From the NCBI GenBank assembly GCA_003598025.1, contig QZKH01000006.1, positions 247,930 to 311,929 of the forward strand: a DNA stretch of 64,000 bases. The letters run 5' to 3'. The notes beneath the pieces were generated by a model. That model saw nothing but the letters and a program-made list of their open reading frames with translations. It did not search any database and was not told where the DNA came from. The translations under genes were made by a program, and so were the position numbers. Position 1 is the stretch's first letter. Each line of letters opens with the position of its first letter. This document shows positions 1-64,000 of the stretch, piece by piece. This stretch comes from Candidatus Omnitrophota bacterium (GTDB lineage Bacteria > Omnitrophota > Gorgyraeia > Gygaellales > Profunditerraquicolaceae).

Positions 1-183
1 GCTATGATAATCGAAATGCATGCCGGCTTCTTAACAAAAGACCCTGATTCTGATAAATTTAGGATGTACAGGCTTTTAAAGGATAATGATTTCAATTTGT
101 TTTGGTTGAATGGGAATGTTTGGGAGGAAGCCCCCGTATTTAATAAGTGGCCGAGGCAATTTACTTTATTTGTCTCGAAATAA
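1..183 (+). CDS. 3' end of an upstream gene (partial, runs off window start); hydrophilic C-terminal fragment, function unknown
   Basis: Open frame from position 1 (frame 1) to TAA at 181-183. No recognisable motif; only the C-terminal 60 aa are visible. Confidence 0.3.
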   Translation, partial: AMIIEMHAGFLTKDPDSDKFRMYRLLKDNDFNLFWLNGNVWEEAPVFNKWPRQFTLFVSK

Positions 184-204
184 ATTAATAAAATATAAAT
201 AACC

Positions 205-1452
205 ATGAGCCGCTCGATTTGTATCATAACTCCGGATTATATTTCCTTGGCTCCCAGGGTAATAAAGGAAGCAGATTCCCTTGTGCAGGCAGGATATAAA
301 GTTAATGTCGTGTTTTCACAGGGGAATCTTAGAGGGCCGCGTATATTCGATGAAAAAATAATTGCCGAAAAAAGGTGGGATTGTAAGACAATAGGATGGT
401 CGCCATCGGTAAAAGGGGAAAAGCGGCTTTTTTGGAAATCAAGGTTGAGGTCTAAATTCTTAAAAACTTTGCCTTCTTTTTTTTGGAGTTTTGACAGCTT
501 CGCAGAGCAGGCAGAAGGCAGGGTATATAATGAGCTGCTTAAATCCGCGATTTCCGTATCAGCGGATATATATATAGGCCATTATCCGACAGGATTAGCA
601 TTGGCGGCAAACGCTGCTTATGTCCACGGTGCAAAATTCGGATACGATATAGCTGATCTGCATACAGAAGAGCAGCTTAAGAATGCAATGGGGTTGCGCC
701 AGACAGAAAGGATCAGGATTATTGAAAGCAAATATTTAAAAAGATGCTCGTTTTTTACTGCCTCTTCCGATCTGATTGCGCAGGGATTTTCGGAGAAGTA
801 TAGTTTGGCTCCCCCGGTTGTTTTATATAATGCTTTCCCTTATTCTGAAAGGGAGAATTTAGACGGCAGGATAATTGACCGCAGAGGAGAGGCGCTTTCT
901 TTGTATTGGTTTGCAAATGTTATTAGTTTAGACCGGGGATTACAGGATGCTATAAAAGCGGCAGGCCTGTTGAATAAGCCTGTACAGATCCATATCAGAG
1001 GCAATGTTTCGCAAGGCACTAAAAAGATTCTTTTATCTTTAGCTAAGGAGTGCAGGGTTGAGCAGAAGGTCTATTTCCATAATCAGGTCCCGCCTTCAGA
1101 GCTGATTTCCAGGGCTGCTGAGCATGATGTGGGATTATCGTTGGATTGCCAGGATACGCTTAACCGCGGCATAGCAATTCCTAATAAATTATTTATTTAT
1201 TTGATTTCCGGATTGTGTATCGCTGCTTCAGATACTCCGGGGCAGAAATATATATTCTCTAAGTCACCTGATATAGGTTTTATCTATAGGCAGGGCGATT
1301 ATAGGGCCCTGGCTTCATATTTAGAGCAAATGTGTTTAAATAACCAACTGCTTAAGTCGGCCAAAGAAGCATCTTTAGCTGCTGCCCGGGATACATGGAA
1401 TTGGGAAAACGAAAGCAGAAAATTGCTGGATAAAGTCAATTCTTTATTTTAA
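205..1452 (+). CDS. GT4-like glycosyltransferase (GT-B fold), EX7E motif replaced by N-x7-K
   Basis: The N-terminus 'ICIITPDYISLAPRVIKEADSL..GYKV' resembles a GT4 N-terminal domain. The C-terminal 'NRGIAIPNKLFIYLISGLCIAASD' aligns with the GT4 'EGFGxxxxEAMAxGxPVIASD' block but lacks both Glu residues. Confidence 0.5.
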   Translation: MSRSICIITPDYISLAPRVIKEADSLVQAGYKVNVVFSQGNLRGPRIFDEKIIAEKRWDCKTIGWSPSVKGEKRLFWKSRLRSKFLKTLPSFFWSFDSFAEQAEGRVYNELLKSAISVSADIYIGHYPTGLALAANAAYVHGAKFGYDIADLHTEEQLKNAMGLRQTERIRIIESKYLKRCSFFTASSDLIAQGFSEKYSLAPPVVLYNAFPYSERENLDGRIIDRRGEALSLYWFANVISLDRGLQDAIKAAGLLNKPVQIHIRGNVSQGTKKILLSLAKECRVEQKVYFHNQVPPSELISRAAEHDVGLSLDCQDTLNRGIAIPNKLFIYLISGLCIAASDTPGQKYIFSKSPDIGFIYRQGDYRALASYLEQMCLNNQLLKSAKEASLAAARDTWNWENESRKLLDKVNSLF

Positions 1453-1458
1453 GAGCTT

Positions 1459-2748
1459 ATGCCTAAAAATATAATAATTGTTGCTCCACATTTTCCACCA
1501 AGCAATATGACTGTCGGGCACAGGTGCCGTTATTTTGCTAATTACTTGTCTAAGCTGGGATGGAAGGTAAAAGTCTTATCAGTAAAAGCTGTTCATTATG
1601 AAGAGAGGCTGGATCCGGAGCTTGAAAAACTCCTCTTTCCAGAACTTGATATTATACGTACAAAAGCTTTTCCGGTCTTACCGTTGCACCTGATGGGTGA
1701 TATAGGCATAAGGGCTTTCTGGTGGCACTATCGTATACTATGTGATTTAGCCAAAAGAGGGGAGATCGGCCTGTTGCTGATAATCATCCCTCCTAATTAC
1801 TCGGCTTTATTAGGACCACTTATTTACCGCAAATTCAAAATCCCATATATAATTGATTATGTTGATCCGTGGATTTATAAATTGCCTCATTTTGGCTTAT
1901 CGTTTTTTAAAATGTGGCTATCCTGTAAACTCGCAGCTTTGCTTGAGCCTTTTGTCCTTAAAAATGTGAGCCTTATAACCTCCGTTGCTCCCGGGTATTA
2001 TAAGGGTATATTAGATCGTTATAAGTGGATAAAGCCCGATAAATGCCTGGCACTTCCTTACGGTGCAGACTTAAATGAGTTTAAATATCTTCAGGATAAC
2101 CCTCGGGCACCTTATTTGTTCAATCCTGGCGATGGCAAGTTGCATATTGTTTATGCGGGGGCTATGTTGCCCCATGCATATTCAACCCTGGAAGCATTTA
2201 TGGAGGCCCTGTTGCTTATAAAAAAGAACAACCCTTCTTTTTTTAACAGTATCAGTATAGATTGCATAGGCACAGGGAGGGTACCCAATAATTCCAATAG
2301 TTTTACCGTATCCAATATTGCAAAGCGTTATAACTTGCTGGATATAGTCCATGAATTTCCAGAAAGAATACCCTATCTAGATACGTTAAATCACTTAAAA
2401 TATTCATTTGCAGTCTTAATCATAGGTTCTTCAGAGCCGCACTATACTCCTTCAAAGATCTTTCAGGCAATCCTTTCAGGCAGACCGGTTTTGGGCCTAT
2501 TGCATTCCATGAGCACGGGGATTGATGTTATAAGAGATGCCGATGCCGGAGAAGTTATCACTTTTGACGATGACGACCCGGTAAGTAATAAAATCGGTAA
2601 AATCGCCGATTCAATTATAAGTTTAATCAATCAGCGTCGTAACACAGAGGTCAGCAAAAAGTTCCTTTCAAATTATTCTACAGAGGATATTATAACCAGG
2701 TTCTCCGGGAAATTTAAGGAAATATTAAATGGTAAAAATGATAAATAA
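1459..2748 (+). CDS. GT4-like glycosyltransferase (variant E-x7-K motif)
   Basis: The N-terminus 'NIIIVAPHFPPSNMTVGHRCRYFANYLSKLGWKV' and the C-terminal 'SEPHYTPSKIFQAILSGRPVLG' have GT-B / GT4-like architecture. Confidence 0.5.
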   Translation: MPKNIIIVAPHFPPSNMTVGHRCRYFANYLSKLGWKVKVLSVKAVHYEERLDPELEKLLFPELDIIRTKAFPVLPLHLMGDIGIRAFWWHYRILCDLAKRGEIGLLLIIIPPNYSALLGPLIYRKFKIPYIIDYVDPWIYKLPHFGLSFFKMWLSCKLAALLEPFVLKNVSLITSVAPGYYKGILDRYKWIKPDKCLALPYGADLNEFKYLQDNPRAPYLFNPGDGKLHIVYAGAMLPHAYSTLEAFMEALLLIKKNNPSFFNSISIDCIGTGRVPNNSNSFTVSNIAKRYNLLDIVHEFPERIPYLDTLNHLKYSFAVLIIGSSEPHYTPSKIFQAILSGRPVLGLLHSMSTGIDVIRDADAGEVITFDDDDPVSNKIGKIADSIISLINQRRNTEVSKKFLSNYSTEDIITRFSGKFKEILNGKNDK

Positions 2749-3934
2749 GGGGAAAAAACCGAAACCAAGAGTATTAGTTTGTTGCGGGGATATGGTTTTT
2801 AAAGGCGGATTAGAAAGGATGACGTTTGAAGTTATGAGAGCCCTGAAAGAAAAAGGCGCCATAATCCATTGTATTGTGAATTCATGGGAGAACCATGTAA
2901 TTATTGAGTCCATAAATGAGCTCGGCTTACCATATTCTTTAGGATATAATAAAGCAGAACTTACGCGCCGGCCTAGAAATATATTGATTGCCATGCATAT
3001 GTTTTTTGATGTTATCATAAATAGCATCTTGCTGTTACTTGTCAGCCTTAAGTTCAGGCCGACGCATATTTTAATCCCGGAATATATTAGCTTACTAAGG
3101 AATATGCCAGGGATAATTATATTGCGTATTTTTAAAGCCAGGATTGTAGTGAGAATAGCCAATCCGCCTGTTTATGGCGGAAGTAAATTTTATACTAAGT
3201 TATGGCAATTCATGGTAAATCCTTTTGTTGATCGCTATCTTAGTAATTCAGAGTATACAAAAAATGCAGTATTAAAAATGGGGATTAAAGAAGATAAGGT
3301 TAAGAGGATTTATAATTGTGTGCCGAAGAGGAAGAGCATTGTTTTAACTCCGGCAAAGAAAGATTTCAATAAGATAATATTTGTCGGCCAGATCATACCT
3401 GAAAAAGGCTTGGACCTTTTGTTTGATGCCGTAATTTTATTAAAAGAACAGGGTTTGAATGTTACTCTTGATATTATCGGCCAGATGGAAGGATGGGTTT
3501 CTCCTTCCTATGTCGGATATAGGGAGGATTTATTGAAACGGGCAGCCGAGCCGTATTTGAAGGATATTGTCAGATTCTTAGGGTGGCAAGAAGACGTCCA
3601 GTCTTTTCTTATGCAGTCTGCAATACATTGTTGCCCATCCCGATACGAACAACACGAAGGTTTTGGCATTGTTTGTATTGAAGCTAAAAACGCGGGTATC
3701 CCTTCTGTGGTAACTCCTTCCGGAGCGCTGCCGGAACTCATTTCACACAAACAGGATGGCTGGCTTTGTATTGATTTCTCTGCCTCGGAGATAGCAAATG
3801 GATTAAAATATTTTTTAGAAGACAAAGAACGTTTGATAGAGGCCGGGCGCCAGGCAAAACTTTCTCTTTCAAGATTCAGTTACGAGAAATTTGCAGAAGA
3901 GCACCAGAGAGAATTTGAGCTGGAGGATAAATAA
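2729..3934 (+). CDS. Glycosyltransferase family 4 (group 1)
   Basis: Canonical 'EGFGIVCIEAKNAGIPSVVTPSGALPELI' EX7E block. The start may be the downstream Met (MINKG...), overlapping the previous gene. Confidence 0.75.
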   Translation: MVKMINKGKKPKPRVLVCCGDMVFKGGLERMTFEVMRALKEKGAIIHCIVNSWENHVIIESINELGLPYSLGYNKAELTRRPRNILIAMHMFFDVIINSILLLLVSLKFRPTHILIPEYISLLRNMPGIIILRIFKARIVVRIANPPVYGGSKFYTKLWQFMVNPFVDRYLSNSEYTKNAVLKMGIKEDKVKRIYNCVPKRKSIVLTPAKKDFNKIIFVGQIIPEKGLDLLFDAVILLKEQGLNVTLDIIGQMEGWVSPSYVGYREDLLKRAAEPYLKDIVRFLGWQEDVQSFLMQSAIHCCPSRYEQHEGFGIVCIEAKNAGIPSVVTPSGALPELISHKQDGWLCIDFSASEIANGLKYFLEDKERLIEAGRQAKLSLSRFSYEKFAEEHQREFELEDK

Positions 3935-3937
3935 ATA

Positions 3938-5128
3938 GTGGGATATAAAGTAGGCATAATTTTAAGCCATCCGATCCAATATTACAGCCCATGGTTTAGG
4001 TATCTTTCTAAACAGTTGGATATAGAAGTTTTTTATGCCCATAATCAGAGCAGCATTGATAACGCTTCTTCAGGATTCAAGACTGAATTCCAATGGGATA
4101 TTGATTTATTTGATGGTTATAAATATCGTTGGCTTAATAATATTGCCCGCAAGCCAGGTATCAATAGTTTTTTTGGCTGTGATACACCGGAAATAGATGA
4201 AATAATTAAAAGAAGCAAATTCGATGCATTCCTGGTTTGCGGTTGGAATTATAAAGCTTATATACAGGCGATAATTGCTTCTAAGAAGAATAATGTGCCG
4301 GTAATCATCAGAGGTGATTCAAACCTGATATCTGGCCGGTCACACATTATCAATATAGCGAGATTTATTCCTTACAGGATACTTTTACCGCTCATAGATG
4401 CCTATCTTTACGTAGGTAAGTTGAATAAAGAATACCTGTTGTATTACGGCGTAGATCAGAAGAAGATATTTTTCTCTCCCCATTTTATAGATAATGAATT
4501 ATTTACAAGATCAGCGCAAGAGGCAATTGACTCCGGCAGGGCCGCAGATTTAAGAGGGGAGTTAGGAATAAGTAACGATTCGTTTGTGTTTTTATTCGCA
4601 GGAAAATTACTTGAGCGCAAAAGGCCACAGGATTTTATCATGGCTTTTATGGAATTGATTAATAAGAGAGATGATAACAAGATTCATGCGATAATAGCGG
4701 GTGATGGGCCGTTAAGGAGAGAGTTAGAGCTTTTGTCAAAGCGCCATTCCTCCTGTATCCACTTTTTGGGATTTTGCAACCAGAGTAAAATGCCGGCAAT
4801 ATATAAAAGCTCGAATATATTGGTTCTGCCGTCAATATTTGGCGAAACGTGGGGGTTGGTTGTGAACGAAGCTTTCGCCTGCGGTATACCTGCGATAGTA
4901 AGCGATAGGTGCGGGTGTGCACCTGACCTTATTGATGAAGGAGTTACCGGTTTTACCTTTAAGGCAGGAGACAGGGACTCTTTATGTGAAATAATGAGTT
5001 TGGCCAGAGATTGTTATCATGCGAGGAATTTCGTAGAGCCTTTAGGCGCCAAACTAAAAAATTATTCGTTAGAAAAAGCAAGTATCGGCTTTTTGGAAGC
5101 TTTGGGCGCAACCCATAACAAAGGATAG
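3938..5128 (+). CDS. Glycosyltransferase family 4
   Basis: 'GETWGLVVNEAFACGIPAIVSDRCGCAPDLIDEGVTGF' is a GT4 C-terminal signature. Confidence 0.75.
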   Translation: MGYKVGIILSHPIQYYSPWFRYLSKQLDIEVFYAHNQSSIDNASSGFKTEFQWDIDLFDGYKYRWLNNIARKPGINSFFGCDTPEIDEIIKRSKFDAFLVCGWNYKAYIQAIIASKKNNVPVIIRGDSNLISGRSHIINIARFIPYRILLPLIDAYLYVGKLNKEYLLYYGVDQKKIFFSPHFIDNELFTRSAQEAIDSGRAADLRGELGISNDSFVFLFAGKLLERKRPQDFIMAFMELINKRDDNKIHAIIAGDGPLRRELELLSKRHSSCIHFLGFCNQSKMPAIYKSSNILVLPSIFGETWGLVVNEAFACGIPAIVSDRCGCAPDLIDEGVTGFTFKAGDRDSLCEIMSLARDCYHARNFVEPLGAKLKNYSLEKASIGFLEALGATHNKG

Positions 5129-5132
5129 GCAT

Positions 5133-6620
5133 ATGTTCGGCACTAATATCGAGGAGAAAACAGCTGATTTTACAAGCGGTGAAAATTTGTATCCACTGCA
5201 GAAGAAATTCACATTAGCAGGATTGGTATTCGGCATTGTGTCCGGAGCAGTTTCTTTTAATCTCCTTGTTGGGTTATCAACTTTTGTATTGTTTTTTGGT
5301 GTGGGCTGGCTATGGAGGAGGAGAGAGCCGCCAATTTTGGTCGCTTGTTTTATTTCACACTGGATTTGGGCAACAATAGGTTATTTTTATAAAATCGGTA
5401 AAGGAGAATATCCGGCTTTTCCTTTTGCGACAAATATCGAGAAAGCAGTTTTACTTTCGTTGGCAGGCTTGATTTGTGTTGTTATGGGTATACGTTTTAC
5501 ACTGCATTTATTGAAGCCCAGATTAGTATTTAATTGGAGAAAAATAGAGGCGTTAAATATACGGTACTCCGTACAGAGGTTGTTCTGGATAGTTATCTTT
5601 TTCTTTTCCATAAATTGGTTTATGGAGATATTTCCTATGGGTATGATCTATAATGCTGCCCAGCTGATTATGAACCTCTTCCTTTTTAGGGAATTGTTCT
5701 TTTTTATGCTGCTTTTGGCAATACTGAACCAAAGAGAAGGATTTAAATACGGGGTAATCGTTTTTTTGTATGTATTATTGCCCAAATTTATATCTTATTT
5801 TTCCGGCTTTAAGGAAATATTCCTTCTTTTGATTATCGCTTTTTTGAGCCGCGGGCAAAGGGATGAGACTTCTGAAAAAGAAAAAAAGTTTGACCGTAAA
5901 GTAATGGTTGTTTCGGTTATATTTATTATAATTGTATATTTCTTTGGCTTGGCATGGGAAGGCGCAATAAAGCCGGTTTGGAGGCCGGCTATAAAATCAG
6001 GGATGGTAAAGGGCACACCGGTTGATAAATTAAGAGAATTTTCTTCCGTAGTTGTACAAACGGTTCCGAAACTTGATTTAGCAAAGTCAACAGATAGTCT
6101 TGCTATCAGACTGGCTTCACCATTGGGATATTTTTCGTATGTATTATTAAGAGTGCCAAATATGATTCCTCATGAAAACGGCGCATTAACTTTAAGGGCT
6201 TGGAACCATATGATAAGACCCCGGATCCTTTTCCCGGAGAAGGAAGGCCTGGGTTCACATTCTTGGTTAATCAGAAAATATGCAGGATTTAATGTAGCCG
6301 GGCTTGAGAGAGAAACCACTATAGCATTGGGATATATTCCCCAGTTATATATTGATTATGGAAGCTACGGCATGCTGTTAGCGGTATTTTTGTTAGGGAT
6401 GTTGTTGGGCTTTGTTTATGCCTTAATCCTGATGTTCTCACAGAGCTACTATATATTCAGCTCAGCTGTTACGGTTGTTTTTATGAGAAACTATTTATAT
6501 TACGAAACAGAACTGGCGTTTTTGCTTGGCAGCCTTTTTACAACTACGATAGTATTTATGGGTTTGATCATATTAACCGGAGCCTGGTTTGATAAAAGGC
6601 TTACTGTCAGACAAACATAG
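5133..6620 (+). CDS. Polytopic membrane protein, Wzy-like repeat-unit polymerase / O-antigen-ligase-like
   Basis: 495 aa with about 10-12 hydrophobic helices plus a large hydrophilic loop near the C-terminus. It is embedded in the glycosyltransferase cluster. There is no enzymatic motif, so the assignment rests on context. Confidence 0.45.
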   Translation: MFGTNIEEKTADFTSGENLYPLQKKFTLAGLVFGIVSGAVSFNLLVGLSTFVLFFGVGWLWRRREPPILVACFISHWIWATIGYFYKIGKGEYPAFPFATNIEKAVLLSLAGLICVVMGIRFTLHLLKPRLVFNWRKIEALNIRYSVQRLFWIVIFFFSINWFMEIFPMGMIYNAAQLIMNLFLFRELFFFMLLLAILNQREGFKYGVIVFLYVLLPKFISYFSGFKEIFLLLIIAFLSRGQRDETSEKEKKFDRKVMVVSVIFIIIVYFFGLAWEGAIKPVWRPAIKSGMVKGTPVDKLREFSSVVVQTVPKLDLAKSTDSLAIRLASPLGYFSYVLLRVPNMIPHENGALTLRAWNHMIRPRILFPEKEGLGSHSWLIRKYAGFNVAGLERETTIALGYIPQLYIDYGSYGMLLAVFLLGMLLGFVYALILMFSQSYYIFSSAVTVVFMRNYLYYETELAFLLGSLFTTTIVFMGLIILTGAWFDKRLTVRQT

Positions 6621-6635
6621 AAAACCTGGGATTTT

Positions 6636-7838
6636 ATGAAGATACTGTGTATAAGTCCGTATTATTTTCCGGCCCTAAATTTCGGCGGACCAATAAATTC
6701 TCTGCATGGCCTTAATGCCGCGATGGTTAAGAAAGGCATAGATATTACTGTTTACACGACTAATGTAGGATTAAGCAACATACCCAAAGGATATGTAAGC
6801 GATGCAGTTATTGACGGAGTCAAGGTAAGGTATTTTAATTTCAAGCGTGCTTTAGAATTTGTCGGCAGCAGGGGCTGGCAGTACTCCCCAGAATTAAAAA
6901 AGGAATTATTGAAGAATATAAATGGATTCGATATCGTTTATATTATAGCATTATGGTCTTATCCTTCGAGTATCGCTGCATATTATTGCCGCAGGTTAAA
7001 GAAGCCGTATATTATTTCTCCGCGCGGCATGCTTTATTCTGAGGCATTGAGGATACAATCTATTAAAAAGAGACTATATTATTGGCTTATGAAGGATAAT
7101 ATACATGGCGCCAGCGCAATCCATTATACAAGCGAACATGAAAGAGATAGTTGTCATGATAGATTGAATTTTAGAAATAAAGCCATAGTGGTTCCTAACG
7201 GTATTGATATAAAAGGAGCCGAAATAAAGCAGGCCTTAGATAACGATAATTTCATACCGGACATTAAAAATAAGCGGCCTATACTTTTTATGGCCCGGAT
7301 CAACAAAGTTAAGGGCCTTGATATGCTGATAAAAGCCTTTGCGTTGGTTTTAAGGGACGTGGGCAATGCCCATCTGGTTATTGCCGGAAGTGCAGAAGGA
7401 AAGTATTTTAATTCGGTAAAGAAGTTGGTAACAAAGCTTAATTTGAATGGTAAAGTAACTTATTTAGATTTTTTGAAAGAGGAATCCAAGAAGGCAGCTT
7501 ATCTTTCAAGTGAAGTATTCGTCCTGCCATCCCGGTTTGAAAGTTTTGGCATGAGCGCGGTTGAAGCAATGGCTTTAGGTGTCCCGGTAGTATTGACAGA
7601 TAAAGTCGGCATAAGCAGCGAAGCTCAAAAATATGGGGCAGCAGTTGTTGTCCCTGCTACAGAAAGTGAGCTTTATAAGGGGATTAAGTCTCTGTTGGAA
7701 AATAGAGAATTTGCAGCTGAGGTTGGCGCTAATGCTAAAAGGTTTGTAGCAGCAAGATATAGTATCGATAATGTTGCCCAAAAGATGATAGAAGAATTTG
7801 ATTCGGTATTGGGTAAAACTGATTGTAAAATATGTTAA
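6636..7838 (+). CDS. Glycosyltransferase family 4
   Basis: 'SRFESFGMSAVEAMALGVPVVLTD' EX7E motif. Confidence 0.75.
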   Translation: MKILCISPYYFPALNFGGPINSLHGLNAAMVKKGIDITVYTTNVGLSNIPKGYVSDAVIDGVKVRYFNFKRALEFVGSRGWQYSPELKKELLKNINGFDIVYIIALWSYPSSIAAYYCRRLKKPYIISPRGMLYSEALRIQSIKKRLYYWLMKDNIHGASAIHYTSEHERDSCHDRLNFRNKAIVVPNGIDIKGAEIKQALDNDNFIPDIKNKRPILFMARINKVKGLDMLIKAFALVLRDVGNAHLVIAGSAEGKYFNSVKKLVTKLNLNGKVTYLDFLKEESKKAAYLSSEVFVLPSRFESFGMSAVEAMALGVPVVLTDKVGISSEAQKYGAAVVVPATESELYKGIKSLLENREFAAEVGANAKRFVAARYSIDNVAQKMIEEFDSVLGKTDCKIC

Positions 7839-9577
7839 TACTTGGTATCAATGCTTATCATCCGGATTCTTCCGCCTGTATTCTTAAGGACGGCAAGCTT
7901 ATAGCAGCGGTAGAGGAAGAGAGGTTCCTGCGTATTAAGCATTGGGCTGGATTTCCTTTTGAATCTATCAAATACTGCCTTAACAGTGCGGAGGCAGGCC
8001 TGCAGGATATTGACCATATAGCCGTATCCAGGGACCCGATGGCAAAAGCCGTTAATAAGGCTTTGTTTGTCCTGAAGAACAGGATAAATTGGCACCTGTT
8101 GAATTCAAGGCTCAATAATTTATTAAAGATTAATAAAATCGGGGATGAGTTAAGCTCAAAGTTTAAGCTTCCAAAGCGGAGGTTAAAGGCAAGGTTTCAT
8201 TATATTGAACACCACAGGTCACATTTAGCCAGTACATATTTAGTATCGCCTTTTAACGACTCCGCTATTGTTTCAGTGGACGGATTCGGAGATTTCTCAA
8301 GCTGCATGGCAGCAACCGGCCAGGGTAACAAAATAAAAGTAATTTACAGCATTGATTATCCTCATTCCCTGGGAATATTTTATACGGCCATAACTCAATT
8401 CCTGGGTTTTAATAAGTTTGGCGATGAATATAAAATCATGGGGCTCTCTGCCTATGGTCAGCCGAAATATATGAATCAACTCGGTAAGATCCTGCTAATT
8501 AAACCGTCTGGAAGTTTTAAGCTAAACCTGGATTATTTTTCTTTCTATAAATCCGGAACGGCTATGCTTTGGGATAATACGGAGCCTAAACTTGGACTAT
8601 TGTACTCTGAGAAGATGATTGAAGAGTTTGGCAGCGCGCGTAATCCTGATGGCCAGATAACTCCTTTTTATTGCGATATTGCCTGTTCTCTGCAAAAAGC
8701 TTATGAAAATGTTTTTTTTCATATTTTAAATTATGTTTACGAAGTAAGTAAAAACCCCCGCCTTTGCCTCGCTGGAGGATGCGCTTTAAACAGCCTGGCT
8801 AATGGCAAGATATTTGAAAATACTCCTTTTAAAGAAGTATATATCCAGCCTGCTTCCTCAGACGCAGGAGGGGCGCTGGGCGCAGCTTATTATGTGTATA
8901 ATAATTTATTAAACGAAGAGAGAAACTTTATTATGGATAACGCATATTGGGGCCCAATATTCAGCGATGGCCAGTTATCCGAGGAAATAAAGAAATATTC
9001 AAACCAGCTTGAATCCTTAAACTGCTTGGTAACGCGTCATCAGGATGACCTGTTTTCTGTTACAGCTTCTTTGATCGCAGAAGGTAAGGTGGTCGGATGG
9101 TTCCAGGGCAGAATGGAGTGGGGGCCGCGTGCGCTGGGAAACAGAAGTATACTGGCAGACCCGCGCAGGCAGGAGATAAAAGATATTCTTAATGCACGGA
9201 TAAAACGCAGAGAATGGTTCAGGCCATTTGCTCCAGCCATATTGGAAGAGAAAATCCCGGAGTTTTTTGATGTGGATTACCCCGAACCCTTTATGCTAAA
9301 GGTCTATAATGTGAAAGAGGAAAAAAAGGGTTTGATACCGGCAGTAACTCATGTTGACGGAACTGCGCGCTTACAAAGCGTCAATGAAAAGCAAAACCCT
9401 TATTTTTGGAAATTGATAAAAGCTTTTTATGAGAAAACCTCTATTCCTGTATTGCTTAATACTTCATTCAACGAAAACGAGCCGATAGTCTGTACGCCAG
9501 CTGAGGCGCTTGATTGCTTTATCAGGACGAAGATGGATGCGCTTGTATTGGGTAACTATATAATTAATAAGCCTTAA
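7832..9577 (+). CDS. Carbamoyltransferase, NodU/CmcH family
   Basis: The N-terminus 'MLILGINAYHPDSSACILKDGKLIAAVEEERFLRIKHWAGFP' is the Carbam_trans_N (ASKHA-like) signature. The length of about 580 aa is typical. Confidence 0.8.
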   Translation: MLILGINAYHPDSSACILKDGKLIAAVEEERFLRIKHWAGFPFESIKYCLNSAEAGLQDIDHIAVSRDPMAKAVNKALFVLKNRINWHLLNSRLNNLLKINKIGDELSSKFKLPKRRLKARFHYIEHHRSHLASTYLVSPFNDSAIVSVDGFGDFSSCMAATGQGNKIKVIYSIDYPHSLGIFYTAITQFLGFNKFGDEYKIMGLSAYGQPKYMNQLGKILLIKPSGSFKLNLDYFSFYKSGTAMLWDNTEPKLGLLYSEKMIEEFGSARNPDGQITPFYCDIACSLQKAYENVFFHILNYVYEVSKNPRLCLAGGCALNSLANGKIFENTPFKEVYIQPASSDAGGALGAAYYVYNNLLNEERNFIMDNAYWGPIFSDGQLSEEIKKYSNQLESLNCLVTRHQDDLFSVTASLIAEGKVVGWFQGRMEWGPRALGNRSILADPRRQEIKDILNARIKRREWFRPFAPAILEEKIPEFFDVDYPEPFMLKVYNVKEEKKGLIPAVTHVDGTARLQSVNEKQNPYFWKLIKAFYEKTSIPVLLNTSFNENEPIVCTPAEALDCFIRTKMDALVLGNYIINKP

Positions 9578-9590
9578 ACTCGCGATTAGT

Positions 9591-11030
9591 ATGAAAGTAA
9601 CTTTTTTGGATTTACCTAATTTTCTGGGAAGACAGAATGTGGAGAGGGTTTTTGGGTGCACGTATACCCTTTATCCTATGCCCAACATATTTTCTTTGCT
9701 GAATGCGGCAATAATCAGAGATTCTGGTATTAAGGTAAGGTACATAGATATGGCCAATGAGGGATGGAAATTAAAGAAGTTTACCCGGTTTATTAATAAT
9801 GATGATAGCGATGCCTATGTATTTCATTCCGTAAATCTTTCTGTTAAATCCGATATATTTGCCCATTCTTTGATTAGAAGAGAAAAACCGTCTGTGGCTT
9901 TGATTTATACCGGTCCGGCACCTACGTATTTTACTGGCAGTTTTCTGACAGATAATAATACATTTGTGGTAAGGGGAGAGAGTGATTATACCTTAAGGGA
10001 TTTAGTCTTGCGCCTAGAGAATCGGCAAAAGGTGTTCGGCGGTTTAAACGGAATATCCTATCTAGATGGGGGTAATATTATAAATAATCCTATGCGTCCC
10101 TTGATAGATGATTTAGATGCTCTGCCTTTCCCAGCCAGGGACCTCCTGAACAATAATCTGTATTATAACCCTAAGCTGGATAGGCGGCCGTTTACTGCCA
10201 TGCAGACTTCCAGGAATTGTTCCTACAGGTGTAGTTTTTGCGTGCCTAATTCTTTTAATTTTGCAAGGGAACTGGAACACAAAAAATTCAACGCCAATCT
10301 TAAACCCCCGGTTAGGGTCCGTTCGGCAGCAAATGTAATACAGGAATTCAGGCTGCTTAAAGACCAGGGGTATAAGGCGGTAAGCATAATAGATGACCAG
10401 TTTCTTTGGCAGGAAGAGAGGACTGTGTCTATATGCCGGGGTATCAGGGAATTGGGTATTGAATGGGGGTGCCTGGCCAGGGCTGATCATATTAGCGATA
10501 AAATCGCTGAAGAATTGAGACTGGCAGGCTTAAAATATATAGATTTAGGCATAGAATCGTTTAACCAGAATGTTCTTAATGATGTCTGTAAGGACCTGGA
10601 TGTGGAAAGAGCTTATCAGGCAATTGATATTTTAAAAAGTCGCGGTATACTTGTAAAGATCAACCTGATATTGGGCATTTCACCTTTACAGGATAAAGCT
10701 GTTATATTGGATGATATTGCCAGGGCAAGAAAAATAGGTGTTGATGCTGTTATGTTTTCTATAGCTACGCCTTTCCCGGGTACGGTATTTTTTGAGAGGG
10801 CAAAGCTTAACCGGTGGATTGTTAATAAAGAGTACAGGCCGGAAAGTGTGCAGTCTAAGGCAATAATAGATTATCCAGGCCTGACACACAAGGAGCTGGA
10901 TAGCCTTGTAAGGAAGGCAAACTTATCATTTTATTTTGCACCCAAGTTTATATTGAAGAACATTAAAAGAATATTCAGCCCATTAAGTCTTTATCGGGGC
11001 ATACTTGCTTTAAAAAGAAAGTTTTTATAA
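9591..11030 (+). CDS. B12-binding-domain radical SAM enzyme (class B-like)
   Basis: An N-terminal B12-binding-like Rossmann region, then 'CSYRCSFCVPN', a Cx3Cx2C radical SAM cluster motif. Confidence 0.75.
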   Translation: MKVTFLDLPNFLGRQNVERVFGCTYTLYPMPNIFSLLNAAIIRDSGIKVRYIDMANEGWKLKKFTRFINNDDSDAYVFHSVNLSVKSDIFAHSLIRREKPSVALIYTGPAPTYFTGSFLTDNNTFVVRGESDYTLRDLVLRLENRQKVFGGLNGISYLDGGNIINNPMRPLIDDLDALPFPARDLLNNNLYYNPKLDRRPFTAMQTSRNCSYRCSFCVPNSFNFARELEHKKFNANLKPPVRVRSAANVIQEFRLLKDQGYKAVSIIDDQFLWQEERTVSICRGIRELGIEWGCLARADHISDKIAEELRLAGLKYIDLGIESFNQNVLNDVCKDLDVERAYQAIDILKSRGILVKINLILGISPLQDKAVILDDIARARKIGVDAVMFSIATPFPGTVFFERAKLNRWIVNKEYRPESVQSKAIIDYPGLTHKELDSLVRKANLSFYFAPKFILKNIKRIFSPLSLYRGILALKRKFL

Positions 11031-12214
11031 TGAAGAATATTTTATTTTTATCAGCCAGCATGCCTTTCCCCCCTATAGGCGGAGAAAAAATAAGGCCATT
11101 CCATTTTATTAAACATTTATCTGCTATGGGATATAAGATAACCATAGCTGCCTTTACAGGCAGCAAGAGCGTAAGTGATTCAGGCAGCCAGTTTGCTAAT
11201 GTGAAGATGATAGGGATTAAGCTTCCTAAATATATTTCATATTTGCAATGTGCAGGCGGTCTTTTAAGAGATTTGCCGCTTGAAAATAGTTATTTTTATT
11301 CAGGAAGAATGAAGCGGGCTATTGAGCAGGAGCTTAAAATCGGTAATTACGATTTAATCTTTTGCCATTTAGTAAGGATGGCGGAATATGTAAAAAACTA
11401 TAGAGGTATCCTTAAGGTGCTTGATATGTCAGACGCCCTCTCTTACAGATATGGTTTATCCTGCCGTTACAGAAAATGGCCGTTTAATATGATTGAATCT
11501 CTCGAGTCTAAAAGGCTCAAAAAGTTTGAACCGATTTTTGCTTCAAGTTTCGATCTTAACTTAATATCTTCTTCGGTTGATAAAGAATATCTTGAGAAAG
11601 AATTAGGGATTAGCAGGCTTAGTTTGGTAGAAAACGGCATAGATGAAGAGGCCCTAGTCAAAGGGCAAGGTAAATTTGATAACAATAAAATAGTATTTTT
11701 TGCGAATATGCGTACATTTCATAATGTTGATGCAGCCATATATTTCTATAAAGCGATATTCCCATTGATAAAAAAACATAATAAAGATGCCCGGTTTGTT
11801 ATTGCGGGAGCAAATATGCCGTTTGTTTTAAGAAAATTATCAGGAGTTGATAATTCAGTGCAGGTATATAATAATGTAGAAGATATTTATGCTCTCATTA
11901 AAGATTCTTGCGTATCAGTTGCGCCGATGAGAGTCGCTGTCGGTATACAGAATAAGATAATACAATCTATGGCAGCAGGGGTCCCTGTGGTTGCTACCAG
12001 GCTCGGCCTGGGAGGGATACAGGCAAATGAGGGCAGAGAAATATTGCTTGCGGATAATCCTGAAGATTTCTCGGAAAAGGTAATTACGCTTATGCAGGAT
12101 CATAAATTAAGGTCAGAAATAGCCGCATCAGCATTATCTTTGATCAGAGATAAATACCTCTGGACAGGGATAGTAAGAGGACTGGAACAGAAATTACTAA
12201 CTTTAAATAATTAA
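11030..12214 (+). CDS. GT4-like glycosyltransferase (no Glu in EX7E positions: R-x7-K)
   Basis: GT-B architecture; 'RVAVGIQNKIIQSMAAGVPVVATRLGLGGI' aligns with the GT4 donor-binding block. Confidence 0.6.
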   Translation: MKNILFLSASMPFPPIGGEKIRPFHFIKHLSAMGYKITIAAFTGSKSVSDSGSQFANVKMIGIKLPKYISYLQCAGGLLRDLPLENSYFYSGRMKRAIEQELKIGNYDLIFCHLVRMAEYVKNYRGILKVLDMSDALSYRYGLSCRYRKWPFNMIESLESKRLKKFEPIFASSFDLNLISSSVDKEYLEKELGISRLSLVENGIDEEALVKGQGKFDNNKIVFFANMRTFHNVDAAIYFYKAIFPLIKKHNKDARFVIAGANMPFVLRKLSGVDNSVQVYNNVEDIYALIKDSCVSVAPMRVAVGIQNKIIQSMAAGVPVVATRLGLGGIQANEGREILLADNPEDFSEKVITLMQDHKLRSEIAASALSLIRDKYLWTGIVRGLEQKLLTLNN

Positions 12215-12217
12215 GCC

Positions 12218-12883
12218 GTGAATAAAGAGTATAAGGTAAAAAGAACCTTTGATTTAATTCTTTCGCTAGCAGGGATGTTTTTTAGCTTTCCTTTATGGGT
12301 AATCATTATGCTTGCTATAATGCTTGAGGACGGCTTGCCGGTATTTTATATACAGGAGAGGGTAGGTAGGTTTGGCAAGATATTTATGGGTATAAAGTTC
12401 AGGTCTATGGTCAAGAATGCAGAAAAAGCTTCAGGCCCTGTTCAGGCGGTTGAAAACGACCCCAGGGTAACAAAGGTAGGCAGGATACTCCGGAAGACAG
12501 CGATGGATGAATTGCCTCAATTGATCAATATAGCTAAAGGGCAAATGTCTTTCGTCGGGCCGAGGGCTTTAAGGCCGATAGAGTGCGGTGTTGACGGTTC
12601 TTTGATTTCAGACAATAGTGATAAAGAATTTAATACCAGGCATCAGGTTATGCCAGGGCTTACCGGGGCGGCTCAGGTATTAGCTCCCAGGTCCGTATCA
12701 AGAAAGGATAAATTAAGGTACGATCTTTGGTATATTGAAAATCAGTCATTTTTACTGGATGTCAACCTTATAATATATTCTTTTTGGATAAGTTTTAAAA
12801 GTAAATGGGACAGCTCAAGGAGCCCATTGCCAAGGCAAGCCAATATCTTCGGTAAATCACAATTCCTGACACCTGGCCCCTAA
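12218..12883 (+). CDS. Initiating phosphoglycosyl (sugar) transferase, small PglC/WbaP-C-terminal family
   Basis: One N-terminal membrane helix, then 'GLPVFYIQERVGRFGKIFMGIKFRSM...DELPQLINIAKGQMSFVGPRALRP', the bacterial sugar transferase signature. Confidence 0.85.
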   Translation: MNKEYKVKRTFDLILSLAGMFFSFPLWVIIMLAIMLEDGLPVFYIQERVGRFGKIFMGIKFRSMVKNAEKASGPVQAVENDPRVTKVGRILRKTAMDELPQLINIAKGQMSFVGPRALRPIECGVDGSLISDNSDKEFNTRHQVMPGLTGAAQVLAPRSVSRKDKLRYDLWYIENQSFLLDVNLIIYSFWISFKSKWDSSRSPLPRQANIFGKSQFLTPGP

Positions 12884-12982
12884 ATCCTAATAATTGGTAT
12901 TAACTGGGCATCGGGACTTAGGAATTGAATTAGGTTGACTTTAAAGGTCATTTGTGGCATACTTATATTGAAGGAGAGTAAA

Positions 12983-13201
12983 ATGAGAAGACAGAAAAGA
13001 GCATATAAATTATTTTTTATCTTATTGGTAGCTATAGGGTTATGTAGCTATGTAGGGAGAGTTTATGCCCAGGGTAGCATTGATGTAACTCAGGATAAGG
13101 AAGAAGCTTCAAAATTCAAGCCAGGTCAGAAGGACACGGATAAAAAACCTCTTGATACTAAATTTAAATTAAGCCTGCCCCAGCCTCTTTTAATTCAATA
13201 A
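12983..13201 (+). CDS. Small secreted Lys/Asp-rich protein (signal peptide, about 50-aa mature part)
   Basis: A GGAGAG RBS sits at 12968-12975, 7 nt upstream of the ATG at 12983. The signal peptide is 'MRRQKRAYKLFFILLVAIGLCSYVGRVYA|QGS'. The track ORF starts further upstream at 12935. Confidence 0.35.
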   Translation: MRRQKRAYKLFFILLVAIGLCSYVGRVYAQGSIDVTQDKEEASKFKPGQKDTDKKPLDTKFKLSLPQPLLIQ

Positions 13202-13203
13202 TC

Positions 13204-14511
13204 TTAGCTGGTTCTTTTGTCCATAATAAATACACTTGTATCTATGCTTTTGGCTTTCTTTTTTACTTCTGCGGCGATATTTGTTGCTTCGGCATAGCTG
13301 TTTATTTGCCTGTGCTGGTTGGTTACCCCTGCCAGGGATATTGTCATGATAGGAAATTCTTTAATGGAGCCGTCTCTGGCGTGAGATACGATATGGCCCT
13401 TGGCCAGGTCTTCGGCATTAAATAAACTCTTGATGCGGGCATCAAATTCTTTTATTATATATTCCGCAATAATATTTGCCTTATCCGGCGTAGTAAGGAT
13501 TATAAAGTCATCCCCGCCTTCGTGGCCTACAAAATCATCAGCGTTACCGAGTTTTTGTACAGCCTCCTTAAATATATCCGAAGTCAATTTAATTGCTTTA
13601 TCTCCCTGGGCAATGCCATATTTGTCGTTATATGCCTTAAAATTATCCAGATCACTGTAGATTAAAGCAAATTTTCTATTTGTGTTTATATAATCTTCTG
13701 CTTTATCCTGGATCACGATGTTGCCGGGCAGCTTGGTGAGAGGATTTGCGTTTTCAGCTATCTCCTTCATTTTAACCAGTTTTTGCGCCATATAATTAAA
13801 TGTTTCCCCAAGGTCTTCGAGTTCGTCGTTAGTGCGTATGTTCACGCGCACCGATAGGTCGCCTTCAGCTATTATTTTTGTCACCTGGTCAAGCATTTTC
13901 ACCGGGCCAATCACTATTTTAGAAATAATATATCCTAAAATAATATTTGCCAGTATAATTATGATTGCAGAAAATATTACACTCCTGAATATAGCTGTAA
14001 AAGCCTCCTGGATATCTCCCAGGCTGAATGATAATTTGCACAAATATTGCTGGGTCTGGTTTTTTATCAACAGATAGGCCTCTAATGTCCTGGTAAATTT
14101 ATCAATCTCAGTAATAAACCATTTATTTTCCGAGAAAGACTTTCCAAACTCTCCCCATTTTACTATATCTTTATAACGGACCGATGGACCGCCTGCATCA
14201 TTGGTTGTGCCTACGACTACGCCGTTTTTATCAAAGATGATTGCATCGCTAAAAAGCCCGGTTTCTTTTAATTTTATCAAGCTGAAAGATAACTCTGATT
14301 GCAGGTCCTGAGGATCGTGCTGAGCTATTATTGAGTCCAGGTTGTTTTTGACGATCCTGATCGAAAGGTTGGCATGGAAAGAATTGTAGCGCGTCAGATC
14401 ATCGAGCTTGCTGTTCAGTTGTATGACAGTAAAAGCACTGATGAATATCACTGATGATATGACCATCAGCGTGATTATGCGGTTCTGAAGCGTTAATTTG
14501 ATAGCAGGCAT
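13204..14511 (-). CDS. Membrane sensor with periplasmic domain, HAMP and a GGDEF-type domain (variant GGDDF motif, no RxxD I-site)
   Basis: TM1 is at the N-terminus, followed by a periplasmic region of about 140 aa and TM2. The HAMP region is 'DLSVRVNIRTNDELEDLGETFNYMAQKL'. The GGDEF-like region is 'LIYSDLDNFKAYNDKYGIAQGDKAIK...FVGHEGGDDFIILT'. Confidence 0.7.
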   Translation of the reverse strand: MPAIKLTLQNRIITLMVISSVIFISAFTVIQLNSKLDDLTRYNSFHANLSIRIVKNNLDSIIAQHDPQDLQSELSFSLIKLKETGLFSDAIIFDKNGVVVGTTNDAGGPSVRYKDIVKWGEFGKSFSENKWFITEIDKFTRTLEAYLLIKNQTQQYLCKLSFSLGDIQEAFTAIFRSVIFSAIIIILANIILGYIISKIVIGPVKMLDQVTKIIAEGDLSVRVNIRTNDELEDLGETFNYMAQKLVKMKEIAENANPLTKLPGNIVIQDKAEDYINTNRKFALIYSDLDNFKAYNDKYGIAQGDKAIKLTSDIFKEAVQKLGNADDFVGHEGGDDFIILTTPDKANIIAEYIIKEFDARIKSLFNAEDLAKGHIVSHARDGSIKEFPIMTISLAGVTNQHRQINSYAEATNIAAEVKKKAKSIDTSVFIMDKRTS

Positions 14512-14534
14512 ATTATCTTTAATTTGTTTTCCTT

Positions 14535-14563
14535 AGTATATAATAGGTAAAAATGGGAGTCAA
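14535..14563 (-). promoter_or_regulatory. Candidate promoter TTGACT-N17-TATACT on the minus strand for the HAMP-GGDEF gene
   Basis: -35 is the complement of AGTCAA at 14558-63 and -10 is the complement of AGTATA at 14535-40. It is divergent from the + promoter across the repeat element. Confidence 0.3.
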
Positions 14564-14579
14564 ACAATTATTAGTTCTT

Positions 14580-14666
14580 GGTTCATAGTTGATAGTTCAT
14601 AGAAATTGCCAGTATTCATGAACAATGAATCATGAACTATGAACCATGTCTGCCGACAGGCAGGTA
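14580..14666. repeat. Composite intergenic repeat element, copy 1
   Basis: Heptads GTTCATA GTTGATA GTTCATA G at 14581-14602. An 11-bp perfect inverted repeat pairs GGTTCATAGTT (14580-90) with AACTATGAACC (14635-45). The hairpin CTGCC-GACA-GGCAG lies at 14651-14664. The element sits between divergent promoters. Confidence 0.7.
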
Positions 14667-14679
14667 ATAGAGAATTTGA

Positions 14680-14708
14680 TTGACCGCATTGGTTTTCAGT
14701 ATTAAAAT
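14680..14708 (+). promoter_or_regulatory. Candidate sigma70 promoter TTGACC-N17-TAAAAT for the 14725-19414 operon
   Basis: -35 at 14680-85, -10 at 14703-08, ATG at 14725. Confidence 0.4.
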
Positions 14709-14724
14709 TACTACTATAAATATT

Positions 14725-15174
14725 ATGAAAAAAATAATTGTGCCCTTCGGTATAAAGACGATTTGCAGCATTTATATTTTTAATGCTGTTTTATATTCAC
14801 TCTTGCTGATCTTCTTTCACAATAATATATATATACTCGGCAAGAAGGTACCTCCTGCCTTGTCATTATTTTCACAGTCTTTACTTGTGCTTATCCCGGT
14901 ATACCTTTTTTTTGTGCTTAAGAAACTAAGGATTGAGGCATGGTTTATCGCCGTGTTCTTTCAGTGTTTTTTCTTGGCAAATAACCTTTTGCAATACCTT
15001 GAGCATGAGGGTTTTGGTTTTTCTTTGATACGTACTGCCGGATTAAATGAAAATGCAGCTTTACTAACTCCGATGCAGATCTGGGTCCTGGTTTTAAATT
15101 CTGCGCTTAATCTGGCAATCCTGCTCTATCTATTGAAAAATATGGTCTATTTTAAATTCAGGCTGAGGTACTAA
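14725..15174 (+). CDS. Small polytopic membrane protein, unknown function (first gene of the operon)
   Basis: Hydrophobic 150-aa ORF. The start was chosen at Met 14725, downstream of a TTGACC-17-TAAAAT promoter; the track start at 14680 would overlap the -35 element. Confidence 0.4.
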   Translation: MKKIIVPFGIKTICSIYIFNAVLYSLLLIFFHNNIYILGKKVPPALSLFSQSLLVLIPVYLFFVLKKLRIEAWFIAVFFQCFFLANNLLQYLEHEGFGFSLIRTAGLNENAALLTPMQIWVLVLNSALNLAILLYLLKNMVYFKFRLRY

Positions 15175-15177
15175 AGT

Positions 15178-16842
15178 ATGAAGAACGGGATATTAAGATT
15201 TCTTAAAAAGACTTATAAGGTGCTAGTCATCGTGGTGGCGGCGGTTATTTTTTTCCTGGGCTATAACGTTTATTTGGTTGACCGCTCCCTGGAGAACTTA
15301 AAGACTTCTCTGGATAAAATCAGTAAATTAGATAATTTAGAAGATGCTAAAGGTCTGGCAAGCGCACTGGATTATTCATTGTTAAACGAAATATCCTCAC
15401 CTGATTTAGAGGCGGCTAATTTTTCAAGGATAGAGATGGCTAAGGATATGCTTTCAAAAACACAAGATCAGGGGCAGGTTGAAGATGTTAAGTTTGCGTT
15501 ATCTGAGGCGATCAAAGAAAAAGAAGAAGCCAGAAGCCCGGTTTTAAGAGCCATTGATAAAATAAACCAGGTATTCGCAAGAAAAACAAATGAGATATCT
15601 GAATCTCAGTTAAGGGGCAGGATAGGGGCTTTAGAAAATAAAGTCTTAAGAGTGAGCGACAGAGAACAGGCTCAGCAGTTATTTTATGAAATAGGCAACC
15701 TTTATGTTCAGATATCAGATTTTGACAAAGCAAAAGAAGCTTTTAAAAAATCTATTCAGCGGTCTCCGGATTCGCAGTTAGCTGCTAAGGCTCAGTTTAA
15801 TCTTGCCTGGGCTGAGAAAAGAGGGGGGAATCTTGATTCGGCAATCGAAGAGTTTAAGAAATTAAGCGATAGCTCTTCGGCCGGACAGCTTGCAGATTCA
15901 AGCCTGTATCAGATTGCAGACACTTATAGAAAGAAAGGTGAGTTTGATAAGGCGATAGATTATTATAAGGAGGCGGCCAAAGAAAGCACTAATCAGGATC
16001 TGGCTCAGTTAGCGCAGCTAAATGTCGGCTATACCTATCTCTATGATGTAAAGGATTATGATAAAGCAAGAGATTATCTTGAGGACACCAAAAGCGTTAT
16101 TGGGGATGATGGTGTAGCCAGGCACATTGAGAAAAAAGTTATCCCTGGTATTTCTTCCCAATATGTTAGGGATGGTTTCAGGCTGCTGAATGAAGGAAGG
16201 GCCCTTTCTGACAAGCAAAGATTCGTACTGGCAATAAATAAGTTTGACCAGGCAATCGCTGCCGATGCACAAGGGGGAGCTCCTTATTCAGGCAAGGCTT
16301 TGGCTTATCTATGGCTTGATGACCCCGATAGAGCGCTTGATGCTGCAAGAAAAGCAGTGAAGTTTTCTCCAAATGATGAGCTGGCAAGGGTAAATCTCGG
16401 GTATATTTATATTGAGCTGGAGATAGTAGGTGAGGCCATTATTGAGTTTAAAAAATTGATTTCCATAAACCCTTTCAGCCATCTAGCATATTATAATCTT
16501 GGTTATGCCTATATACTTGAAAACAGGCTTGATGAGGCGATAGAAGCATTTATGCAATCTGTAAATATAGATCCCCATTTTTCAATGGGGTATAATAATA
16601 TAGGGTGGTGTAATTGGCAATTGGGCAGGTATGCTGCGGCTACGGAAGCGTTCGAAAAAGCGATAAAAATAGACCCGGATTTTCTCGATGCCCGCTTTAA
16701 TTTAGCTATGGTCTACCGTAACCTCGGCAGGTTTGAGGAAGCCAGGGATATGCTTGATAAGATATTAAAAAAAGACCCTCAATATCCTGAGGCAGAAGTT
16801 TATCTTGATGATACGGAAAGATTTCTTAAGAAGAAACAATGA
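15178..16842 (+). CDS. Membrane-anchored TPR-repeat protein
   Basis: An N-terminal TM helix, a coiled-coil region, then multiple TPR-like repeats (for example 'AYYNLGYAYILENRLDEAIEAF', 'GYNNIGWCNWQLGRYAAATEAFEKAIKIDPDF'). Confidence 0.7.
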   Translation: MKNGILRFLKKTYKVLVIVVAAVIFFLGYNVYLVDRSLENLKTSLDKISKLDNLEDAKGLASALDYSLLNEISSPDLEAANFSRIEMAKDMLSKTQDQGQVEDVKFALSEAIKEKEEARSPVLRAIDKINQVFARKTNEISESQLRGRIGALENKVLRVSDREQAQQLFYEIGNLYVQISDFDKAKEAFKKSIQRSPDSQLAAKAQFNLAWAEKRGGNLDSAIEEFKKLSDSSSAGQLADSSLYQIADTYRKKGEFDKAIDYYKEAAKESTNQDLAQLAQLNVGYTYLYDVKDYDKARDYLEDTKSVIGDDGVARHIEKKVIPGISSQYVRDGFRLLNEGRALSDKQRFVLAINKFDQAIAADAQGGAPYSGKALAYLWLDDPDRALDAARKAVKFSPNDELARVNLGYIYIELEIVGEAIIEFKKLISINPFSHLAYYNLGYAYILENRLDEAIEAFMQSVNIDPHFSMGYNNIGWCNWQLGRYAAATEAFEKAIKIDPDFLDARFNLAMVYRNLGRFEEARDMLDKILKKDPQYPEAEVYLDDTERFLKKKQ

Positions 16843-18023
16843 TATTTACTGCGGTTTATTCAGCGGCAAAATACATGGCAAAATTATTTATTTTTTTATT
16901 CCTGTTAACCTATCTTTATCCAGGAAACATATCAGCTGCTAAGGCGCCCTCGCCCGAATTAATTGTTTTTCATTCCCCGAGTTGCCATAAGTGCCTGCAA
17001 TTCAAGAAGGACTCATTACCTGATATTCAAAAGAGATTTGACGGAAGGATAAAATTTTCCCTTATTGATATCACCGGTATTGATAATTATAAGTTTTTTT
17101 TGTCACTAAAAGATAAATATGGCAAGGGGAAAGAAAAAGAGACTAATTCATTGCCCGTGATTTTTTTTAACGGCGAGTTTGTAGCTGCCGATCAAGAATT
17201 AGGGCTGTATTTAGATAGCGCCTTAAGTAAGATTGATAAAGAAAAGCGTCCCATAGAAACATATACACCAGTAAATTTAGTCCAGCGCTTTATGTCTTTT
17301 AGCCCCATAGCAATAATGAGCGCAGGCCTTATTGACGGTATAAACCCATGCGCTTTTACCGTAATAGTATTTTTTATCTCTTTTTTAGCTTTACAGGGGT
17401 ATAGAAAAAGGCACCTTGCGGCAATAGGCCTGGCATTTATACTGGCAGTTTTTGTTACTTACGTGCTTATTGGATTAGGGCTGTTCGGATTTCTTTATAA
17501 AATCAATGATTTTTATGTTATAACAAGAGTGCTTAATGTTTCAATCGGGCTGTTTTGTTTTGTTATCGGATTCCTGAGCATAAGAGATATATATATTTAC
17601 AAAAGAAGCGGTAAATTTGATTCTGTAAGCCTTAAATTGCCGGATACTGTTAAAAGACGGATACAAAATGTAATCGGCATGTCTTTCAGAAATAAACAGG
17701 CCCAGGGATTCAAGCTTATAATTACAGCTTTGGCAACAGGATTTATTATCTCAATATTCGAGGCAGTATGTACCGGACAGGTCTATTTACCGACGATAAC
17801 ATTTGTTCTGAAAACCACCGACCTAAAACTGCGTGCTTTTATCTACCTCTTGCTTTATAATATCATGTTTATTGTTCCTTTGGTGGCAGTATTTATTTTG
17901 TCCCTCTTCGGAGCAACGCATGTTTCGTTCAGTAAATTTATAAACAGGTATTTTATTTCTATAAAAATTATTATTGCTTTTTTGCTTTTTACTTTCGGTA
18001 TACTTTTGGTGCGCGGGATATGA
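16839..18023 (+). CDS. Thioredoxin-fold domain fused to a CcdA/DsbD-family transmembrane disulfide transporter
   Basis: The signal/anchor segment is followed by the thioredoxin-like 'FHSPSCHKC' CxxC motif. The CcdA-like core has Cys in TM helices ('GINPCAFTVIVFF', 'FEAVCTGQVYLP'). Confidence 0.7.
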   Translation: MIFTAVYSAAKYMAKLFIFLFLLTYLYPGNISAAKAPSPELIVFHSPSCHKCLQFKKDSLPDIQKRFDGRIKFSLIDITGIDNYKFFLSLKDKYGKGKEKETNSLPVIFFNGEFVAADQELGLYLDSALSKIDKEKRPIETYTPVNLVQRFMSFSPIAIMSAGLIDGINPCAFTVIVFFISFLALQGYRKRHLAAIGLAFILAVFVTYVLIGLGLFGFLYKINDFYVITRVLNVSIGLFCFVIGFLSIRDIYIYKRSGKFDSVSLKLPDTVKRRIQNVIGMSFRNKQAQGFKLIITALATGFIISIFEAVCTGQVYLPTITFVLKTTDLKLRAFIYLLLYNIMFIVPLVAVFILSLFGATHVSFSKFINRYFISIKIIIAFLLFTFGILLVRGI

Positions 18024-18433
18024 AAAACATAAAGTTAAATCACCTTTGTATAAGCTTTTTACTTGTATTTGTACTTTTTTTTAGTAATGGCTTATTATAT
18101 GCTAAAAGTACGGTTATTACTGATCTAGGTAACGAGGAACAGATGCATTGGGATTTTGGAAGAGTAAAGCAGGGGGTCGTATTAAAGCACATTTTTATTT
18201 TATCAAATGATTCAGGGCAGGACCTGATAATTAAAGACGTTACGACTTCTTGCGGTTGTACTGTTTCAAAGGTGAAGAAGAAAGCCCTTAAGCCTAAAGA
18301 GAGCACCGATATTGAAGTATCTTTTAACACAAAAGGATATTTTGGCAAAACCAGGCAGTTTGTTTATGTTGCCACAGATAATATAGAAGTTCCGGTTATA
18401 CGTTTTATCGTTGAGGCTGAAATTGTAAAGTAG
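18020..18433 (+). CDS. Secreted DUF1573-like protein
   Basis: Signal peptide present; 'VTTSCGCTVSKV...' is a DUF1573-type motif and the size is about 130 aa. The start overlaps the previous gene (ATGA). Confidence 0.55.
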   Translation: MKNIKLNHLCISFLLVFVLFFSNGLLYAKSTVITDLGNEEQMHWDFGRVKQGVVLKHIFILSNDSGQDLIIKDVTTSCGCTVSKVKKKALKPKESTDIEVSFNTKGYFGKTRQFVYVATDNIEVPVIRFIVEAEIVK

Positions 18434-18454
18434 CCTAAAAGGAGGCAAGGCGCA

Positions 18455-19414
18455 ATGTTTTTCTTAAAGTTAAGGATGTGGATGCTTATATCATTATTGT
18501 TCGCGATAGTTTACGCTGCGGTAACCGTAATCGGTTACTATGCCGGGATAAGTAATTTTTACTTTTATTTATTCATCTCAGTATTTTTTATGATAATACA
18601 ATATTTTATGGGCCCAAAGTTGGTGGAATGGTCCATGAAAGTAGAATATGTTGATAGAAAGCAGTATCCCGAACTATTCAGTATGGTAGAAAGCTTGAGC
18701 CGCCAGGCTAATATACCGATGCCTAAGGTGGGGATAGCCAGGATAAATATACCAAATGCCTTTGCTTTCGGCAGGTCGCTTAAAGACGGCAGGATATGCG
18801 TTACCGATGGTATAATAAAATTGCTTGATAAGGATGAGCTAAGAGCGGTCCTTGGCCACGAAATATCTCATTTAAAAAATAAAGATGTTTTAACTATCAC
18901 CCTGTTGTCTGTAATACCTATTGTAATGTATAGGATCGCCTGGCAATTTTTGTTTTATGGCAGGCGCAGGGATGATAGGGGCGGGAACACTGTTTTATTG
19001 GGTATGCTTGCTTTTCTTTTCTATTTTATTACTAATCTTTTGGTTCTCTATGCTTCCAGGATAAGGGAGTATTTTGCCGACCGTGGTTCAATAATGCTTG
19101 GGAACAGACCTGCTGTATTAGCTTCGAGTTTATATAAACTTGTATATGGTTCCGCCCGTATTGATAAAGATTCTCTTAAGGAATCTGAGGGCTTAAAAGC
19201 ATTTTTTGTTAATGATCCGTCTCGGGCAATCAGGGAGATCCGTGAATTGAAGCAATTAGACCTGGATAAAGACGGCTCAATAGATTCTTTTGAACTTGAG
19301 CAGCTTAAAAACAAGAACCTGAAGCTTAATCTCAGCGATAGGTTCATGGAAGCTTTAAGCACTCATCCTAATATGCTTAAAAGGATAAAGCAATTATCCA
19401 GTTACAAAGCATAA
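18455..19414 (+). CDS. htpX: HtpX-family M48 zinc metalloprotease with a C-terminal EF-hand insertion
   Basis: Four TM segments, 'HEISHLKNKD' (HExxH) and the C-terminal 'STHPNMLKRIKQL' motif. The inserted loop 'DLDKDGSIDSFE' fits the canonical 12-residue EF-hand pattern. Confidence 0.8.
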   Translation: MFFLKLRMWMLISLLFAIVYAAVTVIGYYAGISNFYFYLFISVFFMIIQYFMGPKLVEWSMKVEYVDRKQYPELFSMVESLSRQANIPMPKVGIARINIPNAFAFGRSLKDGRICVTDGIIKLLDKDELRAVLGHEISHLKNKDVLTITLLSVIPIVMYRIAWQFLFYGRRRDDRGGNTVLLGMLAFLFYFITNLLVLYASRIREYFADRGSIMLGNRPAVLASSLYKLVYGSARIDKDSLKESEGLKAFFVNDPSRAIREIRELKQLDLDKDGSIDSFELEQLKNKNLKLNLSDRFMEALSTHPNMLKRIKQLSSYKA

Positions 19415-19450
19415 CAAGCTGTAGAATTAAGAGTTAAGGCTGTTTAACCA

Positions 19451-19484
19451 GGGCCAGAATGACCTTCATATCTGGTCCTTTTTT
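19451..19484 (+). terminator. Rho-independent terminator after htpX
   Basis: GGGCCAGA(19451-58) and TCTGGTCC(19471-78) form an 8-bp stem with one G-U pair and a 12-nt loop. It is followed by TTTTTT at 19479-19484. Confidence 0.6.
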
Positions 19485-19580
19485 CTATGAACCATGAACT
19501 ATGAACCCTGCCTACCGCCTATCTACCGACAGGTAGAGCAGACAGGCATGCACTATGAACCAAATAGGCAGGCAGCCCCA
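19485..19580. repeat. Composite intergenic repeat element, copy 2 (reverse orientation)
   Basis: CTATGAA CCATGAA CTATGAA CC at 19485-19507 is the reverse complement of GTTCATA GTTCATG GTTCATA G. It continues CCTGCCTACCG, has the hairpin CTACC-GACA-GGTAG, another CTATGAAC at 19553-60 and then AGGCAGGCAG. It ends 7 nt before the lysS -35 element. Confidence 0.7.
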
Positions 19581-19586
19581 TTCTAA

Positions 19587-19615
19587 TTGACAACTTTTAA
19601 TTTATAATCTATAAT
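19587..19615 (+). promoter_or_regulatory. Consensus sigma70 promoter TTGACA-N17-TATAAT, 9 nt upstream of the lysS ATG (leaderless or near-leaderless transcript)
   Basis: -35 TTGACA at 19587-92, a 17-nt spacer, -10 TATAAT at 19610-15. The lysS ATG is at 19625 and no SD sequence lies between them. Confidence 0.5.
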
Positions 19616-19624
19616 TATAACTCT

Positions 19625-21067
19625 ATGGAAATAAACGAGATTATAGAACAAAGGAAAGATAAGCTTAAAGCCTTAAAAGAAAAAGGCGTGGACCCTTTTA
19701 GGGGTTCTGCTCCTGTTTCCCGGACAGAAATAGCGGCAGTTGTAAACGGTTTCCAGGAAGGGCTTAAAGTGAGTGTGTGCGGCAGAATATTCGCCAAAAG
19801 GCTGCATGGTAAAGTTATATTCTTTGACTTAAGGGATTCAAGCGCGAGGATCCAGCTTTATGCTAAAAAGGATATAATCGGAGATGAAAAATTTGCCTTA
19901 TTGGAGAACCTGGATATCGCAGATATAATAAACGCCGAGGGCCAGCTTTTTAAAACGCATACCTCGGAGGTTACAATTAAACTTGAAAATTTCGTAGTCT
20001 TGTCAAAGGCGCTTCGCCCGCTACCCGAGAAATGGCACGGGTTAAAAGATGTCGAGTTAAGATACCGACAGCGGTACCTTGATATAATTTCAAACGATGA
20101 AGTCAGAGAGGTATTTCTTAAGCGCTCAAAAATTGTCACCTCCATAAGGAAATTCCTGGATGATAAAGGCTTTATTGAGGTTGAGACCCCTATGATGCAA
20201 AATATCGCAGGAGGGGCCGCGGGCAGGCCGTTTAAGACTTTTCATAACGAATATAGCACTGATTTATACCTCAGGATAGCTCCGGAATTATATCTTAAAA
20301 GGCTTCTTGTTGCCGGTATTGATAAAGTGTATGAGATGAACCGTAATTTCCGTAATGAGGGTGTTTCCATAAAACACAATCCGGAATTTACTATGCTTGA
20401 GGTATATTCTGCTTATGCAGACTATAAGGCAATGATGGATTTGACGGAAGAGCTGATTACAAATGCCGCGGAATCAGTTATAGGCAAAACGAAATTTGAT
20501 TATCAGGGAAAAGAAATAGATTTAGCAAGGCCATGGAAGAGATGTTCTTTTGCAGAGATGGTCAAAAGAAAATTTGATATTAACCCCGAAGATGCGTCTG
20601 AGTTAATGTTAAAGAAATTGCACGATAGTGGTTTTGCCAGGGAGGCAACAAAACTTAGCCGTTCCCAGATAGCTAAGATAATAGAAGATGTGCTTGAGCA
20701 GGAGATGGGCGCAAATCCCACTTTTGTAACGGATTATTTTACATATTTATGCCCGCTGGCAAAAACCAGGCAGGATAATCCTCTTTTATCGGAAAGGTTT
20801 GAGCTGTTTATTTCCGGCATGGAAGTCGGTAATGCCTATTCGGAGTTGAACGACCCCATAGAGCAAAGGCAGCGTTTTGAGGAAGAATTAAAGACAATGG
20901 ATAACACCAAGCAAGTTGACCAGGATTTCGTTTTGGCCCTTGAACATGGTATGCCTCCTGCCGGAGGCTTAGGTATAGGCATAGACAGGTTAGTTATGCT
21001 ATTGACTAACCAGCCGTCTATAAGAGACGTCATCCTGTTTCCCTTATTAAGGCCAGAACATTCTTAA
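19625..21067 (+). CDS. lysS: Lysyl-tRNA synthetase, class II
   Basis: The N-terminus 'RKDKLKALKEKGVDPF', the 'RYRQRYLDIISN' block and the class II motifs ('FRNEG', 'GGLGIGIDRLVMLLT') are all present. Confidence 0.9.
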   Translation: MEINEIIEQRKDKLKALKEKGVDPFRGSAPVSRTEIAAVVNGFQEGLKVSVCGRIFAKRLHGKVIFFDLRDSSARIQLYAKKDIIGDEKFALLENLDIADIINAEGQLFKTHTSEVTIKLENFVVLSKALRPLPEKWHGLKDVELRYRQRYLDIISNDEVREVFLKRSKIVTSIRKFLDDKGFIEVETPMMQNIAGGAAGRPFKTFHNEYSTDLYLRIAPELYLKRLLVAGIDKVYEMNRNFRNEGVSIKHNPEFTMLEVYSAYADYKAMMDLTEELITNAAESVIGKTKFDYQGKEIDLARPWKRCSFAEMVKRKFDINPEDASELMLKKLHDSGFAREATKLSRSQIAKIIEDVLEQEMGANPTFVTDYFTYLCPLAKTRQDNPLLSERFELFISGMEVGNAYSELNDPIEQRQRFEEELKTMDNTKQVDQDFVLALEHGMPPAGGLGIGIDRLVMLLTNQPSIRDVILFPLLRPEHS

Positions 21068-21071
21068 TTTC

Positions 21072-22259
21072 ATGAAAGCGGAAATTTTTATCGGCCTCCG
21101 GTATTTATTGACTAAGCGTAAAGAGAAATTTATCTCTTTAATCAGCGTCCTTTCTATGTCGGGGATCGCAATAGGCGTCATGGCTTTGATAGTTGTTATC
21201 GGGGTTATGAACGGTTTTGACAGAGAATTAAGGGATAAAATCGTGGGAAATTTTTCCCATATCACAGTCTTCGGCTATGACGGTATAGAATCAATTTCTG
21301 CCAGCGCCCTGATTAAAGAAATAAGGTCTAACCCCGGGGTCAGGGATGTTTCAGAATATGTGCAGGGCCAGGTGTTGCTTAAAGAGGGTAATGCTATCTT
21401 TGCAGCGGACTTAAAAGGCATAGACCCAGAGCAGGAAATCAAAGTAACAAAAATAAAAGAATATTTAACCAGCGGCGATATCAATAACTTAAGAGGCGAT
21501 GCCGTGATCATCGGCAGAGAGATGGCCCTTTATCTTGGTGTCGGAGTCGGTTCCTATATAGACACGTATTCTTCTCAGGGTAAATTACGCAAGCTTAAGG
21601 TTTGCGGGATATTCAGCTCAGGCATGTATGATTATGATTTAAGGCTGGTATTCGTCAATATAACGACTGCACAGGAAATTTTTGGTATGCCGGATAGGAT
21701 TAGCGCCCTTGCTGTTAAACTGGATAATCTCTATCTTGCAGACAAAATAAAAGCAGAACTTGGTTCAAAGATAGGGCAGGATTACTATCTTAAAACCTGG
21801 ATGCAGTTAAATGAAAATTTCTTTGCCGCCCTTAAGCTGGAAAAGATTACGATGTTTTTAATATTGACGTTGATTATATTTGTGGCTGCTTTTAATATTG
21901 CAAGTACGTTAATAGTGATGGTGGTGGAAAAGACCAAGGATATAGGCGTATTAAGGGCTTTGGGTATGAGCGCCAAGGGAATACGCAATATTTTTACTTT
22001 CGTAGGCCTGTTTATCGGGACTATGGGCACTTTGATCGGAGGCCTTTCGGGGGTAGCTTTGTGCTTTATACTTAAGAAATACCAGTTTATTAGATTGCCA
22101 TCAGTTTATTCCATTGATAAATTGCCGGTATCAATTGTTTTCTGGCCGGACATAGTGGTAATTATCATTTCGGCATTATTTATTACGTTAATGTCAACGA
22201 TATATCCGGCAAGCAAGGCTGCAGGTTTTAAGCCGGTAGAAGCACTGCGTTACGAATAA
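21072..22259 (+). CDS. lolE: Lipoprotein-release ABC permease LolC/E (FtsX-like)
   Basis: Four TM helices with a large periplasmic loop and MacB/FtsX-like C-terminal TMs. It sits adjacent to lolD. Confidence 0.75.
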   Translation: MKAEIFIGLRYLLTKRKEKFISLISVLSMSGIAIGVMALIVVIGVMNGFDRELRDKIVGNFSHITVFGYDGIESISASALIKEIRSNPGVRDVSEYVQGQVLLKEGNAIFAADLKGIDPEQEIKVTKIKEYLTSGDINNLRGDAVIIGREMALYLGVGVGSYIDTYSSQGKLRKLKVCGIFSSGMYDYDLRLVFVNITTAQEIFGMPDRISALAVKLDNLYLADKIKAELGSKIGQDYYLKTWMQLNENFFAALKLEKITMFLILTLIIFVAAFNIASTLIVMVVEKTKDIGVLRALGMSAKGIRNIFTFVGLFIGTMGTLIGGLSGVALCFILKKYQFIRLPSVYSIDKLPVSIVFWPDIVVIIISALFITLMSTIYPASKAAGFKPVEALRYE

Positions 22260-22264
22260 CAACC

Positions 22265-22942
22265 ATGATAGAGGCCAAAGGAATTTATAAAAATTATATC
22301 ATAGACAGTAATAGGCTTGAGATACTTAAGGGCATAGATTTAAATGTTAAAAAAGGGGAGTTTATAACGATTGTCGGTCCTTCGGGAGCCGGCAAATCTA
22401 CTCTCCTGCATATCCTCGGAGGCTTAGATTCACCAAGCGAGGGTAAGGTGTCAATAGGCGGCCAGGATATTTACAGGATGGATGACCAGAAGATATCAAG
22501 GGTGAGGAATCAGAAAATAGGATTTGTTTTTCAGTTTTACCACTTGCTTTCCGAATTTACTGTTTTAGAAAATGCAGTATTACCTGTTTTTTTTAACGGT
22601 TCTTATACTAAGCCGCAGGCAGCAGAGATAAGAAATAAGGCGATCGGGCTTTTTGCTAATGTCGGCCTTTCAAACAGATTGAACCATTTCCCTATGCAGC
22701 TTTCCGGAGGTGAGAAGCAGAGGGTAGCCATTGTAAGGGCGTTGATGAATGACCCGCAGGTTTTATTATGCGACGAACCTACCGGTAATCTGGATTCAGC
22801 TTCCGGTAACCAGATAATGTCATTAATTAAAGACGTAAATTTAAAATCCAAGATGACAGTTATCCTGGTTACTCATAATCAGGAGCTGGCAAGTTTGGGT
22901 AACAGGATTTTTAATCTTAAAGACGGTGTTTTATTGAATTAA
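22265..22942 (+). CDS. lolD: Lipoprotein-release ABC ATPase
   Basis: Walker A 'GPSGAGKST', signature 'LSGGEKQRVAIVRAL' and Walker B 'LLCDEPTGNLD'. Confidence 0.85.
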   Translation: MIEAKGIYKNYIIDSNRLEILKGIDLNVKKGEFITIVGPSGAGKSTLLHILGGLDSPSEGKVSIGGQDIYRMDDQKISRVRNQKIGFVFQFYHLLSEFTVLENAVLPVFFNGSYTKPQAAEIRNKAIGLFANVGLSNRLNHFPMQLSGGEKQRVAIVRALMNDPQVLLCDEPTGNLDSASGNQIMSLIKDVNLKSKMTVILVTHNQELASLGNRIFNLKDGVLLN

Positions 22943-22960
22943 GGCGCAAAAGGAGAGTAT

Positions 22961-23830
22961 ATGCAAATTTATATTAATGGTAAGTTTTATAGCAGGAAAG
23001 AAGCCAAGATTTCAGTGTTTGACCACGGCCTTTTATATGGTGATGGGGTTTTTGAAGGCATCAGGTCTTACAGGCGACGGGTTTTTAAGCTGAAAGAGCA
23101 TATCGACAGGCTATATGAATCCGCGCATAGCATAATGCTGCCGATGCGGATGTCAAGAGATGAATTGTCCAGAGCCGTGGTAGCAACGCTTAAGAAGAAC
23201 GACCTTGATAATGCATATATCAGGCTCATTGTTACCAGGGGTGAGGGGGATTTGGGTTTGGACCCGCGTAAATGCTACGGTAACTCCACGATTATTATTA
23301 TCGCCGATAAAATTGCTCTTTATCCCGAGAAATTTTACAAACAGGGCCTTTCTATAATTTCCGTTCCGACTGTGCGTAATCTCCCTGAGGCATTGAATCC
23401 GCAGATCAAATCTTTGAATTATCTCAACAATATATTGGCAAAGATCGAAGCTGCAAACAGCGGTTATGATGAGGCGATAATGCTTGATTCATTAGGATAT
23501 GTAGCCGAATGCACAGGAGATAATTTATTTATCGTGAAGAAGAACGAGCTCTATACGCCTCCGCAGTGCATGGGTACCTTAAGAGGTATTACCAGGGATG
23601 CCATTATTGATATCGCCAAAAGTGCCAGGATCCCTGTCCATGAACATGTTATCACCCGGCATGAAGTCTTTATTTCGGATGAATGTTTCTTGACCGGCAC
23701 TGCTGCTGAAGTAATCCCGGTTGTTAAGGTTGATGGCAGGGTTATCGGCTCAGGTGCTCCGGGCGCAGTTACCTTAAGGTTGATGAAAAAGTTCAGAGAA
23801 TTAACTAAAACTGACGGAGTAAAATACTGA
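22961..23830 (+). CDS. ilvE: Branched-chain amino acid aminotransferase (PLP fold type IV)
   Basis: 'GDGVFEGIRSY' and 'GDNLFIVKKNELYTPP...LRGITRD...LTGTAAEVIPVVKVDGRVIG' align with E. coli IlvE motifs. The 289-aa length fits. Confidence 0.75.
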   Translation: MQIYINGKFYSRKEAKISVFDHGLLYGDGVFEGIRSYRRRVFKLKEHIDRLYESAHSIMLPMRMSRDELSRAVVATLKKNDLDNAYIRLIVTRGEGDLGLDPRKCYGNSTIIIIADKIALYPEKFYKQGLSIISVPTVRNLPEALNPQIKSLNYLNNILAKIEAANSGYDEAIMLDSLGYVAECTGDNLFIVKKNELYTPPQCMGTLRGITRDAIIDIAKSARIPVHEHVITRHEVFISDECFLTGTAAEVIPVVKVDGRVIGSGAPGAVTLRLMKKFRELTKTDGVKY

Positions 23831-23842
23831 GAGGATTATATT

Positions 23843-24373
23843 ATGTTGTGTGATATCTGTGGTAAGAATACCGCTACGGTGCACCTCACGGAAATAATTG
23901 ATGAAAAGATGAATGAGCTGCATCTTTGCGAGGACTGTGCAAGGCAAAAGAGCGCGCAGATGGAACAGCAGTTCGGGCTTAGCGAACTATTGGCGGGTTT
24001 GGCGGAATTTGAAAAGCCAGCACAGGATAAAGAAGCAGTTTCAGCCAAGTGTTCGAATTGCGGCCTGAGTTATTCAGATTTTAAGAAGATCGGCAGGCTC
24101 GGCTGCGGTGAGTGTTATACCTCTTTCAAGAAATACCTGGCCCCGTTGCTTAAAAGGATACACGGTTCCAGTTCTCATTTCGGGAAGTCGCCATTTCCCG
24201 CTCCAAAACAGTCGTTAGCAGAAAAGGACCAGGTTGCCGAGTTGCGCTTGAAGTTGCAAAAAGCAATAGAGTCAGAGGCTTTTGAGGACGCAGCCAGAAT
24301 ACGGGACCAAATAAAAGAGCTGGAAAAAACACAAGGAAGATCAGAGGCTAAAAATGGCAATAAGAATAAATGA
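23843..24373 (+). CDS. mcsA: McsA-like activator of protein arginine kinase (zinc-finger pairs plus UVR domain)
   Basis: Cys pairs 'CDICGK...CEDCARQ' and 'CSNCG...CGECY', followed by a UVR-like C-terminus 'AELRLKLQKAIESEAFEDAARIRDQIKELE'. It lies immediately upstream of mcsB. Confidence 0.75.
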   Translation: MLCDICGKNTATVHLTEIIDEKMNELHLCEDCARQKSAQMEQQFGLSELLAGLAEFEKPAQDKEAVSAKCSNCGLSYSDFKKIGRLGCGECYTSFKKYLAPLLKRIHGSSSHFGKSPFPAPKQSLAEKDQVAELRLKLQKAIESEAFEDAARIRDQIKELEKTQGRSEAKNGNKNK

Positions 24374-25415
24374 CCTGTTAAATCATACAAGCGAATGGCT
24401 AAAAGGTACCGGGCCAAGTTCTGAAATTGTAATTTCCAGCAGGGTACGCCTTGCAAGGAATCTTGATCAGGCGCCTTTCCCGCACCATGCAAATAAGAAA
24501 CAGGCTGAAGATAACCTTGCTGTTATAGAGAACGCAATAATGAAAAATAATATGTTAAAAGGTGTTACTATCTTCAAGCTTTCGGAATTAGACAGCGTTG
24601 ACAAGGATTTTCTTGTTGAAAGGCACCTTATGTCTCATGAGCATGCCCAGAAAACCAATTCCAAGGCTTTGGTCATTGACCCGGAAGAGATAGTTTCTAT
24701 CATGATAAATGAAGAAGACCATATAAGGTTTCAGGTCATGCAGTCAGGGTTTAATTTGTTCGAAGCTTGGAACATAATAAATAAGATTGATGATGAATTG
24801 TCTAAAGACCTGAAATTTGCCTTTTCCCGGGAGTGGGGGTACCTTACTGCTTGTCCTACTAATACCGGCACCGGTATGCGCGGCTCAGTTATGCTGCATT
24901 TGCCCGCCCTGGTTATCACCAGGCAGATAAGCAGGATACTTGCCGCGATATCTAAATTAAGTTTTACAACCCGCGGATTATATGGAGAGGGTACTGAAGC
25001 TACTGGTAATTTCTTCCAAATTTCCAATCAGGTATCCTTAGGTCATAGCGAAATGGAAGTACTTGAGAATATAAATAGCCTTATTAAGCAGGTAATTGAG
25101 CAGGAAACACAGGCCAGGCAAGTGTTACTTTCTCAGGGAAGGTCCATGCTTGAAGACAGGATCAGCCGCAGTTTCGGCATACTTAAAAGCGCCCATATTA
25201 TTTCCAGCAAGGAAACAACCGAACTTTTATCGATGGTTAGGCTGGGATGCGATCTGGGCATAATCAAAAATATCGACCGCCGGTCAATAAACGAATTATT
25301 TATTATTACCCAGCCGGCGCATTTACAGAAGCTGGAGAATAAAAAGCTTTCTTCTCAGGAAAGAGATACCAAAAGGGCAGAGATAGTAAGGAATAAGTTA
25401 AAAGACAGCTCGTAA
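24354..25415 (+). CDS. mcsB: Protein arginine kinase (ATP:guanido phosphotransferase family)
   Basis: '[22 protein letters not shown]' is the guanidino-kinase active-site Cys block, and the 353-aa length fits. Confidence 0.85.
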
Positions 25416-25438
25416 AGATATACATAATAGGAGGAGTA

Positions 25439-27850
25439 ATGTTTAACAGGTTCACAGAAAGAGCAAGAAAAGTAATCATTTTAGCTAAAGAAGAAGCCAG
25501 GCGTTTTAATCATGATTATATAGGCACTGAGCATATACTTCTTGGTTTGATCCGCGAAGGCGAAGGTGTAGCTGCAGCTGTTCTACAGAAGCTGGGGTTG
25601 TCTTTGGAGAACATACGCCTTGAGATAGAAAAACTCGTACAACCCGGGCCTACTACCCAGATAATCGGGGACATCCCTTTTACTCCCAGGTCGAAGAAGG
25701 CGCTTGAGCTTGCTGCAGAAGAGGCGCGTTCTTTAGGGCATAATTATATAGGCACTGAGCATATACTTCTTGGTTTGATCCGCGAAGGCGAAGGTGTAGC
25801 TTCGCAGGTACTTTTAAATCTGGGAGTGGATCTTAATACCGTGCGCAATGAGATCATGGAAGTCTTGGGGTCGGCCCTTCCCGGCTTTGGCCAGCAGCAG
25901 TCTAAAAGCAAAACGCCTGCACTGGATGCTTTCGGCAGGGACCTTACACAATTGGCTAAAGCAAACAAATTAGACCCGGTTATCGACAGGCACCAGGAGA
26001 TAGAAAGAGTTATACAGGTTTTGAGCAGGCGTACCAAGAATAATCCTGTTTTACTCGGTGAAGCAGGGGTAGGTAAGACTGCTATAGTCGAAGGCTTGGC
26101 ACAGTCTATTGTTTCTGGGAATGTCCCGGAGATATTGAGGAATAAGAGGATTGTGGTTTTAGATTTGGCAATGATGATCGCTGGAACAAAATACCGCGGC
26201 CAGTTTGAGGAAAGGATAAAAGCGGTAATGGAAGAGATCAAGCGTTCACAGGATGTAATCATTTTTATTGATGAGTTGCATACTTTAGTCGGAGCCGGTG
26301 CTGCCGAAGGAGCAATTGATGCTTCCAATATTCTCAAGCCCGCACTTTCACGCGGCGAGATACAGTGTATCGGAGCCACAACCATGGATGAATACAGGAA
26401 GTATATTGAGAAAGATGCTGCGCTTGAGAGGCGTTTCCAAACTATAATGGTAGAGCCGCCCTCTGTCCTGCAGACCGTAGAGATACTTAAGGGCTTAAGA
26501 GATAAATATGAGGCTCACCATCGGGTTACTTTTAAGGATGAGGCTTTAGAAGCTGCTGCAAAATTATCAGACCGGTATATCACGGGCAGGTTTTTGCCTG
26601 ATAAGGCGATTGATTTGATTGATGAGGCCGGTTCGCGCTCAAGGTTAAATGTTTTAGTCGTCCCTCCGGAAATAAAAGAGTTAGAAAAAAAGGTCGAGGT
26701 CTTAAAGAAGGAAAAAGAAGCTTATATCAAGAGCCAGGATTTTGAGAAAGCAGCTTCATTGCGTGACCAGGAGAGGCAGGCAAGGCTGGAACTGGAAGAG
26801 TTGAATCAGAAATGGGGGCAGACAAAAGACAGGACCAGGCCTGAGGTCGCGGAGGAAGATATCGCAAGGATTGTTTCTCAGTGGACAGGCATACCGATAT
26901 TCCGCCTTGAAGAAAAAGAAAGCGAAAAGCTTCTTAAGATTGAAGAAGTCTTACATAACAGGGTTATCGGTCAGAATGAGGCGATCTCTGCTATAGCAAA
27001 TGCGATAAGGCGTTCAAGGGCAGGTATAAAAGACCCAAAGAGGCCTATAGGTTCTTTTATATTCTTAGGCCCTACCGGTGTCGGCAAGACTTTGCTTGCC
27101 AGGGCACTGGCAGAGTTTATGTTCGGCGATGAGGATGCACTCCTGCAGCTGGATATGTCTGAGTATATGGAGAAATTTAATGTTTCCCGTTTAGTAGGCG
27201 CACCTCCGGGTTATGTAGGTTATGAAGAAGGAGGGCAACTGACTGAAAGGGTCAGAAGAAGGCCTTATGCAGTTATTCTCTTTGATGAGATCGAGAAGGC
27301 GCATCCGGATGTTTTTAATCTTTTGCTGCAGGTTTTTGAAGAAGGCAGGCTTACTGATAGCTTTGGCAGAAAAGTGGATTTCAGAAACACGGTCATTATT
27401 ATGACCTCAAATGTCGGAGCGGAGCTGATTAAAAAGAGCGTTTCTTTGGGTTTTAAAGCGCAAAAAGAAGAGGTTACTTACGAGGAGATGAAAGATAAGC
27501 TTCTTGAAGAGGTTAAAAAAACCTTTAAGCCTGAGTTCATCAACCGCGTAGATGATATTATAGTGTTTAGGTCGTTATTAAGGGCAGATCTTGAGAAGAT
27601 CGTTGATCTTGAAGTAGGCCATGTTGCTGATAGGTTAAAAGATAAAAATATAAAGCTTGATATCCGTCCGGATGCCAAAGATTTTATAATCGAGAAAGGT
27701 TTTGATCCGGTATTCGGGGCAAGGCCGTTAAAGAGGATAATACAGAGGTTCCTTGAGGATCCCTTAGCTTCTGAAATAATCTCAGGCAGGTTCAAGGACG
27801 GAGCCACTGTCCGAGTTTCCCGTAAAAATGAGGAGCTAGTTTTAGAATGA
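25439..27850 (+). CDS. clpC: ATP-dependent Clp protease ATP-binding subunit ClpC (class III AAA+)
   Basis: Two Clp_N repeats, AAA1 with 'GEAGVGKTA', a UVR-like linker and AAA2 with 'GPTGVGKT'. Total length 803 aa. Confidence 0.9.
25515..25573 (+). repeat. 59-bp perfect direct repeat, copy 1 (Clp_N repeat 1 coding sequence)
   Basis: Identical 59-mer at 25515-25573 and 25743-25801. With flanks the match is 62/63 bp over 25511-25573 versus 25739-25801. Confidence 0.9.
25743..25801 (+). repeat. 59-bp perfect direct repeat, copy 2 (Clp_N repeat 2 coding sequence)
   Basis: Encodes '[19 protein letters not shown]', as does copy 1. Confidence 0.9.
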
Positions 27851-28632
27851 TTAAACGCCTGTTCGTAATCTTCGGCAGAAGAATCCTTTATTTTATGTAT
27901 TTTCTGGGAGGTTTAAGCAATCTGGCTATGCAGACTATTTATCGCATCTTTACTCCTCCCTACAAGAAGCACAGGATTTTTGAGCAGGCTAAAAAAGCCG
28001 GTTACGACAGCCTGCCGATAGTCTCTTTGATATCCCTGTTTATCGGGTTTATCTTTGCGTTACAGACAGCATATTTTATGCAGCGCATAGGCTCTGAACT
28101 TTATATTGCAAGCATGGTTGCTCTATCTTTAGTCAGGGAATTGAGCCCGGTCATTACGGCTTTGGTAGTAGCAGGCAGGGTCGGCGCATCTATCACTGCC
28201 GAGTTAGGCTCTATGCAGGTTACTGAGCAGATCGATGCTTTGGAGTCATTTGCATCGAATCCGATAAAATACCTGGTTGTGCCGCGTTTTCTAGCTTTGA
28301 CTTTTATGCTTCCGTTGCTTACTCTTTATTCTAACGCCATAGGCATATTCGGGAGCTTTCTGATATGCACAGCAAAACTGGGGATATCCTCCAGTATTTA
28401 TATGCATGTTACTTTTGACGCCTTGCAATATAAAGATCTTTTTACCGGCTTATTTAAGTCCGTTGTCTTCGGTATGATAATAGCGTTAGTCAGTTGTTAT
28501 GAAGGCTTTAATGTCGAGGGCGGCGCCGAAGGAGTAGGGCGGGCAACTACCCGCTCGGTAGTTATAACTTTTATTTTGATTATTATTGCGGATTGCTTCT
28601 TTACCGCTTTATTTTATTTTATTTTTCCTTAG
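27847..28632 (+). CDS. mlaE: Mla/Ttg2-type ABC permease
   Basis: MlaE-family permease with five TMs ('[39 protein letters not shown]'). Confidence 0.8.
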
Positions 28633-28643
28633 AGAGGTAAGAG

Positions 28644-29396
28644 ATGATCGATATTATGAATGTATGCAAATCATTTGGCGAGCATAAGGTTTTAGATGAA
28701 CTCAGCCTTAAGGTTGAGACCGGCACTACATGTGTGATCATAGGCCGTTCAGGCTGCGGAAAGTCAGTATTATTGAAACATATCGTGGGTTTATTAAGGC
28801 CGGATAAAGGGAGCATCTTCGTAGACAAGAAAGAAGTAAATAAATTAAAGGACGCAGAAATAAATCAGCTGCGCATGAAAATAGCTATGGTTTTTCAGGG
28901 CGGAGCGTTATTTGATTCAATGACCGTGGGCGAGAATGTAGGCTTCGGCCTTATAGAGCATCAAAGTATAGGTCATAAGGAATTGCTGGAACGCATTGAG
29001 GAATCACTTTGCCTGGTTGGTCTTTGCGGCATCGGGAATCTTATGCCTTCAGAACTAAGCGGAGGCATGAAAAAGCGCGTGGCGCTTGCCAGGGCGATTT
29101 GTCTTAAGCCGGAAATCATACTTTATGATGAACCGACTACAGGGGTTGACCCGATTACCGCCGATAGTATTAATGACCTTATCAGGAGCCTGCATGATAA
29201 ATTGAAGGTCACATCTATCGTGGTTACTCATGATATGAAGAGTGCCTATAAAGTAGCAGACAGGATAGCTATGATGTATCGCGGCAAGATAATAGCAGAA
29301 GGGACTTCTGAAGAAATACAGAATGCAAAACACCCGGTTGTCCATCAGTTTGTCAACGGCCTGGCATATGGGCCGATTACGGAGACTTTAGGCTAA
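28644..29396 (+). CDS. mlaF: Mla-type ABC ATPase
   Basis: Walker A 'GRSGCGKSV', 'LSGGMKKRVALARA' and Walker B 'ILYDEPTTGVDP'. Confidence 0.85.
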   Translation: MIDIMNVCKSFGEHKVLDELSLKVETGTTCVIIGRSGCGKSVLLKHIVGLLRPDKGSIFVDKKEVNKLKDAEINQLRMKIAMVFQGGALFDSMTVGENVGFGLIEHQSIGHKELLERIEESLCLVGLCGIGNLMPSELSGGMKKRVALARAICLKPEIILYDEPTTGVDPITADSINDLIRSLHDKLKVTSIVVTHDMKSAYKVADRIAMMYRGKIIAEGTSEEIQNAKHPVVHQFVNGLAYGPITETLG

Positions 29397-29434
29397 ATTT
29401 ATCTGGACATTATTTAAAATAACGGAGGTTATCT

Positions 29435-30058
29435 ATGATATTCGGAAAAACAAAATTAGAAATGAAAGTCGGTATTTTCGTTTTTCTGGGAATAGTTATT
29501 TTATCTGTGTTTGTCCTGTCCCTTGGTGGCTTCAGGACATGGACTTCTGGTTATGAGGTAAGTTTTATATTTAATTTTGTAAACGGTATCAAGGTAGGGG
29601 CACCGGTCAGGTTTGCCGGAGTTGATGTCGGCGAGGTAAAAAATATTACTTTCGTGGCGCCAAATAACCCAACAGATCCGATAAAGACAAATATCCGTTG
29701 CTGGGTTAATAAAAATATTAAAATTCCGATGGATTCTACGATCTGGGTTAATACTCTCGGTTTACTGGGTGAGAAATACCTGGAGATAATGCCGGGTAAA
29801 GATTATGCCAATACCTTAGCCAAAGGTGCATCTCTTGACGGAGAGGATCCCTTACCTATGCATGAGGTCGTAAAATTAGCAAATAATATAGCTACTAATC
29901 TTGATGAAAGCATAGCCAAGATTAATCACGGTCAAGGCACCGTAGGTAAGCTTCTGTATGATGATGCGATATATAAAGAGATAGAGGCTCTATCTATGGA
30001 TTTAAGACGCAACCCCTGGAAATTATTCTGGAAGACAAAGGAAAAGCCTTTGAAATGA
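29435..30058 (+). CDS. mlaD: MCE-domain substrate-binding protein
   Basis: An N-terminal TM then the MCE core 'GIKVGAPVRFAGVDVGEV'. Confidence 0.7.
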   Translation: MIFGKTKLEMKVGIFVFLGIVILSVFVLSLGGFRTWTSGYEVSFIFNFVNGIKVGAPVRFAGVDVGEVKNITFVAPNNPTDPIKTNIRCWVNKNIKIPMDSTIWVNTLGLLGEKYLEIMPGKDYANTLAKGASLDGEDPLPMHEVVKLANNIATNLDESIAKINHGQGTVGKLLYDDAIYKEIEALSMDLRRNPWKLFWKTKEKPLK

Positions 30059-31425
30059 AAACAAAAGTTGTTTTTAGCTGTCAAAATTGCGGTTATCAGT
30101 CTCCAAAGTGGTTAGGGAAGTGCCCTGATTGTAATAGTTGGAATTCATTCGCCGAAGAAAATTATTCTGACCCTGCTGTAAAGTCAAAAGATAGGGCCAA
30201 TTTTCACAAAGAACAGCCCGTCCTTCTGAAAGACGTGGTGATAGATGAAAAGCAGCGGTTTAAAACCGGTATCGCTGAATTTGACAGAGTTTTAGGGGGA
30301 GGGGTAGTCCCCGGTTCGGTTACGCTGATAGGCGGTGATCCTGGCATCGGTAAATCCACGATATCCTTGCAGGTATCTAACCAGTTATCCAAGCAGGACC
30401 AGACAGTGCTTTATGTAAGCGGTGAAGAGTCCATCCAGCAGACCAAGCTCAGGTCTAAGCGCCTGGGTTCTTTAGACAGCAATAATCTTTTTATTGTTAA
30501 TCAGACCGACCTTTCTATAATAATTGAGTTTGCTAAAAAACTTAAACCGGATATCTTAATAATTGATTCAATCCAGGTGATATTTGATTCATCAATCGGT
30601 TCTTCTGCCGGAAGCGTGACGCAAGTCCGTGAATGCGCCGGTATGCTTACGCAATTTGCAAAAAGTTCCCAAACCTCGGTCTTTATTATAGGCCATGTTA
30701 CAAAAGAGGGCGCTATCGCCGGCCCCAGGGTATTGGAACATATAGTTGATACCGTGCTTTATTTTGAAGGCGACCGTTTTTCTGCTTACAGGATATTGCG
30801 CGCGGTCAAGAACCGGTTCGGCTCAACCAATGAAATCGGTGTATTTGAAATGAGCCCTGAAGGGTTGATGCAGGTCAAGAATCCTTCGGAAATATTTTTA
30901 TCCGAAAGATCAAAAGATTCTTCCGGTTCGGTAGTGTCTGCGGTGTTAGAAGGGAGCAGGCCGCTTTTGGTTGAAATACAGGCATTGGTAAGCAAATCCA
31001 GCTTTGGATATGCGCGAAGGCGCAGCCAGGGTTTTGATTTTAACCGCCTGAGCCTTTTAATCGCAGTCCTTGAGAAGCGTATCGGCTTCCATCTTGAATT
31101 AGAGGATATATTCGTCAATATAGCCGGAGGCATAAAAGTTGAAGACCCGGCTTGCGACTTGGCTGTGGTTTCAGCCGTTGCCTCTGCCTTTCGTGATGTT
31201 AAGCTTATGCAAGACACGGTCATATTTGGAGAAGTGGGTTTGGCAGGCGAGATAAGGAGCGTATCGCAGATCATGCTTCGGATAAACGAAGCATGCAAAC
31301 TCGGGTTTAGCAGGTGTATTATACCAAAGAACAATAGTAAGAACATTGATTCTAAAAAAAGCGGCATTGAGATTATGCCCGTTGCCACTCTTAGGGAAGC
31401 ATTGGATATTATTTTAAAAAAATAA
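30055..31425 (+). CDS. radA: DNA repair protein RadA/Sms
   Basis: N-terminal zinc finger 'CQNCGYQSPKWLGKCPDCNSW', RecA-like Walker A 'GGDPGIGKST', 'KNRFG' and a Lon-like C-terminal domain. Confidence 0.9.
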   Translation: MKTKVVFSCQNCGYQSPKWLGKCPDCNSWNSFAEENYSDPAVKSKDRANFHKEQPVLLKDVVIDEKQRFKTGIAEFDRVLGGGVVPGSVTLIGGDPGIGKSTISLQVSNQLSKQDQTVLYVSGEESIQQTKLRSKRLGSLDSNNLFIVNQTDLSIIIEFAKKLKPDILIIDSIQVIFDSSIGSSAGSVTQVRECAGMLTQFAKSSQTSVFIIGHVTKEGAIAGPRVLEHIVDTVLYFEGDRFSAYRILRAVKNRFGSTNEIGVFEMSPEGLMQVKNPSEIFLSERSKDSSGSVVSAVLEGSRPLLVEIQALVSKSSFGYARRRSQGFDFNRLSLLIAVLEKRIGFHLELEDIFVNIAGGIKVEDPACDLAVVSAVASAFRDVKLMQDTVIFGEVGLAGEIRSVSQIMLRINEACKLGFSRCIIPKNNSKNIDSKKSGIEIMPVATLREALDIILKK

Positions 31426-31444
31426 TTATTAACGTTTTTATGCA

Positions 31445-31525
31445 TTTGCGGCTGATTAATAAATATTATTTTTTAGTAAGCATAGCCGCAAACATCAGCG
31501 GTATTATTAAAGTATTGCCGCTGAT
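31445..31525 (+). other. Two tandem stem-loops in the radA-yacL intergenic region
   Basis: Hairpin 1 pairs TTTGCGGCT (31445-53) with AGCCGCAAA (31484-92): 9 bp, AT-rich 30-nt loop. Hairpin 2 pairs ATCAGCGG (31494-501) with CCGCTGAT (31518-25). Neither has a U-tract. The RBS AAGGAGG at 31530 follows. Confidence 0.35.
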
Positions 31526-31542
31526 ATTATAAGGAGGTTTTT

Positions 31543-32535
31543 ATGAACCTATTATTAACAAGGATTTTATTTGCTGTAGCCAGCACAATTATCGGCTATC
31601 AGACTTTGGAGACTTTAGGTTTTGGGTTTATTGGCGCAGGCGTGGGTTTCTTAGCCAGTGTCGTTATTATATTCCTGGAAATAGGTATGCGTAAGGTGTC
31701 GATGAGAGGGCTTTCAAGTTCTGTTTTTGGCCTGATACTTGGCCTTATCATGGCAAAACTTGTAACAGACGCTTTTAGCCTGGCTCAGCTTTCTGGTGCG
31801 AGCCTTTCAATAATAAGGGTTACTCTTACCCTTGTATTTTGTTATCTGGGGATGGTTATAGGTTTACGCGGCAAGGATGAATTTAACATAATAATACCAT
31901 ATGTAAGGCTGCGCAGGCAGGACCAGTCCGAAGGCGTTACATTGATTGATACCAGCGCAATCATCGACGGCAGGATTATAGATATCTATAAGACCAGTTT
32001 TTTGGAGAGCAAAATGGTCATTCCTAAATTTGTTTTACGCGAGCTTCAACAGATAGCTGATTCTACTGACCCGGTAAAGCGCCAGAGGGGCAGGCGCGGC
32101 TTGGAGATACTGCATACTTTGCAGAAGGAATCAGGCTCAGCTATAGCTATCCACGAAGAAGAATTCCCGGAAACAAAAGAAGTTGATGCAAAGCTTGTAA
32201 AGCTGGCCAAGCTTCTTGAAGGCAAAATAATGACCGTAGATTTTAACTTAAACCGTATAGCCAGCCTTCAGGGTATTAAAATATTGAATATTAATGAACT
32301 CGCTAATGCCCTTAAGCCGGTAGTATTCCCCGGAGAGCATATGAATATCAAATTGCTCAAAGAAGGCAAGGAGCATAACCAGGCTGTAGGCTACCTTGAA
32401 GACGGGACTATGGTAGTGGTTGAAGATGCCAGGCGTATGCTTGGGCAGGAGGTAAAGGTTATAGTCACATCTGTGTTGCAGACTCAGGCTGGAAAGATGA
32501 TTTTTACAAAAATAGATAACAGTAATCATAGATAG
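31543..32535 (+). CDS. yacL: Membrane-anchored PIN/TRAM-domain protein (YacL family)
   Basis: N-terminal TM helices, a PIN-like middle region and a C-terminal TRAM-like beta domain. It occupies the same position as B. subtilis yacL. Confidence 0.7.
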
Positions 32536-32536
32536 T

Positions 32537-33217
32537 ATGTTTACATCAGCTATTGTTTTGGCAGCAGGGATGGGAGTGAGGTTTAAATCCTCAACTTCTA
32601 AAGCCTTAGCCAAGATTGCCAAAACGCCGATAATCACTTTCTCTCTGCGGAGTTTAAACAGCCACCCTTTGATAAATGATATCATAGTTGTCTGCAACTC
32701 ATCTAACAGACAGGCAATACTAAAAGAAGTCTCCAGGCTTTCTTTGGATAAAGTAACAAAAGTCATATTAGGCGGCAAGCTAAGGCAGGATTCTGTCTAT
32801 TGCGGGTTGGAGGCGCTTGATAATAATACCGATCTTGTTTTGATACATGACGGGGTAAGGCCTTTTATTGATGCAGGCCATGTTACAGAATTAATAAAGA
32901 AAGCTTACAAGTCCGGAGCTGCAATAAGTGCAGTGCCTGTTAAAGCGACAATTAAGCATTCGGATAACAGGCTCATTGTTAAAAAGACATTGGATAGAAG
33001 CAAATTATGGGAGGTACATACTCCACAGGTTTTTAAGAGAGAGCTGATACTTAAGGCTTATTCCAGGTTCGGGAAAGAAAAAGTCACGGATGACTCCAGC
33101 CTTATTGAAAAGTTAGGGGTAAAAGTAAGCATAATCCCGGGAGTTTATTCAAATATAAAGATTACCACACCCGAAGATATAGCAATAGGCCAGGCTATAT
33201 TAGATTCGGTAAAATAG
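32537..33217 (+). CDS. ispD: 2-C-methyl-D-erythritol 4-phosphate cytidylyltransferase
   Basis: 'AIVLAAGMGVRFKSSTSKALAKI' nucleotidyltransferase N-terminus, 226 aa. Confidence 0.85.
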   Translation: MFTSAIVLAAGMGVRFKSSTSKALAKIAKTPIITFSLRSLNSHPLINDIIVVCNSSNRQAILKEVSRLSLDKVTKVILGGKLRQDSVYCGLEALDNNTDLVLIHDGVRPFIDAGHVTELIKKAYKSGAAISAVPVKATIKHSDNRLIVKKTLDRSKLWEVHTPQVFKRELILKAYSRFGKEKVTDDSSLIEKLGVKVSIIPGVYSNIKITTPEDIAIGQAILDSVK

Positions 33218-33228
33218 GCAGGTATTAT

Positions 33229-33717
33229 ATGGATTATCGCATCGGTTTAGGTTATGACATCCACCGTTTAGTCAGGGCAAGGCCCTTATTCATAGGGGGC
33301 TTGAGGATCAAGTTTTATAAAGGGCTGCTTGGGCACTCTGATGCTGATGTGCTTTTGCATGCGATATGCGATTCTATTCTGGGGGCGTCATCCAGCCCGG
33401 ATATCGGAGAACTTTTCCCTGATACGAGTCCCAAATATAAGGATGCTTGCAGCGTTAGCTTGCTTAAGGCAGCCTCAAGGCTGGTGAAGGCAAAGGGTTA
33501 TAGAATCAATAATATTGATGCGGTAGTGGTATTAGAAAGGCCAAGAATTTCTCCTTATAAGAAAAAAATAATAAAGAATATCGCTAAAATCCTTGGTATG
33601 GATTACCGGAGAGTAAATCTTAAAGGAAAGACCAATGAAGGCTTGGGGGCGATAGGCCAAAAGAATGCTATTGCCTCATATGCCGTTGCCGTTTTAGTAA
33701 AAAAGGGGGATAGATAA
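33229..33717 (+). CDS. ispF: 2-C-methyl-D-erythritol 2,4-cyclodiphosphate synthase
   Basis: 'RIGLGYDIHRL..', 'GHSDADVLLHAICDSILGA'. Confidence 0.9.
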   Translation: MDYRIGLGYDIHRLVRARPLFIGGLRIKFYKGLLGHSDADVLLHAICDSILGASSSPDIGELFPDTSPKYKDACSVSLLKAASRLVKAKGYRINNIDAVVVLERPRISPYKKKIIKNIAKILGMDYRRVNLKGKTNEGLGAIGQKNAIASYAVAVLVKKGDR

Positions 33718-34398
33718 ATGGACCAGGTACTATTTATCATCGGAATATTACTTATATTGATAGTTATTAAAATTATTATCATTTCAATAATTTTTTCAAA
33801 TGAAATAAAGTCTGCCCGTCTCAGGGATCCGGCTTCTAAGAGCTACCTTGAAGTAGTCATGCTTTATCAGGGGCTGCATGCGTTGATCTATTACCGCATA
33901 GCGCACTTGTTATATAAGATGGGATTGTTCTTTTTGGCCAGGATGCTAAGCCAGTTTGCCAGATTCTTGACAGGCATCGAGATACATCCCGGAGCAAGGA
34001 TAGGCAAGGGGCTCTTCATTGACCATGGCATGGGTGTAGTAATAGGCGAAACTGCGGTTGTCGGAGACAACGTCCTGCTTTACCAGGGAGTTACGCTTGG
34101 CGGGACAGGCATCGAAAAAGGAAAGCGCCATCCAACCATAGGTAACAACGTTGTTATCGGTGGCGGGGCAAAGGTCTTGGGCAATATTATGGTCGGAGAT
34201 AACTCTTATATCGGGGCAAACGCCGTTGTTATAAAAGATGTCCCTGCAAATTCTACGGTTGTAGGTGTACCGGGGCGTATCACCAAACAGGAAGGCAAGA
34301 AAATAGACATAAGCTTAGACCATATACATATCCTTGACCCAATCATGCAGAATATTGAAGACTTAGAGAAGAGGATAGAGAGGTTGGAGAAAAAATAG
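33718..34398 (+). CDS. cysE: Serine O-acetyltransferase (LbH core) with a hydrophobic N-terminal segment in place of the usual helical domain
   Basis: '[34 protein letters not shown]...[41 protein letters not shown]' aligns with the E. coli CysE catalytic domain. The first 25 aa are a predicted TM helix. The ATG is coupled to the ispF stop (TAAATG). Confidence 0.75.
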
Positions 34399-34410
34399 AT
34401 ATAGAGATCT

Positions 34411-34427
34411 TAGTTCATGGTTCATAG
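34411..34427. repeat. Short copy of the heptad repeat in the cysE-cysS spacer
   Basis: TAGTTCATGGTTCATAG, 15 nt upstream of the cysS ATG. Confidence 0.5.
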
Positions 34428-34441
34428 AAAATAAAAAACAT

Positions 34442-35923
34442 ATGTCAGACCTATATATTTATAATACGCTTACCAGGAATAAAGAGGAGTTTAAGCCTGT
34501 CAATCCGAAGCAAGTAAACATGTATATTTGCGGGCCGACGGTTTACGATGAGCCGCATATAGGTCATGCACGCAGTGCATATGTCTTTGATGTGATTAGA
34601 AGGTACTTCGTTTATAAGGGCTATAAGGTTAAATTCGTAAGAAATGTTACTGATGTAGATGATAAGATTATTGATAAAGCAAGGAATGAATATGAAGGCA
34701 AAAATATAAATATAGCCGTAAAAGAAGTTTCCGATAAATATCTTGCTTCTTATCACCAGGCCCTAAAAGATCTAGGGATACCTTTTGAGAAACCGCACAT
34801 ATTGGAACCGCGGGCAAGTGAGTATATTGAAAAAATGGTAAAATTTATTGAACAGCTTATAAGCAAAGGCGTGGCTTATCAATCGGGAGCGGATGTTTAT
34901 TTTGATATTACCAAGGCAAGCAATTATGGCAAACTGTCGCATCAAGCCATAGATAAAATGGAAGCAGGCGCTAGAGTCGCGGTGGGTGAAAACAAACGCA
35001 ATCCACTTGATTTTGCTTTATGGAAATCAGCAAAAGAAAATGAACCTTATTGGCCGAGCCCGTGGGGTAACGGCAGGCCGGGATGGCATATTGAATGCTC
35101 TGTAATGAGTTCGGATATCCTTGGCGGAGAATTCGATATTCACGGCGGAGGCATAGACTTAATATTCCCGCATCATGAGAATGAAATTGCTCAATCAGAA
35201 GGCTTAGGTAATAAATTCGCAAGATACTGGATACACCATGAGCTCCTGACTATTAATGGACAAAAAATGGCTAAGTCTTTGGGCAATTTCATTACGGTTT
35301 CAGATGTTTTGTCTAAATATCACCAAGATGTATTAAAATTATTTTTTTTACATGCACACTACTCGAGCCCAATTGATTATTCTGATCAAAAATTAAAAGA
35401 AATAACAAAGAACTATAAGACCTTTGTTTATTTATTGCGTAAATACAAAGAATATTCTTCAGATCAATCCAATAATGATGTCTCTGAAGATAATTTTGAT
35501 ATAGTAAAAGAATTGAAGAATGATTTTTTTAAAGCTATGGATGACAATTTTAACACACCGCTGGCTTTATCAGCTTTAAATCGGGCACAATCTAGTGCAT
35601 ATTCGCTTACTGTAAATTGGCAAATCAAAAATAATTGGCCTAAATTTAAATGTCTGGTTGAATCAATTAACAATCTTCTTAACTCCATTTTTGGCATATT
35701 TCCCGCCGATGCAAATCCTGAATCTGATGATCGCTTGAGTACGGATTCAGGAATACTCGAGATTTTAGATTTTGACCTTGCTAATCAAAAAAGAATTATG
35801 CGCGAGCAGTTAAAAAGAGAAAAAAAATACAAAGAGGCTGATAAAATAAGAGAAGAGCTAGAAAAGAGAGGCTATATCTTATTAGATAAGAAGGATGGGA
35901 CATCTGAATTAAGAAGAAAATGA
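34442..35923 (+). CDS. cysS: Cysteinyl-tRNA synthetase
   Basis: 'YICGPTVYDEPHIGHARS' HIGH motif and 'KMAKSLGN' KMSKS motif. Confidence 0.9.
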   Translation: MSDLYIYNTLTRNKEEFKPVNPKQVNMYICGPTVYDEPHIGHARSAYVFDVIRRYFVYKGYKVKFVRNVTDVDDKIIDKARNEYEGKNINIAVKEVSDKYLASYHQALKDLGIPFEKPHILEPRASEYIEKMVKFIEQLISKGVAYQSGADVYFDITKASNYGKLSHQAIDKMEAGARVAVGENKRNPLDFALWKSAKENEPYWPSPWGNGRPGWHIECSVMSSDILGGEFDIHGGGIDLIFPHHENEIAQSEGLGNKFARYWIHHELLTINGQKMAKSLGNFITVSDVLSKYHQDVLKLFFLHAHYSSPIDYSDQKLKEITKNYKTFVYLLRKYKEYSSDQSNNDVSEDNFDIVKELKNDFFKAMDDNFNTPLALSALNRAQSSAYSLTVNWQIKNNWPKFKCLVESINNLLNSIFGIFPADANPESDDRLSTDSGILEILDFDLANQKRIMREQLKREKKYKEADKIREELEKRGYILLDKKDGTSELRRK

Positions 35924-36540
35924 GAAAAGGAAAGTTTATTACATTTGAAGGCTCGGAGGGGTGCGGTAAGAGTACGCAGTCAAACCTACTTTATCGGTAT
36001 CTGAAGAAGCGAGGTTTTAGAGTTATTGCTTTACGTGAGCCTGGCGCAACTAAGATTAGCGAAAAGATCAGGAAAATACTTCTGGATTGCAGGAACAAAG
36101 CAATGTCTAAAGAGTGTGAGATGCTGCTTTATATGGCAGCGCGCGCCCAAATAGTAGAAGAACTTATCAAGCCTGCTTTAGCAAAAGGGTATGTAGTCAT
36201 CTGTGACAGATTTCTTGATTCTACGCTGGCATACCAGGGGTATGGTTTAGGTATCGATATCAGATTGATTGATAAGGTAGGCAGCTTTGTCACCCAGAGG
36301 ATCAAGCCGGACCTCACTATATTTCTTGATCTGGCAGTTAAAAAAGGACTAAAGCACAGGGAGTGTATTGAAGACCGCATTGAAATGCGCGCTCTATCAT
36401 ACCATGCAAGAGTAAGAAAAGGATATCTATCTTTGGCCCGTATTGAGCCGTCAAGAATTAAAGTGGTAAAAGTTGAGCAGGATAAATATTCAACGCAAGC
36501 AAAGATACGTTTCTTAGCGGATAAAGTACTCGGTAAATAA
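35920..36540 (+). CDS. tmk: Thymidylate kinase
   Basis: 'FITFEGSEGCGKSTQ' P-loop, 206 aa. Confidence 0.85.
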   Translation: MRKGKFITFEGSEGCGKSTQSNLLYRYLKKRGFRVIALREPGATKISEKIRKILLDCRNKAMSKECEMLLYMAARAQIVEELIKPALAKGYVVICDRFLDSTLAYQGYGLGIDIRLIDKVGSFVTQRIKPDLTIFLDLAVKKGLKHRECIEDRIEMRALSYHARVRKGYLSLARIEPSRIKVVKVEQDKYSTQAKIRFLADKVLGK

Positions 36541-36542
36541 AT

Positions 36543-37508
36543 ATGTCATTTAATGAAATAAAAGGCCAAAGTAGGGCAATTTCGGTATTATTAAAGCATC
36601 TTGAAAGCGGGCGTATCAGCGGCGGGTATATTTTTAGCGGTCCGGAGGGGGTAGGTAAGAAGGCAGTAGCCTTAGCTTTAGCCAAAGCTTTAAATTGCCA
36701 ACAGAATAAATCCGGATGCAGCCAGTGCGTATCATGTTTAAAGATAAAAAACAGCCAGCATCCGGATGTGCATGTTATATCTTCTGCCGATTCAGGATTA
36801 ATAAAGATCGAGGATATACGCTCTTTGCGTAATGATATTTACCTTAAGCCTTATGAGGCAAAGAAAAAAATATTTATTATCGATGATGCCCATAATCTTA
36901 CTGCCGAGGCGGAAAATGCTTTATTAAAAGTCCTGGAGGAGCCGCCGCCTAACAGTTTGATAATATTAATAACTTCAAAACCCGGGATGCTATTTAAGAC
37001 AGTTATATCAAGGTGCAAGACTATCAGGTTCTCTCCGATGGATAACGAGGTAATAACTGAAATACTCAGGAAGGAGCATGGCGTAGAAGAGGAAGCTGCA
37101 CGTTCTATAGCTGTTCTAAGCAGCGGCAGGCTGGGATACGCTTTAGCTATCAAAGATTCTCCTATCTTAAGCCAGCGGAAGCATATTATCGATATGTTTG
37201 TCGGTAAGAAAGAGTTTGATATGGATTTCTTGCCTTTAGAAAGCAAAGAGGAGATGAAACTCATGTTATCAATGCTGCTTTCCTTGTTTAGAGATATTTA
37301 TTTAATAAAGTCTGATATAACTGCCGGTTTATTAAATGCCGGAATGTCTGCTGAATTAAGAGGTCTGGCAGGGCAATACGAACTTACGGAGCTGGATCAG
37401 ATTATAAGCGATTTTGCCGATTCTTTTTTATTTATAGAACAGAACATTAACCGCAGGATTATTATTTCTAACTTGAGGTTAGCTATATGCAAAAAAACAT
37501 ACTCGTAA
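36543..37508 (+). CDS. holB: DNA polymerase III delta-prime subunit
   Basis: 'GGYIFSGPEGVGKKAVA' and a 'CQQNKSGCSQCVSC' zinc module, with a following box. Confidence 0.8.
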   Translation: MSFNEIKGQSRAISVLLKHLESGRISGGYIFSGPEGVGKKAVALALAKALNCQQNKSGCSQCVSCLKIKNSQHPDVHVISSADSGLIKIEDIRSLRNDIYLKPYEAKKKIFIIDDAHNLTAEAENALLKVLEEPPPNSLIILITSKPGMLFKTVISRCKTIRFSPMDNEVITEILRKEHGVEEEAARSIAVLSSGRLGYALAIKDSPILSQRKHIIDMFVGKKEFDMDFLPLESKEEMKLMLSMLLSLFRDIYLIKSDITAGLLNAGMSAELRGLAGQYELTELDQIISDFADSFLFIEQNINRRIIISNLRLAICKKTYS

Positions 37509-38287
37509 GATTAAGGGATTCGGGCCAGATCTATTCATGCAATATACAGGGCCTGGATTTAAAAGAAGGCGACTATGTAATAGTGGAGCATGACAGGGGC
37601 CTGGATTACGGCCAAATAGTTAAACCGTGCGACAGGCACGTTCCGGAAGAGTCTAAAGAGCCTTTAAAGAAGATTATCCGCGTTGCTTCCGACAATGATT
37701 TAAAACAAATAGCCGATAATAGGAATAAAGCGAAAGAGGCTTTCATAGCATGTTTAAAGAAGATTGATGAACATAAAATAGATATGAAGCTGGTCCAGGC
37801 AGAATATTCATTCGACCGTAACAAAATAATATTTTATTTTACAGCTTCAGGCCGTGTTGATTTCAGAGAATTAGTCAAGGACCTGGCCAAGATATTTAAG
37901 GCCAGGATTGAGCTTAGGCAGATCGGGGTCAGGGATGAAGCTAAGCTTTTCGGCGGCTTTGGCCCATGCGGCAGGCAGTTGTGTTGCGCAACATTCCTAA
38001 AGGATTTTGAGCCTGTGAGCATAAAGATGGCGAAAGAAGAAGGGCTGCCTCTTAACCCTCCTAAGATATCCGGTATCTGCGGAAGGCTTATGTGTTGTCT
38101 GAATTATGAGTACGAGACTTATAAAATACTCTCGAAGGGCCTGCCCCGCGAAGGGGAGCGTATACATACTACCCAGGGTAAAGGAAAGGTTATAAGCGTG
38201 AATGTATTTAAAAGGAACGCCTTGGTGGAGCTTGAGGACGGTACCCAGATTATTATGAGCTATAAGGAACAGCAGAATGAAAAATAA
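37487..38287 (+). CDS. ricT: PSP1-domain protein (RicT/YaaT-like)
   Basis: PSP1 C-terminal domain with the conserved Cys cluster 'GPCGRQLCCATFL...CGRLMCCLNYE'. Synteny with holB matches Bacillus. Confidence 0.75.
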   Translation: MQKNILVRLRDSGQIYSCNIQGLDLKEGDYVIVEHDRGLDYGQIVKPCDRHVPEESKEPLKKIIRVASDNDLKQIADNRNKAKEAFIACLKKIDEHKIDMKLVQAEYSFDRNKIIFYFTASGRVDFRELVKDLAKIFKARIELRQIGVRDEAKLFGGFGPCGRQLCCATFLKDFEPVSIKMAKEEGLPLNPPKISGICGRLMCCLNYEYETYKILSKGLPREGERIHTTQGKGKVISVNVFKRNALVELEDGTQIIMSYKEQQNEK

Positions 38288-39800
38288 ATTTTATATTACT
38301 ACGCCTATTTACTATGTCAATGCCTCTCCTCATATCGGGCATTCGTATACCAGCATAGCAGCCGATACTTTAGCGCGGCACAACCGCCAGAAGCTTGGCG
38401 CCGGATCCGTGCGTTTCCTTACCGGTACCGATGAGCATGGGCAGAAGATACAGAAAGCGGCGGATGATTCGAAGTTAAAGCCTCAGGAATTTGTAGACAG
38501 GGTGGTGGTGCAATTTAAAGAGCTATGGTCCAGGCTTAATATTTCCTATGATGATTTTATCCGCACTACAGAGCCTAGGCACATATCGACTGTGCAGAAA
38601 GCATTGGAGATATTATATGCTAAAGAGGTTTCCGGCAAGAAGGTGGTTTATTCTTCTGAATACGTAGGCTGGTACTGCACGCCATGCGAGACATTCTGGA
38701 CCGAAACCCAGATTGAAGGCCAATTATGCCCTGATTGCAAGAGGCCGGTAGAAAAAATATCTGAGATAAATTACTTTTTCAGGATATCGATCTATCAGGA
38801 ATGGCTTATTAATTATATAAATAAGAACCCGGGGTTTATCAGGCCAGAGAGCCGCTGTGAGGAAGTTTTGAGTTTCCTGGAGATGAATCAGTTGAGCGAC
38901 CTTTGTATATCCAGGCCGAGAGAACGGTTAAGTTGGGGTATACCTTTGCCTTTTAGCACCGGGCATGTCACATACGTATGGTTCGATGCATTGTTAAATT
39001 ATATAAGCGCGGTAGGTTCATTCGATGAAAACGGAGTGTATAATTCGGAGTGGTGGAACCATGATGTTGAGGTTGTCCATTTGATCGGTAAGGATATACT
39101 CAGGCAGCATGCGGTTTATTGGCCGATAATGCTAAAGGCCCTGGATATAAGACTGCCGGATACTGTCTTTGCGCATGGTTGGTGGCTTATTGATGACAGT
39201 AAGATGTCTAAATCCATTGGGAATGTTATATCTCCGCTTGAGATGGTTGATAAATATGGCATTGACGTTTATAGGTATTTCCTTTTACGCGATGTCCCTT
39301 TCGGGCTTGATGGTAATTTTTCCGAAGACGCTATTATAAAAAGATTCAATAGCGACCTTGCCAATGATCTTGGCAACCTGGTTTTCAGGACATTAAATAT
39401 GGTTGAAAAATATTTCTCCGGGGCTATCCCGGAAATCCCGTTATTAAAAAACAGCATCTCTAAGAGCATAAAAGCAAAAGTTGAAAGCCTGCCGCAAAAG
39501 ACTTCCAAAAGCCTTTTAGCTCCGGATTTTGATTTTGGAGCGGCTATGAACGCTGTGTGGGAGGTCATAAGCATGAGCAATAAATATGTAGAAGAGATCA
39601 AGCCCTGGAATTTAGCTAAGGAGAAGAAAACAGAGGAACTTAAGGAATTTATCAGTATATTGATTATGGTGATAAGGTCTGTTCAGAAAGAAATAGCCCC
39701 TTTTATGCCGCATACCGCAGATTTAATCGGCCAACAGTTAGGCAGCAATACTATCAGCAAGGGTATGCCGCTTTTCCCGCGCATACAGGCAAAAGAATAA
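38277..39800 (+). CDS. metG: Methionyl-tRNA synthetase (short form lacking the C-terminal tRNA-binding domain)
   Basis: 'YITTPIYYVNASPHIGHSYT' HIGH motif, zinc knuckle 'CTPCETF...CPDCKRP' and 'KMSKSIGN'. Confidence 0.9.
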   Translation: MKNKFYITTPIYYVNASPHIGHSYTSIAADTLARHNRQKLGAGSVRFLTGTDEHGQKIQKAADDSKLKPQEFVDRVVVQFKELWSRLNISYDDFIRTTEPRHISTVQKALEILYAKEVSGKKVVYSSEYVGWYCTPCETFWTETQIEGQLCPDCKRPVEKISEINYFFRISIYQEWLINYINKNPGFIRPESRCEEVLSFLEMNQLSDLCISRPRERLSWGIPLPFSTGHVTYVWFDALLNYISAVGSFDENGVYNSEWWNHDVEVVHLIGKDILRQHAVYWPIMLKALDIRLPDTVFAHGWWLIDDSKMSKSIGNVISPLEMVDKYGIDVYRYFLLRDVPFGLDGNFSEDAIIKRFNSDLANDLGNLVFRTLNMVEKYFSGAIPEIPLLKNSISKSIKAKVESLPQKTSKSLLAPDFDFGAAMNAVWEVISMSNKYVEEIKPWNLAKEKKTEELKEFISILIMVIRSVQKEIAPFMPHTADLIGQQLGSNTISKGMPLFPRIQAKE

Positions 39801-39807
39801 TAGGTAT

Positions 39808-40569
39808 ATGTTTGTCGATACGCACTGCCATTTAGACTTTCCGGAATTCGATTCAGACAGAGAATCTGTGATTAAGAACGCTGTTAAAAAAGGCGTTTTA
39901 ACGATGATTAACATAGGTTCTGATATTTTATCCTCGCAAAATTCTGTTAGCCTTGCCGATACTTACGGCTGTATTTATGCATCTGTGGGAATACATCCCC
40001 ATGATGCCGATAGTTTCGACAGCACAGGATTAGAAGCGATTAAGAAGTTGGCTGTCTGCAAAAAAGTTGTTGCTATAGGAGAGATAGGCCTGGATTATTT
40101 CAAGAATTATTCTTCGCAGGATGCGCAGAAGAAGATGTTCGTTGAGCTGGGGGTGTTAGCCGCCCAGCTTCAACTGCCTGTGGTTGTTCATTGCCGTAAT
40201 GCAGAGGAAGACACACTCAGTATCATCAGGGATATTAAACCTGCTAAAGCTGTCATACATTGTTTTTCTGGTGATGAGCAGTTCTTAAAGGAATGCCTGG
40301 ACCTCGGGCTTTTTATTTCCTTTACATGCAATATAACATATAAAAAAGCCGATAAGTTAAGGGCGGTAGTCAAGTTATCGCCATTAAACAGGGTAATGCT
40401 TGAGACAGATGCTCCTTACTTAGCACCTGAAGGTTACCGGGGCAGAAGGAATGATCCGGCTCACATAAGCACTCTTGTAGCCGAGATGGCAAGGATCAAG
40501 GATTTGAGTATTGAAGAGGTAGCTTCTGTAACGACAGCAAATGCAAAGTCATTTTTTGGGTTAAAATGA
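39808..40569 (+). CDS. tatD: TatD-family metal-dependent DNase/hydrolase
   Basis: 'FVDTHCHLDFPEF', 253 aa. Confidence 0.85.
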   Translation: MFVDTHCHLDFPEFDSDRESVIKNAVKKGVLTMINIGSDILSSQNSVSLADTYGCIYASVGIHPHDADSFDSTGLEAIKKLAVCKKVVAIGEIGLDYFKNYSSQDAQKKMFVELGVLAAQLQLPVVVHCRNAEEDTLSIIRDIKPAKAVIHCFSGDEQFLKECLDLGLFISFTCNITYKKADKLRAVVKLSPLNRVMLETDAPYLAPEGYRGRRNDPAHISTLVAEMARIKDLSIEEVASVTTANAKSFFGLK

Positions 40570-41687
40570 ATTCAAAGGTTTCAGTAGTTAAATGTAATGA
40601 TTATAGCCTTGATGCGGTTTATAATAGCGTTAAGGAAGCTGTCGGTATTTTGGGCGGCTTAGATAAATTTATAAGGCCTAAAAGCAGGGTTCTGGTAAAG
40701 CCAAACCTGTTAATGGCTGTACCGCCTGAAACAGCGGTAGTCACTCATCCTTCGGTGGCCAGGGCAGCGATACGTCTGCTTAAGGAGCTTGATTGCCGAG
40801 TGGTTGTTGGTGATGGTCCCAGTGTATGGGGAGGCAATATTGAAAATATCGAAGATGTATATAGGATATCCGGGATAGAGCATGCTTGCAGAGAAGAGGC
40901 GGTAGAGTTAATAGATTTAAAAAAGAGGCGCTGGAGAAAAAAATTCCCTCTGGCAGCAGTATTGGATGAGTGTGATCATGTTGTTAATCTGCCTAAGGTC
41001 AAAACCCACAATTTTACTGTCATGTCTTGCGCAATAAAGAATCTTTTTGGCCTAGTCAGCGGCACATATAAAACAGAGCTGCACAAGATATATTTTGAGC
41101 AAGATGATTTTGCTGATATGCTGGTTGATATATATGAAGAAGTAAAGCCCTGCCTTTCGATTGCAGACGGGATATTGGCTATGGAAGGCGACGGCCCAGG
41201 GACATCGGGTAAGCCCAAGGCACTGAATCTTTTGCTTGCCAGCAGCAATGCAGCGGCTCTGGATTCAGTGGTATCTTTAATAATGGGCATGAACCCGCAA
41301 GATGTGCCGACAATACGTAAGGCAGCCTCCAGGGGCTTAGGGCCGGCGGATATGGATAATATAGAAATACTCGGCCAGGACATAGACAGCATAAAAGATA
41401 AATCATTTTTATTACCGCAGGCCAGTTTTGTTAAGGGAAAGATCCCTAAATCAGTATTAAGGTTAGCTAAAAGCCTTATTAAATATTATCCGTGCGTTGA
41501 AAGGGATAACTGTATATCTTGTGCTGCCTGTATAAGAGCATGCCCTAATAAATGCATATCTTTTAAGAGGGAGATCATTTCTTTTGACTATAAGAATTGT
41601 ATTTCCTGTTTTTGCTGCCAGGAGGTTTGTCCGAAATCAGCGATAAAAACAAAGAAGAGCATCCTGGCTAAATTGATCGGTTTGTAG
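40566..41687 (+). CDS. DUF362-domain protein with a C-terminal 2x[4Fe-4S] ferredoxin module
   Basis: A DUF362-like N-terminal part, then 'CISCAACIRACP' and 'CISCFCCQEVCP' CxxCxxCxxxCP motifs. Confidence 0.7.
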   Translation: MNSKVSVVKCNDYSLDAVYNSVKEAVGILGGLDKFIRPKSRVLVKPNLLMAVPPETAVVTHPSVARAAIRLLKELDCRVVVGDGPSVWGGNIENIEDVYRISGIEHACREEAVELIDLKKRRWRKKFPLAAVLDECDHVVNLPKVKTHNFTVMSCAIKNLFGLVSGTYKTELHKIYFEQDDFADMLVDIYEEVKPCLSIADGILAMEGDGPGTSGKPKALNLLLASSNAAALDSVVSLIMGMNPQDVPTIRKAASRGLGPADMDNIEILGQDIDSIKDKSFLLPQASFVKGKIPKSVLRLAKSLIKYYPCVERDNCISCAACIRACPNKCISFKREIISFDYKNCISCFCCQEVCPKSAIKTKKSILAKLIGL

Positions 41688-41690
41688 AAT

Positions 41691-42329
41691 ATGAGCTTTC
41701 ATTCTAGATTAGCTAGCTTAAGGGACAGGCTTGATCGCGAAATAACTTATGGTACGATTATAAAGGCAATGAAGCTGGCAAGGCAAGGTTTACTTAAAGC
41801 CGAAGAAGCAGGCTTATTGGCAGAGCAAAATTATTTCAGGGGACAAATTGCCCTTTTGCGCAAAAATTACGCTACTGCTATAGAGTATTTTGATTCTGCC
41901 ATCAAACTAAACCCTAAAGACGGAGCTGCTTATAATGACCGGGCTCTGTGTATGGTGGAGCTGGGAATAATAGAAGAAGCGTTTGAGTATTTTGATAAAG
42001 GTATTAATGCCGAACCCGATTATTCAACTGTTTATCATAATAAAGCCTGGTTGTTAAATAATATCGGCCGGTATACGGAATCGGTAGTTTATTTTAATAA
42101 GGCCCTTAGCCTTGATAAGGACAGGGCAGTAACTTATGACGGCTTAGCTGATAGCCTGTATAATTTGGGCGATATAAAGGGGGCATTGAAGGCGTATAAA
42201 AAAACCTTGTCTTTACTTAAAGATGGTCAATGCCGTTCAATAAAAAACCAGATAATTGAAAAAATAAGACTGCTGGAAGGTGAAATCCAGAATCAGGGAG
42301 AATATGGGTATGGGCATAAAGACAATTGA
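41691..42329 (+). CDS. TPR-repeat protein
   Basis: Several 34-aa TPR-like units ('AYNDRALCMVELGIIEEAFEYFDKGINAEPDY', 'TVYHNKAWLLNNIGRYTESVVYFNKALSLD'). Confidence 0.6.
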   Translation: MSFHSRLASLRDRLDREITYGTIIKAMKLARQGLLKAEEAGLLAEQNYFRGQIALLRKNYATAIEYFDSAIKLNPKDGAAYNDRALCMVELGIIEEAFEYFDKGINAEPDYSTVYHNKAWLLNNIGRYTESVVYFNKALSLDKDRAVTYDGLADSLYNLGDIKGALKAYKKTLSLLKDGQCRSIKNQIIEKIRLLEGEIQNQGEYGYGHKDN

Positions 42330-43344
42330 TTGGGCAAATAATAGTATAAAACTTATTGATCAGACACTCTTGCCGGGCCAGTTTAAATATATTTATATTG
42401 ATGATTTAAACGGGATTTGGAATGCAATAAAAGAAATGAAGGTGCGCGGCGCACCTGCCTTAGCTGCAGCTGCGGCTCTTGGTGTTTATGTTGGCTGTAA
42501 GGACAGCAGGGCCCGGAGTTTTAGCGAGTTTAGCGGAGAAGTAAACAGAATAATCGCTTTTATAGGTTTAAGCCGGCCGACTGCCAGGAACCTTTTTTGG
42601 GGCTTGGAGAGGATGCGAAGAGTAGTAACTAATAGTTACGGCTTGAAGCTTGCGGAGATTAAGAATGCTCTATTAAACGAAGCCAGGGCTATAATTAATG
42701 AGGACCGTAAAGCCTGCAGGAGCATCGGAAATCATGGAGCCAAGCTGTTTAAAAACGGGGATAGTGTTCTTACTATCTGTAATACCGGCATATTGGCGAC
42801 CGTGGATTACGGCACTGCCCTGGGAGTGATATATAGCGCAGTTAACAGCGGAAAAAAAATAAAAGTATATGCCTGCGAGACCAGGCCTATGTTCCAAGGA
42901 GCAAGGCTGACCAGCTGGGAATTGAAGAGGCACAAGATCGATGTTACACTGGTATGCGACAGTATGGCAGCAGCCCTTATGAAGCAAGGGAAAATAGATA
43001 AGGTTATAGCTGGCGCTGACAGGATCGCAGCTAATGGAGATACCGCAAATAAAATCGGCACTTACAGCCTGGCAGTATTAAGTAGATATCATAATATACC
43101 TTTCTATATAGCTGCCCCGGAATCAACTATAGATAAAACATTAAGAAGCGGCAAGCATATCGTTATTGAAGAGCGTAACCCTAAGGAGCTGACGGACATG
43201 TTTTTTAAAAAACCAATAGCGCCAAAAGGGGTAAAAGTCTATAATCCAGCTTTTGACATTACCGATAATAAACTGATAAGTGCAATAATCACCGATAAAG
43301 GAACAGTATTTCCACCTTTTAAAAATAAGCTTGTGAGATTGTAA
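42304..43344 (+). CDS. mtnA: Methylthioribose-1-phosphate isomerase (eIF-2B alpha/beta/delta family)
   Basis: 'IKTIDWANNSIKLIDQTLLP...VRGAPALAAAAALG', the MtnA family N-terminus. The start was moved to the ATG at 42304; the track ORF begins at 42280 and overlaps the upstream gene. Confidence 0.75.
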   Translation: MGMGIKTIDWANNSIKLIDQTLLPGQFKYIYIDDLNGIWNAIKEMKVRGAPALAAAAALGVYVGCKDSRARSFSEFSGEVNRIIAFIGLSRPTARNLFWGLERMRRVVTNSYGLKLAEIKNALLNEARAIINEDRKACRSIGNHGAKLFKNGDSVLTICNTGILATVDYGTALGVIYSAVNSGKKIKVYACETRPMFQGARLTSWELKRHKIDVTLVCDSMAAALMKQGKIDKVIAGADRIAANGDTANKIGTYSLAVLSRYHNIPFYIAAPESTIDKTLRSGKHIVIEERNPKELTDMFFKKPIAPKGVKVYNPAFDITDNKLISAIITDKGTVFPPFKNKLVRL

Positions 43345-44256
43345 ATGACAAAAAATAAGCTGATCAGCAGCCTGGGAGAATTTGGCCTTATTAATAGCTT
43401 TAGCAGCAGGATTAAAAATGATTCTTCTGTTTTAGTGGGCCCGGGAGATGATTGTGCTGTGATAAAATGGGACAAGGCTAAATTATTGCTTTTTAGCTGT
43501 GATATGATAATTGAAGGAGTCGATTTCCTGGCTCGGGATAAACCAGAGTTAATAGGCAGAAAGGCTTTGGGGGTATCAATAAGTGATATAGCCGCCTGTT
43601 CAGGCGTCCCAAAATATGCCGTAGTTTCCATCGGGTTGCCCAGAAAATCTAAACTTGAAAAAGCAAAAAGAATATTTAATGGCCTCAATTCTATTGCAAG
43701 AGAATATAGTATTAACATTGTCGGCGGTGACTTAAGCGACAGTGATAGGCTTGTTATTGATACGAGCATATTAGGATTTGTAGAAAAACGCAGGCTTGTA
43801 TTGCGTAGCGGTGCTAAGCCCGGTGATGTTATATTTGTAAGCGGTGCGCTTGGAGCTCTCGGGTCCGGAAAGCATTTTAAATTTATTCCCCGGGTAGAAG
43901 AAGCAAGATACCTGACCGCAAGATTCGATATTAGCGCAATGATAGATATCTCTGACGGCTTGGTGCAGGATTTAAAGCATATAACAGATAGAAGCTCCGT
44001 TGGTGCATTGGTTTATTATTCAAAGATACCACTGGCAAGGGGCGTTAAAGATGCAAGGCGTGCGCTTGCCTCAGGTGAGGAGTTTGAGCTGTTATTTTCT
44101 TTGCCGAAGAAGCAGGCAGCCAAGCTTATCATGGAGAGAAAATATAAATTTACTCCAATAGGAGAGGTAGTTGACAAGAAAAAGGGATTAAAGTTAATCG
44201 GACCTTCAGGCAGGGAAATGGATATTTGCCGATTCAGCGGTTACAGGCATTTTTGA
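43345..44256 (+). CDS. thiL: Thiamine-monophosphate kinase (AIR synthase-related)
   Basis: PurM-like fold and 'GEFGLINSFSSRI...VGPGDDCAV'. Confidence 0.75.
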   Translation: MTKNKLISSLGEFGLINSFSSRIKNDSSVLVGPGDDCAVIKWDKAKLLLFSCDMIIEGVDFLARDKPELIGRKALGVSISDIAACSGVPKYAVVSIGLPRKSKLEKAKRIFNGLNSIAREYSINIVGGDLSDSDRLVIDTSILGFVEKRRLVLRSGAKPGDVIFVSGALGALGSGKHFKFIPRVEEARYLTARFDISAMIDISDGLVQDLKHITDRSSVGALVYYSKIPLARGVKDARRALASGEEFELLFSLPKKQAAKLIMERKYKFTPIGEVVDKKKGLKLIGPSGREMDICRFSGYRHF

Positions 44257-44259
44257 CAT

Positions 44260-44736
44260 ATGAAAATAATTTCTCATTCTCCGGAAAATACCTTTAAACT
44301 TGGAAAGAATCTTGCCCGCTATGTTTCTAAAGGCGACATCATTTGTTTGTCGGGACAGCTGGGTTCGGGAAAGACTGTATTTGTCAAGGGTTTAGCTGCA
44401 GGCTTAGGCATAGATAAAGAAGAGGTTATCAGCCCAACTTTTGTTATAGTCCGTAAATATGAAGGCAGGATTAAGTTGTTCCATTTGGATCTATATAGAA
44501 TAATTATGCCTTTTGAGTTAGCAGATTTAGGCTATGATGAGCTGCTTTATAATGATGCAGTTTCCGCCATAGAATGGCCGGAAAAGCTCGGAAATTTGAT
44601 GCCCGAGAATTTTTTAAAGATAGACATATCTATTATTGATAACGGCAGGATTCTTGGGTTTGTTCCCATGGGCAGGCATTACCAAGAAGTAACCAGGAGC
44701 TTTTATGAGGATATTAGGAATAGACACAAGCAGTAA
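44260..44736 (+). CDS. tsaE: tRNA t6A biosynthesis ATPase TsaE
   Basis: 'LSGQLGSGKTVFVKGLAAGLG' P-loop, about 158 aa. Confidence 0.8.
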   Translation: MKIISHSPENTFKLGKNLARYVSKGDIICLSGQLGSGKTVFVKGLAAGLGIDKEEVISPTFVIVRKYEGRIKLFHLDLYRIIMPFELADLGYDELLYNDAVSAIEWPEKLGNLMPENFLKIDISIIDNGRILGFVPMGRHYQEVTRSFYEDIRNRHKQ

Positions 44737-45379
44737 GAATTTTTCGTTAGGCCTATTTAAAGATGGAAGGGCATATTCATACAATCTGGAGACCGGAGCC
44801 AAATTATCGGGATTAATTCTAGAGGCTATTACTGAGACCGTTAATTCAACCGGATGCAAGATAGGTGAGATCGATTATTTTGCCTGTGGTTTGGGCCCGG
44901 GTTCATTTACAGGCATAAGGATAGGCGTATCTGTCATAAAGGCGCTTAGTTGGTCGCTAAGAAAACCTTCTTTTGGATTTTCCAGCCTTGATGTTATTGC
45001 CAGGAATATGGCGTTTTCAGACGGTTATATTGCAGTCGTTACAGATGCCAAGAGGGGCCTGGTGTATCACGGTTTGTATAGGATAAAAGATCACTCCTGC
45101 CTGAGAGTCGGAAAATTGAAGTTAGCCAATATAGATTCTATCTTAAGCGGTATAAAGCATAAATGCATATTTACCGGAGACGCTATAAGTTTCTATAAAG
45201 AGAAAATCTTAAACAGCCGTAAATGTTCGGCATTAGCTGATAAGGACATGTGGTATCCAAAGGGCCATAATATAATTAATCTATGCTTAGAAAGGGTAAA
45301 GAAACCATTCAAGGAAGATTTGAACCCTATTTATCTGTATCCTGAAAATTGCCAGGTTAAGAGGGTGAATGTATCTTGA
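44705..45379 (+). CDS. tsaB: tRNA t6A biosynthesis protein TsaB (inactive Kae1 paralogue)
   Basis: 'MRILGIDTSSKNFSLGL' ASKHA N-terminus. It overlaps tsaE. Confidence 0.8.
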   Translation: MRILGIDTSSKNFSLGLFKDGRAYSYNLETGAKLSGLILEAITETVNSTGCKIGEIDYFACGLGPGSFTGIRIGVSVIKALSWSLRKPSFGFSSLDVIARNMAFSDGYIAVVTDAKRGLVYHGLYRIKDHSCLRVGKLKLANIDSILSGIKHKCIFTGDAISFYKEKILNSRKCSALADKDMWYPKGHNIINLCLERVKKPFKEDLNPIYLYPENCQVKRVNVS

Positions 45380-45451
45380 GGCTAATTCAATAGTGACGGA
45401 TTTTAATTATTGTATCATTGAGATGAATGTTATTTATATCGGAGCGTATGA

Positions 45452-46576
45452 ATGAAAGATCGGCATGCTATAGGGTTTAGGCCAACATGGGCTGAAATAA
45501 ACCTGAATAACCTTGAGTATAATTTTAAACAGTTATCTAAGATTGTCGGCCCTGGCGTTAAAGTAATGGTTACAGTCAAGGCCGATGCTTATGGCCATGG
45601 GTTGATTAAGGTATCCAAGAAGCTTGAGGCGCTCGGGGTCGATTATCTGGGAGTAGCCTCTATAGATGAAGGCATAATGTTGCGTAAAGCAGGGGTCAAT
45701 ACGCCTATATTAATATTAGGGGTGGTGCTTAAAAATGATATCGGCCCGATATTTGAATATGATCTCAGTGCCACGGTTTGTTCTAAAGAACTGGCAATTG
45801 CCCTGAATAAAAAGGGCAGAATGCTGTTTAAGGCTGCCAAGGTGCATGTAAAGATAGATACTGGCATGAACAGGATAGGCGTATTATCTGAAGACGCAGT
45901 CAGGTTCATAAAATGGCTTAAGAAAATGGAATATATTGATATAGAGGGGGCTTTTACTCATTTAGCATTCGCAGATTTAGACCGTAATTTTACCAATAAA
46001 CAAATAAATATATTTAGCAACATTATAAGTTCTCTTGGCAAAAACAATATCAATATCCCTATAATTCACGCTGCTAATAGCATGGGTGTTATTAATTACA
46101 AAGACAGCCATTTTAATATGGTCAGGCCGGGATTGGTAATATACGGGTTGTATCCTGTCCGCGATCTAAAAATAATACTTAAACCGGTTTTAAGCCTTAA
46201 GACAAAAATAATTTATAAAAAAGTGGTGCCAAAAGGCTCAGGTATCAGCTATGGCCATATCTATATAACAAAAAAAAGGACGACTATAGTCACATTACCG
46301 ATTGGTTATGGAGATGGCTATCCGCGCATTTTATCAAATAAGGCAGATGTTTTAATAGGCGGAAGGCGCTTTAGGATCAGCGGAAGAATATGCATGGACC
46401 AGATTATGGTTGATGTCGGAGATTTTCCTGTTAAGGTTGGCCAGGAAGTGGTTTTGATAGGCAGGCAGTTAAATAATGAAATCAGTGCTGAAGAATTATC
46501 CGTTAAAAGCAGTACCATACCTTATGAGATAGTTTGTGGATTAGGCAGCAGGATACCGAGGGTGTATATAGATTAG
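45452..46576 (+). CDS. alr: Alanine racemase
   Basis: 'VKADAYGHG' PLP-Lys motif, 374 aa. Confidence 0.9.
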   Translation: MKDRHAIGFRPTWAEINLNNLEYNFKQLSKIVGPGVKVMVTVKADAYGHGLIKVSKKLEALGVDYLGVASIDEGIMLRKAGVNTPILILGVVLKNDIGPIFEYDLSATVCSKELAIALNKKGRMLFKAAKVHVKIDTGMNRIGVLSEDAVRFIKWLKKMEYIDIEGAFTHLAFADLDRNFTNKQINIFSNIISSLGKNNINIPIIHAANSMGVINYKDSHFNMVRPGLVIYGLYPVRDLKIILKPVLSLKTKIIYKKVVPKGSGISYGHIYITKKRTTIVTLPIGYGDGYPRILSNKADVLIGGRRFRISGRICMDQIMVDVGDFPVKVGQEVVLIGRQLNNEISAEELSVKSSTIPYEIVCGLGSRIPRVYID

Positions 46577-46631
46577 TTCACTGTTTACAGATCACAGTTC
46601 GCGGAGATAGTTAAATATTGCTGTGAACTAG

Positions 46632-47735
46632 TTAGGGTATTTTACTTATTAAATACAGGCCGATGCTTAGAGCGATGATATGGCTTAGTGTTGCTGCAGT
46701 TAAGGGGGGCAGTACTCCTTTTTTCCCCAAGGCTATACTTACCGCATTCATGCCATAATAGAGGAATCCCATCATAATTGATAACCCCAATGATGATATC
46801 CCCGCAGCACGCCTTCTTATAACGAATGAGAACGGTATCCCCAGGATTATTATTACCAGGCTGGTAAACGGAGAGGCAAATCTCTGGAAGAGCTCTACCT
46901 TGAGGTTGTTTATGACGTTTTCTGCCCCGCTTTTTGACAGCCTCCATATGTAATCATCAATTTGCGCGATGGTCATTAGATCTGTCCGCTGTCTTTGGCT
47001 AAGAAAGTCTTTTGGGGTTTCAGCTATGGCCATTATTTCCTGGTCAAAATAAACCGGCTCATCTTTAATCTGGCCGTTCTGGTCGAAATTATAGGTTATA
47101 CACTGAAAAAATTTCCATAACCCATTCTCATATACCCCTTTAGAGGCCACTATTTTCTTTACTATATTCTGTTTCTGATCTTGCTCGAGTATGGTGATCC
47201 CAAACATGGTATTCGTGGCAACGGAAAATCTCTTAATGAAAAAAAGCCTGTTTCTCAACCCATACATGGAAAGATTAGTGATATCCTCCTGTTTTGTTTC
47301 TGTTGATTTCTTTGGGTTGCTTTTTTCCATATCTTCTTTTATTGCTTCCGTAGTCGCGGAGGCATTCGGGACAAATTTGTCATTTACCCAAAATACAAGC
47401 ATGCTTATTATAGCTCCGAAGAGCACCACTGTTTTAGTAATCTGGAATATACTCATCCCTGCAGAGCGCATTGCAATAAGCTCATTGCTGGTATTTAGCT
47501 TGCTAAAGGTATATAGCGTGCTCAATAGGCATGATATGGGCGTGACTTGGACAAATATTATCGGCAAAAATGAAAGGTAATATTTAATCAATACAGATAA
47601 TCCTACTTTCATTTTAAGGAAATCATCCAAGTGCGAGAATATATCTACGACTACATAGAGGAAAAGGAATGTCAGGGTGCAGCCGATAAATATCCCGACT
47701 ACAGATTTTAAAATATATCTATCTAGTATGCGCAT
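46632..47735 (-). CDS. lptG: LPS export ABC permease, YjgP/YjgQ family (downstream copy, lptG-like)
   Basis: Six-TM YjgP/YjgQ topology with a periplasmic beta-jellyroll loop. It pairs with the adjacent upstream paralogue. Confidence 0.65.
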   Translation of the reverse strand: MRILDRYILKSVVGIFIGCTLTFLFLYVVVDIFSHLDDFLKMKVGLSVLIKYYLSFLPIIFVQVTPISCLLSTLYTFSKLNTSNELIAMRSAGMSIFQITKTVVLFGAIISMLVFWVNDKFVPNASATTEAIKEDMEKSNPKKSTETKQEDITNLSMYGLRNRLFFIKRFSVATNTMFGITILEQDQKQNIVKKIVASKGVYENGLWKFFQCITYNFDQNGQIKDEPVYFDQEIMAIAETPKDFLSQRQRTDLMTIAQIDDYIWRLSKSGAENVINNLKVELFQRFASPFTSLVIIILGIPFSFVIRRRAAGISSLGLSIMMGFLYYGMNAVSIALGKKGVLPPLTAATLSHIIALSIGLYLISKIP

Positions 47736-48820
47736 ATTTTATAGGTAAGAAAGGCGCCGATTAAGATAAATAAAATATTTGGCAGCCACATAGCGATCAT
47801 CGGATCCATTTGCCCCTGTAAACTCAAGGCTTCTGAGCCCATTAATAAAAGGTAGTATATACCTACGACGACAAACGCTATGCCGAAGTTGATGGATTTT
47901 TCCCTTCTTTTTGTCATGATCGCAAGAGGCACACCTAAAAGTATGAAGACAAAACAGGAGAAGGCCAGTGATATTTTCTTGTTTATTTCGGTTATAAGAG
48001 GAGAGGGGTCAATACCTTCCTTTTTGACGGTATTTACTTCCTTTTTAAGCTCTTGTATTGTCATATCTTTAGGTTTTTTGTTTATCTCTTTGCTATCCTG
48101 GGCATTATTCATATTCAGGGTCATGAAGTAGGTCTTAAAGTTGAGTTTGTAAAAATTACTTGGGTTTTCAGGGTCAGGTTCATCAGAACTCCCGTCAATC
48201 AATTTAAGCTTGACCATATTTTTTTCTGGATCTGCAACAAATTCGCCTCTTTTTGCAACGATTGTCCTGGTCGGTTTATCATCTCCCTGGGGTTCATATA
48301 TACGTATGTTGCTTAATTTATTCTGATCAATACGATAGATAAATAAAATATATTTCTCAAAGGAATCAATGAAGACCCCGGGTTCAAGGGCAGCGGCAGG
48401 GTTTTTAATCCCTACTTCAATGAGAGTTTTTCTTGCCGCGAAATGTGCATAGGGGATAACCCTGTCGTTAAAGACCACCAGGACCAGGCTGAGGAGTGTG
48501 CCGGTAATCAGAAGGGGAAAAATAAGTTTAAAAAGGTTAATTCCGCTTGCCTTAATAGCGATTATTTCATTATCGCTGGATAACCTGCCAAGGGAGAGTA
48601 AAACGGCGGTCAATGCTGATATTGGCAGGGTGTAGGTTAACAAGTAAGGCGCCATAAATAAGAACAGTTTTGCTACATTGAAGATATCAACACCCTTATT
48701 GATTATCAGGTCGGCGATCTTGATCAGATTACCGATAAGCATTACGAAAGTAAGGACCCCCAGGCTTAAAAATAAAGGGCCCAAGAATTCTTTTAAAAAG
48801 TAATCTCTGAGTATTTTCAT
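47723..48820 (-). CDS. lptF: LPS export ABC permease, YjgP/YjgQ family (upstream copy, lptF-like)
   Basis: Same family as the neighbour. The stop/start overlap indicates translational coupling. Confidence 0.65.
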   Translation of the reverse strand: MKILRDYFLKEFLGPLFLSLGVLTFVMLIGNLIKIADLIINKGVDIFNVAKLFLFMAPYLLTYTLPISALTAVLLSLGRLSSDNEIIAIKASGINLFKLIFPLLITGTLLSLVLVVFNDRVIPYAHFAARKTLIEVGIKNPAAALEPGVFIDSFEKYILFIYRIDQNKLSNIRIYEPQGDDKPTRTIVAKRGEFVADPEKNMVKLKLIDGSSDEPDPENPSNFYKLNFKTYFMTLNMNNAQDSKEINKKPKDMTIQELKKEVNTVKKEGIDPSPLITEINKKISLAFSCFVFILLGVPLAIMTKRREKSINFGIAFVVVGIYYLLLMGSEALSLQGQMDPMIAMWLPNILFILIGAFLTYKICAY

Positions 48821-48822
48821 AT

Positions 48823-49551
48823 TTAATTTGCTAGCGTTAAGGCAAATACTATATTAGCTCCGGATTTTTTTAAAACACAGGCTGCTTCAGAAAGAGTAGC
48901 GCCGGTTGTAAACACATCATCTACGAGCAGTATATTCTTGCCCTTGATTGCAGAGGTCTCTATTGTGCGGAAAGCGTTCTTGATATTTATAAAACGCTCT
49001 TGTCCGTTAAGTTCTGCCTGTGATCTGGTGTTGACTACTCTAGATAAGGCGTTGTTTAAGACAGGTTTACTTAATATCATGGAAAGACGTTCCGCTAAGA
49101 GCTGCGACTGGTTAAATTCCCTTTCTCTGAGCCGTGCGTTGTTTAGCGGTATAGGAACCAGGAAATCTATAAACCTGATCGGTATCTCATATTCGTTAAT
49201 AAAATTAATCAGTAGGTTCGCCAGCGGCTTATTTAAAAATTTTTTATTATTATATTTAAAATTATGTATCAATTTTTTTATAGCCCCTTCATATCTGTAC
49301 GGGCTGAAGGCGCGGTCAAAATAAACGTTTGACCTTACGCATCCATCACAAATACTTTTATTAATATTTTTTCTCTGGAGTTGCCTTCCGCATTGCTGGC
49401 AAAATGGCGGTTTATTTCTGCCGATTTTTTCCCAGCATTTTAAGCAGATCAGTTTTTCAATGGAGGCATCTTCCGATATTTTTGTATTACAAGCGATGCA
49501 AACCCTGGGATAAATAATGTCTTTTATGCCCTTTAAGAGGCTAATAAACAT
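48823..49551 (-). CDS. comF: ComF-family protein (zinc-finger plus phosphoribosyltransferase domain)
   Basis: N-terminal CxxC pairs 'CIACN...CLKCW...CQQCG' and a C-terminal PRTase block 'ILLVDDVFTTGATLSEA'. Confidence 0.75.
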   Translation of the reverse strand: MFISLLKGIKDIIYPRVCIACNTKISEDASIEKLICLKCWEKIGRNKPPFCQQCGRQLQRKNINKSICDGCVRSNVYFDRAFSPYRYEGAIKKLIHNFKYNNKKFLNKPLANLLINFINEYEIPIRFIDFLVPIPLNNARLREREFNQSQLLAERLSMILSKPVLNNALSRVVNTRSQAELNGQERFINIKNAFRTIETSAIKGKNILLVDDVFTTGATLSEAACVLKKSGANIVFALTLAN

Positions 49552-49588
49552 AACGATATGATACCAATGAAATAATGCTTTGTCAAAA

Positions 49589-49710
49589 GGTTATAGATAG
49601 TTCATAGATAATGGTTCATAGTTCATGGTTCATAGATCATAGATAATCTCTATTTCTTCGAATGCGACTATCAACCATGGACAATGAACCCTGCCTACCG
49701 GCAGGCAGGC
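49589..49710. repeat. Composite intergenic repeat element, copy 3
   Basis: Heptads GGTTATA GATAGTTCATAGATAATG GTTCATA GTTCATG GTTCATA GATCATA GATAATC at 49589-49648. Then ...CATGGACAATGAACC CCTGCC-TACC-GGCAGG at 49690-49705. The 17-mer ATGAACCCTGCCTACCG is shared exactly with copy 2. The element ends 14 nt before the pyrE -35 element. Confidence 0.7.
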
Positions 49711-49723
49711 GTGAACTAACTCA

Positions 49724-49752
49724 TTGACACTCCCAAAACAGGATAGTACAAT
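49724..49752 (+). promoter_or_regulatory. Near-consensus sigma70 promoter TTGACA-N17-TACAAT, 8 nt upstream of the pyrE ATG (leaderless)
   Basis: -35 at 49724-29, -10 at 49747-52. The ATG at 49761 has no SD sequence ahead of it. Confidence 0.45.
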
Positions 49753-49760
49753 ATTAATTT

Positions 49761-50327
49761 ATGGAAACCCAGTTAAGGGATATAAACTATTATCGAGGGC
49801 GGTTGCATTCTCTTTTAAAAAGAGAGGCGCTCAAGAAAGGGAAGTTTGTGCTATCTTCAGGAAAAGAAAGCACTTATTATTTAGATGGGCGCATAGTCAC
49901 CCTTTCTTCAGAAGGGGCTTATTTAGTAGCTAAGATTATCATCGAAATGATCAAAGGATTGAATATATCTGCTGTAGGAGGGCCCACCCTGGGAGCTGAC
50001 CCGATCGTAGGGGCCCTGGCCGCAATCAGCTACCTGGAGAAAAGCCCGGTGAATACTTTTATTGTTCGTAAATCTGCAAAGGGCCACGGCATGCAGAGGC
50101 TAATCGAAGGCCCTAAGTTGAATCCGGGGGCTAAAGTTGTTCTTGTTGACGATGTTGCTACTACAGGCAAAGCTATAATTGAAGCTAAGGCAGCTTTGGA
50201 CCAAGCCGGCCTGAAAGCGGATACTGCAATTGTCGTTGTCGATAGATGCGAGGGTGCGGATAAGAACCTTTCTGAACACGGAATAGTTTTAAAGCCAATT
50301 TTCAAAATATCTGATTTTGATATTTAA
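49761..50327 (+). CDS. pyrE: Orotate phosphoribosyltransferase
   Basis: 'KVVLVDDVATTGKAI' PRPP-binding motif, 188 aa. Confidence 0.8.
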   Translation: METQLRDINYYRGRLHSLLKREALKKGKFVLSSGKESTYYLDGRIVTLSSEGAYLVAKIIIEMIKGLNISAVGGPTLGADPIVGALAAISYLEKSPVNTFIVRKSAKGHGMQRLIEGPKLNPGAKVVLVDDVATTGKAIIEAKAALDQAGLKADTAIVVVDRCEGADKNLSEHGIVLKPIFKISDFDI

Positions 50328-50350
50328 TATTTGCACCACTCAATTTGTAA

Positions 50351-51589
50351 ATGCAAAAAATCATCGTAATAGGCGCTGGCCCTGCAGGGATGATGGCTGC
50401 TATAAAGGCATCTCAGTCAGGCACACCGGTAACTCTTATTGAACAGAACCCTTCCTTAGGCAAGAAACTTCTTATAAGCGGTAAAGGCCGCTGCAATCTT
50501 ACCAATGCGGTCGAATTAGAACAATTCCTGGCCAGGTTTTCTAATAATGGCGAATTCTTAAGGGACGCCTTTAAAGTATTCTTTAATAAAGAGTTAATAG
50601 AATTTTTCCAAAGCAGAGGCCTCGGGATAAAGGTCGAGAGGCAGCAGCGCGTCTTTCCCGCTACCGATGATTCTGCAAGTATAGTTCAGGTACTGGCGCG
50701 CGAACTTAAGGCAAGTAAGGTAAAAATAATGTTTTCTACGCCGGTCAAAGATGTAATAGCTGAGGATGGTATGGTCAGAGGGGTAAGGCTTTTTGATAAC
50801 AGTTTGCTTGAGACGGATCGATTGATAATGGCAACAGGAGGAATTTCGTATAGCTTTACCGGTTCCGACGGTAAGGGCATAAAGATTGCCCTGAGGCTTG
50901 GGCACAGGGTTGTTGCTTTAAGGCCGGGATTGGTAGCTTTAGATACAGCTGAAGATTTTATCAAAGATTTAGCAGGCATAACTTTAAAAAATATCCGTTT
51001 ACGTTTTAAAGGGGATAAAAAGAGCATTGTATCAGATATAGGGGAGATTCTTTTTACGCATACTGGTATTTCCGGACCACTTGTGTTTACTTATAGCGGC
51101 AGGATAGTAGATTGGCTTAAGGACGCAAAAGAGGTCGTTGTCGAAATAGACCTTAAGCCAGCCTTATCGGATGACCAGCTTAACCTGCGATTGTTGAGGG
51201 ATTTTAAAGGAAATGGCAAGAAAGCTATCAAGAATGTGCTTAAGCTTTCTTTACCACAGAGGTTAATAAGTGTTTTTCTTTCTCTGTCCGGTATTGACGG
51301 GGATAAGAAAATAAGCTATATCTCGGCAGAGGAGAGGAAAAAACTTTGTAGTTTGTTTAAGTCATTTACGTTGAGGCTGGTTAAACCCAGGCCTATAGAA
51401 GAGGCAATGATCACTCGGGGAGGGGTGTCTCTTAAAGACATTAACCCGCGTACTATGGAATCTAAGATTGTCAAAGGATTGTATTTTGCAGGCGAAATGA
51501 TAGATGTTGATGCTGATACAGGAGGATTTAATCTGCAGGCAGCTTTTTCTACCGGATATTTAGCCGGTAAAAGCGCTTCAGCCAGTTAA
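50351..51589 (+). CDS. HI0933/BaiN-family FAD-dependent flavoprotein
   Basis: 'IIVIGAGPAGMMAAI' dinucleotide fold and 'GKGRCNLTN'. Confidence 0.75.
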   Translation: MQKIIVIGAGPAGMMAAIKASQSGTPVTLIEQNPSLGKKLLISGKGRCNLTNAVELEQFLARFSNNGEFLRDAFKVFFNKELIEFFQSRGLGIKVERQQRVFPATDDSASIVQVLARELKASKVKIMFSTPVKDVIAEDGMVRGVRLFDNSLLETDRLIMATGGISYSFTGSDGKGIKIALRLGHRVVALRPGLVALDTAEDFIKDLAGITLKNIRLRFKGDKKSIVSDIGEILFTHTGISGPLVFTYSGRIVDWLKDAKEVVVEIDLKPALSDDQLNLRLLRDFKGNGKKAIKNVLKLSLPQRLISVFLSLSGIDGDKKISYISAEERKKLCSLFKSFTLRLVKPRPIEEAMITRGGVSLKDINPRTMESKIVKGLYFAGEMIDVDADTGGFNLQAAFSTGYLAGKSASAS

Positions 51590-51590
51590 T

Positions 51591-52928
51591 ATGGAATTAA
51601 TATATTTAGCTTCCAGATCTGCTGCAAGAAGAAAGTTGTTAAAGAGCCTTGGTTTACGTTTTAGGGTTGTTCCTGCCAGGATCAACGAAATAATGCATTC
51701 TCCTTCAAGAAACTATCCTCATATAGTTAAAGCGAATGCTTTGATGAAAGCAGAATCTGTTGCCCGAAAGATAAAGAAAGGCATCGTAATCGGAGCTGAT
51801 ACTATAGTTGTACAGGGAAATACAGTCTATGGCAAACCCAGGACTCTTAAAGAGGCAAAAAGGATGCTTATCAGGCTTTCAAGTAAACCTCACTGGGTCT
51901 ATTCCGGTTTTGCAATAATTGACCTAGAACGCAATATAAGAAAGACAGGTTATGATAAAACAAAGGTCTATATGGATAAATTAAGCCCTAAACAGCTTAA
52001 GGATTATTTTTCAAAGGTGCACCCCTTAAGCATGGCCGGAGGTTTCGATATCCAGGGCCAGGGTGCACTTTTTATACGTAAAATAAATGGTTGTTTTTAT
52101 ACGGTGGTGGGTATACCTATCAGTAAGCTATTCGCTGCTTTAAGAAAAATCGGAATATTATTATTTTTATTTGTTTTACCCGTACTAATAAGCGGTTGTT
52201 CTACGGAGTATAACATAGTGACAGGCAGGCAGGAGGCCTATTTTTACAGTACGGACAAAGAGATACAAATGGGAAAGAACATTTCAAAAGAAGTAGAGAA
52301 AGAATATAAGCTTGATGAAGACCCTTTGGTCCAAAAGCGGGTAAGGGATATAGGCAAAAAGATAGCTCTTGTCTGCGACAGGAAGGACGTAAGTTATATT
52401 TTTAATGTTATTGATGATGAAGAGGTAAATGCCTTTGCCTTACCCGGAGGTTTTGTATATGTTAATAAAGGGCTCATTGATAAAGTTGATAATGACGATG
52501 AGCTGGCTGCGGTATTAGCCCATGAAGTAGCTCATGTAGTTGCCAGGCACAGCATAAAGAAATTGCAGGCAGTAATGGGGTATTCTCTTTTAAGGATTGC
52601 TGTTGCAAGCGTGCCTGATTCTTCCGGTGCAGGTACAGCAGCAGATTATGCTTTTACTGAGATACTTTTAGGTTATTCGCGAGATGATGAATTGCTTGCC
52701 GACCAGCTTGGCGCACGATATACAGCTTTGGCAGGGTATAAACCAGGAGCGATGATAGATTTCCTGGAAAAGCTCCAGGAGATTAATAAAAGAAAACCGC
52801 TTAGGCCAAAAAATTACTTTAAGACGCACCCCTATGTTCCTGATAGGATACGGATAGTCAAGCAGGAGCTCGGACAGGATATGGACTTTAACGATTATAT
52901 TAATATTGAAGAAATAAAGAAAAAATGA
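51591..52928 (+). CDS. maf: In-frame fusion of a Maf nucleoside-triphosphate pyrophosphatase (aa 1-188) to a YcaL/LoiP-like M48 metalloprotease (aa about 190-445), joined through a lipoprotein-type signal/TM segment
   Basis: A full Maf domain ('IYLASRSAARRKLL...GADTIVV...') runs without a stop into 'LRKIGILLFLFVLPVLISGC' (lipobox ISGC). An M48 core follows ('HEVAHVVARH' HExxH and 'SRDDELLAD'). No canonical start codon precedes the signal peptide. Confidence 0.65.
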   Translation: MELIYLASRSAARRKLLKSLGLRFRVVPARINEIMHSPSRNYPHIVKANALMKAESVARKIKKGIVIGADTIVVQGNTVYGKPRTLKEAKRMLIRLSSKPHWVYSGFAIIDLERNIRKTGYDKTKVYMDKLSPKQLKDYFSKVHPLSMAGGFDIQGQGALFIRKINGCFYTVVGIPISKLFAALRKIGILLFLFVLPVLISGCSTEYNIVTGRQEAYFYSTDKEIQMGKNISKEVEKEYKLDEDPLVQKRVRDIGKKIALVCDRKDVSYIFNVIDDEEVNAFALPGGFVYVNKGLIDKVDNDDELAAVLAHEVAHVVARHSIKKLQAVMGYSLLRIAVASVPDSSGAGTAADYAFTEILLGYSRDDELLADQLGARYTALAGYKPGAMIDFLEKLQEINKRKPLRPKNYFKTHPYVPDRIRIVKQELGQDMDFNDYINIEEIKKK

Positions 52929-54004
52929 AGAAGGCTGCAGTCATTTTACTTATGTTATCAGTTTTTATCTCTTTTTATTGTAATATTTATGCGCAAAATT
53001 CCGGAGGAAACATTATGAATGATAAAAAGAATCCTTTTGGTGTCCTTGAGTTTTTCCATTGGAACCACGCATGGAACAAATATAAATATAACAATACCGA
53101 TACTATTAAGAAATCGGTGGCGCTTTTAAAGGAAGCCGGCATAGGTATAGTGCGATTGGATTTTTTATGGTCTGATATTGAACCTTTTCAGGGCAAATTA
53201 AACTTTAGCAAATACGATGATATAGTAACTATTCTAACCGATAACGGTGTTGAAATACTGGGGATACTTAACTATAGCACTGATTGGGCTTCACCGGATA
53301 AGAAATGGAATTCTCCGTCAACTGACAATGGCATGTTCATTAATTATGTTACAGAAGTCGTGAAAAGATATAAAGATAAGGTAAGCTATTGGGAGATCTG
53401 GAATGAGCCAGACTCTCATATCTACTGGTCGCCCCAGGATGGATTGAAGCAGTATTGCAGCTTGCTTAAGGATTCTTATAAGAAAATAAAGGAGATAGCT
53501 CCGCAAAGCATAGTGTTAAACGGCGGCCTGGCTAATGGCCCGGCAAGTGTAAACAGGCTTTACGATAATGGGGCAAAAGATTATTTTGACGTGATGAACA
53601 TACATATTTTTGATTCTCCATTAATAGAAGGGTCGTCAGTGAGGGTACTTTCTCAAATAAGGCTGACTGAGAAAATAATGCGCAGGAATAATGATTCTGA
53701 TAAGCCTATTTGGATAACTGAGTTGGGTTGCCCGGGAGTTGCCCCCGGTATAAAGACTAAGGATTGGTGGATGGGCAAGAACCCCAGCGAAGAAGAGCAG
53801 GCTGCCTGGCTTAAGGAAGTATATGCAAAAATATTGAAAGAGACTCAGGTCGAGCGCATTTTCTGGGCATTTTTCAGGGATTGTAAAGACCACTGGAAAG
53901 ATGGGGTCGATTATCTGGGTTTAATAAGATGGGATTTTTCAGCTAAGCCAGCCTTTGCCGAGTATAAGAAAATCATCTCTTCTTGGAATAATTTACAGCG
54001 GTAA
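52925..54004 (+). CDS. Secreted clan GH-A glycoside hydrolase (GH5/GH39-like TIM barrel)
   Basis: Signal peptide, acid/base 'WEIWNEP' and nucleophile 'ITELGCPG' motifs. Confidence 0.6.
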   Translation: MKKAAVILLMLSVFISFYCNIYAQNSGGNIMNDKKNPFGVLEFFHWNHAWNKYKYNNTDTIKKSVALLKEAGIGIVRLDFLWSDIEPFQGKLNFSKYDDIVTILTDNGVEILGILNYSTDWASPDKKWNSPSTDNGMFINYVTEVVKRYKDKVSYWEIWNEPDSHIYWSPQDGLKQYCSLLKDSYKKIKEIAPQSIVLNGGLANGPASVNRLYDNGAKDYFDVMNIHIFDSPLIEGSSVRVLSQIRLTEKIMRRNNDSDKPIWITELGCPGVAPGIKTKDWWMGKNPSEEEQAAWLKEVYAKILKETQVERIFWAFFRDCKDHWKDGVDYLGLIRWDFSAKPAFAEYKKIISSWNNLQR

Positions 54005-54057
54005 GTTATCTGCTCTAAACTGTCAACCGTGCACCGTAAACTAAAATCAATTTTATC

Positions 54058-56145
54058 ATGAGCAAGTTAAGAGATATAAAAATCCAGTATTTAAAAGGGG
54101 TTGGGCCGAAAAAAGCAGCTATTTTTAAGAGTATTGGCATCAGCAATATAGAGGATCTTTTTTATTATTTCCCTAAGCGTTATCAAGACAGGACAAGTTT
54201 TTTAAATATTTCTCAGCTTGCTGACGGTCAGGTCTGTACTATAAAAGGTACGGTTTTGGCCACAAAGCGCAGGGTATCTTTTAAAAGGCGCGGTTTAAAT
54301 ATATTTGAAGCAGTAGTTACTGATGGTTCGGGTAAAATCAGCTGTGTTTGGTTCAGCCAGCCGTATTTAAAAGAATATATTAAGCCGCAAGATGAGATTA
54401 TTTTATACGGTAAAATAAGAAGCTACAGGGGCAGGCTGCAAATGAATGCCCCTGAATTTGAGGTTGTTGAGGAAGATGCCTCTTCCGAGCCCGCAGGTAT
54501 TGTGCCGGTTTATACCCTTGCCGGCAATATGACCCAGAGATATTTTAGGACTCTATTAAGATCAGCGCTTAAGGAGTTTTTGCCTCAGGTTATAGAGTTT
54601 ATACCTTATGATGTAAGGTCGCGCAATAAATTGTTGAATCTGCCAAATAGCCTCACTAATATACATTTCCCGCAGGATCACCAGATGCGTAATCTTGCCT
54701 ATCAAAGGCTGTCATTTGAAGAATTTTTACTTTTCCAAATCCCGATAATATTACTAAAGCTTTCTAAAAAAGAATCCAAAGGGTTTATCCATAGAGAAAA
54801 AGTTGATTTAGTTTCGGATTTTATTAACAGCCTTCCGTTTAAGCTTACCGCCGGACAGGAAGGTGTTATGAAAGAAATACGGCAAGATTTGTTAAACAGC
54901 CCGCCTATGCAAAGATTGTTGCAGGGAGATGTCGGTTCGGGCAAGACCGTAGTAGCAACGGCTGCGGCAATGATCGTGGTAGGCGCAGGCCATCAAGTAG
55001 CCTTCATGGTTCCTACAGAATTGTTGGCCAGGCAGCATTTTGAAAAGATATCCACCCAGATTGCCTCCATGGCTTACCATGGCAAGCGGATCAAAATAGG
55101 ACTTCTTACCAGCAGCCTCTCAAAAAGCGAAAAATCAAAGATTTATGCTTCTTTATCTGCCGGTTCAATCGACATTTTAATAGGTACACATGCTCTTATC
55201 GAGGAAGATATAAGATTCAAAGAATTAGGTTTAGTGATAATTGACGAGCAGCATAAATTTGGCGTAGGACAGCGTGCGCTTTTATCGAGAAAAGGCAGTA
55301 ACCCTGATTTACTTATCATGACAGCTACGCCTATACCGCGGACATTAGCTATCACTATGTATGGCGATTTAGACATTTCTGTTTTAAACGAGTTGCCTCC
55401 GGGCAGGCCTGCGATAGAAACAGTCCATTTTACATCCAGCCAGAGGCCGACGGCATATTCTATCGCTAAGCAGCATATGGATAATGGAGGGCAGGTTTAT
55501 ATAGTTTATCCGGCAATAGAAGATTCGGATAAACTGGAATTAGAAGGGGCGAAAAACAGGTTTGAAGAATTGAAGAGGGGACAATTAAAGGACTATAAAC
55601 TGGGACTTATACATGGCCAAATGACAGATATCCAGCAGAACAGGATAATGTTTGATTTTAAGGACGGTAAATTGGACGCTTTGGTATCAACCACGATTTT
55701 AGAAGTAGGTATTGATATACCGAATGCCAGTTGTATCATAATAGAGAGGGCTGAAAGGTTTGGTTTGAGCCAATTACATCAGTTGCGCGGCCGCATAGGC
55801 AGAGGAAGCAAACCCTCAGTATGCATCTTGATAACTGACCCAGAGACAGAAGAAGCTAGGGCGCGGATGCAGGCTATGGTAAAATATAACGATGGATTTA
55901 AGATAGCTGAAGAGGATTTAAAAATCCGCGGCCCGGGGGAATTCTTCGGGCAAAGGCAACACGGTTTGAGCGAGTTAAAAATAGCTAACCCGTTAACACA
56001 GATGCGCCTGTTAAAATTGGCAAGGCAGGAGGCTATCAGGATTATCGGGCGCGATCCTGTGTTAGCCGATAGAAGCAATCTTTTGTTAAAGCAGGAGCTC
56101 ATCAAAAGATTCCCTGGTTATGAAAGGCTTAAAGTAATTTCTTAG
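54058..56145 (+). CDS. recG: ATP-dependent DNA helicase RecG
   Basis: Wedge domain, 'GDVGSGKT' Walker A, 'IIDEQHKFG' DEQH box and a C-terminal helicase domain; 695 aa. Confidence 0.9.
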   Translation: MSKLRDIKIQYLKGVGPKKAAIFKSIGISNIEDLFYYFPKRYQDRTSFLNISQLADGQVCTIKGTVLATKRRVSFKRRGLNIFEAVVTDGSGKISCVWFSQPYLKEYIKPQDEIILYGKIRSYRGRLQMNAPEFEVVEEDASSEPAGIVPVYTLAGNMTQRYFRTLLRSALKEFLPQVIEFIPYDVRSRNKLLNLPNSLTNIHFPQDHQMRNLAYQRLSFEEFLLFQIPIILLKLSKKESKGFIHREKVDLVSDFINSLPFKLTAGQEGVMKEIRQDLLNSPPMQRLLQGDVGSGKTVVATAAAMIVVGAGHQVAFMVPTELLARQHFEKISTQIASMAYHGKRIKIGLLTSSLSKSEKSKIYASLSAGSIDILIGTHALIEEDIRFKELGLVIIDEQHKFGVGQRALLSRKGSNPDLLIMTATPIPRTLAITMYGDLDISVLNELPPGRPAIETVHFTSSQRPTAYSIAKQHMDNGGQVYIVYPAIEDSDKLELEGAKNRFEELKRGQLKDYKLGLIHGQMTDIQQNRIMFDFKDGKLDALVSTTILEVGIDIPNASCIIIERAERFGLSQLHQLRGRIGRGSKPSVCILITDPETEEARARMQAMVKYNDGFKIAEEDLKIRGPGEFFGQRQHGLSELKIANPLTQMRLLKLARQEAIRIIGRDPVLADRSNLLLKQELIKRFPGYERLKVIS

Positions 56146-56150
56146 TTGAT

Positions 56151-56699
56151 ATGATGCGTATAACTTCAGGAGCCAATAGAGGCAGGTCGTTAAAAGTACC
56201 TAAAGGCATAAGGCCTACTCAGGAAAAAGTAAGAAAGGCCGTTTTTGATATATTGGCTGATGTAGAAGGCCTGAGTTTCCTGGAACTGTTTGCAGGATCA
56301 GGAGCGGTAAGTTTTGAGGCAGCTTCCCGCGGGGCAGGGCCGTTAACTATTGTTGAAAGCAACGCCGGATGCGTTAAAGCGATAAAGGGCAATATGGAGG
56401 CTCTTGGGGTTAAAGACGCCCGGGTGCTGGCAAAAGATATAGTATCGGCTATAATCGCCTTGCAGAATAATGGTAATAAGTTCGATATAATTTTCTTAGA
56501 TCCGCCTTATTATAAAGATTTGGCAAAAAAAACCTTGCAAACGCTAAGTGCTTATGATATATTAGCGCCCAATGGTTTTATTATAATACAACATTTCAAG
56601 AAAGATTCGCTTATTATCCCGCAAGACAAGTTTAAAATTGTTAAGCAGTCAACTTATGGGGATACCATATTGACTTTTTGCAGGAGAATTGCTGAATAA
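56151..56699 (+). CDS. rsmD: 16S rRNA (guanine966-N2)-methyltransferase
   Basis: 'ITSGANRGRSLKVPKGIRPT' and 'DPPY' motifs, 182 aa. Confidence 0.8.
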   Translation: MMRITSGANRGRSLKVPKGIRPTQEKVRKAVFDILADVEGLSFLELFAGSGAVSFEAASRGAGPLTIVESNAGCVKAIKGNMEALGVKDARVLAKDIVSAIIALQNNGNKFDIIFLDPPYYKDLAKKTLQTLSAYDILAPNGFIIIQHFKKDSLIIPQDKFKIVKQSTYGDTILTFCRRIAE

Positions 56700-57187
56700 T
56701 GTGCCAAAAAGCTGTATATCCAGGAAGTTTTGACCCCATAACCTACGGGCATATTGACCTTATTAAGAGGGCCCAAGAGATTTTCTCTGAGGTTATAGTG
56801 GCAGTTGCAAATAATAGCCAAAAGGCCCCGTTTTTCAGCGTTAAGGAGAGGCTTGAACTGCTTGAAAAGGCTACCCGTGGCATGAATGGGGTGCAAATAG
56901 ATAGCTTTGACGGGTTGGTTGTGGATTATGCCCGTAAACAAAAGGCTAAAGTGATTGTCCGCGGCTTAAGGATGATTTCAGACTTTGAATATGAATTTCA
57001 AATGGCTTTAACTAACAGGAAGCTCTCTCCTGATATAGAAACAATCTTTCTAATGCCTCAGGAATCTTATAGTTATCTTTCTTCAAAGCTCCTCAAGGAA
57101 GCCGCCTCTTTGGGTGCTGATTTATCTAACTTCGTGCCTGATTTTGTGGTAAAGGCGCTAAAAGCTAAGCTTCAAAAGAGCAAGTGA
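56699..57187 (+). CDS. coaD: Phosphopantetheine adenylyltransferase
   Basis: 'AVYPGSFDPITYGHIDLI' (T/H)xGH motif, 162 aa. Confidence 0.9.
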   Translation: MCQKAVYPGSFDPITYGHIDLIKRAQEIFSEVIVAVANNSQKAPFFSVKERLELLEKATRGMNGVQIDSFDGLVVDYARKQKAKVIVRGLRMISDFEYEFQMALTNRKLSPDIETIFLMPQESYSYLSSKLLKEAASLGADLSNFVPDFVVKALKAKLQKSK

Positions 57188-57597
57188 AAATCAGTATTTT
57201 GAATATACCACCTGAAGGTGTGGTTATAAAGGAACTTGTTCCCGCTAAAAGCCTGGATTTAGATACTGATTTAGTTAGCTTTGATACGCCTTTAATGGTT
57301 ACTGCTGAGGTATCACGCATCACAAATGCAGTAAGTGTCAACTTTAATTTATCGGCAACAATGAATATTACCTGCAGCAGATGCCTGTTGCAGAAGCAGG
57401 TTGAGCTGGATAGAAGCTTTAGAGTCGATTATCCTTTGGATAAACACGAAACTGAGATCGATTTTAGCAGCGACATAAGGGAAGAATTGATTTTGAGCTA
57501 TCCGATTAAGACCCTCTGTAGCAGTGATTGCAGGGGGATATGTTTAAAATGCGGCAAAAACTTAAACGAAGGAGGGTGTAACTGTGCCATTACCTAA
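57184..57597 (+). CDS. yceD: YceD/DUF177 family protein
   Basis: C-terminal Cys cluster 'CSSDCRGICLKCGKNLNEGGCNC'. It lies immediately upstream of rpmF, as in most bacteria. Confidence 0.7.
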   Translation: MKISILNIPPEGVVIKELVPAKSLDLDTDLVSFDTPLMVTAEVSRITNAVSVNFNLSATMNITCSRCLLQKQVELDRSFRVDYPLDKHETEIDFSSDIREELILSYPIKTLCSSDCRGICLKCGKNLNEGGCNCAIT

Positions 57598-57787
57598 GAG
57601 AAGACATTCCAAATCACGCGGCAGAAAACGCCGTACACATTGGAAATTAAAAAAGCAGAATTTGATACCTTGCCCGCAATGCAAGCAGCCAAAACCTGCG
57701 CATCAAGTCTGTAAACAATGTGGATATTATTCCGGGCACCAGGCTATTGAAATCAAAATAAAAGAAGAAACAAAGAAGAAGGGTTAA
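57584..57787 (+). CDS. rpmF: 50S ribosomal protein L32
   Basis: 'PKRRHSKSRGRKRRTHWKL' with the C4 zinc ribbon 'CPQCKQ...CKQCG'. Confidence 0.85.
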   Translation: MPLPKRRHSKSRGRKRRTHWKLKKQNLIPCPQCKQPKPAHQVCKQCGYYSGHQAIEIKIKEETKKKG

Positions 57788-57792
57788 ATATC

Positions 57793-58800
57793 ATGAGAAT
57801 AGTTGTTGATGCTATGGGCGGTGATCATGCACCTGATGTCGTAGTCGAAGGTGCTATTGCTGCCGTAAACGAATACGACAACGTCAAAGTCATACTCGTT
57901 GGCGATGAATCAAGAATTGGCCCGTTGCTTAAAAAGGCCAAATTTGACCCTAACAGGATTGAGGTAAAACATTGCAGCGAAGTTATAGAGATGCATGAAT
58001 CTCCTGCAGCAAGCGTCAGGCGTAAAAGAGATTCTTCAATAGTGGTAGGATTAAATCTGGTCAAGGAGGCTAAAGGAGATGCTTTCTTTAGTGCCGGCAA
58101 CACAGGGGCAGTCGTGTGCGCGGCAACCCTAAGCCTGAGAATGTTGCCCGGGATAGAACGCCCGGGTATAGCTATAGTGACCCCAACCCTTAAAGGCATT
58201 TCTTTGATAATAGACGTAGGGGCCAACATTGATGCTAAGCCGATACAATTATTACAGTATGCAGTCATGGCAGATGCCTATTACAGGTATATACTTAATA
58301 AAGATAATCCCAGCGTAGGCTTATTGAATATAGGAGAGGAAGAAAGCAAGGGAACGGATTTTGTCAAGGAAACATTTGAATTGCTTGAGAAGAGCAATCT
58401 GAATTTTATCGGTAATGTTGAAGGAAAAGACCTGTTTTCCGGCAAAAGTGACATAATCGTATGTGACGGATTTGTTGGCAATGTTGCCTTGAAAGTATCG
58501 GAAAGCCTGGCAGAGGCGATGCAGGAATTTCTCAAGAAACACCTTTTAAGCACATTAATAGGAAAGTTGGGTGTTGTATTGCTGAAAAGCAGCCTGATGA
58601 GATTCAAGAAAGAGATCGATTATTCTGAATATGGAGGGGCCCCATTGCTGGGTGTTGACGGAGCGGTTATAATCGGCCACGGGCGTTCTAACGTTAATGC
58701 CATTAAGAATGCAATAAGGGTTGCCGAAGAAGAGGTTGACCGCAGGTTTAATGAGAAAATAATAGAGGCGCTTTCAAAAACTGATAACAAGGTAACTTAA
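57793..58800 (+). CDS. plsX: Phosphate acyltransferase PlsX
   Basis: 'MRIVVDAMGGDHAP', 335 aa. Confidence 0.9.
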   Translation: MRIVVDAMGGDHAPDVVVEGAIAAVNEYDNVKVILVGDESRIGPLLKKAKFDPNRIEVKHCSEVIEMHESPAASVRRKRDSSIVVGLNLVKEAKGDAFFSAGNTGAVVCAATLSLRMLPGIERPGIAIVTPTLKGISLIIDVGANIDAKPIQLLQYAVMADAYYRYILNKDNPSVGLLNIGEEESKGTDFVKETFELLEKSNLNFIGNVEGKDLFSGKSDIIVCDGFVGNVALKVSESLAEAMQEFLKKHLLSTLIGKLGVVLLKSSLMRFKKEIDYSEYGGAPLLGVDGAVIIGHGRSNVNAIKNAIRVAEEEVDRRFNEKIIEALSKTDNKVT

Positions 58801-58801
58801 T

Positions 58802-59779
58802 ATGAAAAAAGTGGGAATAATAGGGTTAGGCGAATATTTGCCTAAGCGCGTGCTTACCAATGCCGATCTTGAAAAGATGGTTGATACTTCCGATGAATGG
58901 ATAACTACCCGTACCGGAATCAAAGAGAGAAGGATCGCTGACAAGGGTGAGGCAACCAGTGATATGGCCACTAAGGCGGCCAAGGAAGCATTAAAAGAAG
59001 CAAAGCTTAAGGCCCAGGATTTGGAGTTGATAATAGTGGCAACTATTACGCCAGATATGTTTTTCCCTTCTACTGCGTGTTTTGTCCAGGCAAATCTTGG
59101 CGCTAAGAATGCTGTTTGCTTTGATATATCCGCAGCTTGTTCAGGATTTGTGTATGCGCTTATTACTGCCCAGCAATTTATTGCCAGAGGTGCGTATAAA
59201 AACGCTTTAGTAATAGGTGCAGAAGCGCTTTCCTGTGTAACCGACTGGACAGACCGTAACACCTGCGTTCTGTTTGGTGACGGAGCTGGTGCCGCGGTGA
59301 TTTCAGAAGTAAATTCAGGCGGGATAATTTCTTTTTATTTAGGCAGTGACGGTTCATATACGGATTTATTGATGATACCCGGAGGCGGTTCCAGGAATCC
59401 TGTCAGCAGCAAAACTGTCTCAAACCGGCTCCATTATATAAAAATGCAGGGTAACGAACTTTTTAAGATAGCTGTAAAAACGATGACGGAAGCGGCTAAG
59501 GTCGCAATTGAAAAAGCCGGCCTTAAGCCTTCTGATATTGATCTGGTTATACCGCATCAGGCAAACGTGCGTATAATATTGGCTATGGCCAAAAGGCTGG
59601 AGTTTCCAGAAGACAAGATTTATTTGAATATAAGTAAGCGCGGCAATATTTCTTCTGCTTCTACTATTACGGCCCTGTGCGAAGCGGCTAAAGAAGGCAG
59701 AATAAAGAAGGGTGATTATATACTTTTGGATGCTTTTGGCGCAGGCCTGGTTTGGGGTGCCTGCGTGATCAAGTGGTGA
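58802..59779 (+). CDS. fabH: 3-oxoacyl-ACP synthase III
   Basis: Active-site 'AACSGF' and the His/Asn blocks, 325 aa. Confidence 0.9.
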   Translation: MKKVGIIGLGEYLPKRVLTNADLEKMVDTSDEWITTRTGIKERRIADKGEATSDMATKAAKEALKEAKLKAQDLELIIVATITPDMFFPSTACFVQANLGAKNAVCFDISAACSGFVYALITAQQFIARGAYKNALVIGAEALSCVTDWTDRNTCVLFGDGAGAAVISEVNSGGIISFYLGSDGSYTDLLMIPGGGSRNPVSSKTVSNRLHYIKMQGNELFKIAVKTMTEAAKVAIEKAGLKPSDIDLVIPHQANVRIILAMAKRLEFPEDKIYLNISKRGNISSASTITALCEAAKEGRIKKGDYILLDAFGAGLVWGACVIKW

Positions 59780-59781
59780 AT

Positions 59782-60720
59782 ATGATTAATAAGTCAGGTA
59801 TATTATTTGCAGGCCAGGGAAGCCAATATATAGGTATGGGTAAAGATTTGTATGATGCATTCCCTGATGCAAAGCGTATATTTGATGCAGCTGATGAAGC
59901 TTTGGGTTTTTCTTTGAGTAAACTTTGCTTTGAAGGCCCCCAAGCAGAGCTTACCAAGACCCAGAATTGTCAGCCGGCTATTTTGACTATGAGCATTGCT
60001 TGCTGGCAGGTCTTTATTAAAGAAACGGGTTTTGATTTATCCGGTGCTGGTTTTACTGCCGGACTGAGTTTAGGAGAATATTCGGCTTTAGTCGCAAGCC
60101 AGGCCTTAAATTTTAGAGATGCAGTAAGACTTGTAAGGCGCAGGGGCCAGTTTATGGAAGAAGAGGCTTCTAAAACCCCGGGTAAGATGGCTTCAATATT
60201 GGGTTTAGACCTCAAGCTTATAAAAGAAGTGTGTTCATCAACCGGTGTGGAGATAGCTAATATTAATTCTCCGGGGCAAATAGTTATTTCTGGTGCCGGT
60301 CAGGATATAGACAAAGCTGTGGTTGAAGCTGAAAAGAAGGGTGCCAAAAGAGCGATTTTGCTGGATGTGAGCGGAGCTTTCCATTCTTCTTATATGAAGG
60401 GTGCCGGGGTAAGGCTGGCAGCAGAACTTGATAAGGTGCAGGTAAATCCCCCCAAGATACCTGTTATAAGCAATGTAAGTGCACTGCCCGTCACCTCTAC
60501 GGAGGAGATTAAACTAAATCTGATAAAACAGGTAGCAAGCAGTGTGCTTTGGGAAGATTCTATGCGGTTTGCCATATCATCGGGCGTCTTGGATTTTTTT
60601 GAGTTTGGCCCGGGAAAGGTCCTAAAAGGTCTCATGCGCAGGATTAATGAAACTGCTAAAGTGGTTAATGTGGAGAAAAAAGAAGATATTATTAATTTAG
60701 CAGAAAAAAGGAGTTCATAA
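59782..60720 (+). CDS. fabD: Malonyl-CoA:ACP transacylase
   Basis: 'GQGSQYIGMGKDL' and 'GLSLGEYSAL' (GxSxG). The start is set at ATG 59782, just after the fabH stop; the track ORF extends upstream in an overlapping frame. Confidence 0.9.
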   Translation: MINKSGILFAGQGSQYIGMGKDLYDAFPDAKRIFDAADEALGFSLSKLCFEGPQAELTKTQNCQPAILTMSIACWQVFIKETGFDLSGAGFTAGLSLGEYSALVASQALNFRDAVRLVRRRGQFMEEEASKTPGKMASILGLDLKLIKEVCSSTGVEIANINSPGQIVISGAGQDIDKAVVEAEKKGAKRAILLDVSGAFHSSYMKGAGVRLAAELDKVQVNPPKIPVISNVSALPVTSTEEIKLNLIKQVASSVLWEDSMRFAISSGVLDFFEFGPGKVLKGLMRRINETAKVVNVEKKEDIINLAEKRSS

Positions 60721-61463
60721 TGCTTTTAAAGGATAAAGTATCCCTTATCACCGGTGGAGCAAGAGGCATAGGCCGTTCGATAGCGTTAAAGTTGGCAAAG
60801 GAAGGCTCAGACATAGTTATTTGGGATGTGAACATTGATGAAGCCAAAAATACCTGTAAAGATATCGAATCTCTCGGAAGGAAAACTCTTTACGATCAAA
60901 TAGATGTGACTAATTACGAAAAAGTTGAAGAAGGGATTAACAAAATTCTTGACAAATTTGGAAAGGTTGATATATTAATTAACAATGCAGGGATTACTAA
61001 GGATGGACTCATCCTTAGGATGTCTGCTGGTGATTGGGATGCAGTTTTGAATGTAAACCTAAAAGGCACATTTAATTGCACAAAAGCTGCTTCCAAATCC
61101 ATGATAAAAGCGCGATATGGCAAGATAGTAAATATCGCTTCGATCATTGGTATAATAGGTAATGTTGGGCAGGCTAACTATTCTGCTTCTAAGGCCGGGA
61201 TAATTGCTTTGACGAAATCAACCGCAAAAGAGTTGAGTTCCCGTAATATAAATGTCAATGCAGTTGCGCCGGGTTTTATACAAACAGAAATGACAGCGAA
61301 ATTGCCTGACGAAGTTAAGCAGAAAATGCTGACTGCTATTCCGCTGGGCAGGTTTGGTACCCCGGAAGATATTGCCGCTACATGTTTATTCTTGGCTTCT
61401 GAGGAATCAAATTATATCACCGGGCAAACGGTTATTGTTGATGGCGGGATGGTAATGGTATAA
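60720..61463 (+). CDS. fabG: 3-oxoacyl-ACP reductase
   Basis: 'ITGGARGIGRSIA', 'NAG' and 'YSASKAG' SDR motifs. Confidence 0.9.
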   Translation: MLLKDKVSLITGGARGIGRSIALKLAKEGSDIVIWDVNIDEAKNTCKDIESLGRKTLYDQIDVTNYEKVEEGINKILDKFGKVDILINNAGITKDGLILRMSAGDWDAVLNVNLKGTFNCTKAASKSMIKARYGKIVNIASIIGIIGNVGQANYSASKAGIIALTKSTAKELSSRNINVNAVAPGFIQTEMTAKLPDEVKQKMLTAIPLGRFGTPEDIAATCLFLASEESNYITGQTVIVDGGMVMV

Positions 61464-61493
61464 TTTGTGGGTAAACACAAGGAGGAAAAAAGA

Positions 61494-61733
61494 ATGTCAG
61501 TTCAAGACAAGGTTAAATCAATAATTGCTGAACAACTGGGAGTTAAGCCTGAAGAGGTTACGCCTGAGGCATCCTTTATCGATGATCTGGGCGCCGATTC
61601 TTTGGATACCGTAGAATTGGTAATGGCGTTGGAAGAAGAATTTGGCGTTGAAATACCGGATGAAGATGCCGAGAAAATAGCAACAGTCGGCGACGCAGTT
61701 AAGTACATTGAAGAAAAGACTGCTAATAAATAA
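61494..61733 (+). CDS. acpP: Acyl carrier protein
   Basis: '[20 protein letters not shown]' phosphopantetheine attachment site. The start is set at the MSVQDKV Met. Confidence 0.9.
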
Positions 61734-61764
61734 CGCCTTGAGATATATTAAGTTTATATAAAAT

Positions 61765-61795
61765 ACCCCGCTCGCATTTAAGCGGGGTATTTGCT
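61765..61795 (+). terminator. Rho-independent terminator after acpP
   Basis: CCCCGCT(61767-73) pairs with AGCGGGG(61781-87), loop CGCATTTA, then TATTTG. Confidence 0.6.
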
Positions 61796-61807
61796 AATGG
61801 ACAAAAA

Positions 61808-63058
61808 ATGAGCACAGATAAAAGAAGAGTTGTGGTAACAGGATTAGGGGTCGTTTCTCCTGTAGGCAATGATGTGGCTAGCTTTTGGAAGTCATTGACC
61901 GAAGGCAAATCCGGCGTAGGCAAGACTACAACGCTGGATGTATCGGCTTTTGTCAGTCAGATCGCCGGAGAAGTTAAGGGTTTTGACCTTTTACAGTATG
62001 GTTTTAATAAAAAAGACCTGCATAGAATGGAGAAGTTTGTCCAGTACGCTCTGGCCAGTTCCATACAAGCTGTTAATGATTGCGGTTTTGAACTTGATAA
62101 AATAGACAAAGAAAGAGCCGGCGTGCTTATTGGCTCCGGCATAGGAAGTTTGAGGATTATTGAAGAAGAATATAAGTTATTCCTGGAGAAGGGGCCTTCA
62201 AGAATATCTCCTTTTCTGATACCTATGCTTATAGTAAATGAAGCTTCGGGCCATGTTGGGATGAAATTCGGCTTTAAAGGCCCGAATTTATGCATAACTA
62301 CAGCATGTGCTTCTGGTTCTCATGCTATAGGAGATGCTTTCCGCATTATTCAGAACGGAGAAGCTGATATTATGATTACCGGCGGTACCGAAAGTTGCAT
62401 AACAAATCTGGGCGTCGGCGGTTTCTGCGCCTTAAAAGCTTTATCTAAAAGAAATGATGAACCGCAGAAAGCCAGCCGTCCTTTTGATGCCCAAAGGGAT
62501 GGTTTTGTTATGGCTGAGGGCTGCGGAGTTGTTGTTTTAGAGGTTTTGGAGCACGCCAAAAAGAGGGGCGCAAAAATTTATTGTGAAATTTCCGGATATG
62601 GCAGGTCTGCAGATGCCTACCATATAACTGCTCCGGACCCTGATGGCAGCGGGGCTTCTCTGGCGATGAAATGGGCGATGCGGGATGCGCAAATCGGCCC
62701 CCAAGAGATCACTTATATTAATGCACATGGGACTTCTACCAAGTTGAATGATAAGGTGGAAACCATGGCTATAAAGACGGCTTTGGGCGAACATGCCAAA
62801 AAAGTAATGGTAAGCTCAACAAAATCCATGACCGGGCATTTATTGGGGGCAGCAGGTGGTGTCGAATTCCTGGCATGTTGTTTAGCTATAAGAGATAATG
62901 TAGTCCCTCCGACGATAAATTATGAGTATCCGGATCCTGATTGCGACCTTGATTATGTGCCTAATAAAAGCCGTAAACATAAGGTTGATGTTTGCATGTC
63001 AAATTCCCTGGGATTCGGAGGCCACAACGCTACTCTTATCGTAAAGAGATTTAAGTAA
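61808..63058 (+). CDS. fabF: 3-oxoacyl-ACP synthase II
   Basis: 'TACASGSHAIGDA' active-site Cys, 'NAHGTST' His and 'GHLLGAAG'; 416 aa. Confidence 0.9.
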   Translation: MSTDKRRVVVTGLGVVSPVGNDVASFWKSLTEGKSGVGKTTTLDVSAFVSQIAGEVKGFDLLQYGFNKKDLHRMEKFVQYALASSIQAVNDCGFELDKIDKERAGVLIGSGIGSLRIIEEEYKLFLEKGPSRISPFLIPMLIVNEASGHVGMKFGFKGPNLCITTACASGSHAIGDAFRIIQNGEADIMITGGTESCITNLGVGGFCALKALSKRNDEPQKASRPFDAQRDGFVMAEGCGVVVLEVLEHAKKRGAKIYCEISGYGRSADAYHITAPDPDGSGASLAMKWAMRDAQIGPQEITYINAHGTSTKLNDKVETMAIKTALGEHAKKVMVSSTKSMTGHLLGAAGGVEFLACCLAIRDNVVPPTINYEYPDPDCDLDYVPNKSRKHKVDVCMSNSLGFGGHNATLIVKRFK

Positions 63059-63081
63059 GATGTTACATATGGCTGCTCAGG

Positions 63082-63135
63082 GTTAATTAAAGTTACAGAA
63101 TGTTGCATAAATAACTTCATGTAGCTTTAATTAAC
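63082..63135 (+). terminator. Long AT-rich stem-loop downstream of fabF (possible terminator or attenuator)
   Basis: GTTAATTAAAGTTACA (63082-97) pairs with TGTAGCTTTAATTAAC (63120-35): 16 bp with one G-U pair, an 11-bp perfect core and a 22-nt loop. TTTACGCTTT follows. Confidence 0.4.
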
Positions 63136-63167
63136 TTTACGCTTTATATAACATAACAAAATATTAT

Positions 63168-64000
63168 ATGGCATACACAATTGCAGAAAAGATACTAATC
63201 GCACATAGCGGCAAAAAAGATATTCAACACGGAGAATTCATCGAAGCCAGAGTGGATTTGGCTTTGGGCAATGATATCACTGCCCCCTTAGCCATAGAAG
63301 AATTCAGGAGGTCCGGTTTTAAGAAGGTTTTTAATCGTAACAGAATTGCTCTTGTTCCCGATCATTTTACCCCTGCGAAAGACTTAAGAAGCGCTAACCA
63401 ATGCAAGGTACTTGCTGATTTTGCAAAAGAACAAAAGATTAAAAATTATTTTGAGGTAGGATGCATGGGTATAGAGCATGCCTTATTGCCGGAAAAAGGA
63501 TTAGTTTTGCCTGGTGATTTAGTTATCGGCGCTGATTCCCATACTTGTACTTACGGGGCTTTAGGTGTTTATTCGACCGGTGTCGGGTCAACTGACTTAG
63601 CCAGGGCGTTTATCGACGGCAAAGTCTGGCTTAAAGTTGCCCCTACGGTTAAATTCGTATTCAAAGGGAGATTAAAGAAATGGGTTACCGGAAAGGACCT
63701 GATATTATATACTATAGGTAAAATCGGGGTTGACGGAGCTTTGTATAAGGTTATGGAATTTTCCGGACCTGTAATCCGGAAATTGCCGATTGATGATAGG
63801 TTCTCGATGTCAAACATGGCTATAGAAGCGGGTGCCAGGGCAGGATTGATTGAACCGGATGAGATTACTTTGGAATACGTAGAAGAGGCTATGAGGAATC
63901 AGGGGGACAAGGAATCAAGTGGTCGGGGGGCGAAGGCGATAAAAAATAAATCGAAGATACTTTATTCCGATAAAGATGCTAAGTATGATAAAGTTTACGA
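63168..64000 (+). CDS. leuC: Aconitase-family dehydratase large subunit (3-isopropylmalate/homoaconitate dehydratase, LeuC-type), 5' part; runs off window end
   Basis: Open frame from ATG 63168 to the end of the window. 'LVLPGDLVIGADSHTCTYGALG' is the aconitase-family cluster-ligand motif. Not in the ORF track because no stop codon lies within the window. Confidence 0.75.
   Translation, partial: MAYTIAEKILIAHSGKKDIQHGEFIEARVDLALGNDITAPLAIEEFRRSGFKKVFNRNRIALVPDHFTPAKDLRSANQCKVLADFAKEQKIKNYFEVGCMGIEHALLPEKGLVLPGDLVIGADSHTCTYGALGVYSTGVGSTDLARAFIDGKVWLKVAPTVKFVFKGRLKKWVTGKDLILYTIGKIGVDGALYKVMEFSGPVIRKLPIDDRFSMSNMAIEAGARAGLIEPDEITLEYVEEAMRNQGDKESSGRGAKAIKNKSKILYSDKDAKYDKVY

What the first reader, a model, noticed from the sequence alone, without database searches (positions are those of the whole stretch)
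14580..14666. Family of composite intergenic repeat elements (GTTCATR heptad arrays plus CTGCC hairpin), each abutting a promoter
The same composite element recurs four times, and only in intergenic DNA.
- Copies are at 14580-14666, 19485-19580, 34411-34427 and 49589-49710.
- Each has direct tandem heptads G[TA]TCAT[AG], an inverted heptad arm (an 11-bp perfect inverted repeat at locus 1) and a small GC hairpin CTGCC-N4-GGCAG.
- Locus 2 is in reverse orientation relative to loci 1 and 3.
- Loci 2 and 4 share an exact 17-mer, ATGAACCCTGCCTACCG.

Every copy ends 7-15 nt upstream of a -35 element or start codon:
- the divergent GGDEF and membrane-operon promoters;
- lysS;
- cysS;
- pyrE.

Heptad direct repeats recall CtsR-type operators (heptad direct repeats), and this genome carries mcsAB-clpC without an adjacent ctsR. 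The overall architecture also resembles REP/BIME or MITE-like elements with terminal inverted repeats.

Either way, this is an organism-specific regulatory or mobile repeat family that a gene-centred annotation does not explain.
Basis: seen in the sequence. Interest (0 to 1): 0.7.

Follow-up and report, generated by a model that had tools for sequence, protein, structure and literature searches.

The report
Heptamer-repeat hairpins with a tiny palindrome
The four intergenic repeats are real: tandem 7-base repeats that fold back on themselves and carry a small 16-20-base GC-rich palindrome, a poorly understood type of repetitive DNA found in many bacterial phyla and most likely selfish or neutral filler rather than a gene switch.

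Summary
GTTCATRG occurs 16 times in the window against 2.9 expected, and 13 of those lie in 630 nt of four spacers. The window comes from a Candidatus Omnitrophota MAG.

**Anatomy**
- Loci 1 and 4 have a forward heptad arm, a loop, an inverted heptad arm and a GC palindrome. They fill the gap between divergent -35 boxes.
- Locus 2 sits between the htpX terminator and the lysS -35 box.
- Locus 3 is only two heptads.

**Interpretation**
- The CtsR-operator reading fails on period, sequence, position and target genes.
- Orthologous spacers in four related Omnitrophota lack the element.
- Two other relatives have the same conserved operon swollen by inverted period-7 arrays built from different heptamers.
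- (GTTCATR)x3 arrays occur in more than 120 loci from species-representative genomes of about ten phyla, and are almost always intergenic.

**The palindrome**
- CCTGCCTRCCGGCAGGCAGG is a separate 20-nt insertion module.
- It recurs exactly in contigs of 33-70% GC, often inside heptamer arrays and once in a tRNA-Met variable arm.

**Verdict:** a new member of the known heptanucleotide-repeat (STRR/LSSR) and mosaic-palindrome kind. Its function is probably nil or structural. The cross-phylum mini-palindrome is the unexplained part.

The parts
14572..14602 (+). Locus 1, forward heptad arm (TAGTTCT TGGTTCA TAGTTGA TAGTTCA TAG; unit GTTCATR)
   Evidence: TRF period 7, 4.4 copies. Pairs with 14616-14648 (I1-I4).
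14616..14648 (+). Locus 1, inverted heptad arm (YATGAAC units)
   Evidence: TRF period 7/14. Inverted-repeat arms are 78-88% complementary. The DNA fold of 14566-14676 has z = -5.2.
14649..14664 (+). Locus 1, GC hairpin TCTGCC-GACA-GGCAGG, followed by TAAT; ends 15 nt before the + strand -35 box
   Evidence: it folds as a separate hairpin. A homologue, GTCTGCC-N10-GGCAGGTAAT, lies next to a heptad hairpin in another Omnitrophota contig at L428 11075.
19450..19484 (+). htpX intrinsic-terminator-like hairpin (19450-19479) plus T-run (19479-19484), immediately upstream of the locus 2 element
   Evidence: DNA fold -8.2 kcal/mol, z = -3.5; T-run read. The consensus terminator scan did not list it.
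19485..19506 (+). Locus 2, three heptads in the inverted orientation (CTATGAAC CATGAAC TATGAAC)
19507..19576 (+). Locus 2, the 20-nt palindrome split by a nested insert of about 50 nt. Left half CCTGCCTACCG is at 19507-19517; right half GGCAGGCAG is at 19567-19575. The insert carries hairpin TCTACC-GACA-GGTAGA (19522-19537) and one heptad CTATGAAC (19553-19560).
   Evidence: I3 (arms 19508-19516 and 19567-19575). The nested hairpin differs from the locus 1 hairpin by a compensatory G-C to A-T change, read from the sequences.
34413..34427 (+). Locus 3, minimal copy: two heptads GTTCATG GTTCATA G in the 43-nt cysE-cysS spacer, 14 nt before the cysS ATG
   Evidence: Chance expectation for this 15-mer pattern is 0.0007 per window.
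49597..49642 (+). Locus 4, forward heptad arm, 6.6 copies
   Evidence: TRF period 7 and 14. The lag-7 identity scan peaks at 0.77 here.
49667..49689 (+). Locus 4, inverted heptad arm (ACTATCAACCATGGACAATGAAC)
   Evidence: I1 (23 nt, 87% complementary) and I2. The fold of 49590-49722 has z = -5.6.
49690..49709 (+). Locus 4, 20-nt palindrome CCTGCCTACC|GGCAGGCAGG, inserted at a heptad boundary; ends 14 nt before the pyrE -35 box
   Evidence: I7. Deleting it leaves the in-phase heptads CAATGAA CCGTGAA CTAACTC (register print). The identical 20-mer occurs in other organisms.
49710..49721 (+). Locus 4, trailing heptad CGTGAAC plus TAACT; outer arm pairing with AGATAGTTCA at 49595-49604
   Evidence: I6 (10 nt, 90%). 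The same ...GAACTAACT tail follows the palindrome in Omnitrophota contig L220.
14535..14563 (-). Promoter-like site for the GGDEF gene (TTGACT-17-TATACT); left boundary of locus 1
14680..14708 (+). Promoter-like site (TTGACC-17-TAAAAT) for the 164-aa/TPR operon; right boundary of locus 1
19587..19615 (+). lysS-operon promoter TTGACA-17-TATAAT (12/12), 9 nt before the ATG at 19625; right boundary of locus 2
   Evidence: A promoter at a similar position is kept in relative L122, which lacks the element; L123 also has one, but further from its ATG.
49558..49586 (-). comF promoter-like site (TTGACA-17-TG-TATCAT); left boundary of locus 4
49724..49752 (+). pyrE promoter-like site (TTGACA-17-TACAAT), 8 nt before the ATG at 49761; right boundary of locus 4

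Best explanation
The loci are DNA-level mosaic repeats of the heptanucleotide-repeat kind (cyanobacterial STRR / 'long simple sequence repeats').

**What each element is**
- An array of tandem 7-nt units (here GTTCATR) that has been palindromised into a forward arm and an inverted arm.
- One or more copies of a separate 16-20-nt GC-rich palindrome module (CCTGCCTRCC|GGCAGGCAGG, or TCTRCC-GACA-GGYAGR) inserted at a heptad boundary or at the end of an array.
- The modules nest inside one another, as at locus 2.

**Shown**
- The anatomy.
- Confinement to spacers outside the predicted transcription units.
- Absence from orthologous spacers of relatives.
- Presence of the same architecture with different heptamers in other Omnitrophota.
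- The discrete, insertion-like behaviour of the 20-mer.

**Inferred**
- The arrays grow and shrink by slipped-strand mispairing.
- The inverted arms arise by fold-back or template-switch copying.
- The small palindrome is dispersed by an unidentified trans-acting process that favours hairpin-prone DNA.
- In this very compact, nearly leaderless genome, copies survive only in the few stretches under no constraint: between divergent -35 boxes, or between a terminator and the next -35 box.
- Any effect on expression is most likely incidental: promoter spacing or insulation, and cruciform extrusion in the negatively supercoiled DNA between divergent promoters. It is not sequence-specific regulation.
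For: **(1) Non-random and spacer-restricted.** 13 of 16 GTTCATRG matches lie in 630 nt.

**(2) Hairpin architecture.**
- Arms of 22-27 nt are 78-88% complementary.
- DNA folds have z = -5.2 and -5.6.

**(3) Position.** The elements exactly fill the space between predicted -35 boxes, or between the htpX terminator and the lysS -35 box. The three large copies are therefore probably untranscribed.

**(4) Not conserved at orthologous sites.**
- Five relatives with the same lysS-macB-ABC-aminotransferase-mcsA-mcsB-clpC-mla operon, plus L122 whose contig ends at mcsB, were examined. L121, L122, L123 and L426 have no heptads, although L122 keeps a similarly placed TTGACA/TATAAT promoter and L123 has one further from its ATG.
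- L427 and L428 have operon junctions expanded to 72-247 nt by period-7 arrays arranged as inverted arms.
- Each of those elements uses its own heptamer: AAAGTCA, GTCTATA, TTCTAAT, GTTCGTA/TAGCTCT, CACGAAT, AAAACTC, GTGTAAT.

**(5) The same grammar recurs in relatives.**
- L427 20677-20846 has heptad arms around an inner palindrome that also occurs alone at 11447-11528.
- L428 11075 has GTCTGCC..GGCAGGTAAT beside a heptad hairpin.
- L426 13392 has the perfect 20-mer.
- L220, another Omnitrophota contig, has ATGAAC heptads on both sides of the exact 20-mer.

**(6) Breadth.**
- (GTTCATR)x3 hit the 120-locus limit in species-representative genomes from about ten phyla.
- 127 of 132 arrays lie outside ORFs of 150 aa or more, and 23 have an inverted partner within 250 nt.
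- Scrambled heptamers and TAACTGA also form arrays, so the phenomenon is general rather than sequence-specific.

**(7) The 20-mer is a module.**
- In one viral contig, 3 of 13 copies of an unrelated repeat (CCTCACCCCCRRC|CCCTCTCC...) carry it at exactly the same point.
- A same-composition scrambled control gives 0 loci, against 12 and 35 loci for the two natural variants.
- Its flanks are enriched only for lag-7 periodicity: 10% against 0.6% of control positions.

**(8) No candidate regulator or mobilising gene.** None of the 58 window genes screened against Pfam or NCBIfam is a transposase, RAYT or CtsR; four fab-region ORFs (59752-61733) were not screened.

**(9) Literature.**
- Heptanucleotide repeats are the most abundant long SSR class in many prokaryotes, with polymerase slippage proposed (Mrazek 2007, as summarised in PMC4679880).
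- They are over-represented in intergenic DNA, occur as inverted pairs, and vary between close relatives (PMC4692102).
Against: - The generating and dispersing mechanisms are inferred, not shown. No closely related genome (LysS identity above 71%) was available, so no true filled-versus-empty allele pair exists for the window's own loci.
- The same heptamer at four loci within 64 kb needs either dispersal or selection, and slippage alone does not explain it.
- At the two intact copies (loci 1 and 4) the GC palindrome ends 14-15 nt upstream of a + strand -35 box, and at locus 2 the right half of the split palindrome ends 11 nt upstream; all are in the same orientation. A promoter-proximal function would also predict this.
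- Identical 20-mers in contigs of 33-70% GC imply strong sequence constraint. A purely neutral model does not explain that.
- Only 64 kb of this genome could be examined.
Confidence: 0.6

Rival explanations
1. REPIN/BIME-type or MITE-type non-autonomous transposon. The GC palindrome, possibly with flanking ATGAAC...GTTCA, is recognised as a single-stranded hairpin by a RAYT/IS200-like HUH transposase encoded elsewhere in the genome. The heptads are passengers or landing pads.
For: - The palindrome is a discrete 20-nt insertion with filled and empty sites.
- Insertions are nested (locus 2).
- The stem shows a compensatory change.
- Four metagenome elements (L201, L206, L210, L197) share the ends ATGAAC + palindrome ... 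GTGGTTCAAA around a variable, co-varying hairpin.
- Some contigs carry many copies.
Against: - None of the 58 window genes screened against Pfam or NCBIfam is a transposase.
- No protein family is shared near independent palindrome sites.
- There are no target-site duplications, and there is no 5' GTAG flanking the stem as in REPs.
- The window copies differ in length and module order.
- Genome-wide RAYT presence could not be tested.
Confidence: 0.17
2. Structured RNA elements: REP-like mRNA stabilisers or processing sites, back-up terminators or small RNAs, acting after transcription.
For: - Long stable hairpins.
- In relatives L427 and L428 the equivalent elements sit between genes of one operon and would be transcribed.
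- Locus 3 lies in the cysE-cysS intercistronic spacer.
- The palindrome is tolerated in a tRNA-Met variable arm.
Against: - In the window the three large copies lie upstream of the predicted promoters or downstream of a terminator.
- There is no Rfam match at gathering or relaxed thresholds.
- There is no consistent orientation relative to flanking genes, and no conservation at orthologous sites.
Confidence: 0.1
3. Operator or activator-site arrays for a heptad-recognising transcription factor (CtsR-like or SARP-like), or a palindrome-binding dimeric regulator at about -55 to -60, co-regulating lysS...clpC, pyrE, cysS and the GGDEF/TPR genes.
For: - Every copy abuts a promoter or start codon.
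- The intact palindromes end 14-15 nt upstream of -35 boxes, and the split one at locus 2 ends 11 nt upstream.
- GTTCATA matches the CtsR half-site GGTCAAA at 5 of 7 positions.
- The lysS promoter heads the operon that contains mcsA-mcsB-clpC.
Against: - The 7-bp period puts successive units on different helix faces. CtsR and SARP sites have 10-11 bp periods.
- The CtsR consensus is at chance level.
- Palindrome centres differ by about 3.5 bp relative to the predicted TSSs.
- Relatives with the same operon and a lysS promoter lack the element.
- Relatives that do have arrays use unrelated heptamers.
- The 20-mer also occurs inside other repeats and in a tRNA gene.
- No regulator gene is nearby.
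Confidence: 0.07
4. Contingency (phase-variable) simple-sequence repeats whose copy number tunes the adjacent promoters, as with the 7-bp repeats upstream of Haemophilus influenzae hmw1A.
For: - They are tandem heptamers at promoters.
- Heptamer tracts are slippage-prone (literature: PMC4679880, PMC8262952).
Against: - The tracts lie outside the -35/-10 spacer and outside the transcripts.
- The adjacent genes are housekeeping (lysS, cysS, pyrE).
- The units are impure (76-88% matches), which damps slippage.
- No population data were available.
Confidence: 0.05

Closest known systems
Short tandemly repeated repetitive (STRR) sequences / heptanucleotide long SSRs. Sources: Mazel et al. 1990 for Calothrix/Anabaena, from memory; Mrazek et al. 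2007 as summarised in PMC4679880; GGGAATC and GGGGAYT repeats in PMC4692102; TAACTGA repeats in PMC4679880.
   Same: - Tandem 7-nt units, dispersed at many intergenic loci.
- Several heptamer types per genome.
- Occasional inverted pairs that can form stem-loops.
- Variable between close relatives.
- Patchy cross-phylum distribution (Cyanobacteria, Bacteroidota, some Proteobacteria).
- Function unknown.
   Different: - The unit GTTCATR and the host phylum Omnitrophota are, to my knowledge, not described.
- The inverted-arm (palindromised) form is the rule here rather than the exception.
- The arrays carry an inserted GC palindrome.
- TAACTGA repeats sit in 5' leaders just before start codons, whereas these lie upstream of -35 boxes.
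REP / BIME / REPIN elements of Enterobacteria and Pseudomonas (PMC3116915)
   Same: - Short extragenic palindromes combined into mosaics.
- Nested or adjacent modules.
- Hairpin-forming.
- Many copies, selfish or weakly functional.
   Different: - REPs are 20-40-nt imperfect palindromes with a flanking GTAG, mobilised by RAYT.
- They lie mostly in transcribed 3' regions.
- Here there is no GTAG-flanked stem, no RAYT in view, heptamer arrays form the arms, and the location is upstream of promoters.
Small dispersed repeats (SDR, 21-27 nt) of Nostoc (Elhai et al. 2008, Genome Res 18:1484). Cited in PMC3116915; the paper itself could not be read, so the details are from memory.
   Same: - Very small (about 20 nt) dispersed elements found inserted into other repeats.
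- Filled and empty sites exist.
- No encoded function.
   Different: - Different sequence.
- A near-perfect palindrome.
- Found across many phyla, in viral contigs, and in GC contexts of 33-70% rather than in one cyanobacterial clade.
CtsR operators (Firmicutes class III heat-shock repressor) and SARP heptameric direct repeats (PMC5930380)
   Same: - Heptad direct repeats near promoters.
- An mcsA-mcsB-clpC operon is present downstream of lysS.
   Different: - Those sites are 2-3 heptads spaced at a 10-11 bp period, overlapping the promoter, with a cognate regulator gene.
- Here there are contiguous 7-bp arrays of up to 6.6 units plus inverted arms, upstream of -35 boxes, at unrelated housekeeping genes.
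Phase-variable heptanucleotide tracts (H. influenzae hmw1A promoter, PMC8262952; neuO, PMC13001214)
   Same: 7-nt tandem repeats close to a promoter or start codon.
   Different: - Those tracts are pure, single-orientation, at surface or virulence genes, and lie within the promoter/leader or the ORF.
- These are impure, palindromised, and at housekeeping genes.

Membership tests
Heptanucleotide tandem repeats (STRR / LSSR) | Head-to-tail repeats with a 7-nt unit | tested here: met
   - TRF finds period 7/14 arrays at loci 1, 2 and 4.
- Lag-7 identity is 0.42-0.55 against a background of 0.26, and the only segments of the window reaching 0.66 are at loci 1 and 4.
Heptanucleotide tandem repeats (STRR / LSSR) | Dispersed at several loci, essentially intergenic | tested here: met
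   - Four loci, with 13 of 16 octamer matches in 1% of the window.
- 127 of 132 arrays in other genomes lie outside long ORFs.
Heptanucleotide tandem repeats (STRR / LSSR) | Presence, length and unit vary between related genomes | tested here: met
   - Absent from orthologous spacers in L121, L122, L123 and L426.
- Different heptamers at other junctions in L427 and L428.
CtsR operator | RGTCAAA-NAN-RGTCAAA direct repeat (10-bp period) | tested here: not met
   With up to 3 mismatches the consensus gives 9 matches against 7.45 expected, none at the four loci. The heptads here are contiguous.
CtsR operator | Overlaps the promoter or TSS of clp/heat-shock genes | tested here: not met
   - The arrays are upstream of -35 boxes.
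- The adjacent genes are lysS, cysS, pyrE and a GGDEF gene.
- There is no spacer before mcsA.
CtsR operator | Cognate ctsR gene in the genome | not testable with these tools
   - None was found among the 58 window genes screened, nor next to mcsA in six relatives.
- The rest of the genome was not retrievable.
REP/BIME/REPIN | Imperfect palindrome of 20-40 nt with a conserved flanking GTAG tetranucleotide | tested here: not met
   A palindrome of 16-20 nt is present, but there is no GTAG 5' of the stem. GGTA/TACC is in the loop or centre (sequences).
REP/BIME/REPIN | Associated RAYT (Y1/HUH) transposase | not testable with these tools
   None is encoded among the 58 window genes screened, and no shared gene lies near independent palindrome sites. 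Whole genomes were not available.
REP/BIME/REPIN | Mosaic combination of palindromic units with other short motifs in extragenic DNA | tested here: met
   Heptad arms plus palindrome modules, nested at locus 2. The same grammar is seen in L427 and L428.
MITE | Copies of uniform length with terminal inverted repeats and target-site duplications | tested here: not met
   - Copies are 15, about 92, about 93 and about 125 nt long, with different module order.
- No direct repeats flank them.
- The metagenome elements L201, L206, L210 and L197 do share their ends, but these differ from the window copies.
Small dispersed repeats (SDR-like mini-insertions) | A discrete element of about 20 nt found inserted in otherwise homologous sequences (filled versus empty sites) | tested here: met
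   - 3 of 13 copies of a repeat in L128/L129 carry the exact 20-mer at one point.
- tRNA-Met in L453 is called both with the 20-mer (92 nt) and without it (72 nt).
- Removing the 20-mer restores in-phase heptads at window locus 4 and in L220.
Phase-variable SSR | Copy-number heterogeneity within populations that alters expression | not testable with these tools
   No read-level or strain-level data. The nearest LysS relative is only 71% identical.
Known RNA family (Rfam) | Match to a curated covariance model | tested here: not met
   No hits at gathering score in the window. Only chance-level hits at relaxed thresholds.

The most novel reading that the evidence does not exclude
The 20-nt palindrome CCTGCCTRCC|GGCAGGCAGG is an ultra-small mobile DNA that no paper in the searchable library mentions.

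- It is kept identical in bacterial and viral contigs of 33-70% GC.
- It inserts without target duplication into hairpin-prone DNA: heptamer arrays of many different sequences, other palindromic repeats, and a tRNA-Met variable arm.
- This implies a widespread, unidentified trans-acting insertion or templating machinery.
- The heptamer arrays would then be its preferred landing pads, or a by-product of the same machinery, rather than plain slippage products.
Probability: 0.3. Interest if true: 0.7.

Novelty: new member of a known kind. Interest (0 to 1): 0.4.

Why it matters
**For annotation.** The largest non-coding gaps in this compact Omnitrophota genome exist because of repeat insertions. 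They are not evidence of hidden regulators or RNAs.

**More broadly**
- Inverted heptamer arrays are a recurrent, insertion-polymorphic component of spacers in an uncultured phylum, and the same heptamer occurs in about ten phyla.
- The origin of heptanucleotide repeats has been open since 1990.
- The tight association found here between such arrays and a strictly conserved 20-nt palindrome gives a concrete handle for finding the enzyme or process that writes or moves them: phylogenetic profiling of the palindrome against gene content.

Tried and rejected
- **Retrieving the source contig.** Exact-protein look-ups found nothing on record. The 17-mer metagenome scan did not return the window's own contig. 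A genome-wide census in this organism was therefore impossible.
- **Rfam.** Nothing at gathering or relaxed thresholds.
- **CtsR box search.** Chance level.
- **'The GC palindrome is itself three heptads in phase'.** Rejected. The GC segments show lag-4 (CCTG/CAGG) periodicity, not lag-7.
- **'GTTCATR is a uniquely favoured heptamer, implying a shared binding protein'.** Rejected. Scrambled heptamers give 10 and 83 viral loci and TAACTGA gives more than 100, against 46 for GTTCATR.
- **General co-occurrence of GTTCATR arrays with the 20-mer.** Only 1 of 166 array loci (L083) carries it. The association is with period-7 DNA in general.
- **A gene shared near independent palindrome sites.** None found.
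- **Annotated phages and plasmids.** Only chance-level partial matches.
- **Literature searches for the exact sequences.** None found.
- **tRNA context of L430 and L460.** No intact tRNA with or without the palindrome. Only L453 stands.
- **Elhai 2008.** The paper could not be read.
Full report
**Observation**

The four loci are present as described.
- GTTCATRG occurs 16 times against 2.88 expected, and no shuffle of 100 reaches 16.
- 13 of the matches lie in four spacers totalling 630 nt, which gives P of about 4e-24 under uniformity. The three coding matches equal chance expectation. The refutation condition 'similar density inside coding regions' is therefore not met.
- TRF reports period-7/14 arrays at 14572-14602, 14616-14648, 19487-19507 and 49597-49642.
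- CTGCC-N4-GGCAG occurs twice against 0.03 expected.
- Loci 2 and 4 share the 17-mer.
- Locus 3 is only GTTCATGGTTCATAG, but that pattern is expected 0.0007 times per window.
- The generalisation 'each copy has heptads, an inverted arm and a hairpin' holds only for loci 1 and 4.

**Organism and context**

LysS is 100% identical to a protein named 'MAG: Candidatus Omnitrophota bacterium' (RJP28143.1). The next relatives are 71% identical or less.

The flanking genes are:
- a GGDEF sensor (-) facing a 164-aa/TPR operon (+) at locus 1;
- htpX then lysS at locus 2;
- cysE then cysS at locus 3;
- comF (-) facing pyrE (+) at locus 4.

All 58 genes screened against Pfam or NCBIfam are housekeeping: glycosyltransferases, the lysS-macB-ABC-aminotransferase-mcsA-mcsB-clpC-mlaEFD operon, ispDF, tRNA synthetases, lptFG, recG and fab genes. 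None is a transposase, RAYT or CtsR. Four ORFs in the fab region (59752-61733) were not screened.

The window is about 97% coding. The three largest true spacers are exactly the three that carry large elements.

**Anatomy**

Loci 1 and 4 have the same plan: forward heptad arm, loop, inverted heptad arm, GC palindrome.
- The arms are 22-27 nt long and 78-88% complementary.
- Single-strand DNA folds have z = -5.2 and -5.6.
- At locus 4 an outer pair (49595-49604 with 49712-49721) encloses everything.
- Deleting the 20-nt palindrome there (49690-49709, arms 90% complementary with no loop) leaves in-phase heptads.

Locus 2 is three heptads followed by the same palindrome split by an insert of about 50 nt (arms 19508-19516 and 19567-19575).
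- The insert carries a second hairpin, TCTACC-GACA-GGTAGA.
- This is the locus 1 hairpin TCTGCC-GACA-GGCAGG with a compensatory G-C to A-T change.
- The elements are therefore mosaics of nested modules.

**Relation to transcription signals**

Consensus scans place -35 boxes at 14563 (-) and 14680 (+), at 19587 (+, a 12/12 promoter), and at 49586 (-) and 49724 (+).
- Start codons lie 6-17 nt after the -10 hexamers, so leaders are short or absent.
- The elements fill the space between divergent -35 boxes.
- At locus 2 the element fills the space between a terminator-like hairpin with a T-run (19450-19484) and the lysS -35 box.
- The three large copies are thus most probably untranscribed. This argues against an RNA function here.

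**Comparative evidence within Omnitrophota**

Five relatives carry the same operon (L121, L123, L426, L427, L428), and a sixth (L122) carries it up to mcsB, where its contig ends.
- Four of them (L121, L122, L123, L426) have no GTTCATR arrays and tight operon junctions. L122 nevertheless keeps a TTGACA/TATAAT promoter in front of lysS at a similar position, and L123 has one further from its ATG.
- Two (L427, L428) have junctions of the same operon expanded to 72-247 nt by period-7 arrays arranged as inverted arms.
- Each of those elements uses a different heptamer.
- L427 has heptad arms around an inner palindrome that also occurs alone elsewhere in the locus.
- L428 has GTCTGCC-N10-GGCAGGTAAT beside a heptad hairpin, a homologue of the locus 1 hairpin with its TAAT tail.
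- L426 has the perfect 20-mer.
- A further Omnitrophota contig (L220; taxon from DnaJ hits) has ATGAAC heptads on both sides of the exact 20-mer, followed by the same GAACTAACT tail as locus 4.

The composite is therefore a general, insertion-polymorphic spacer element of this phylum. It is not a conserved regulatory site and it is not specific to this organism.

**Breadth outside the phylum**

- (GTTCATR)x3 reached the 120-locus limit in species-representative genomes of Cyanobacteriota, Bacteroidota, Desulfobacterota, Methylomirabilota, Planctomycetota, Verrucomicrobiota, Acidobacteriota, Ignavibacteriota, Poribacteria, Bacillota and Pseudomonadota.
- 127 of 132 arrays lie outside ORFs of 150 aa or more, and 23 have an inverted partner within 250 nt.
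- Many sit next to arrays of other heptamers.
- In viral contigs GTTCATRx3 gives 46 loci, two scrambled controls give 10 and 83, and TAACTGAx3 gives more than 100.
- GTTCATR is therefore one heptamer among many.
- This matches the literature. Heptanucleotide repeats are the most abundant long SSR class in many prokaryotes, are intergenic, sometimes occur as inverted pairs, and vary between close relatives. Polymerase slippage has been proposed and no function is established (PMC4679880, PMC4692102).

**The palindrome as a separate module**

- The exact 20-mer CCTGCCTACCGGCAGGCAGG occurs 15 times in 12 viral loci of 33-70% GC.
- The perfect variant CCTGCCTGCCGGCAGGCAGG occurs in 35 loci, with up to 6 copies per contig.
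- A control with the same composition and structure but a scrambled stem occurs in none.
- In one contig, 3 of 13 copies of an unrelated repeat carry the 20-mer at exactly the same point.
- In L453 it forms the variable arm of a tRNA-Met gene that ARAGORN calls both with and without it.
- Its flanks are enriched for lag-7 periodicity only: 10% of sites reach 0.6 or more against 0.6% of control positions.
- About 10 of the 44 metagenome loci holding the 17-mer carry the full ATGAAC + palindrome junction. Four of these share both ends around a variable, co-varying hairpin.
- No gene is shared near independent sites.
- Annotated phages and plasmids lack it.
- No paper in the library contains it.

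**Interpretation**

The best-supported reading (confidence 0.6) is DNA-level mosaic repeats.
- Heptamer arrays expand by slippage and are palindromised by fold-back copying. These steps are inferred.
- Small GC palindromes are inserted into the arrays. The insertion-like behaviour is shown; the mechanism is unknown.
- Copies are tolerated only in the unconstrained DNA outside transcription units of a compact genome.
- Effects on promoters are probably incidental.

The rivals are:
- a RAYT-type mobilised element (0.17);
- transcribed structural RNA (0.10);
- transcription-factor arrays (0.07);
- phase-variable tracts (0.05).

The CtsR idea fails on period, sequence, position, target genes and conservation.

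**What remains unexplained**

- Why one heptamer is used at four loci within 64 kb.
- Why a 20-mer stays identical across very different GC backgrounds.
- Why at the two intact copies the palindrome ends 14-15 nt upstream of the + strand -35 box, and at locus 2 the split palindrome ends 11 nt upstream.

Noticed in passing
window 19587-19627, 49724-49763, 49549-49586: Strong sigma-70-like promoters end 6-9 nt before the ATG of lysS, pyrE and comF, so these mRNAs would be leaderless or nearly so. A similarly placed lysS promoter is present in relative L122.
   Followed up: partly
window 19625-31425; L121, L123, L426-L428 (L122 up to mcsB): A conserved Omnitrophota operon: lysS-macB-ABC-class IV aminotransferase-mcsA-mcsB-clpC-mlaE-mlaF-mlaD-radA-like. 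mcsAB-clpC has no ctsR and no promoter spacer of its own.
   Followed up: partly
L453 2239-2330 (viral contig IMGVR_UViG_3300033148_008720): A tRNA-Met gene carries the 20-nt palindrome CCTGCCTGCCGGCAGGCAGG (2284-2303) as a long variable arm. ARAGORN calls the tRNA both with the 20-mer (92 nt) and without it (72 nt). L430 holds a related tRNA remnant with the same insertion.
   Followed up: yes
L128, L129 (viral contig IMGVR_UViG_2848964341_000001): A dense repeat family, CCTCACCCCCRRC-CCCTCTCC-AAAGG-AGAGGGG-AG..CTACACT, with 13 copies in about 10 kb. Three copies have the 20-mer inserted at the same internal point.
   Followed up: partly
L201, L206, L210, L197 (soil/rhizosphere metagenome contigs, 39-43% GC): Elements of about 115-125 nt with conserved ends (WATGAAC + 20-mer + CAC ... 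GTGGTTCAAA) around a variable hairpin whose arms co-vary (CACATAG/CTATGTG against CACGGAG/CTCCGTG). This looks like a discrete element family. The host taxon was not determined.
   Followed up: partly
L428 3601-3746, 5696-5942, 12094-12252; L427 11447-11528 and 20730-20804: Other small dispersed palindromes in Omnitrophota spacers. GCGGGATCCCGC-type hairpins occur in three L428 spacers. A 25-28-nt palindrome, GGGGACGTTTCTATTTTT.., occurs twice in L427, once alone and once inside heptad arms.
   Followed up: partly
window 54005-54057 and 46577-46631: Possible decayed relatives: a degenerate period-7 tract (CTAAACT GTCAACC GTGCACC GTAAACT) before recG, and a TCACAG...CTGTGA hairpin with GTTCACAG-like units between convergent alr and lptG. 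Neither passes the lag-7 threshold.
   Followed up: no
window 31426-31542: The 117-nt spacer before the gene at 31543 (strong AAGGAGG ribosome-binding site) holds two unrelated inverted repeats: TTGCGGCT..AGCCGCAA and ATCAGCGG..CCGCTGAT. There are no heptads.
   Followed up: no
L193 2492-2560 (metagenome contig Ga0315286_10000001): The 28-nt unit CCATGAAC + 20-mer palindrome is itself tandemly duplicated. The heptad-plus-palindrome junction can therefore propagate as one unit.
   Followed up: no
L122 9839-10000: The htpX-lysS spacer of this relative has its own nested palindromes (TAAATTCTCT..ATG / CAT.AGAGAATTTA around GACGAGGCA..TGCCTCGTC). It shares the 11-mer ATAGAGAATTT with window 14667-14677. 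This may be coincidence (about 0.06 expected).
   Followed up: no

What the first reader, a model, noticed from the sequence alone, without database searches (positions are those of the whole stretch)
51591..52928. In-frame Maf::M48-lipoprotein fusion across a lipobox signal peptide
A complete Maf (septum-formation / nucleotide pyrophosphatase) domain of 188 aa reads through, with no stop codon, into a classical lipoprotein signal peptide and then a complete M48 protease.
- The signal peptide is LRKIGILLFLFVLPVLISGC (lipobox ISGC).
- The M48 part is YcaL/LoiP-like (HEVAHVVARH plus a downstream Glu).
- No canonical start codon precedes the signal peptide, so the protease cannot be made independently from this sequence.

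The predicted topology is a cytoplasmic Maf, a TM helix and a periplasmic M48. This is either a genuine bifunctional membrane protein coupling a cytoplasmic NTP-pyrophosphatase to an envelope protease, or a recent loss of the stop and start codons, or a sequencing artefact.
Basis: seen in the sequence. Interest (0 to 1): 0.5.

Follow-up and report, generated by a model that had tools for sequence, protein, structure and literature searches.

The report
Conserved Maf–lipoprotein protease gene fusion
A cytoplasmic nucleotide-cleaning enzyme (Maf) and an exported, lipid-anchored M48 protease are encoded as one reading frame joined through the protease's own export signal; this is real and shared by well over 80 Omnitrophota species, and the intact cleavage motif suggests the cell cuts the product back into two proteins.

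Summary
ORF 51591-52928 (+), 445 aa, holds a full Maf domain, then a lipoprotein-type signal (Cys203), then a full M48 domain, with no stop.

It is neither an artefact nor a recent accident. All 120 best database homologues and the 80 best species-representative loci kept have the same open frame. A 43%-identical relative has the same fusion at the same chromosomal position.

In a sister Omnitrophota group, maf and the M48 lipoprotein gene are adjacent but separate: stop codon, 10-11 nt spacer with a Shine-Dalgarno-like sequence, and an ATG. Split and fused forms occur among close relatives. So the fusion arose from operon neighbours, probably more than once.

The lipobox and Cys are kept in 200/200 fused sequences. 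The mature N-terminus (C-S-T-E-Y-N) matches that of standalone lipoprotein relatives. The hydrophobic stretch has signal-peptide length.

The window and 17 other species have no canonical start codon between the end of Maf and the signal. There the fusion is the only route to the protease.

Best reading: a precursor inserted with Maf inside the cell, lipidated and cut by signal peptidase II. This gives a Maf with a hydrophobic tail and a normal M48 lipoprotein. The cleavage is inferred, not shown. NCBI already names the architecture; I found no study of it.

The parts
51591..52928 (+). Whole fused ORF, 445 aa. ATG start lies one base after the stop of the upstream HI0933-like flavoprotein gene. 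The TGA stop overlaps the ATG of the next gene (ATGA at 52925-52928).
51600..52148 (+). Maf nucleotide pyrophosphatase domain (residues 4-186). The Maf signature S10-R13-E33-K53-D70-K82 is kept. The subfamily positions read A12-T71-Q155, which is YhdE-like with Arg12 replaced by Ala.
   Evidence: signature definition from PMC3899018
52104..52109 (+). GTG-GTG (V172, V173). These are the only canonical in-frame start candidates within 30 codons upstream of Cys203. They sit inside the conserved Maf motif NVVG and have no SD-like core upstream.
52140..52196 (+). Internal lipoprotein-type signal peptide, L184-G202. The n-region (L-R-K) is the end of Maf's own C-terminal helix. The h-region is IGILLFLFVLPVL and the lipobox is I-S-G before Cys203. 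A183 (52137-52139), one codon upstream of this part, stands where most relatives have Met.
   Evidence: AlphaFold pLDDT below 50 over residues 193-217
52197..52199 (+). Codon of Cys203. This is the predicted diacylglyceryl-modified first residue of the mature lipoprotein. It is invariant in 200/200 fused relatives.
52200..52925 (+). Mature M48 metalloprotease after Cys203 (residues 204-445). The Pfam M48 domain covers residues 246-425 (52326-52865). The N-terminus STEYNIVTG is shared with standalone M48 lipoproteins.
52521..52535 (+). Zinc-binding motif H311-E312-V-A-H315. H311, E312 and H315 are invariant in the family.
52689..52691 (+). Glu367, in the segment R-D-D-E-L-L-A-D. Probable third zinc ligand. 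Invariant in the family.

Best explanation
**What the gene is (shown).** It is an old, conserved in-frame fusion of two operon neighbours of Omnitrophota: maf, encoding a cytoplasmic nucleotide pyrophosphatase, and the gene just downstream, encoding an M48 metalloprotease made as a lipoprotein.
- The fusion removed maf's stop codon, the short spacer with its ribosome-binding site, and the start and n-region of the protease's signal peptide.
- Maf's own basic C-terminal helix now runs straight into the hydrophobic core and lipobox of that signal.

**How it most likely works (inferred).**
1. The 445-aa product is made as one chain.
2. Maf folds in the cytoplasm.
3. The hydrophobic segment (residues 187-200) enters the Sec translocon with its N-terminus inside, and the M48 part is exported.
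4. Lgt lipidates Cys203 and signal peptidase II (LspA) cuts between Gly202 and Cys203.

**Predicted products (inferred).**
- A normal mature M48 lipoprotein of 243 aa. It has Ser at +2, so it may be passed to the outer membrane by the Lol-like transporter encoded in the same window.
- A Maf that keeps the signal peptide as a C-terminal hydrophobic tail. This tail could tether it to the inner face of the membrane or be trimmed away.

**Why such fusions recur (inferred).** The cut restores both proteins, so the fusion costs little. That would explain why it arose repeatedly and persists in these small genomes. It need not mean that the two enzymes work together.
For: **The fusion is real and old**
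- All 120 best homologues carry both Pfam domains at 61-66% identity.
- All 80 best GTDB species loci match query residues 1-441 or more, except a few matches that begin at residue 2-7 (one at a contig end). All have an uninterrupted frame across the junction.
- P0122, at 43% identity, is fused and lies in the same neighbourhood: TsaE, TsaD, Alr, LptF/G, ComF-like, PRTase, then the fusion (window).

**Origin from neighbouring genes**
- L088 and L089 carry maf (192 aa, with a stop), a 10-11 nt spacer containing AGAGG or GGAGG, an ATG, the M48 lipoprotein (MTARLSLACCFLPVILLLSGC|SGISSNFNTAT) and then DUF192.
- L090 has the fused form with the same mature N-terminus.
- Split and fused genes are each other's closest relatives. 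Split L089 is 81/73% identical (Maf/M48) to fused P0303, but only 77/67% to split L088.

**The junction is kept as a cleavable signal**
- Gly202 and Cys203 are invariant.
- The pattern [LIVFM]-x-[GSA]-C holds in about nine of ten of the 200 sequences, and [GSA]-Cys in all 200.
- The uncharged stretch is 10-24 aa (median 17), which is signal-peptide length. Its sequence is otherwise free to vary.
- Standalone relatives (P0125, P0131, P0137) are N-terminal lipoproteins with the same C-[SA]-T-E-Y-N start.

**A parallel case**
- In related Omnitrophota, Maf is fused to the next exported protein, DUF192. Those junctions keep a signal-peptidase-I motif (e.g. VQA|A, CHA|D) or a lipobox.

**Full-length translation is needed**
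- 18 of 81 species, including the window, have no ATG/GTG/TTG between the end of Maf and the h-region. Nine more have only GTG or TTG.
- The Met seen in the other species is native to standalone Maf (49/55 sequences), so it is not a sign of an internal start.

**Both enzymes look active**
- The Maf signature S-R-E-K-D-K and the M48 HExxH plus Glu are invariant or nearly so (PMC3899018).

**Envelope context in the window**
- LolCE-like and LolD-like genes, LptF/G and MlaEFD are present.
- Ordinary N-terminal lipoproteins occur in related loci.

**Precedent**
- Processing of internalised prolipoprotein signal sequences was studied by Hayashi et al., J Biol Chem 1985;260:5753. The title was verified in the reference list of PMC2114505. 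That they are modified and cleaved is my recollection.
Against: - No direct evidence of cleavage or lipidation exists. Nothing here is proteomic or biochemical.
They could not be searched for across the genome.
- The Lol-like hits fall below NCBIfam's curated cut-offs: 347.7 against 362.45 bits, and 257.8 against 307.75 bits.
- In many clade members the uncharged stretch is 19-20 aa. That is long enough for a stable membrane anchor.
- 55 of 81 species have an in-frame ATG seven codons after the Maf G-x-P motif. Some have a good SD-like sequence encoded by Arg-Arg or Arg-Lys codons, for example AAGGAGG N9 ATG in L025, L027 and L055. An independently translated lipoprotein may therefore coexist with the fusion in those species.
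- The AlphaFold model is uninformative at the junction.
Confidence: 0.6

Rival explanations
1. Permanent bifunctional membrane protein. The hydrophobic segment is an uncleaved type II anchor that holds Maf on the cytoplasmic face and M48 on the periplasmic face of the inner membrane, possibly linking the two activities.
For: - The fusion has been kept over long evolutionary time, and both catalytic signatures are intact.
- Many members have a 19-20 aa uncharged stretch.
- There is no linker, so Maf would sit tightly against the membrane.
Against: - An anchor does not need a lipobox, yet Gly-Cys is invariant in 200/200 sequences. The Maf::DUF192 fusions likewise keep A-x-A-type or lipobox cleavage sites.
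- Many members have only 10-14 uncharged residues, too short for a stable anchor.
- The split form, with an ordinary N-terminal lipoprotein, occurs in close relatives (81/73% identity). Physical linkage is therefore not needed for function.
Confidence: 0.17
2. Two proteins from two starts. The protease is translated on its own from an internal start codon inside the maf frame, and the read-through fusion is a minor or irrelevant by-product.
For: - 55 of 81 species have ATG at the position that would give M-L-K-K-L-G-I-K plus the h-region and lipobox, which is an ideal lipoprotein signal.
- 16 of those 55 have an SD-like core upstream.
- About a third of long ORFs in the window have an SD-like core upstream, against a 16% background. 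The organism therefore uses SD sequences to some extent.
Against: - The window has Ala (GCT) at that position and no canonical start in the 30 codons before Cys203, apart from GTG-GTG in the NVVG motif without an SD.
- 18 of 81 species have no candidate start at all, and these form multi-species subclades.
- The Met is equally conserved in standalone Maf (49/55), where no internal start is needed.
- SD-like cores are not clearly commoner with ATG (16/55) than without (4/26).
- With no stop codon, ribosomes that start at maf must make the fusion in any case.
- No promoter-like site lies near the junction beyond chance.
Confidence: 0.1
3. Assembly or sequencing error, or a decaying pseudogene, in this one genome.
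For: None beyond the prior that metagenome bins contain indels. The exact protein is found on only 2 contigs.
Against: - The same frame continuity holds in the 80 best species genomes kept and the 120 best homologues listed.
- Active-site residues of both domains are invariant.
- The gene sits in a tight operon, with a one-base gap upstream and an ATGA overlap downstream.
Confidence: 0.01

Closest known systems
Maf / YhdE-type nucleotide pyrophosphatases (B. subtilis Maf, PDB 1EX2/4HEB; E. coli YhdE, PDB 4P0E)
   Same: - Full-length match: query residues 4-188 align to residues 5-186 of the 189-aa B. subtilis protein (E 5e-30).
- All six signature residues S-R-E-K-D-K are present, as are T71 and Q155 of the YhdE subfamily motif (PMC3899018).
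   Different: - Arg12 of the YhdE motif is Ala, invariantly in this clade. YhdE R12A kept near-normal activity on dTTP according to PMC3899018.
- The protein does not stop after its C-terminal helix. It continues into a signal peptide and an exported protease.
Small M48 lipoprotein proteases of the outer-membrane quality-control type (E. coli LoiP/YggG and YcaL; protease domain of BepA; Geobacter M48 structure PDB 3C37)
   Same: - M48 fold with HExxH plus Glu.
- Best solved relative is 3C37 (E 2e-37, residues 219-429). BepA's protease domain matches at 1.6e-20.
- Mature size is about 240 aa, and a lipobox Cys sits at the start of the mature part, as in LoiP and YcaL. That LoiP and YcaL are lipoproteins is from my own knowledge.
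   Different: - Scores are far below the NCBIfam equivalog/exception cut-offs for BepA (116 against 570) and LoiP (60 against 365).
- There is no TPR domain.
- The signal peptide is internal, at residues 184-203, behind a 183-residue enzyme.
Split maf / M48-lipoprotein / DUF192 operon of other Omnitrophota (L088, L089)
   Same: - Same genes, same order and same neighbours.
- The same kind of lipobox and mature N-terminus. Identity to the window protein is 44-48% in both halves.
   Different: A stop codon, a 10-11 nt spacer with an SD-like sequence, an ATG and a separate n-region (MTAR.., MTRFFR..) lie between the two genes.
Internal cleavable signal sequences: engineered internalised prolipoprotein signals (Hayashi et al. 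1985, J Biol Chem 260:5753) and the Bradyrhizobium FbcH cytochrome b-c1 precursor
   Same: A signal peptide that is not at the N-terminus, is still used for export, and is cut by a signal peptidase so that one chain gives two proteins.
   Different: - The first is a laboratory construct.
- The second is cut by signal peptidase I and follows a polytopic membrane protein, not a soluble enzyme.
- The details of both are from my memory. Only the title of the 1985 paper was verified here.
Human ASMTL (Maf domain fused to a methyltransferase-like domain; PDB 2P5X)
   Same: Another natural fusion with Maf as the N-terminal domain.
   Different: Both halves of ASMTL are cytosolic. It has no signal peptide, and the partner domain is unrelated.

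Membership tests
Maf family (Pfam PF02545 / TIGR00172) | Profile match over the whole domain, above the curated cut-off | tested here: met
   PF02545 scores 165.8 bits against a cut-off of 27, covering 2-186 of 187 positions. TIGR00172 scores 157 bits against 117.15.
Maf family | Signature residues S-R-E-K-D-K (YhdE Ser10, Arg13, Glu33, Lys52, Asp70, Lys82; PMC3899018) | tested here: met
   S10, R13, K53, D70 and K82 are invariant and E33 is at least 90% conserved in 120 fused sequences. The motif definition was read.
YhdE subfamily of Maf | Subfamily motif R12-T71-Q153 | tested here: not met
   T71 and Q155 are invariant, but position 12 is an invariant Ala (alignment). It is not the YceF motif (W-Q-E) either. 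Best described as YhdE-like.
Peptidase family M48 (PF01435) | Profile match above the cut-off, plus HExxH and a downstream Glu | tested here: met
   121.9 bits against a cut-off of 20.3, covering 2-184 of 186 positions. H311, E312, H315 and E367 are invariant.
BepA (NF052400) and LoiP (NF052399) | Score at or above the curated equivalog/exception cut-off; for BepA also a C-terminal TPR domain | tested here: not met
   BepA scores 116.1 against 570 and matches only profile positions 40-250 of 483. LoiP scores 60.3 against 365.
Bacterial lipoprotein precursor (signal peptidase II substrate) | Lipobox [LVI]-[ASTVI]-[GAS]-C after a hydrophobic core and a basic n-region | tested here: met
   The window reads R185-K186, then IGILLFLFVLPVL, then I-S-G-C203. 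[GSA]-Cys is kept in 200/200 relatives.
Bacterial lipoprotein precursor | Signal peptide at the N-terminus of the translated chain (Cys within roughly the first 15-40 residues) | tested here: not met
   Cys is residue 203. There is no canonical start within 30 codons upstream except GTG172/173. Split relatives do meet this feature.
Bacterial lipoprotein precursor | Actual diacylglyceryl modification by Lgt and cleavage by LspA | not testable with these tools
   Needs biochemistry or proteomics. lgt and lspA were not found in the ~0.9 Mb of Omnitrophota DNA held here. Genomes were not searched as wholes.
Gene fusion of operon neighbours | The two halves exist as adjacent separate genes, in the same order, in related genomes | tested here: met
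   L088 and L089 are split; L090, L081 and the window are fused; all share the upstream PRTase and LptF/G neighbourhood.

The most novel reading that the evidence does not exclude
Omnitrophota repeatedly fuse a cytoplasmic enzyme in frame to the signal peptide of the next exported protein, and rely on signal peptidases to undo the fusion after translation.
- Maf::M48 fusions would be cut at a lipobox by signal peptidase II.
- Maf::DUF192 fusions would be cut at signal-peptidase-I sites.

This would be a natural bacterial 'polyprotein' resolved by signal peptidase II. As a side effect it would turn Maf into a tail-anchored membrane protein. That could place nucleotide house-cleaning or division control at the membrane.
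Probability: 0.45. Interest if true: 0.6.

Novelty: new variant of a known kind. Interest (0 to 1): 0.48.

Why it matters
- **Export biology.** If the cut occurs, this is a widespread natural case of a lipoprotein signal peptide working from the middle of a chain, behind a folded 180-residue enzyme. It bears on how Sec, Lgt and LspA recognise their substrates.
- **A natural comparison.** Close relatives carry the split and the fused form. This allows a direct test of whether such fusions are neutral products of deletion bias in very small genomes or bring a benefit, such as fixed stoichiometry or membrane tethering of Maf.
- **Annotation.** Most of these genes are labelled only 'septum formation protein Maf'. 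That hides an envelope protease, so pipelines looking for N-terminal signals would miss these lipoproteins.
- **A caution.** A conserved fusion need not mean the two activities are functionally linked.

Tried and rejected
- **Met as a relic or internal start.** I first read the in-frame Met upstream of the hydrophobic core (ATG in 55/81 species) as a relic or a working internal start for the protease. Rejected as evidence: standalone Omnitrophota Maf proteins have the same Met in 49/55 cases, and 26/81 fused species lack it.
- **SD enrichment before that ATG.** 16/55 with ATG against 4/26 without. No clear difference.
- **AlphaFold2 on the 120-sequence alignment.** Mean pLDDT 72.8. The two domains are modelled, but the junction (residues 193-217) scores below 50. 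This says nothing decisive about anchor versus signal, so no fold search was run.
- **Motif search for LspA and Lgt** in the window and all fetched loci: nothing found. This is uninformative, because only about 0.9 Mb of mostly syntenic DNA was held.
- **Lipobox scan of window ORFs:** none found apart from the internal one. Ten N-terminal examples turned up in related loci.
- **Literature.**
  - Maf + M48 + Omnitrophota gave only MAFFT mentions.
  - 'Internal lipobox' and similar phrases gave zero papers.
  - LspA or Lol in Omnitrophota gave nothing relevant.
- **Promoter and terminator scan of 51400-53100:** nothing above chance near the junction.
- **Names for divergent relatives.** The cluster look-up returned none.
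- **Tree caveat.** The neighbour-joining tree of Maf domains has low resolution. I rely on the pairwise identities for the claim that split and fused forms interleave.
Full report
**1. The observation**

The window holds one ORF at 51591..52928 (+), 445 aa, starting with ATG.
- Pfam places a complete Maf domain at residues 4-186 (E 1.2e-48) and a complete Peptidase_M48 domain at 246-425 (E 3.5e-35). NCBIfam agrees: Maf family TIGR00172 is above its cut-off, while the BepA and LoiP models match only weakly.
- Between the domains the sequence reads ...NGCFYTVVGIPISKLFAALRKIGILLFLFVLPVLISGC(203)STEYNIVTG.... This is a basic stretch, a hydrophobic core, a lipobox (I-S-G-C) and no stop codon.
- The gene is packed tightly. 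Its ATG lies one base after the stop of an HI0933-like flavoprotein gene. Its TGA overlaps the ATG of a secreted glycoside-hydrolase-like gene.
One refinement: B. subtilis Maf (189 aa) aligns up to query residue 188, three residues from its own end. There is therefore no linker. The end of Maf's C-terminal helix (L-R-K) is itself the n-region of the signal.

**2. Not an artefact and not recent**

- A search of 5.8 billion proteins returned an identical protein from a Candidatus Omnitrophota MAG. The best 120 hits are all 441-478 aa, 61-66% identical and carry both Pfam domains. NCBI names some of them 'Maf and M48 domain-containing protein'.
- A scan of one genome per GTDB species gave 572 matching stretches. 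The 80 best loci kept all match the query essentially end to end, from residue 1-7 to residue 440-445.
- I checked the DNA of each locus. The frame is open from before Maf to the end of M48 in every one.
- A much more distant relative, P0122 (43% identity), is also fused. It sits in the same neighbourhood as the window gene: TsaE, TsaD, alanine racemase, LptF/LptG, a ComF-like protein, a phosphoribosyltransferase, then the fusion (window).
- Most record titles say Omnitrophota. A few say Planctomycetales, Margulisiibacteriota or Patescibacteria, but their proteins are about 60% identical to the window protein, like the rest. I take those labels to be binning or taxonomy noise.

**3. Where the fusion came from**

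A search with a Maf relative showed that Omnitrophota have this locus in several states.
- **Split.** In L088 and L089 the order is phosphoribosyltransferase, maf (192 aa, ending ...MLKKFDIHAL-stop), a 10-11 nt spacer with AGAGG or GGAGG, ATG, an M48 lipoprotein of 272-273 aa (MTARLSLACCFLPVILLLSGC|SGISSNFNTAT...) and then DUF192.
- **Fused to M48.** In L090 maf and M48 are fused (...HFGVRAL-MLVFLFAPVIGC|SGLSTNFNTAT...) and DUF192 follows as a separate gene.
- **M48 absent.** In L085 and L086 M48 is missing, and maf is followed by DUF192 with an ordinary signal-peptidase-I signal. In L086 the two genes overlap by ATGA.
- **Fused to DUF192.** In L087 and about 17 other protein clusters maf is fused to DUF192 (Pfam check).

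The fusion is thus a deletion-type joining of operon neighbours that removes the stop, the spacer, the start and the n-region.

Within this second group, split and fused genes are each other's nearest relatives.
- Split L089 is 81/73% identical (Maf/M48) to fused P0303, but 77/67% to split L088.
- Split L088 is 82/64% identical to fused P0302.
- A neighbour-joining tree of Maf domains shows the same interleaving.

The state has therefore changed several times. The window's own clade forms one group in that tree and is fused in the 80 best loci that were kept and examined.

Such genomes exist, but they show the ancestry of the fusion, not an error in it.

**4. The junction is kept as a cleavable signal**

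- Gly202 and Cys203 are invariant in the alignment of 120 proteins.
- Over 200 fused sequences (120 proteins plus 80 loci), every one has [G/S/A]-Cys. About nine in ten have L/I/V/F/M at position -3 (LSGC 92, LAGC 17, ISGC 15, LTGC 15, and so on).
- The residues after Cys are ST in 156 cases.
- The uncharged stretch from the last charged residue to the Cys is 10-24 aa, median 17. Its sequence and length otherwise vary freely. That is how signal peptides evolve, not how functional transmembrane helices evolve.
- The nearest standalone M48 relatives are N-terminal lipoproteins with the same mature start: P0125 MQRLFILVALGFFLCGC|ATEYNLATG and P0131 ...LFLISGC|MSTSYNVATG.
- The Maf::DUF192 fusions likewise keep a signal-peptidase-I site (VQA|A, CHA|D, AWA|A, SHA|Q) or a lipobox (CSGC, ASGC) at the junction.

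Three kinds of junction all retain a peptidase site. This is the strongest argument that the chains are cut.

**5. Could the protease be made on its own?**

- In 55 of 81 species the codon seven residues after the Maf G-x-P motif is ATG, which would give an ideal signal (M-L-K-K-L-G-I-K...). In 22 species it is an Ile codon. In the window it is GCT (Ala183).
- 18 of 81 species have no ATG/GTG/TTG anywhere between the end of Maf and the hydrophobic core. These include multi-species subclades.
- The Met is not a mark of a start codon, because standalone Omnitrophota Maf proteins have it in 49 of 55 cases.
- SD-like cores upstream are not clearly commoner where the ATG is present: 16/55 against 4/26.
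- In the window the only canonical candidates are GTG-GTG at 52104-52109. They lie in the conserved NVVG motif and have no SD-like core.
- No promoter-like or terminator-like site stands out near the junction.

So in this genome the fusion is the only evident route to the protease. In ATG-bearing species some independent initiation cannot be excluded.

**6. Both halves look functional**

- The Maf signature defined by Tchigvintsev et al. (Ser10, Arg13, Glu33, Lys52, Asp70, Lys82; PMC3899018) is matched by S10, R13, E33, K53, D70 and K82. All are invariant or nearly so.
- The subfamily positions read A12-T71-Q155, which is YhdE-like apart from Ala for Arg12. The same paper reports that YhdE R12A keeps near-normal activity on dTTP.
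- In the M48 half, H311, E312, H315 and E367 are invariant.
- The best solved relative is the Geobacter M48 protein 3C37 (E 2e-37), followed by the protease domain of BepA.

**7. Cell-envelope context**

The same window encodes several envelope systems.
- LptF and LptG (46632-48820, minus strand).
- MlaE, an ABC ATPase and MlaD (27847-30058).
- A LolCE-like permease (21072-22259; 347.7 bits against a cut-off of 362.45).
- A LolD-like ATPase (22265-22942; 257.8 bits against 307.75).

So this is a double-membraned organism that probably sorts lipoproteins. Ordinary N-terminal lipoproteins are present in related loci. I could not find lgt or lspA in the DNA held here, and whole genomes could not be searched. 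This premise remains untested.

**8. Most likely mechanism**

The gene structure, its origin and its conservation are shown. The following steps are inferred.
1. The chain is made whole and Maf folds in the cytoplasm.
2. The hydrophobic segment engages Sec with its N-terminus inside, and M48 is exported.
3. Lgt and LspA act at Cys203.
4. This releases a normal M48 lipoprotein and leaves Maf with a hydrophobic C-terminal tail.

Laboratory work on internalised prolipoprotein signals (Hayashi et al. 1985) suggests the enzymes tolerate N-terminal extensions. The title was verified; the outcome is from my memory.

Because the cut restores both proteins, such fusions should cost little. That fits their repeated origin and their coexistence with split forms in close relatives. 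I see no evidence that Maf and M48 act together.

I put 0.6 on this model, 0.17 on an uncleaved bitopic enzyme, 0.1 on mainly separate translation and 0.01 on an artefact.

**9. What is known, and novelty**

- Both domains belong to well-known families, and fusion of operon neighbours is common.
- The architecture is already in public databases under a generic NCBI name.
- I found no paper on it, and none using terms such as 'internal lipobox'.
- What is unusual is an exported lipoprotein whose signal peptide sits behind a complete cytoplasmic enzyme. It is conserved in well over 80 species, has a parallel in Maf::DUF192, and has split counterparts available for comparison.
- I class it as a new variant of a known kind. 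It is of moderate interest, mainly to people who study protein export and genome streamlining.

Noticed in passing
L087:5001-5987; also proteins P0245 and P0285-P0301: A second family of Maf fusions in Omnitrophota: Maf joined in frame to the exported DUF192 (PF02643) protein through a signal peptide. The junction keeps either a signal-peptidase-I site (e.g. VQA|A) or a lipobox. In L085 and L086 the same two genes are separate, with an ATGA overlap in L086.
   Followed up: partly
L088:4001-5926 and L089:4001-5836: Split form of the locus in other Omnitrophota: maf, an M48 lipoprotein with its own SD-like sequence and ATG, then DUF192. P0285 (Maf::DUF192) shares its signal and lipobox with Maf::M48 proteins such as P0303. 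It may have arisen by deletion of the M48 part.
   Followed up: partly
window 18455-19414 (+): A second M48 protease in the window. It is HtpX-like (NF002669, 223.7 bits, below the cut-off of 341) and unrelated in role to the fused one. It follows a DUF1573 protein at 18020-18433.
   Followed up: partly
window 21072-22942 (+): LolCE-like permease and LolD-like ATPase just downstream of lysS (19625-21067). Both score just below NCBIfam's curated cut-offs. Only one permease gene is present, not a LolC/LolE pair.
   Followed up: partly
window 27847-30058 (+) and 46632-48820 (-): MlaE / ABC ATPase / MlaD genes and LptF / LptG genes. This is an outer-membrane lipid and LPS transport set, so the organism is double-membraned.
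   Followed up: no
window 48823-50327: A divergently oriented pair: a ComF-like gene (double zinc ribbon plus phosphoribosyltransferase) and a small phosphoribosyltransferase gene. A phosphoribosyltransferase gene lies upstream of maf in all ten Omnitrophota loci for which gene calls were obtained, and the ComF-like gene in most of them, whether maf is split or fused. In the window an HI0933-like flavoprotein gene (50351-51589) is inserted between it and maf.
   Followed up: partly
L001, L009, L011, L012, L026, L028, L045 (record titles): Several genomes carrying a ~60%-identical copy of this Omnitrophota-type fusion are labelled Planctomycetales, Margulisiibacteriota or Patescibacteria in their public records. 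This is probably taxonomy or binning noise.
   Followed up: no
window 15178-16842 (+): A 554-aa TPR-rich protein whose best NCBIfam hit is the magnetosome protein MamA (108.9 bits against a cut-off of 200). This is most likely generic TPR similarity.
   Followed up: no
window 16839-18023 (+) and 14680-15174 (+): Two ORFs (394 aa and 164 aa) with no family hit in the one library each was searched against: NCBIfam for the first, Pfam for the second.
   Followed up: no
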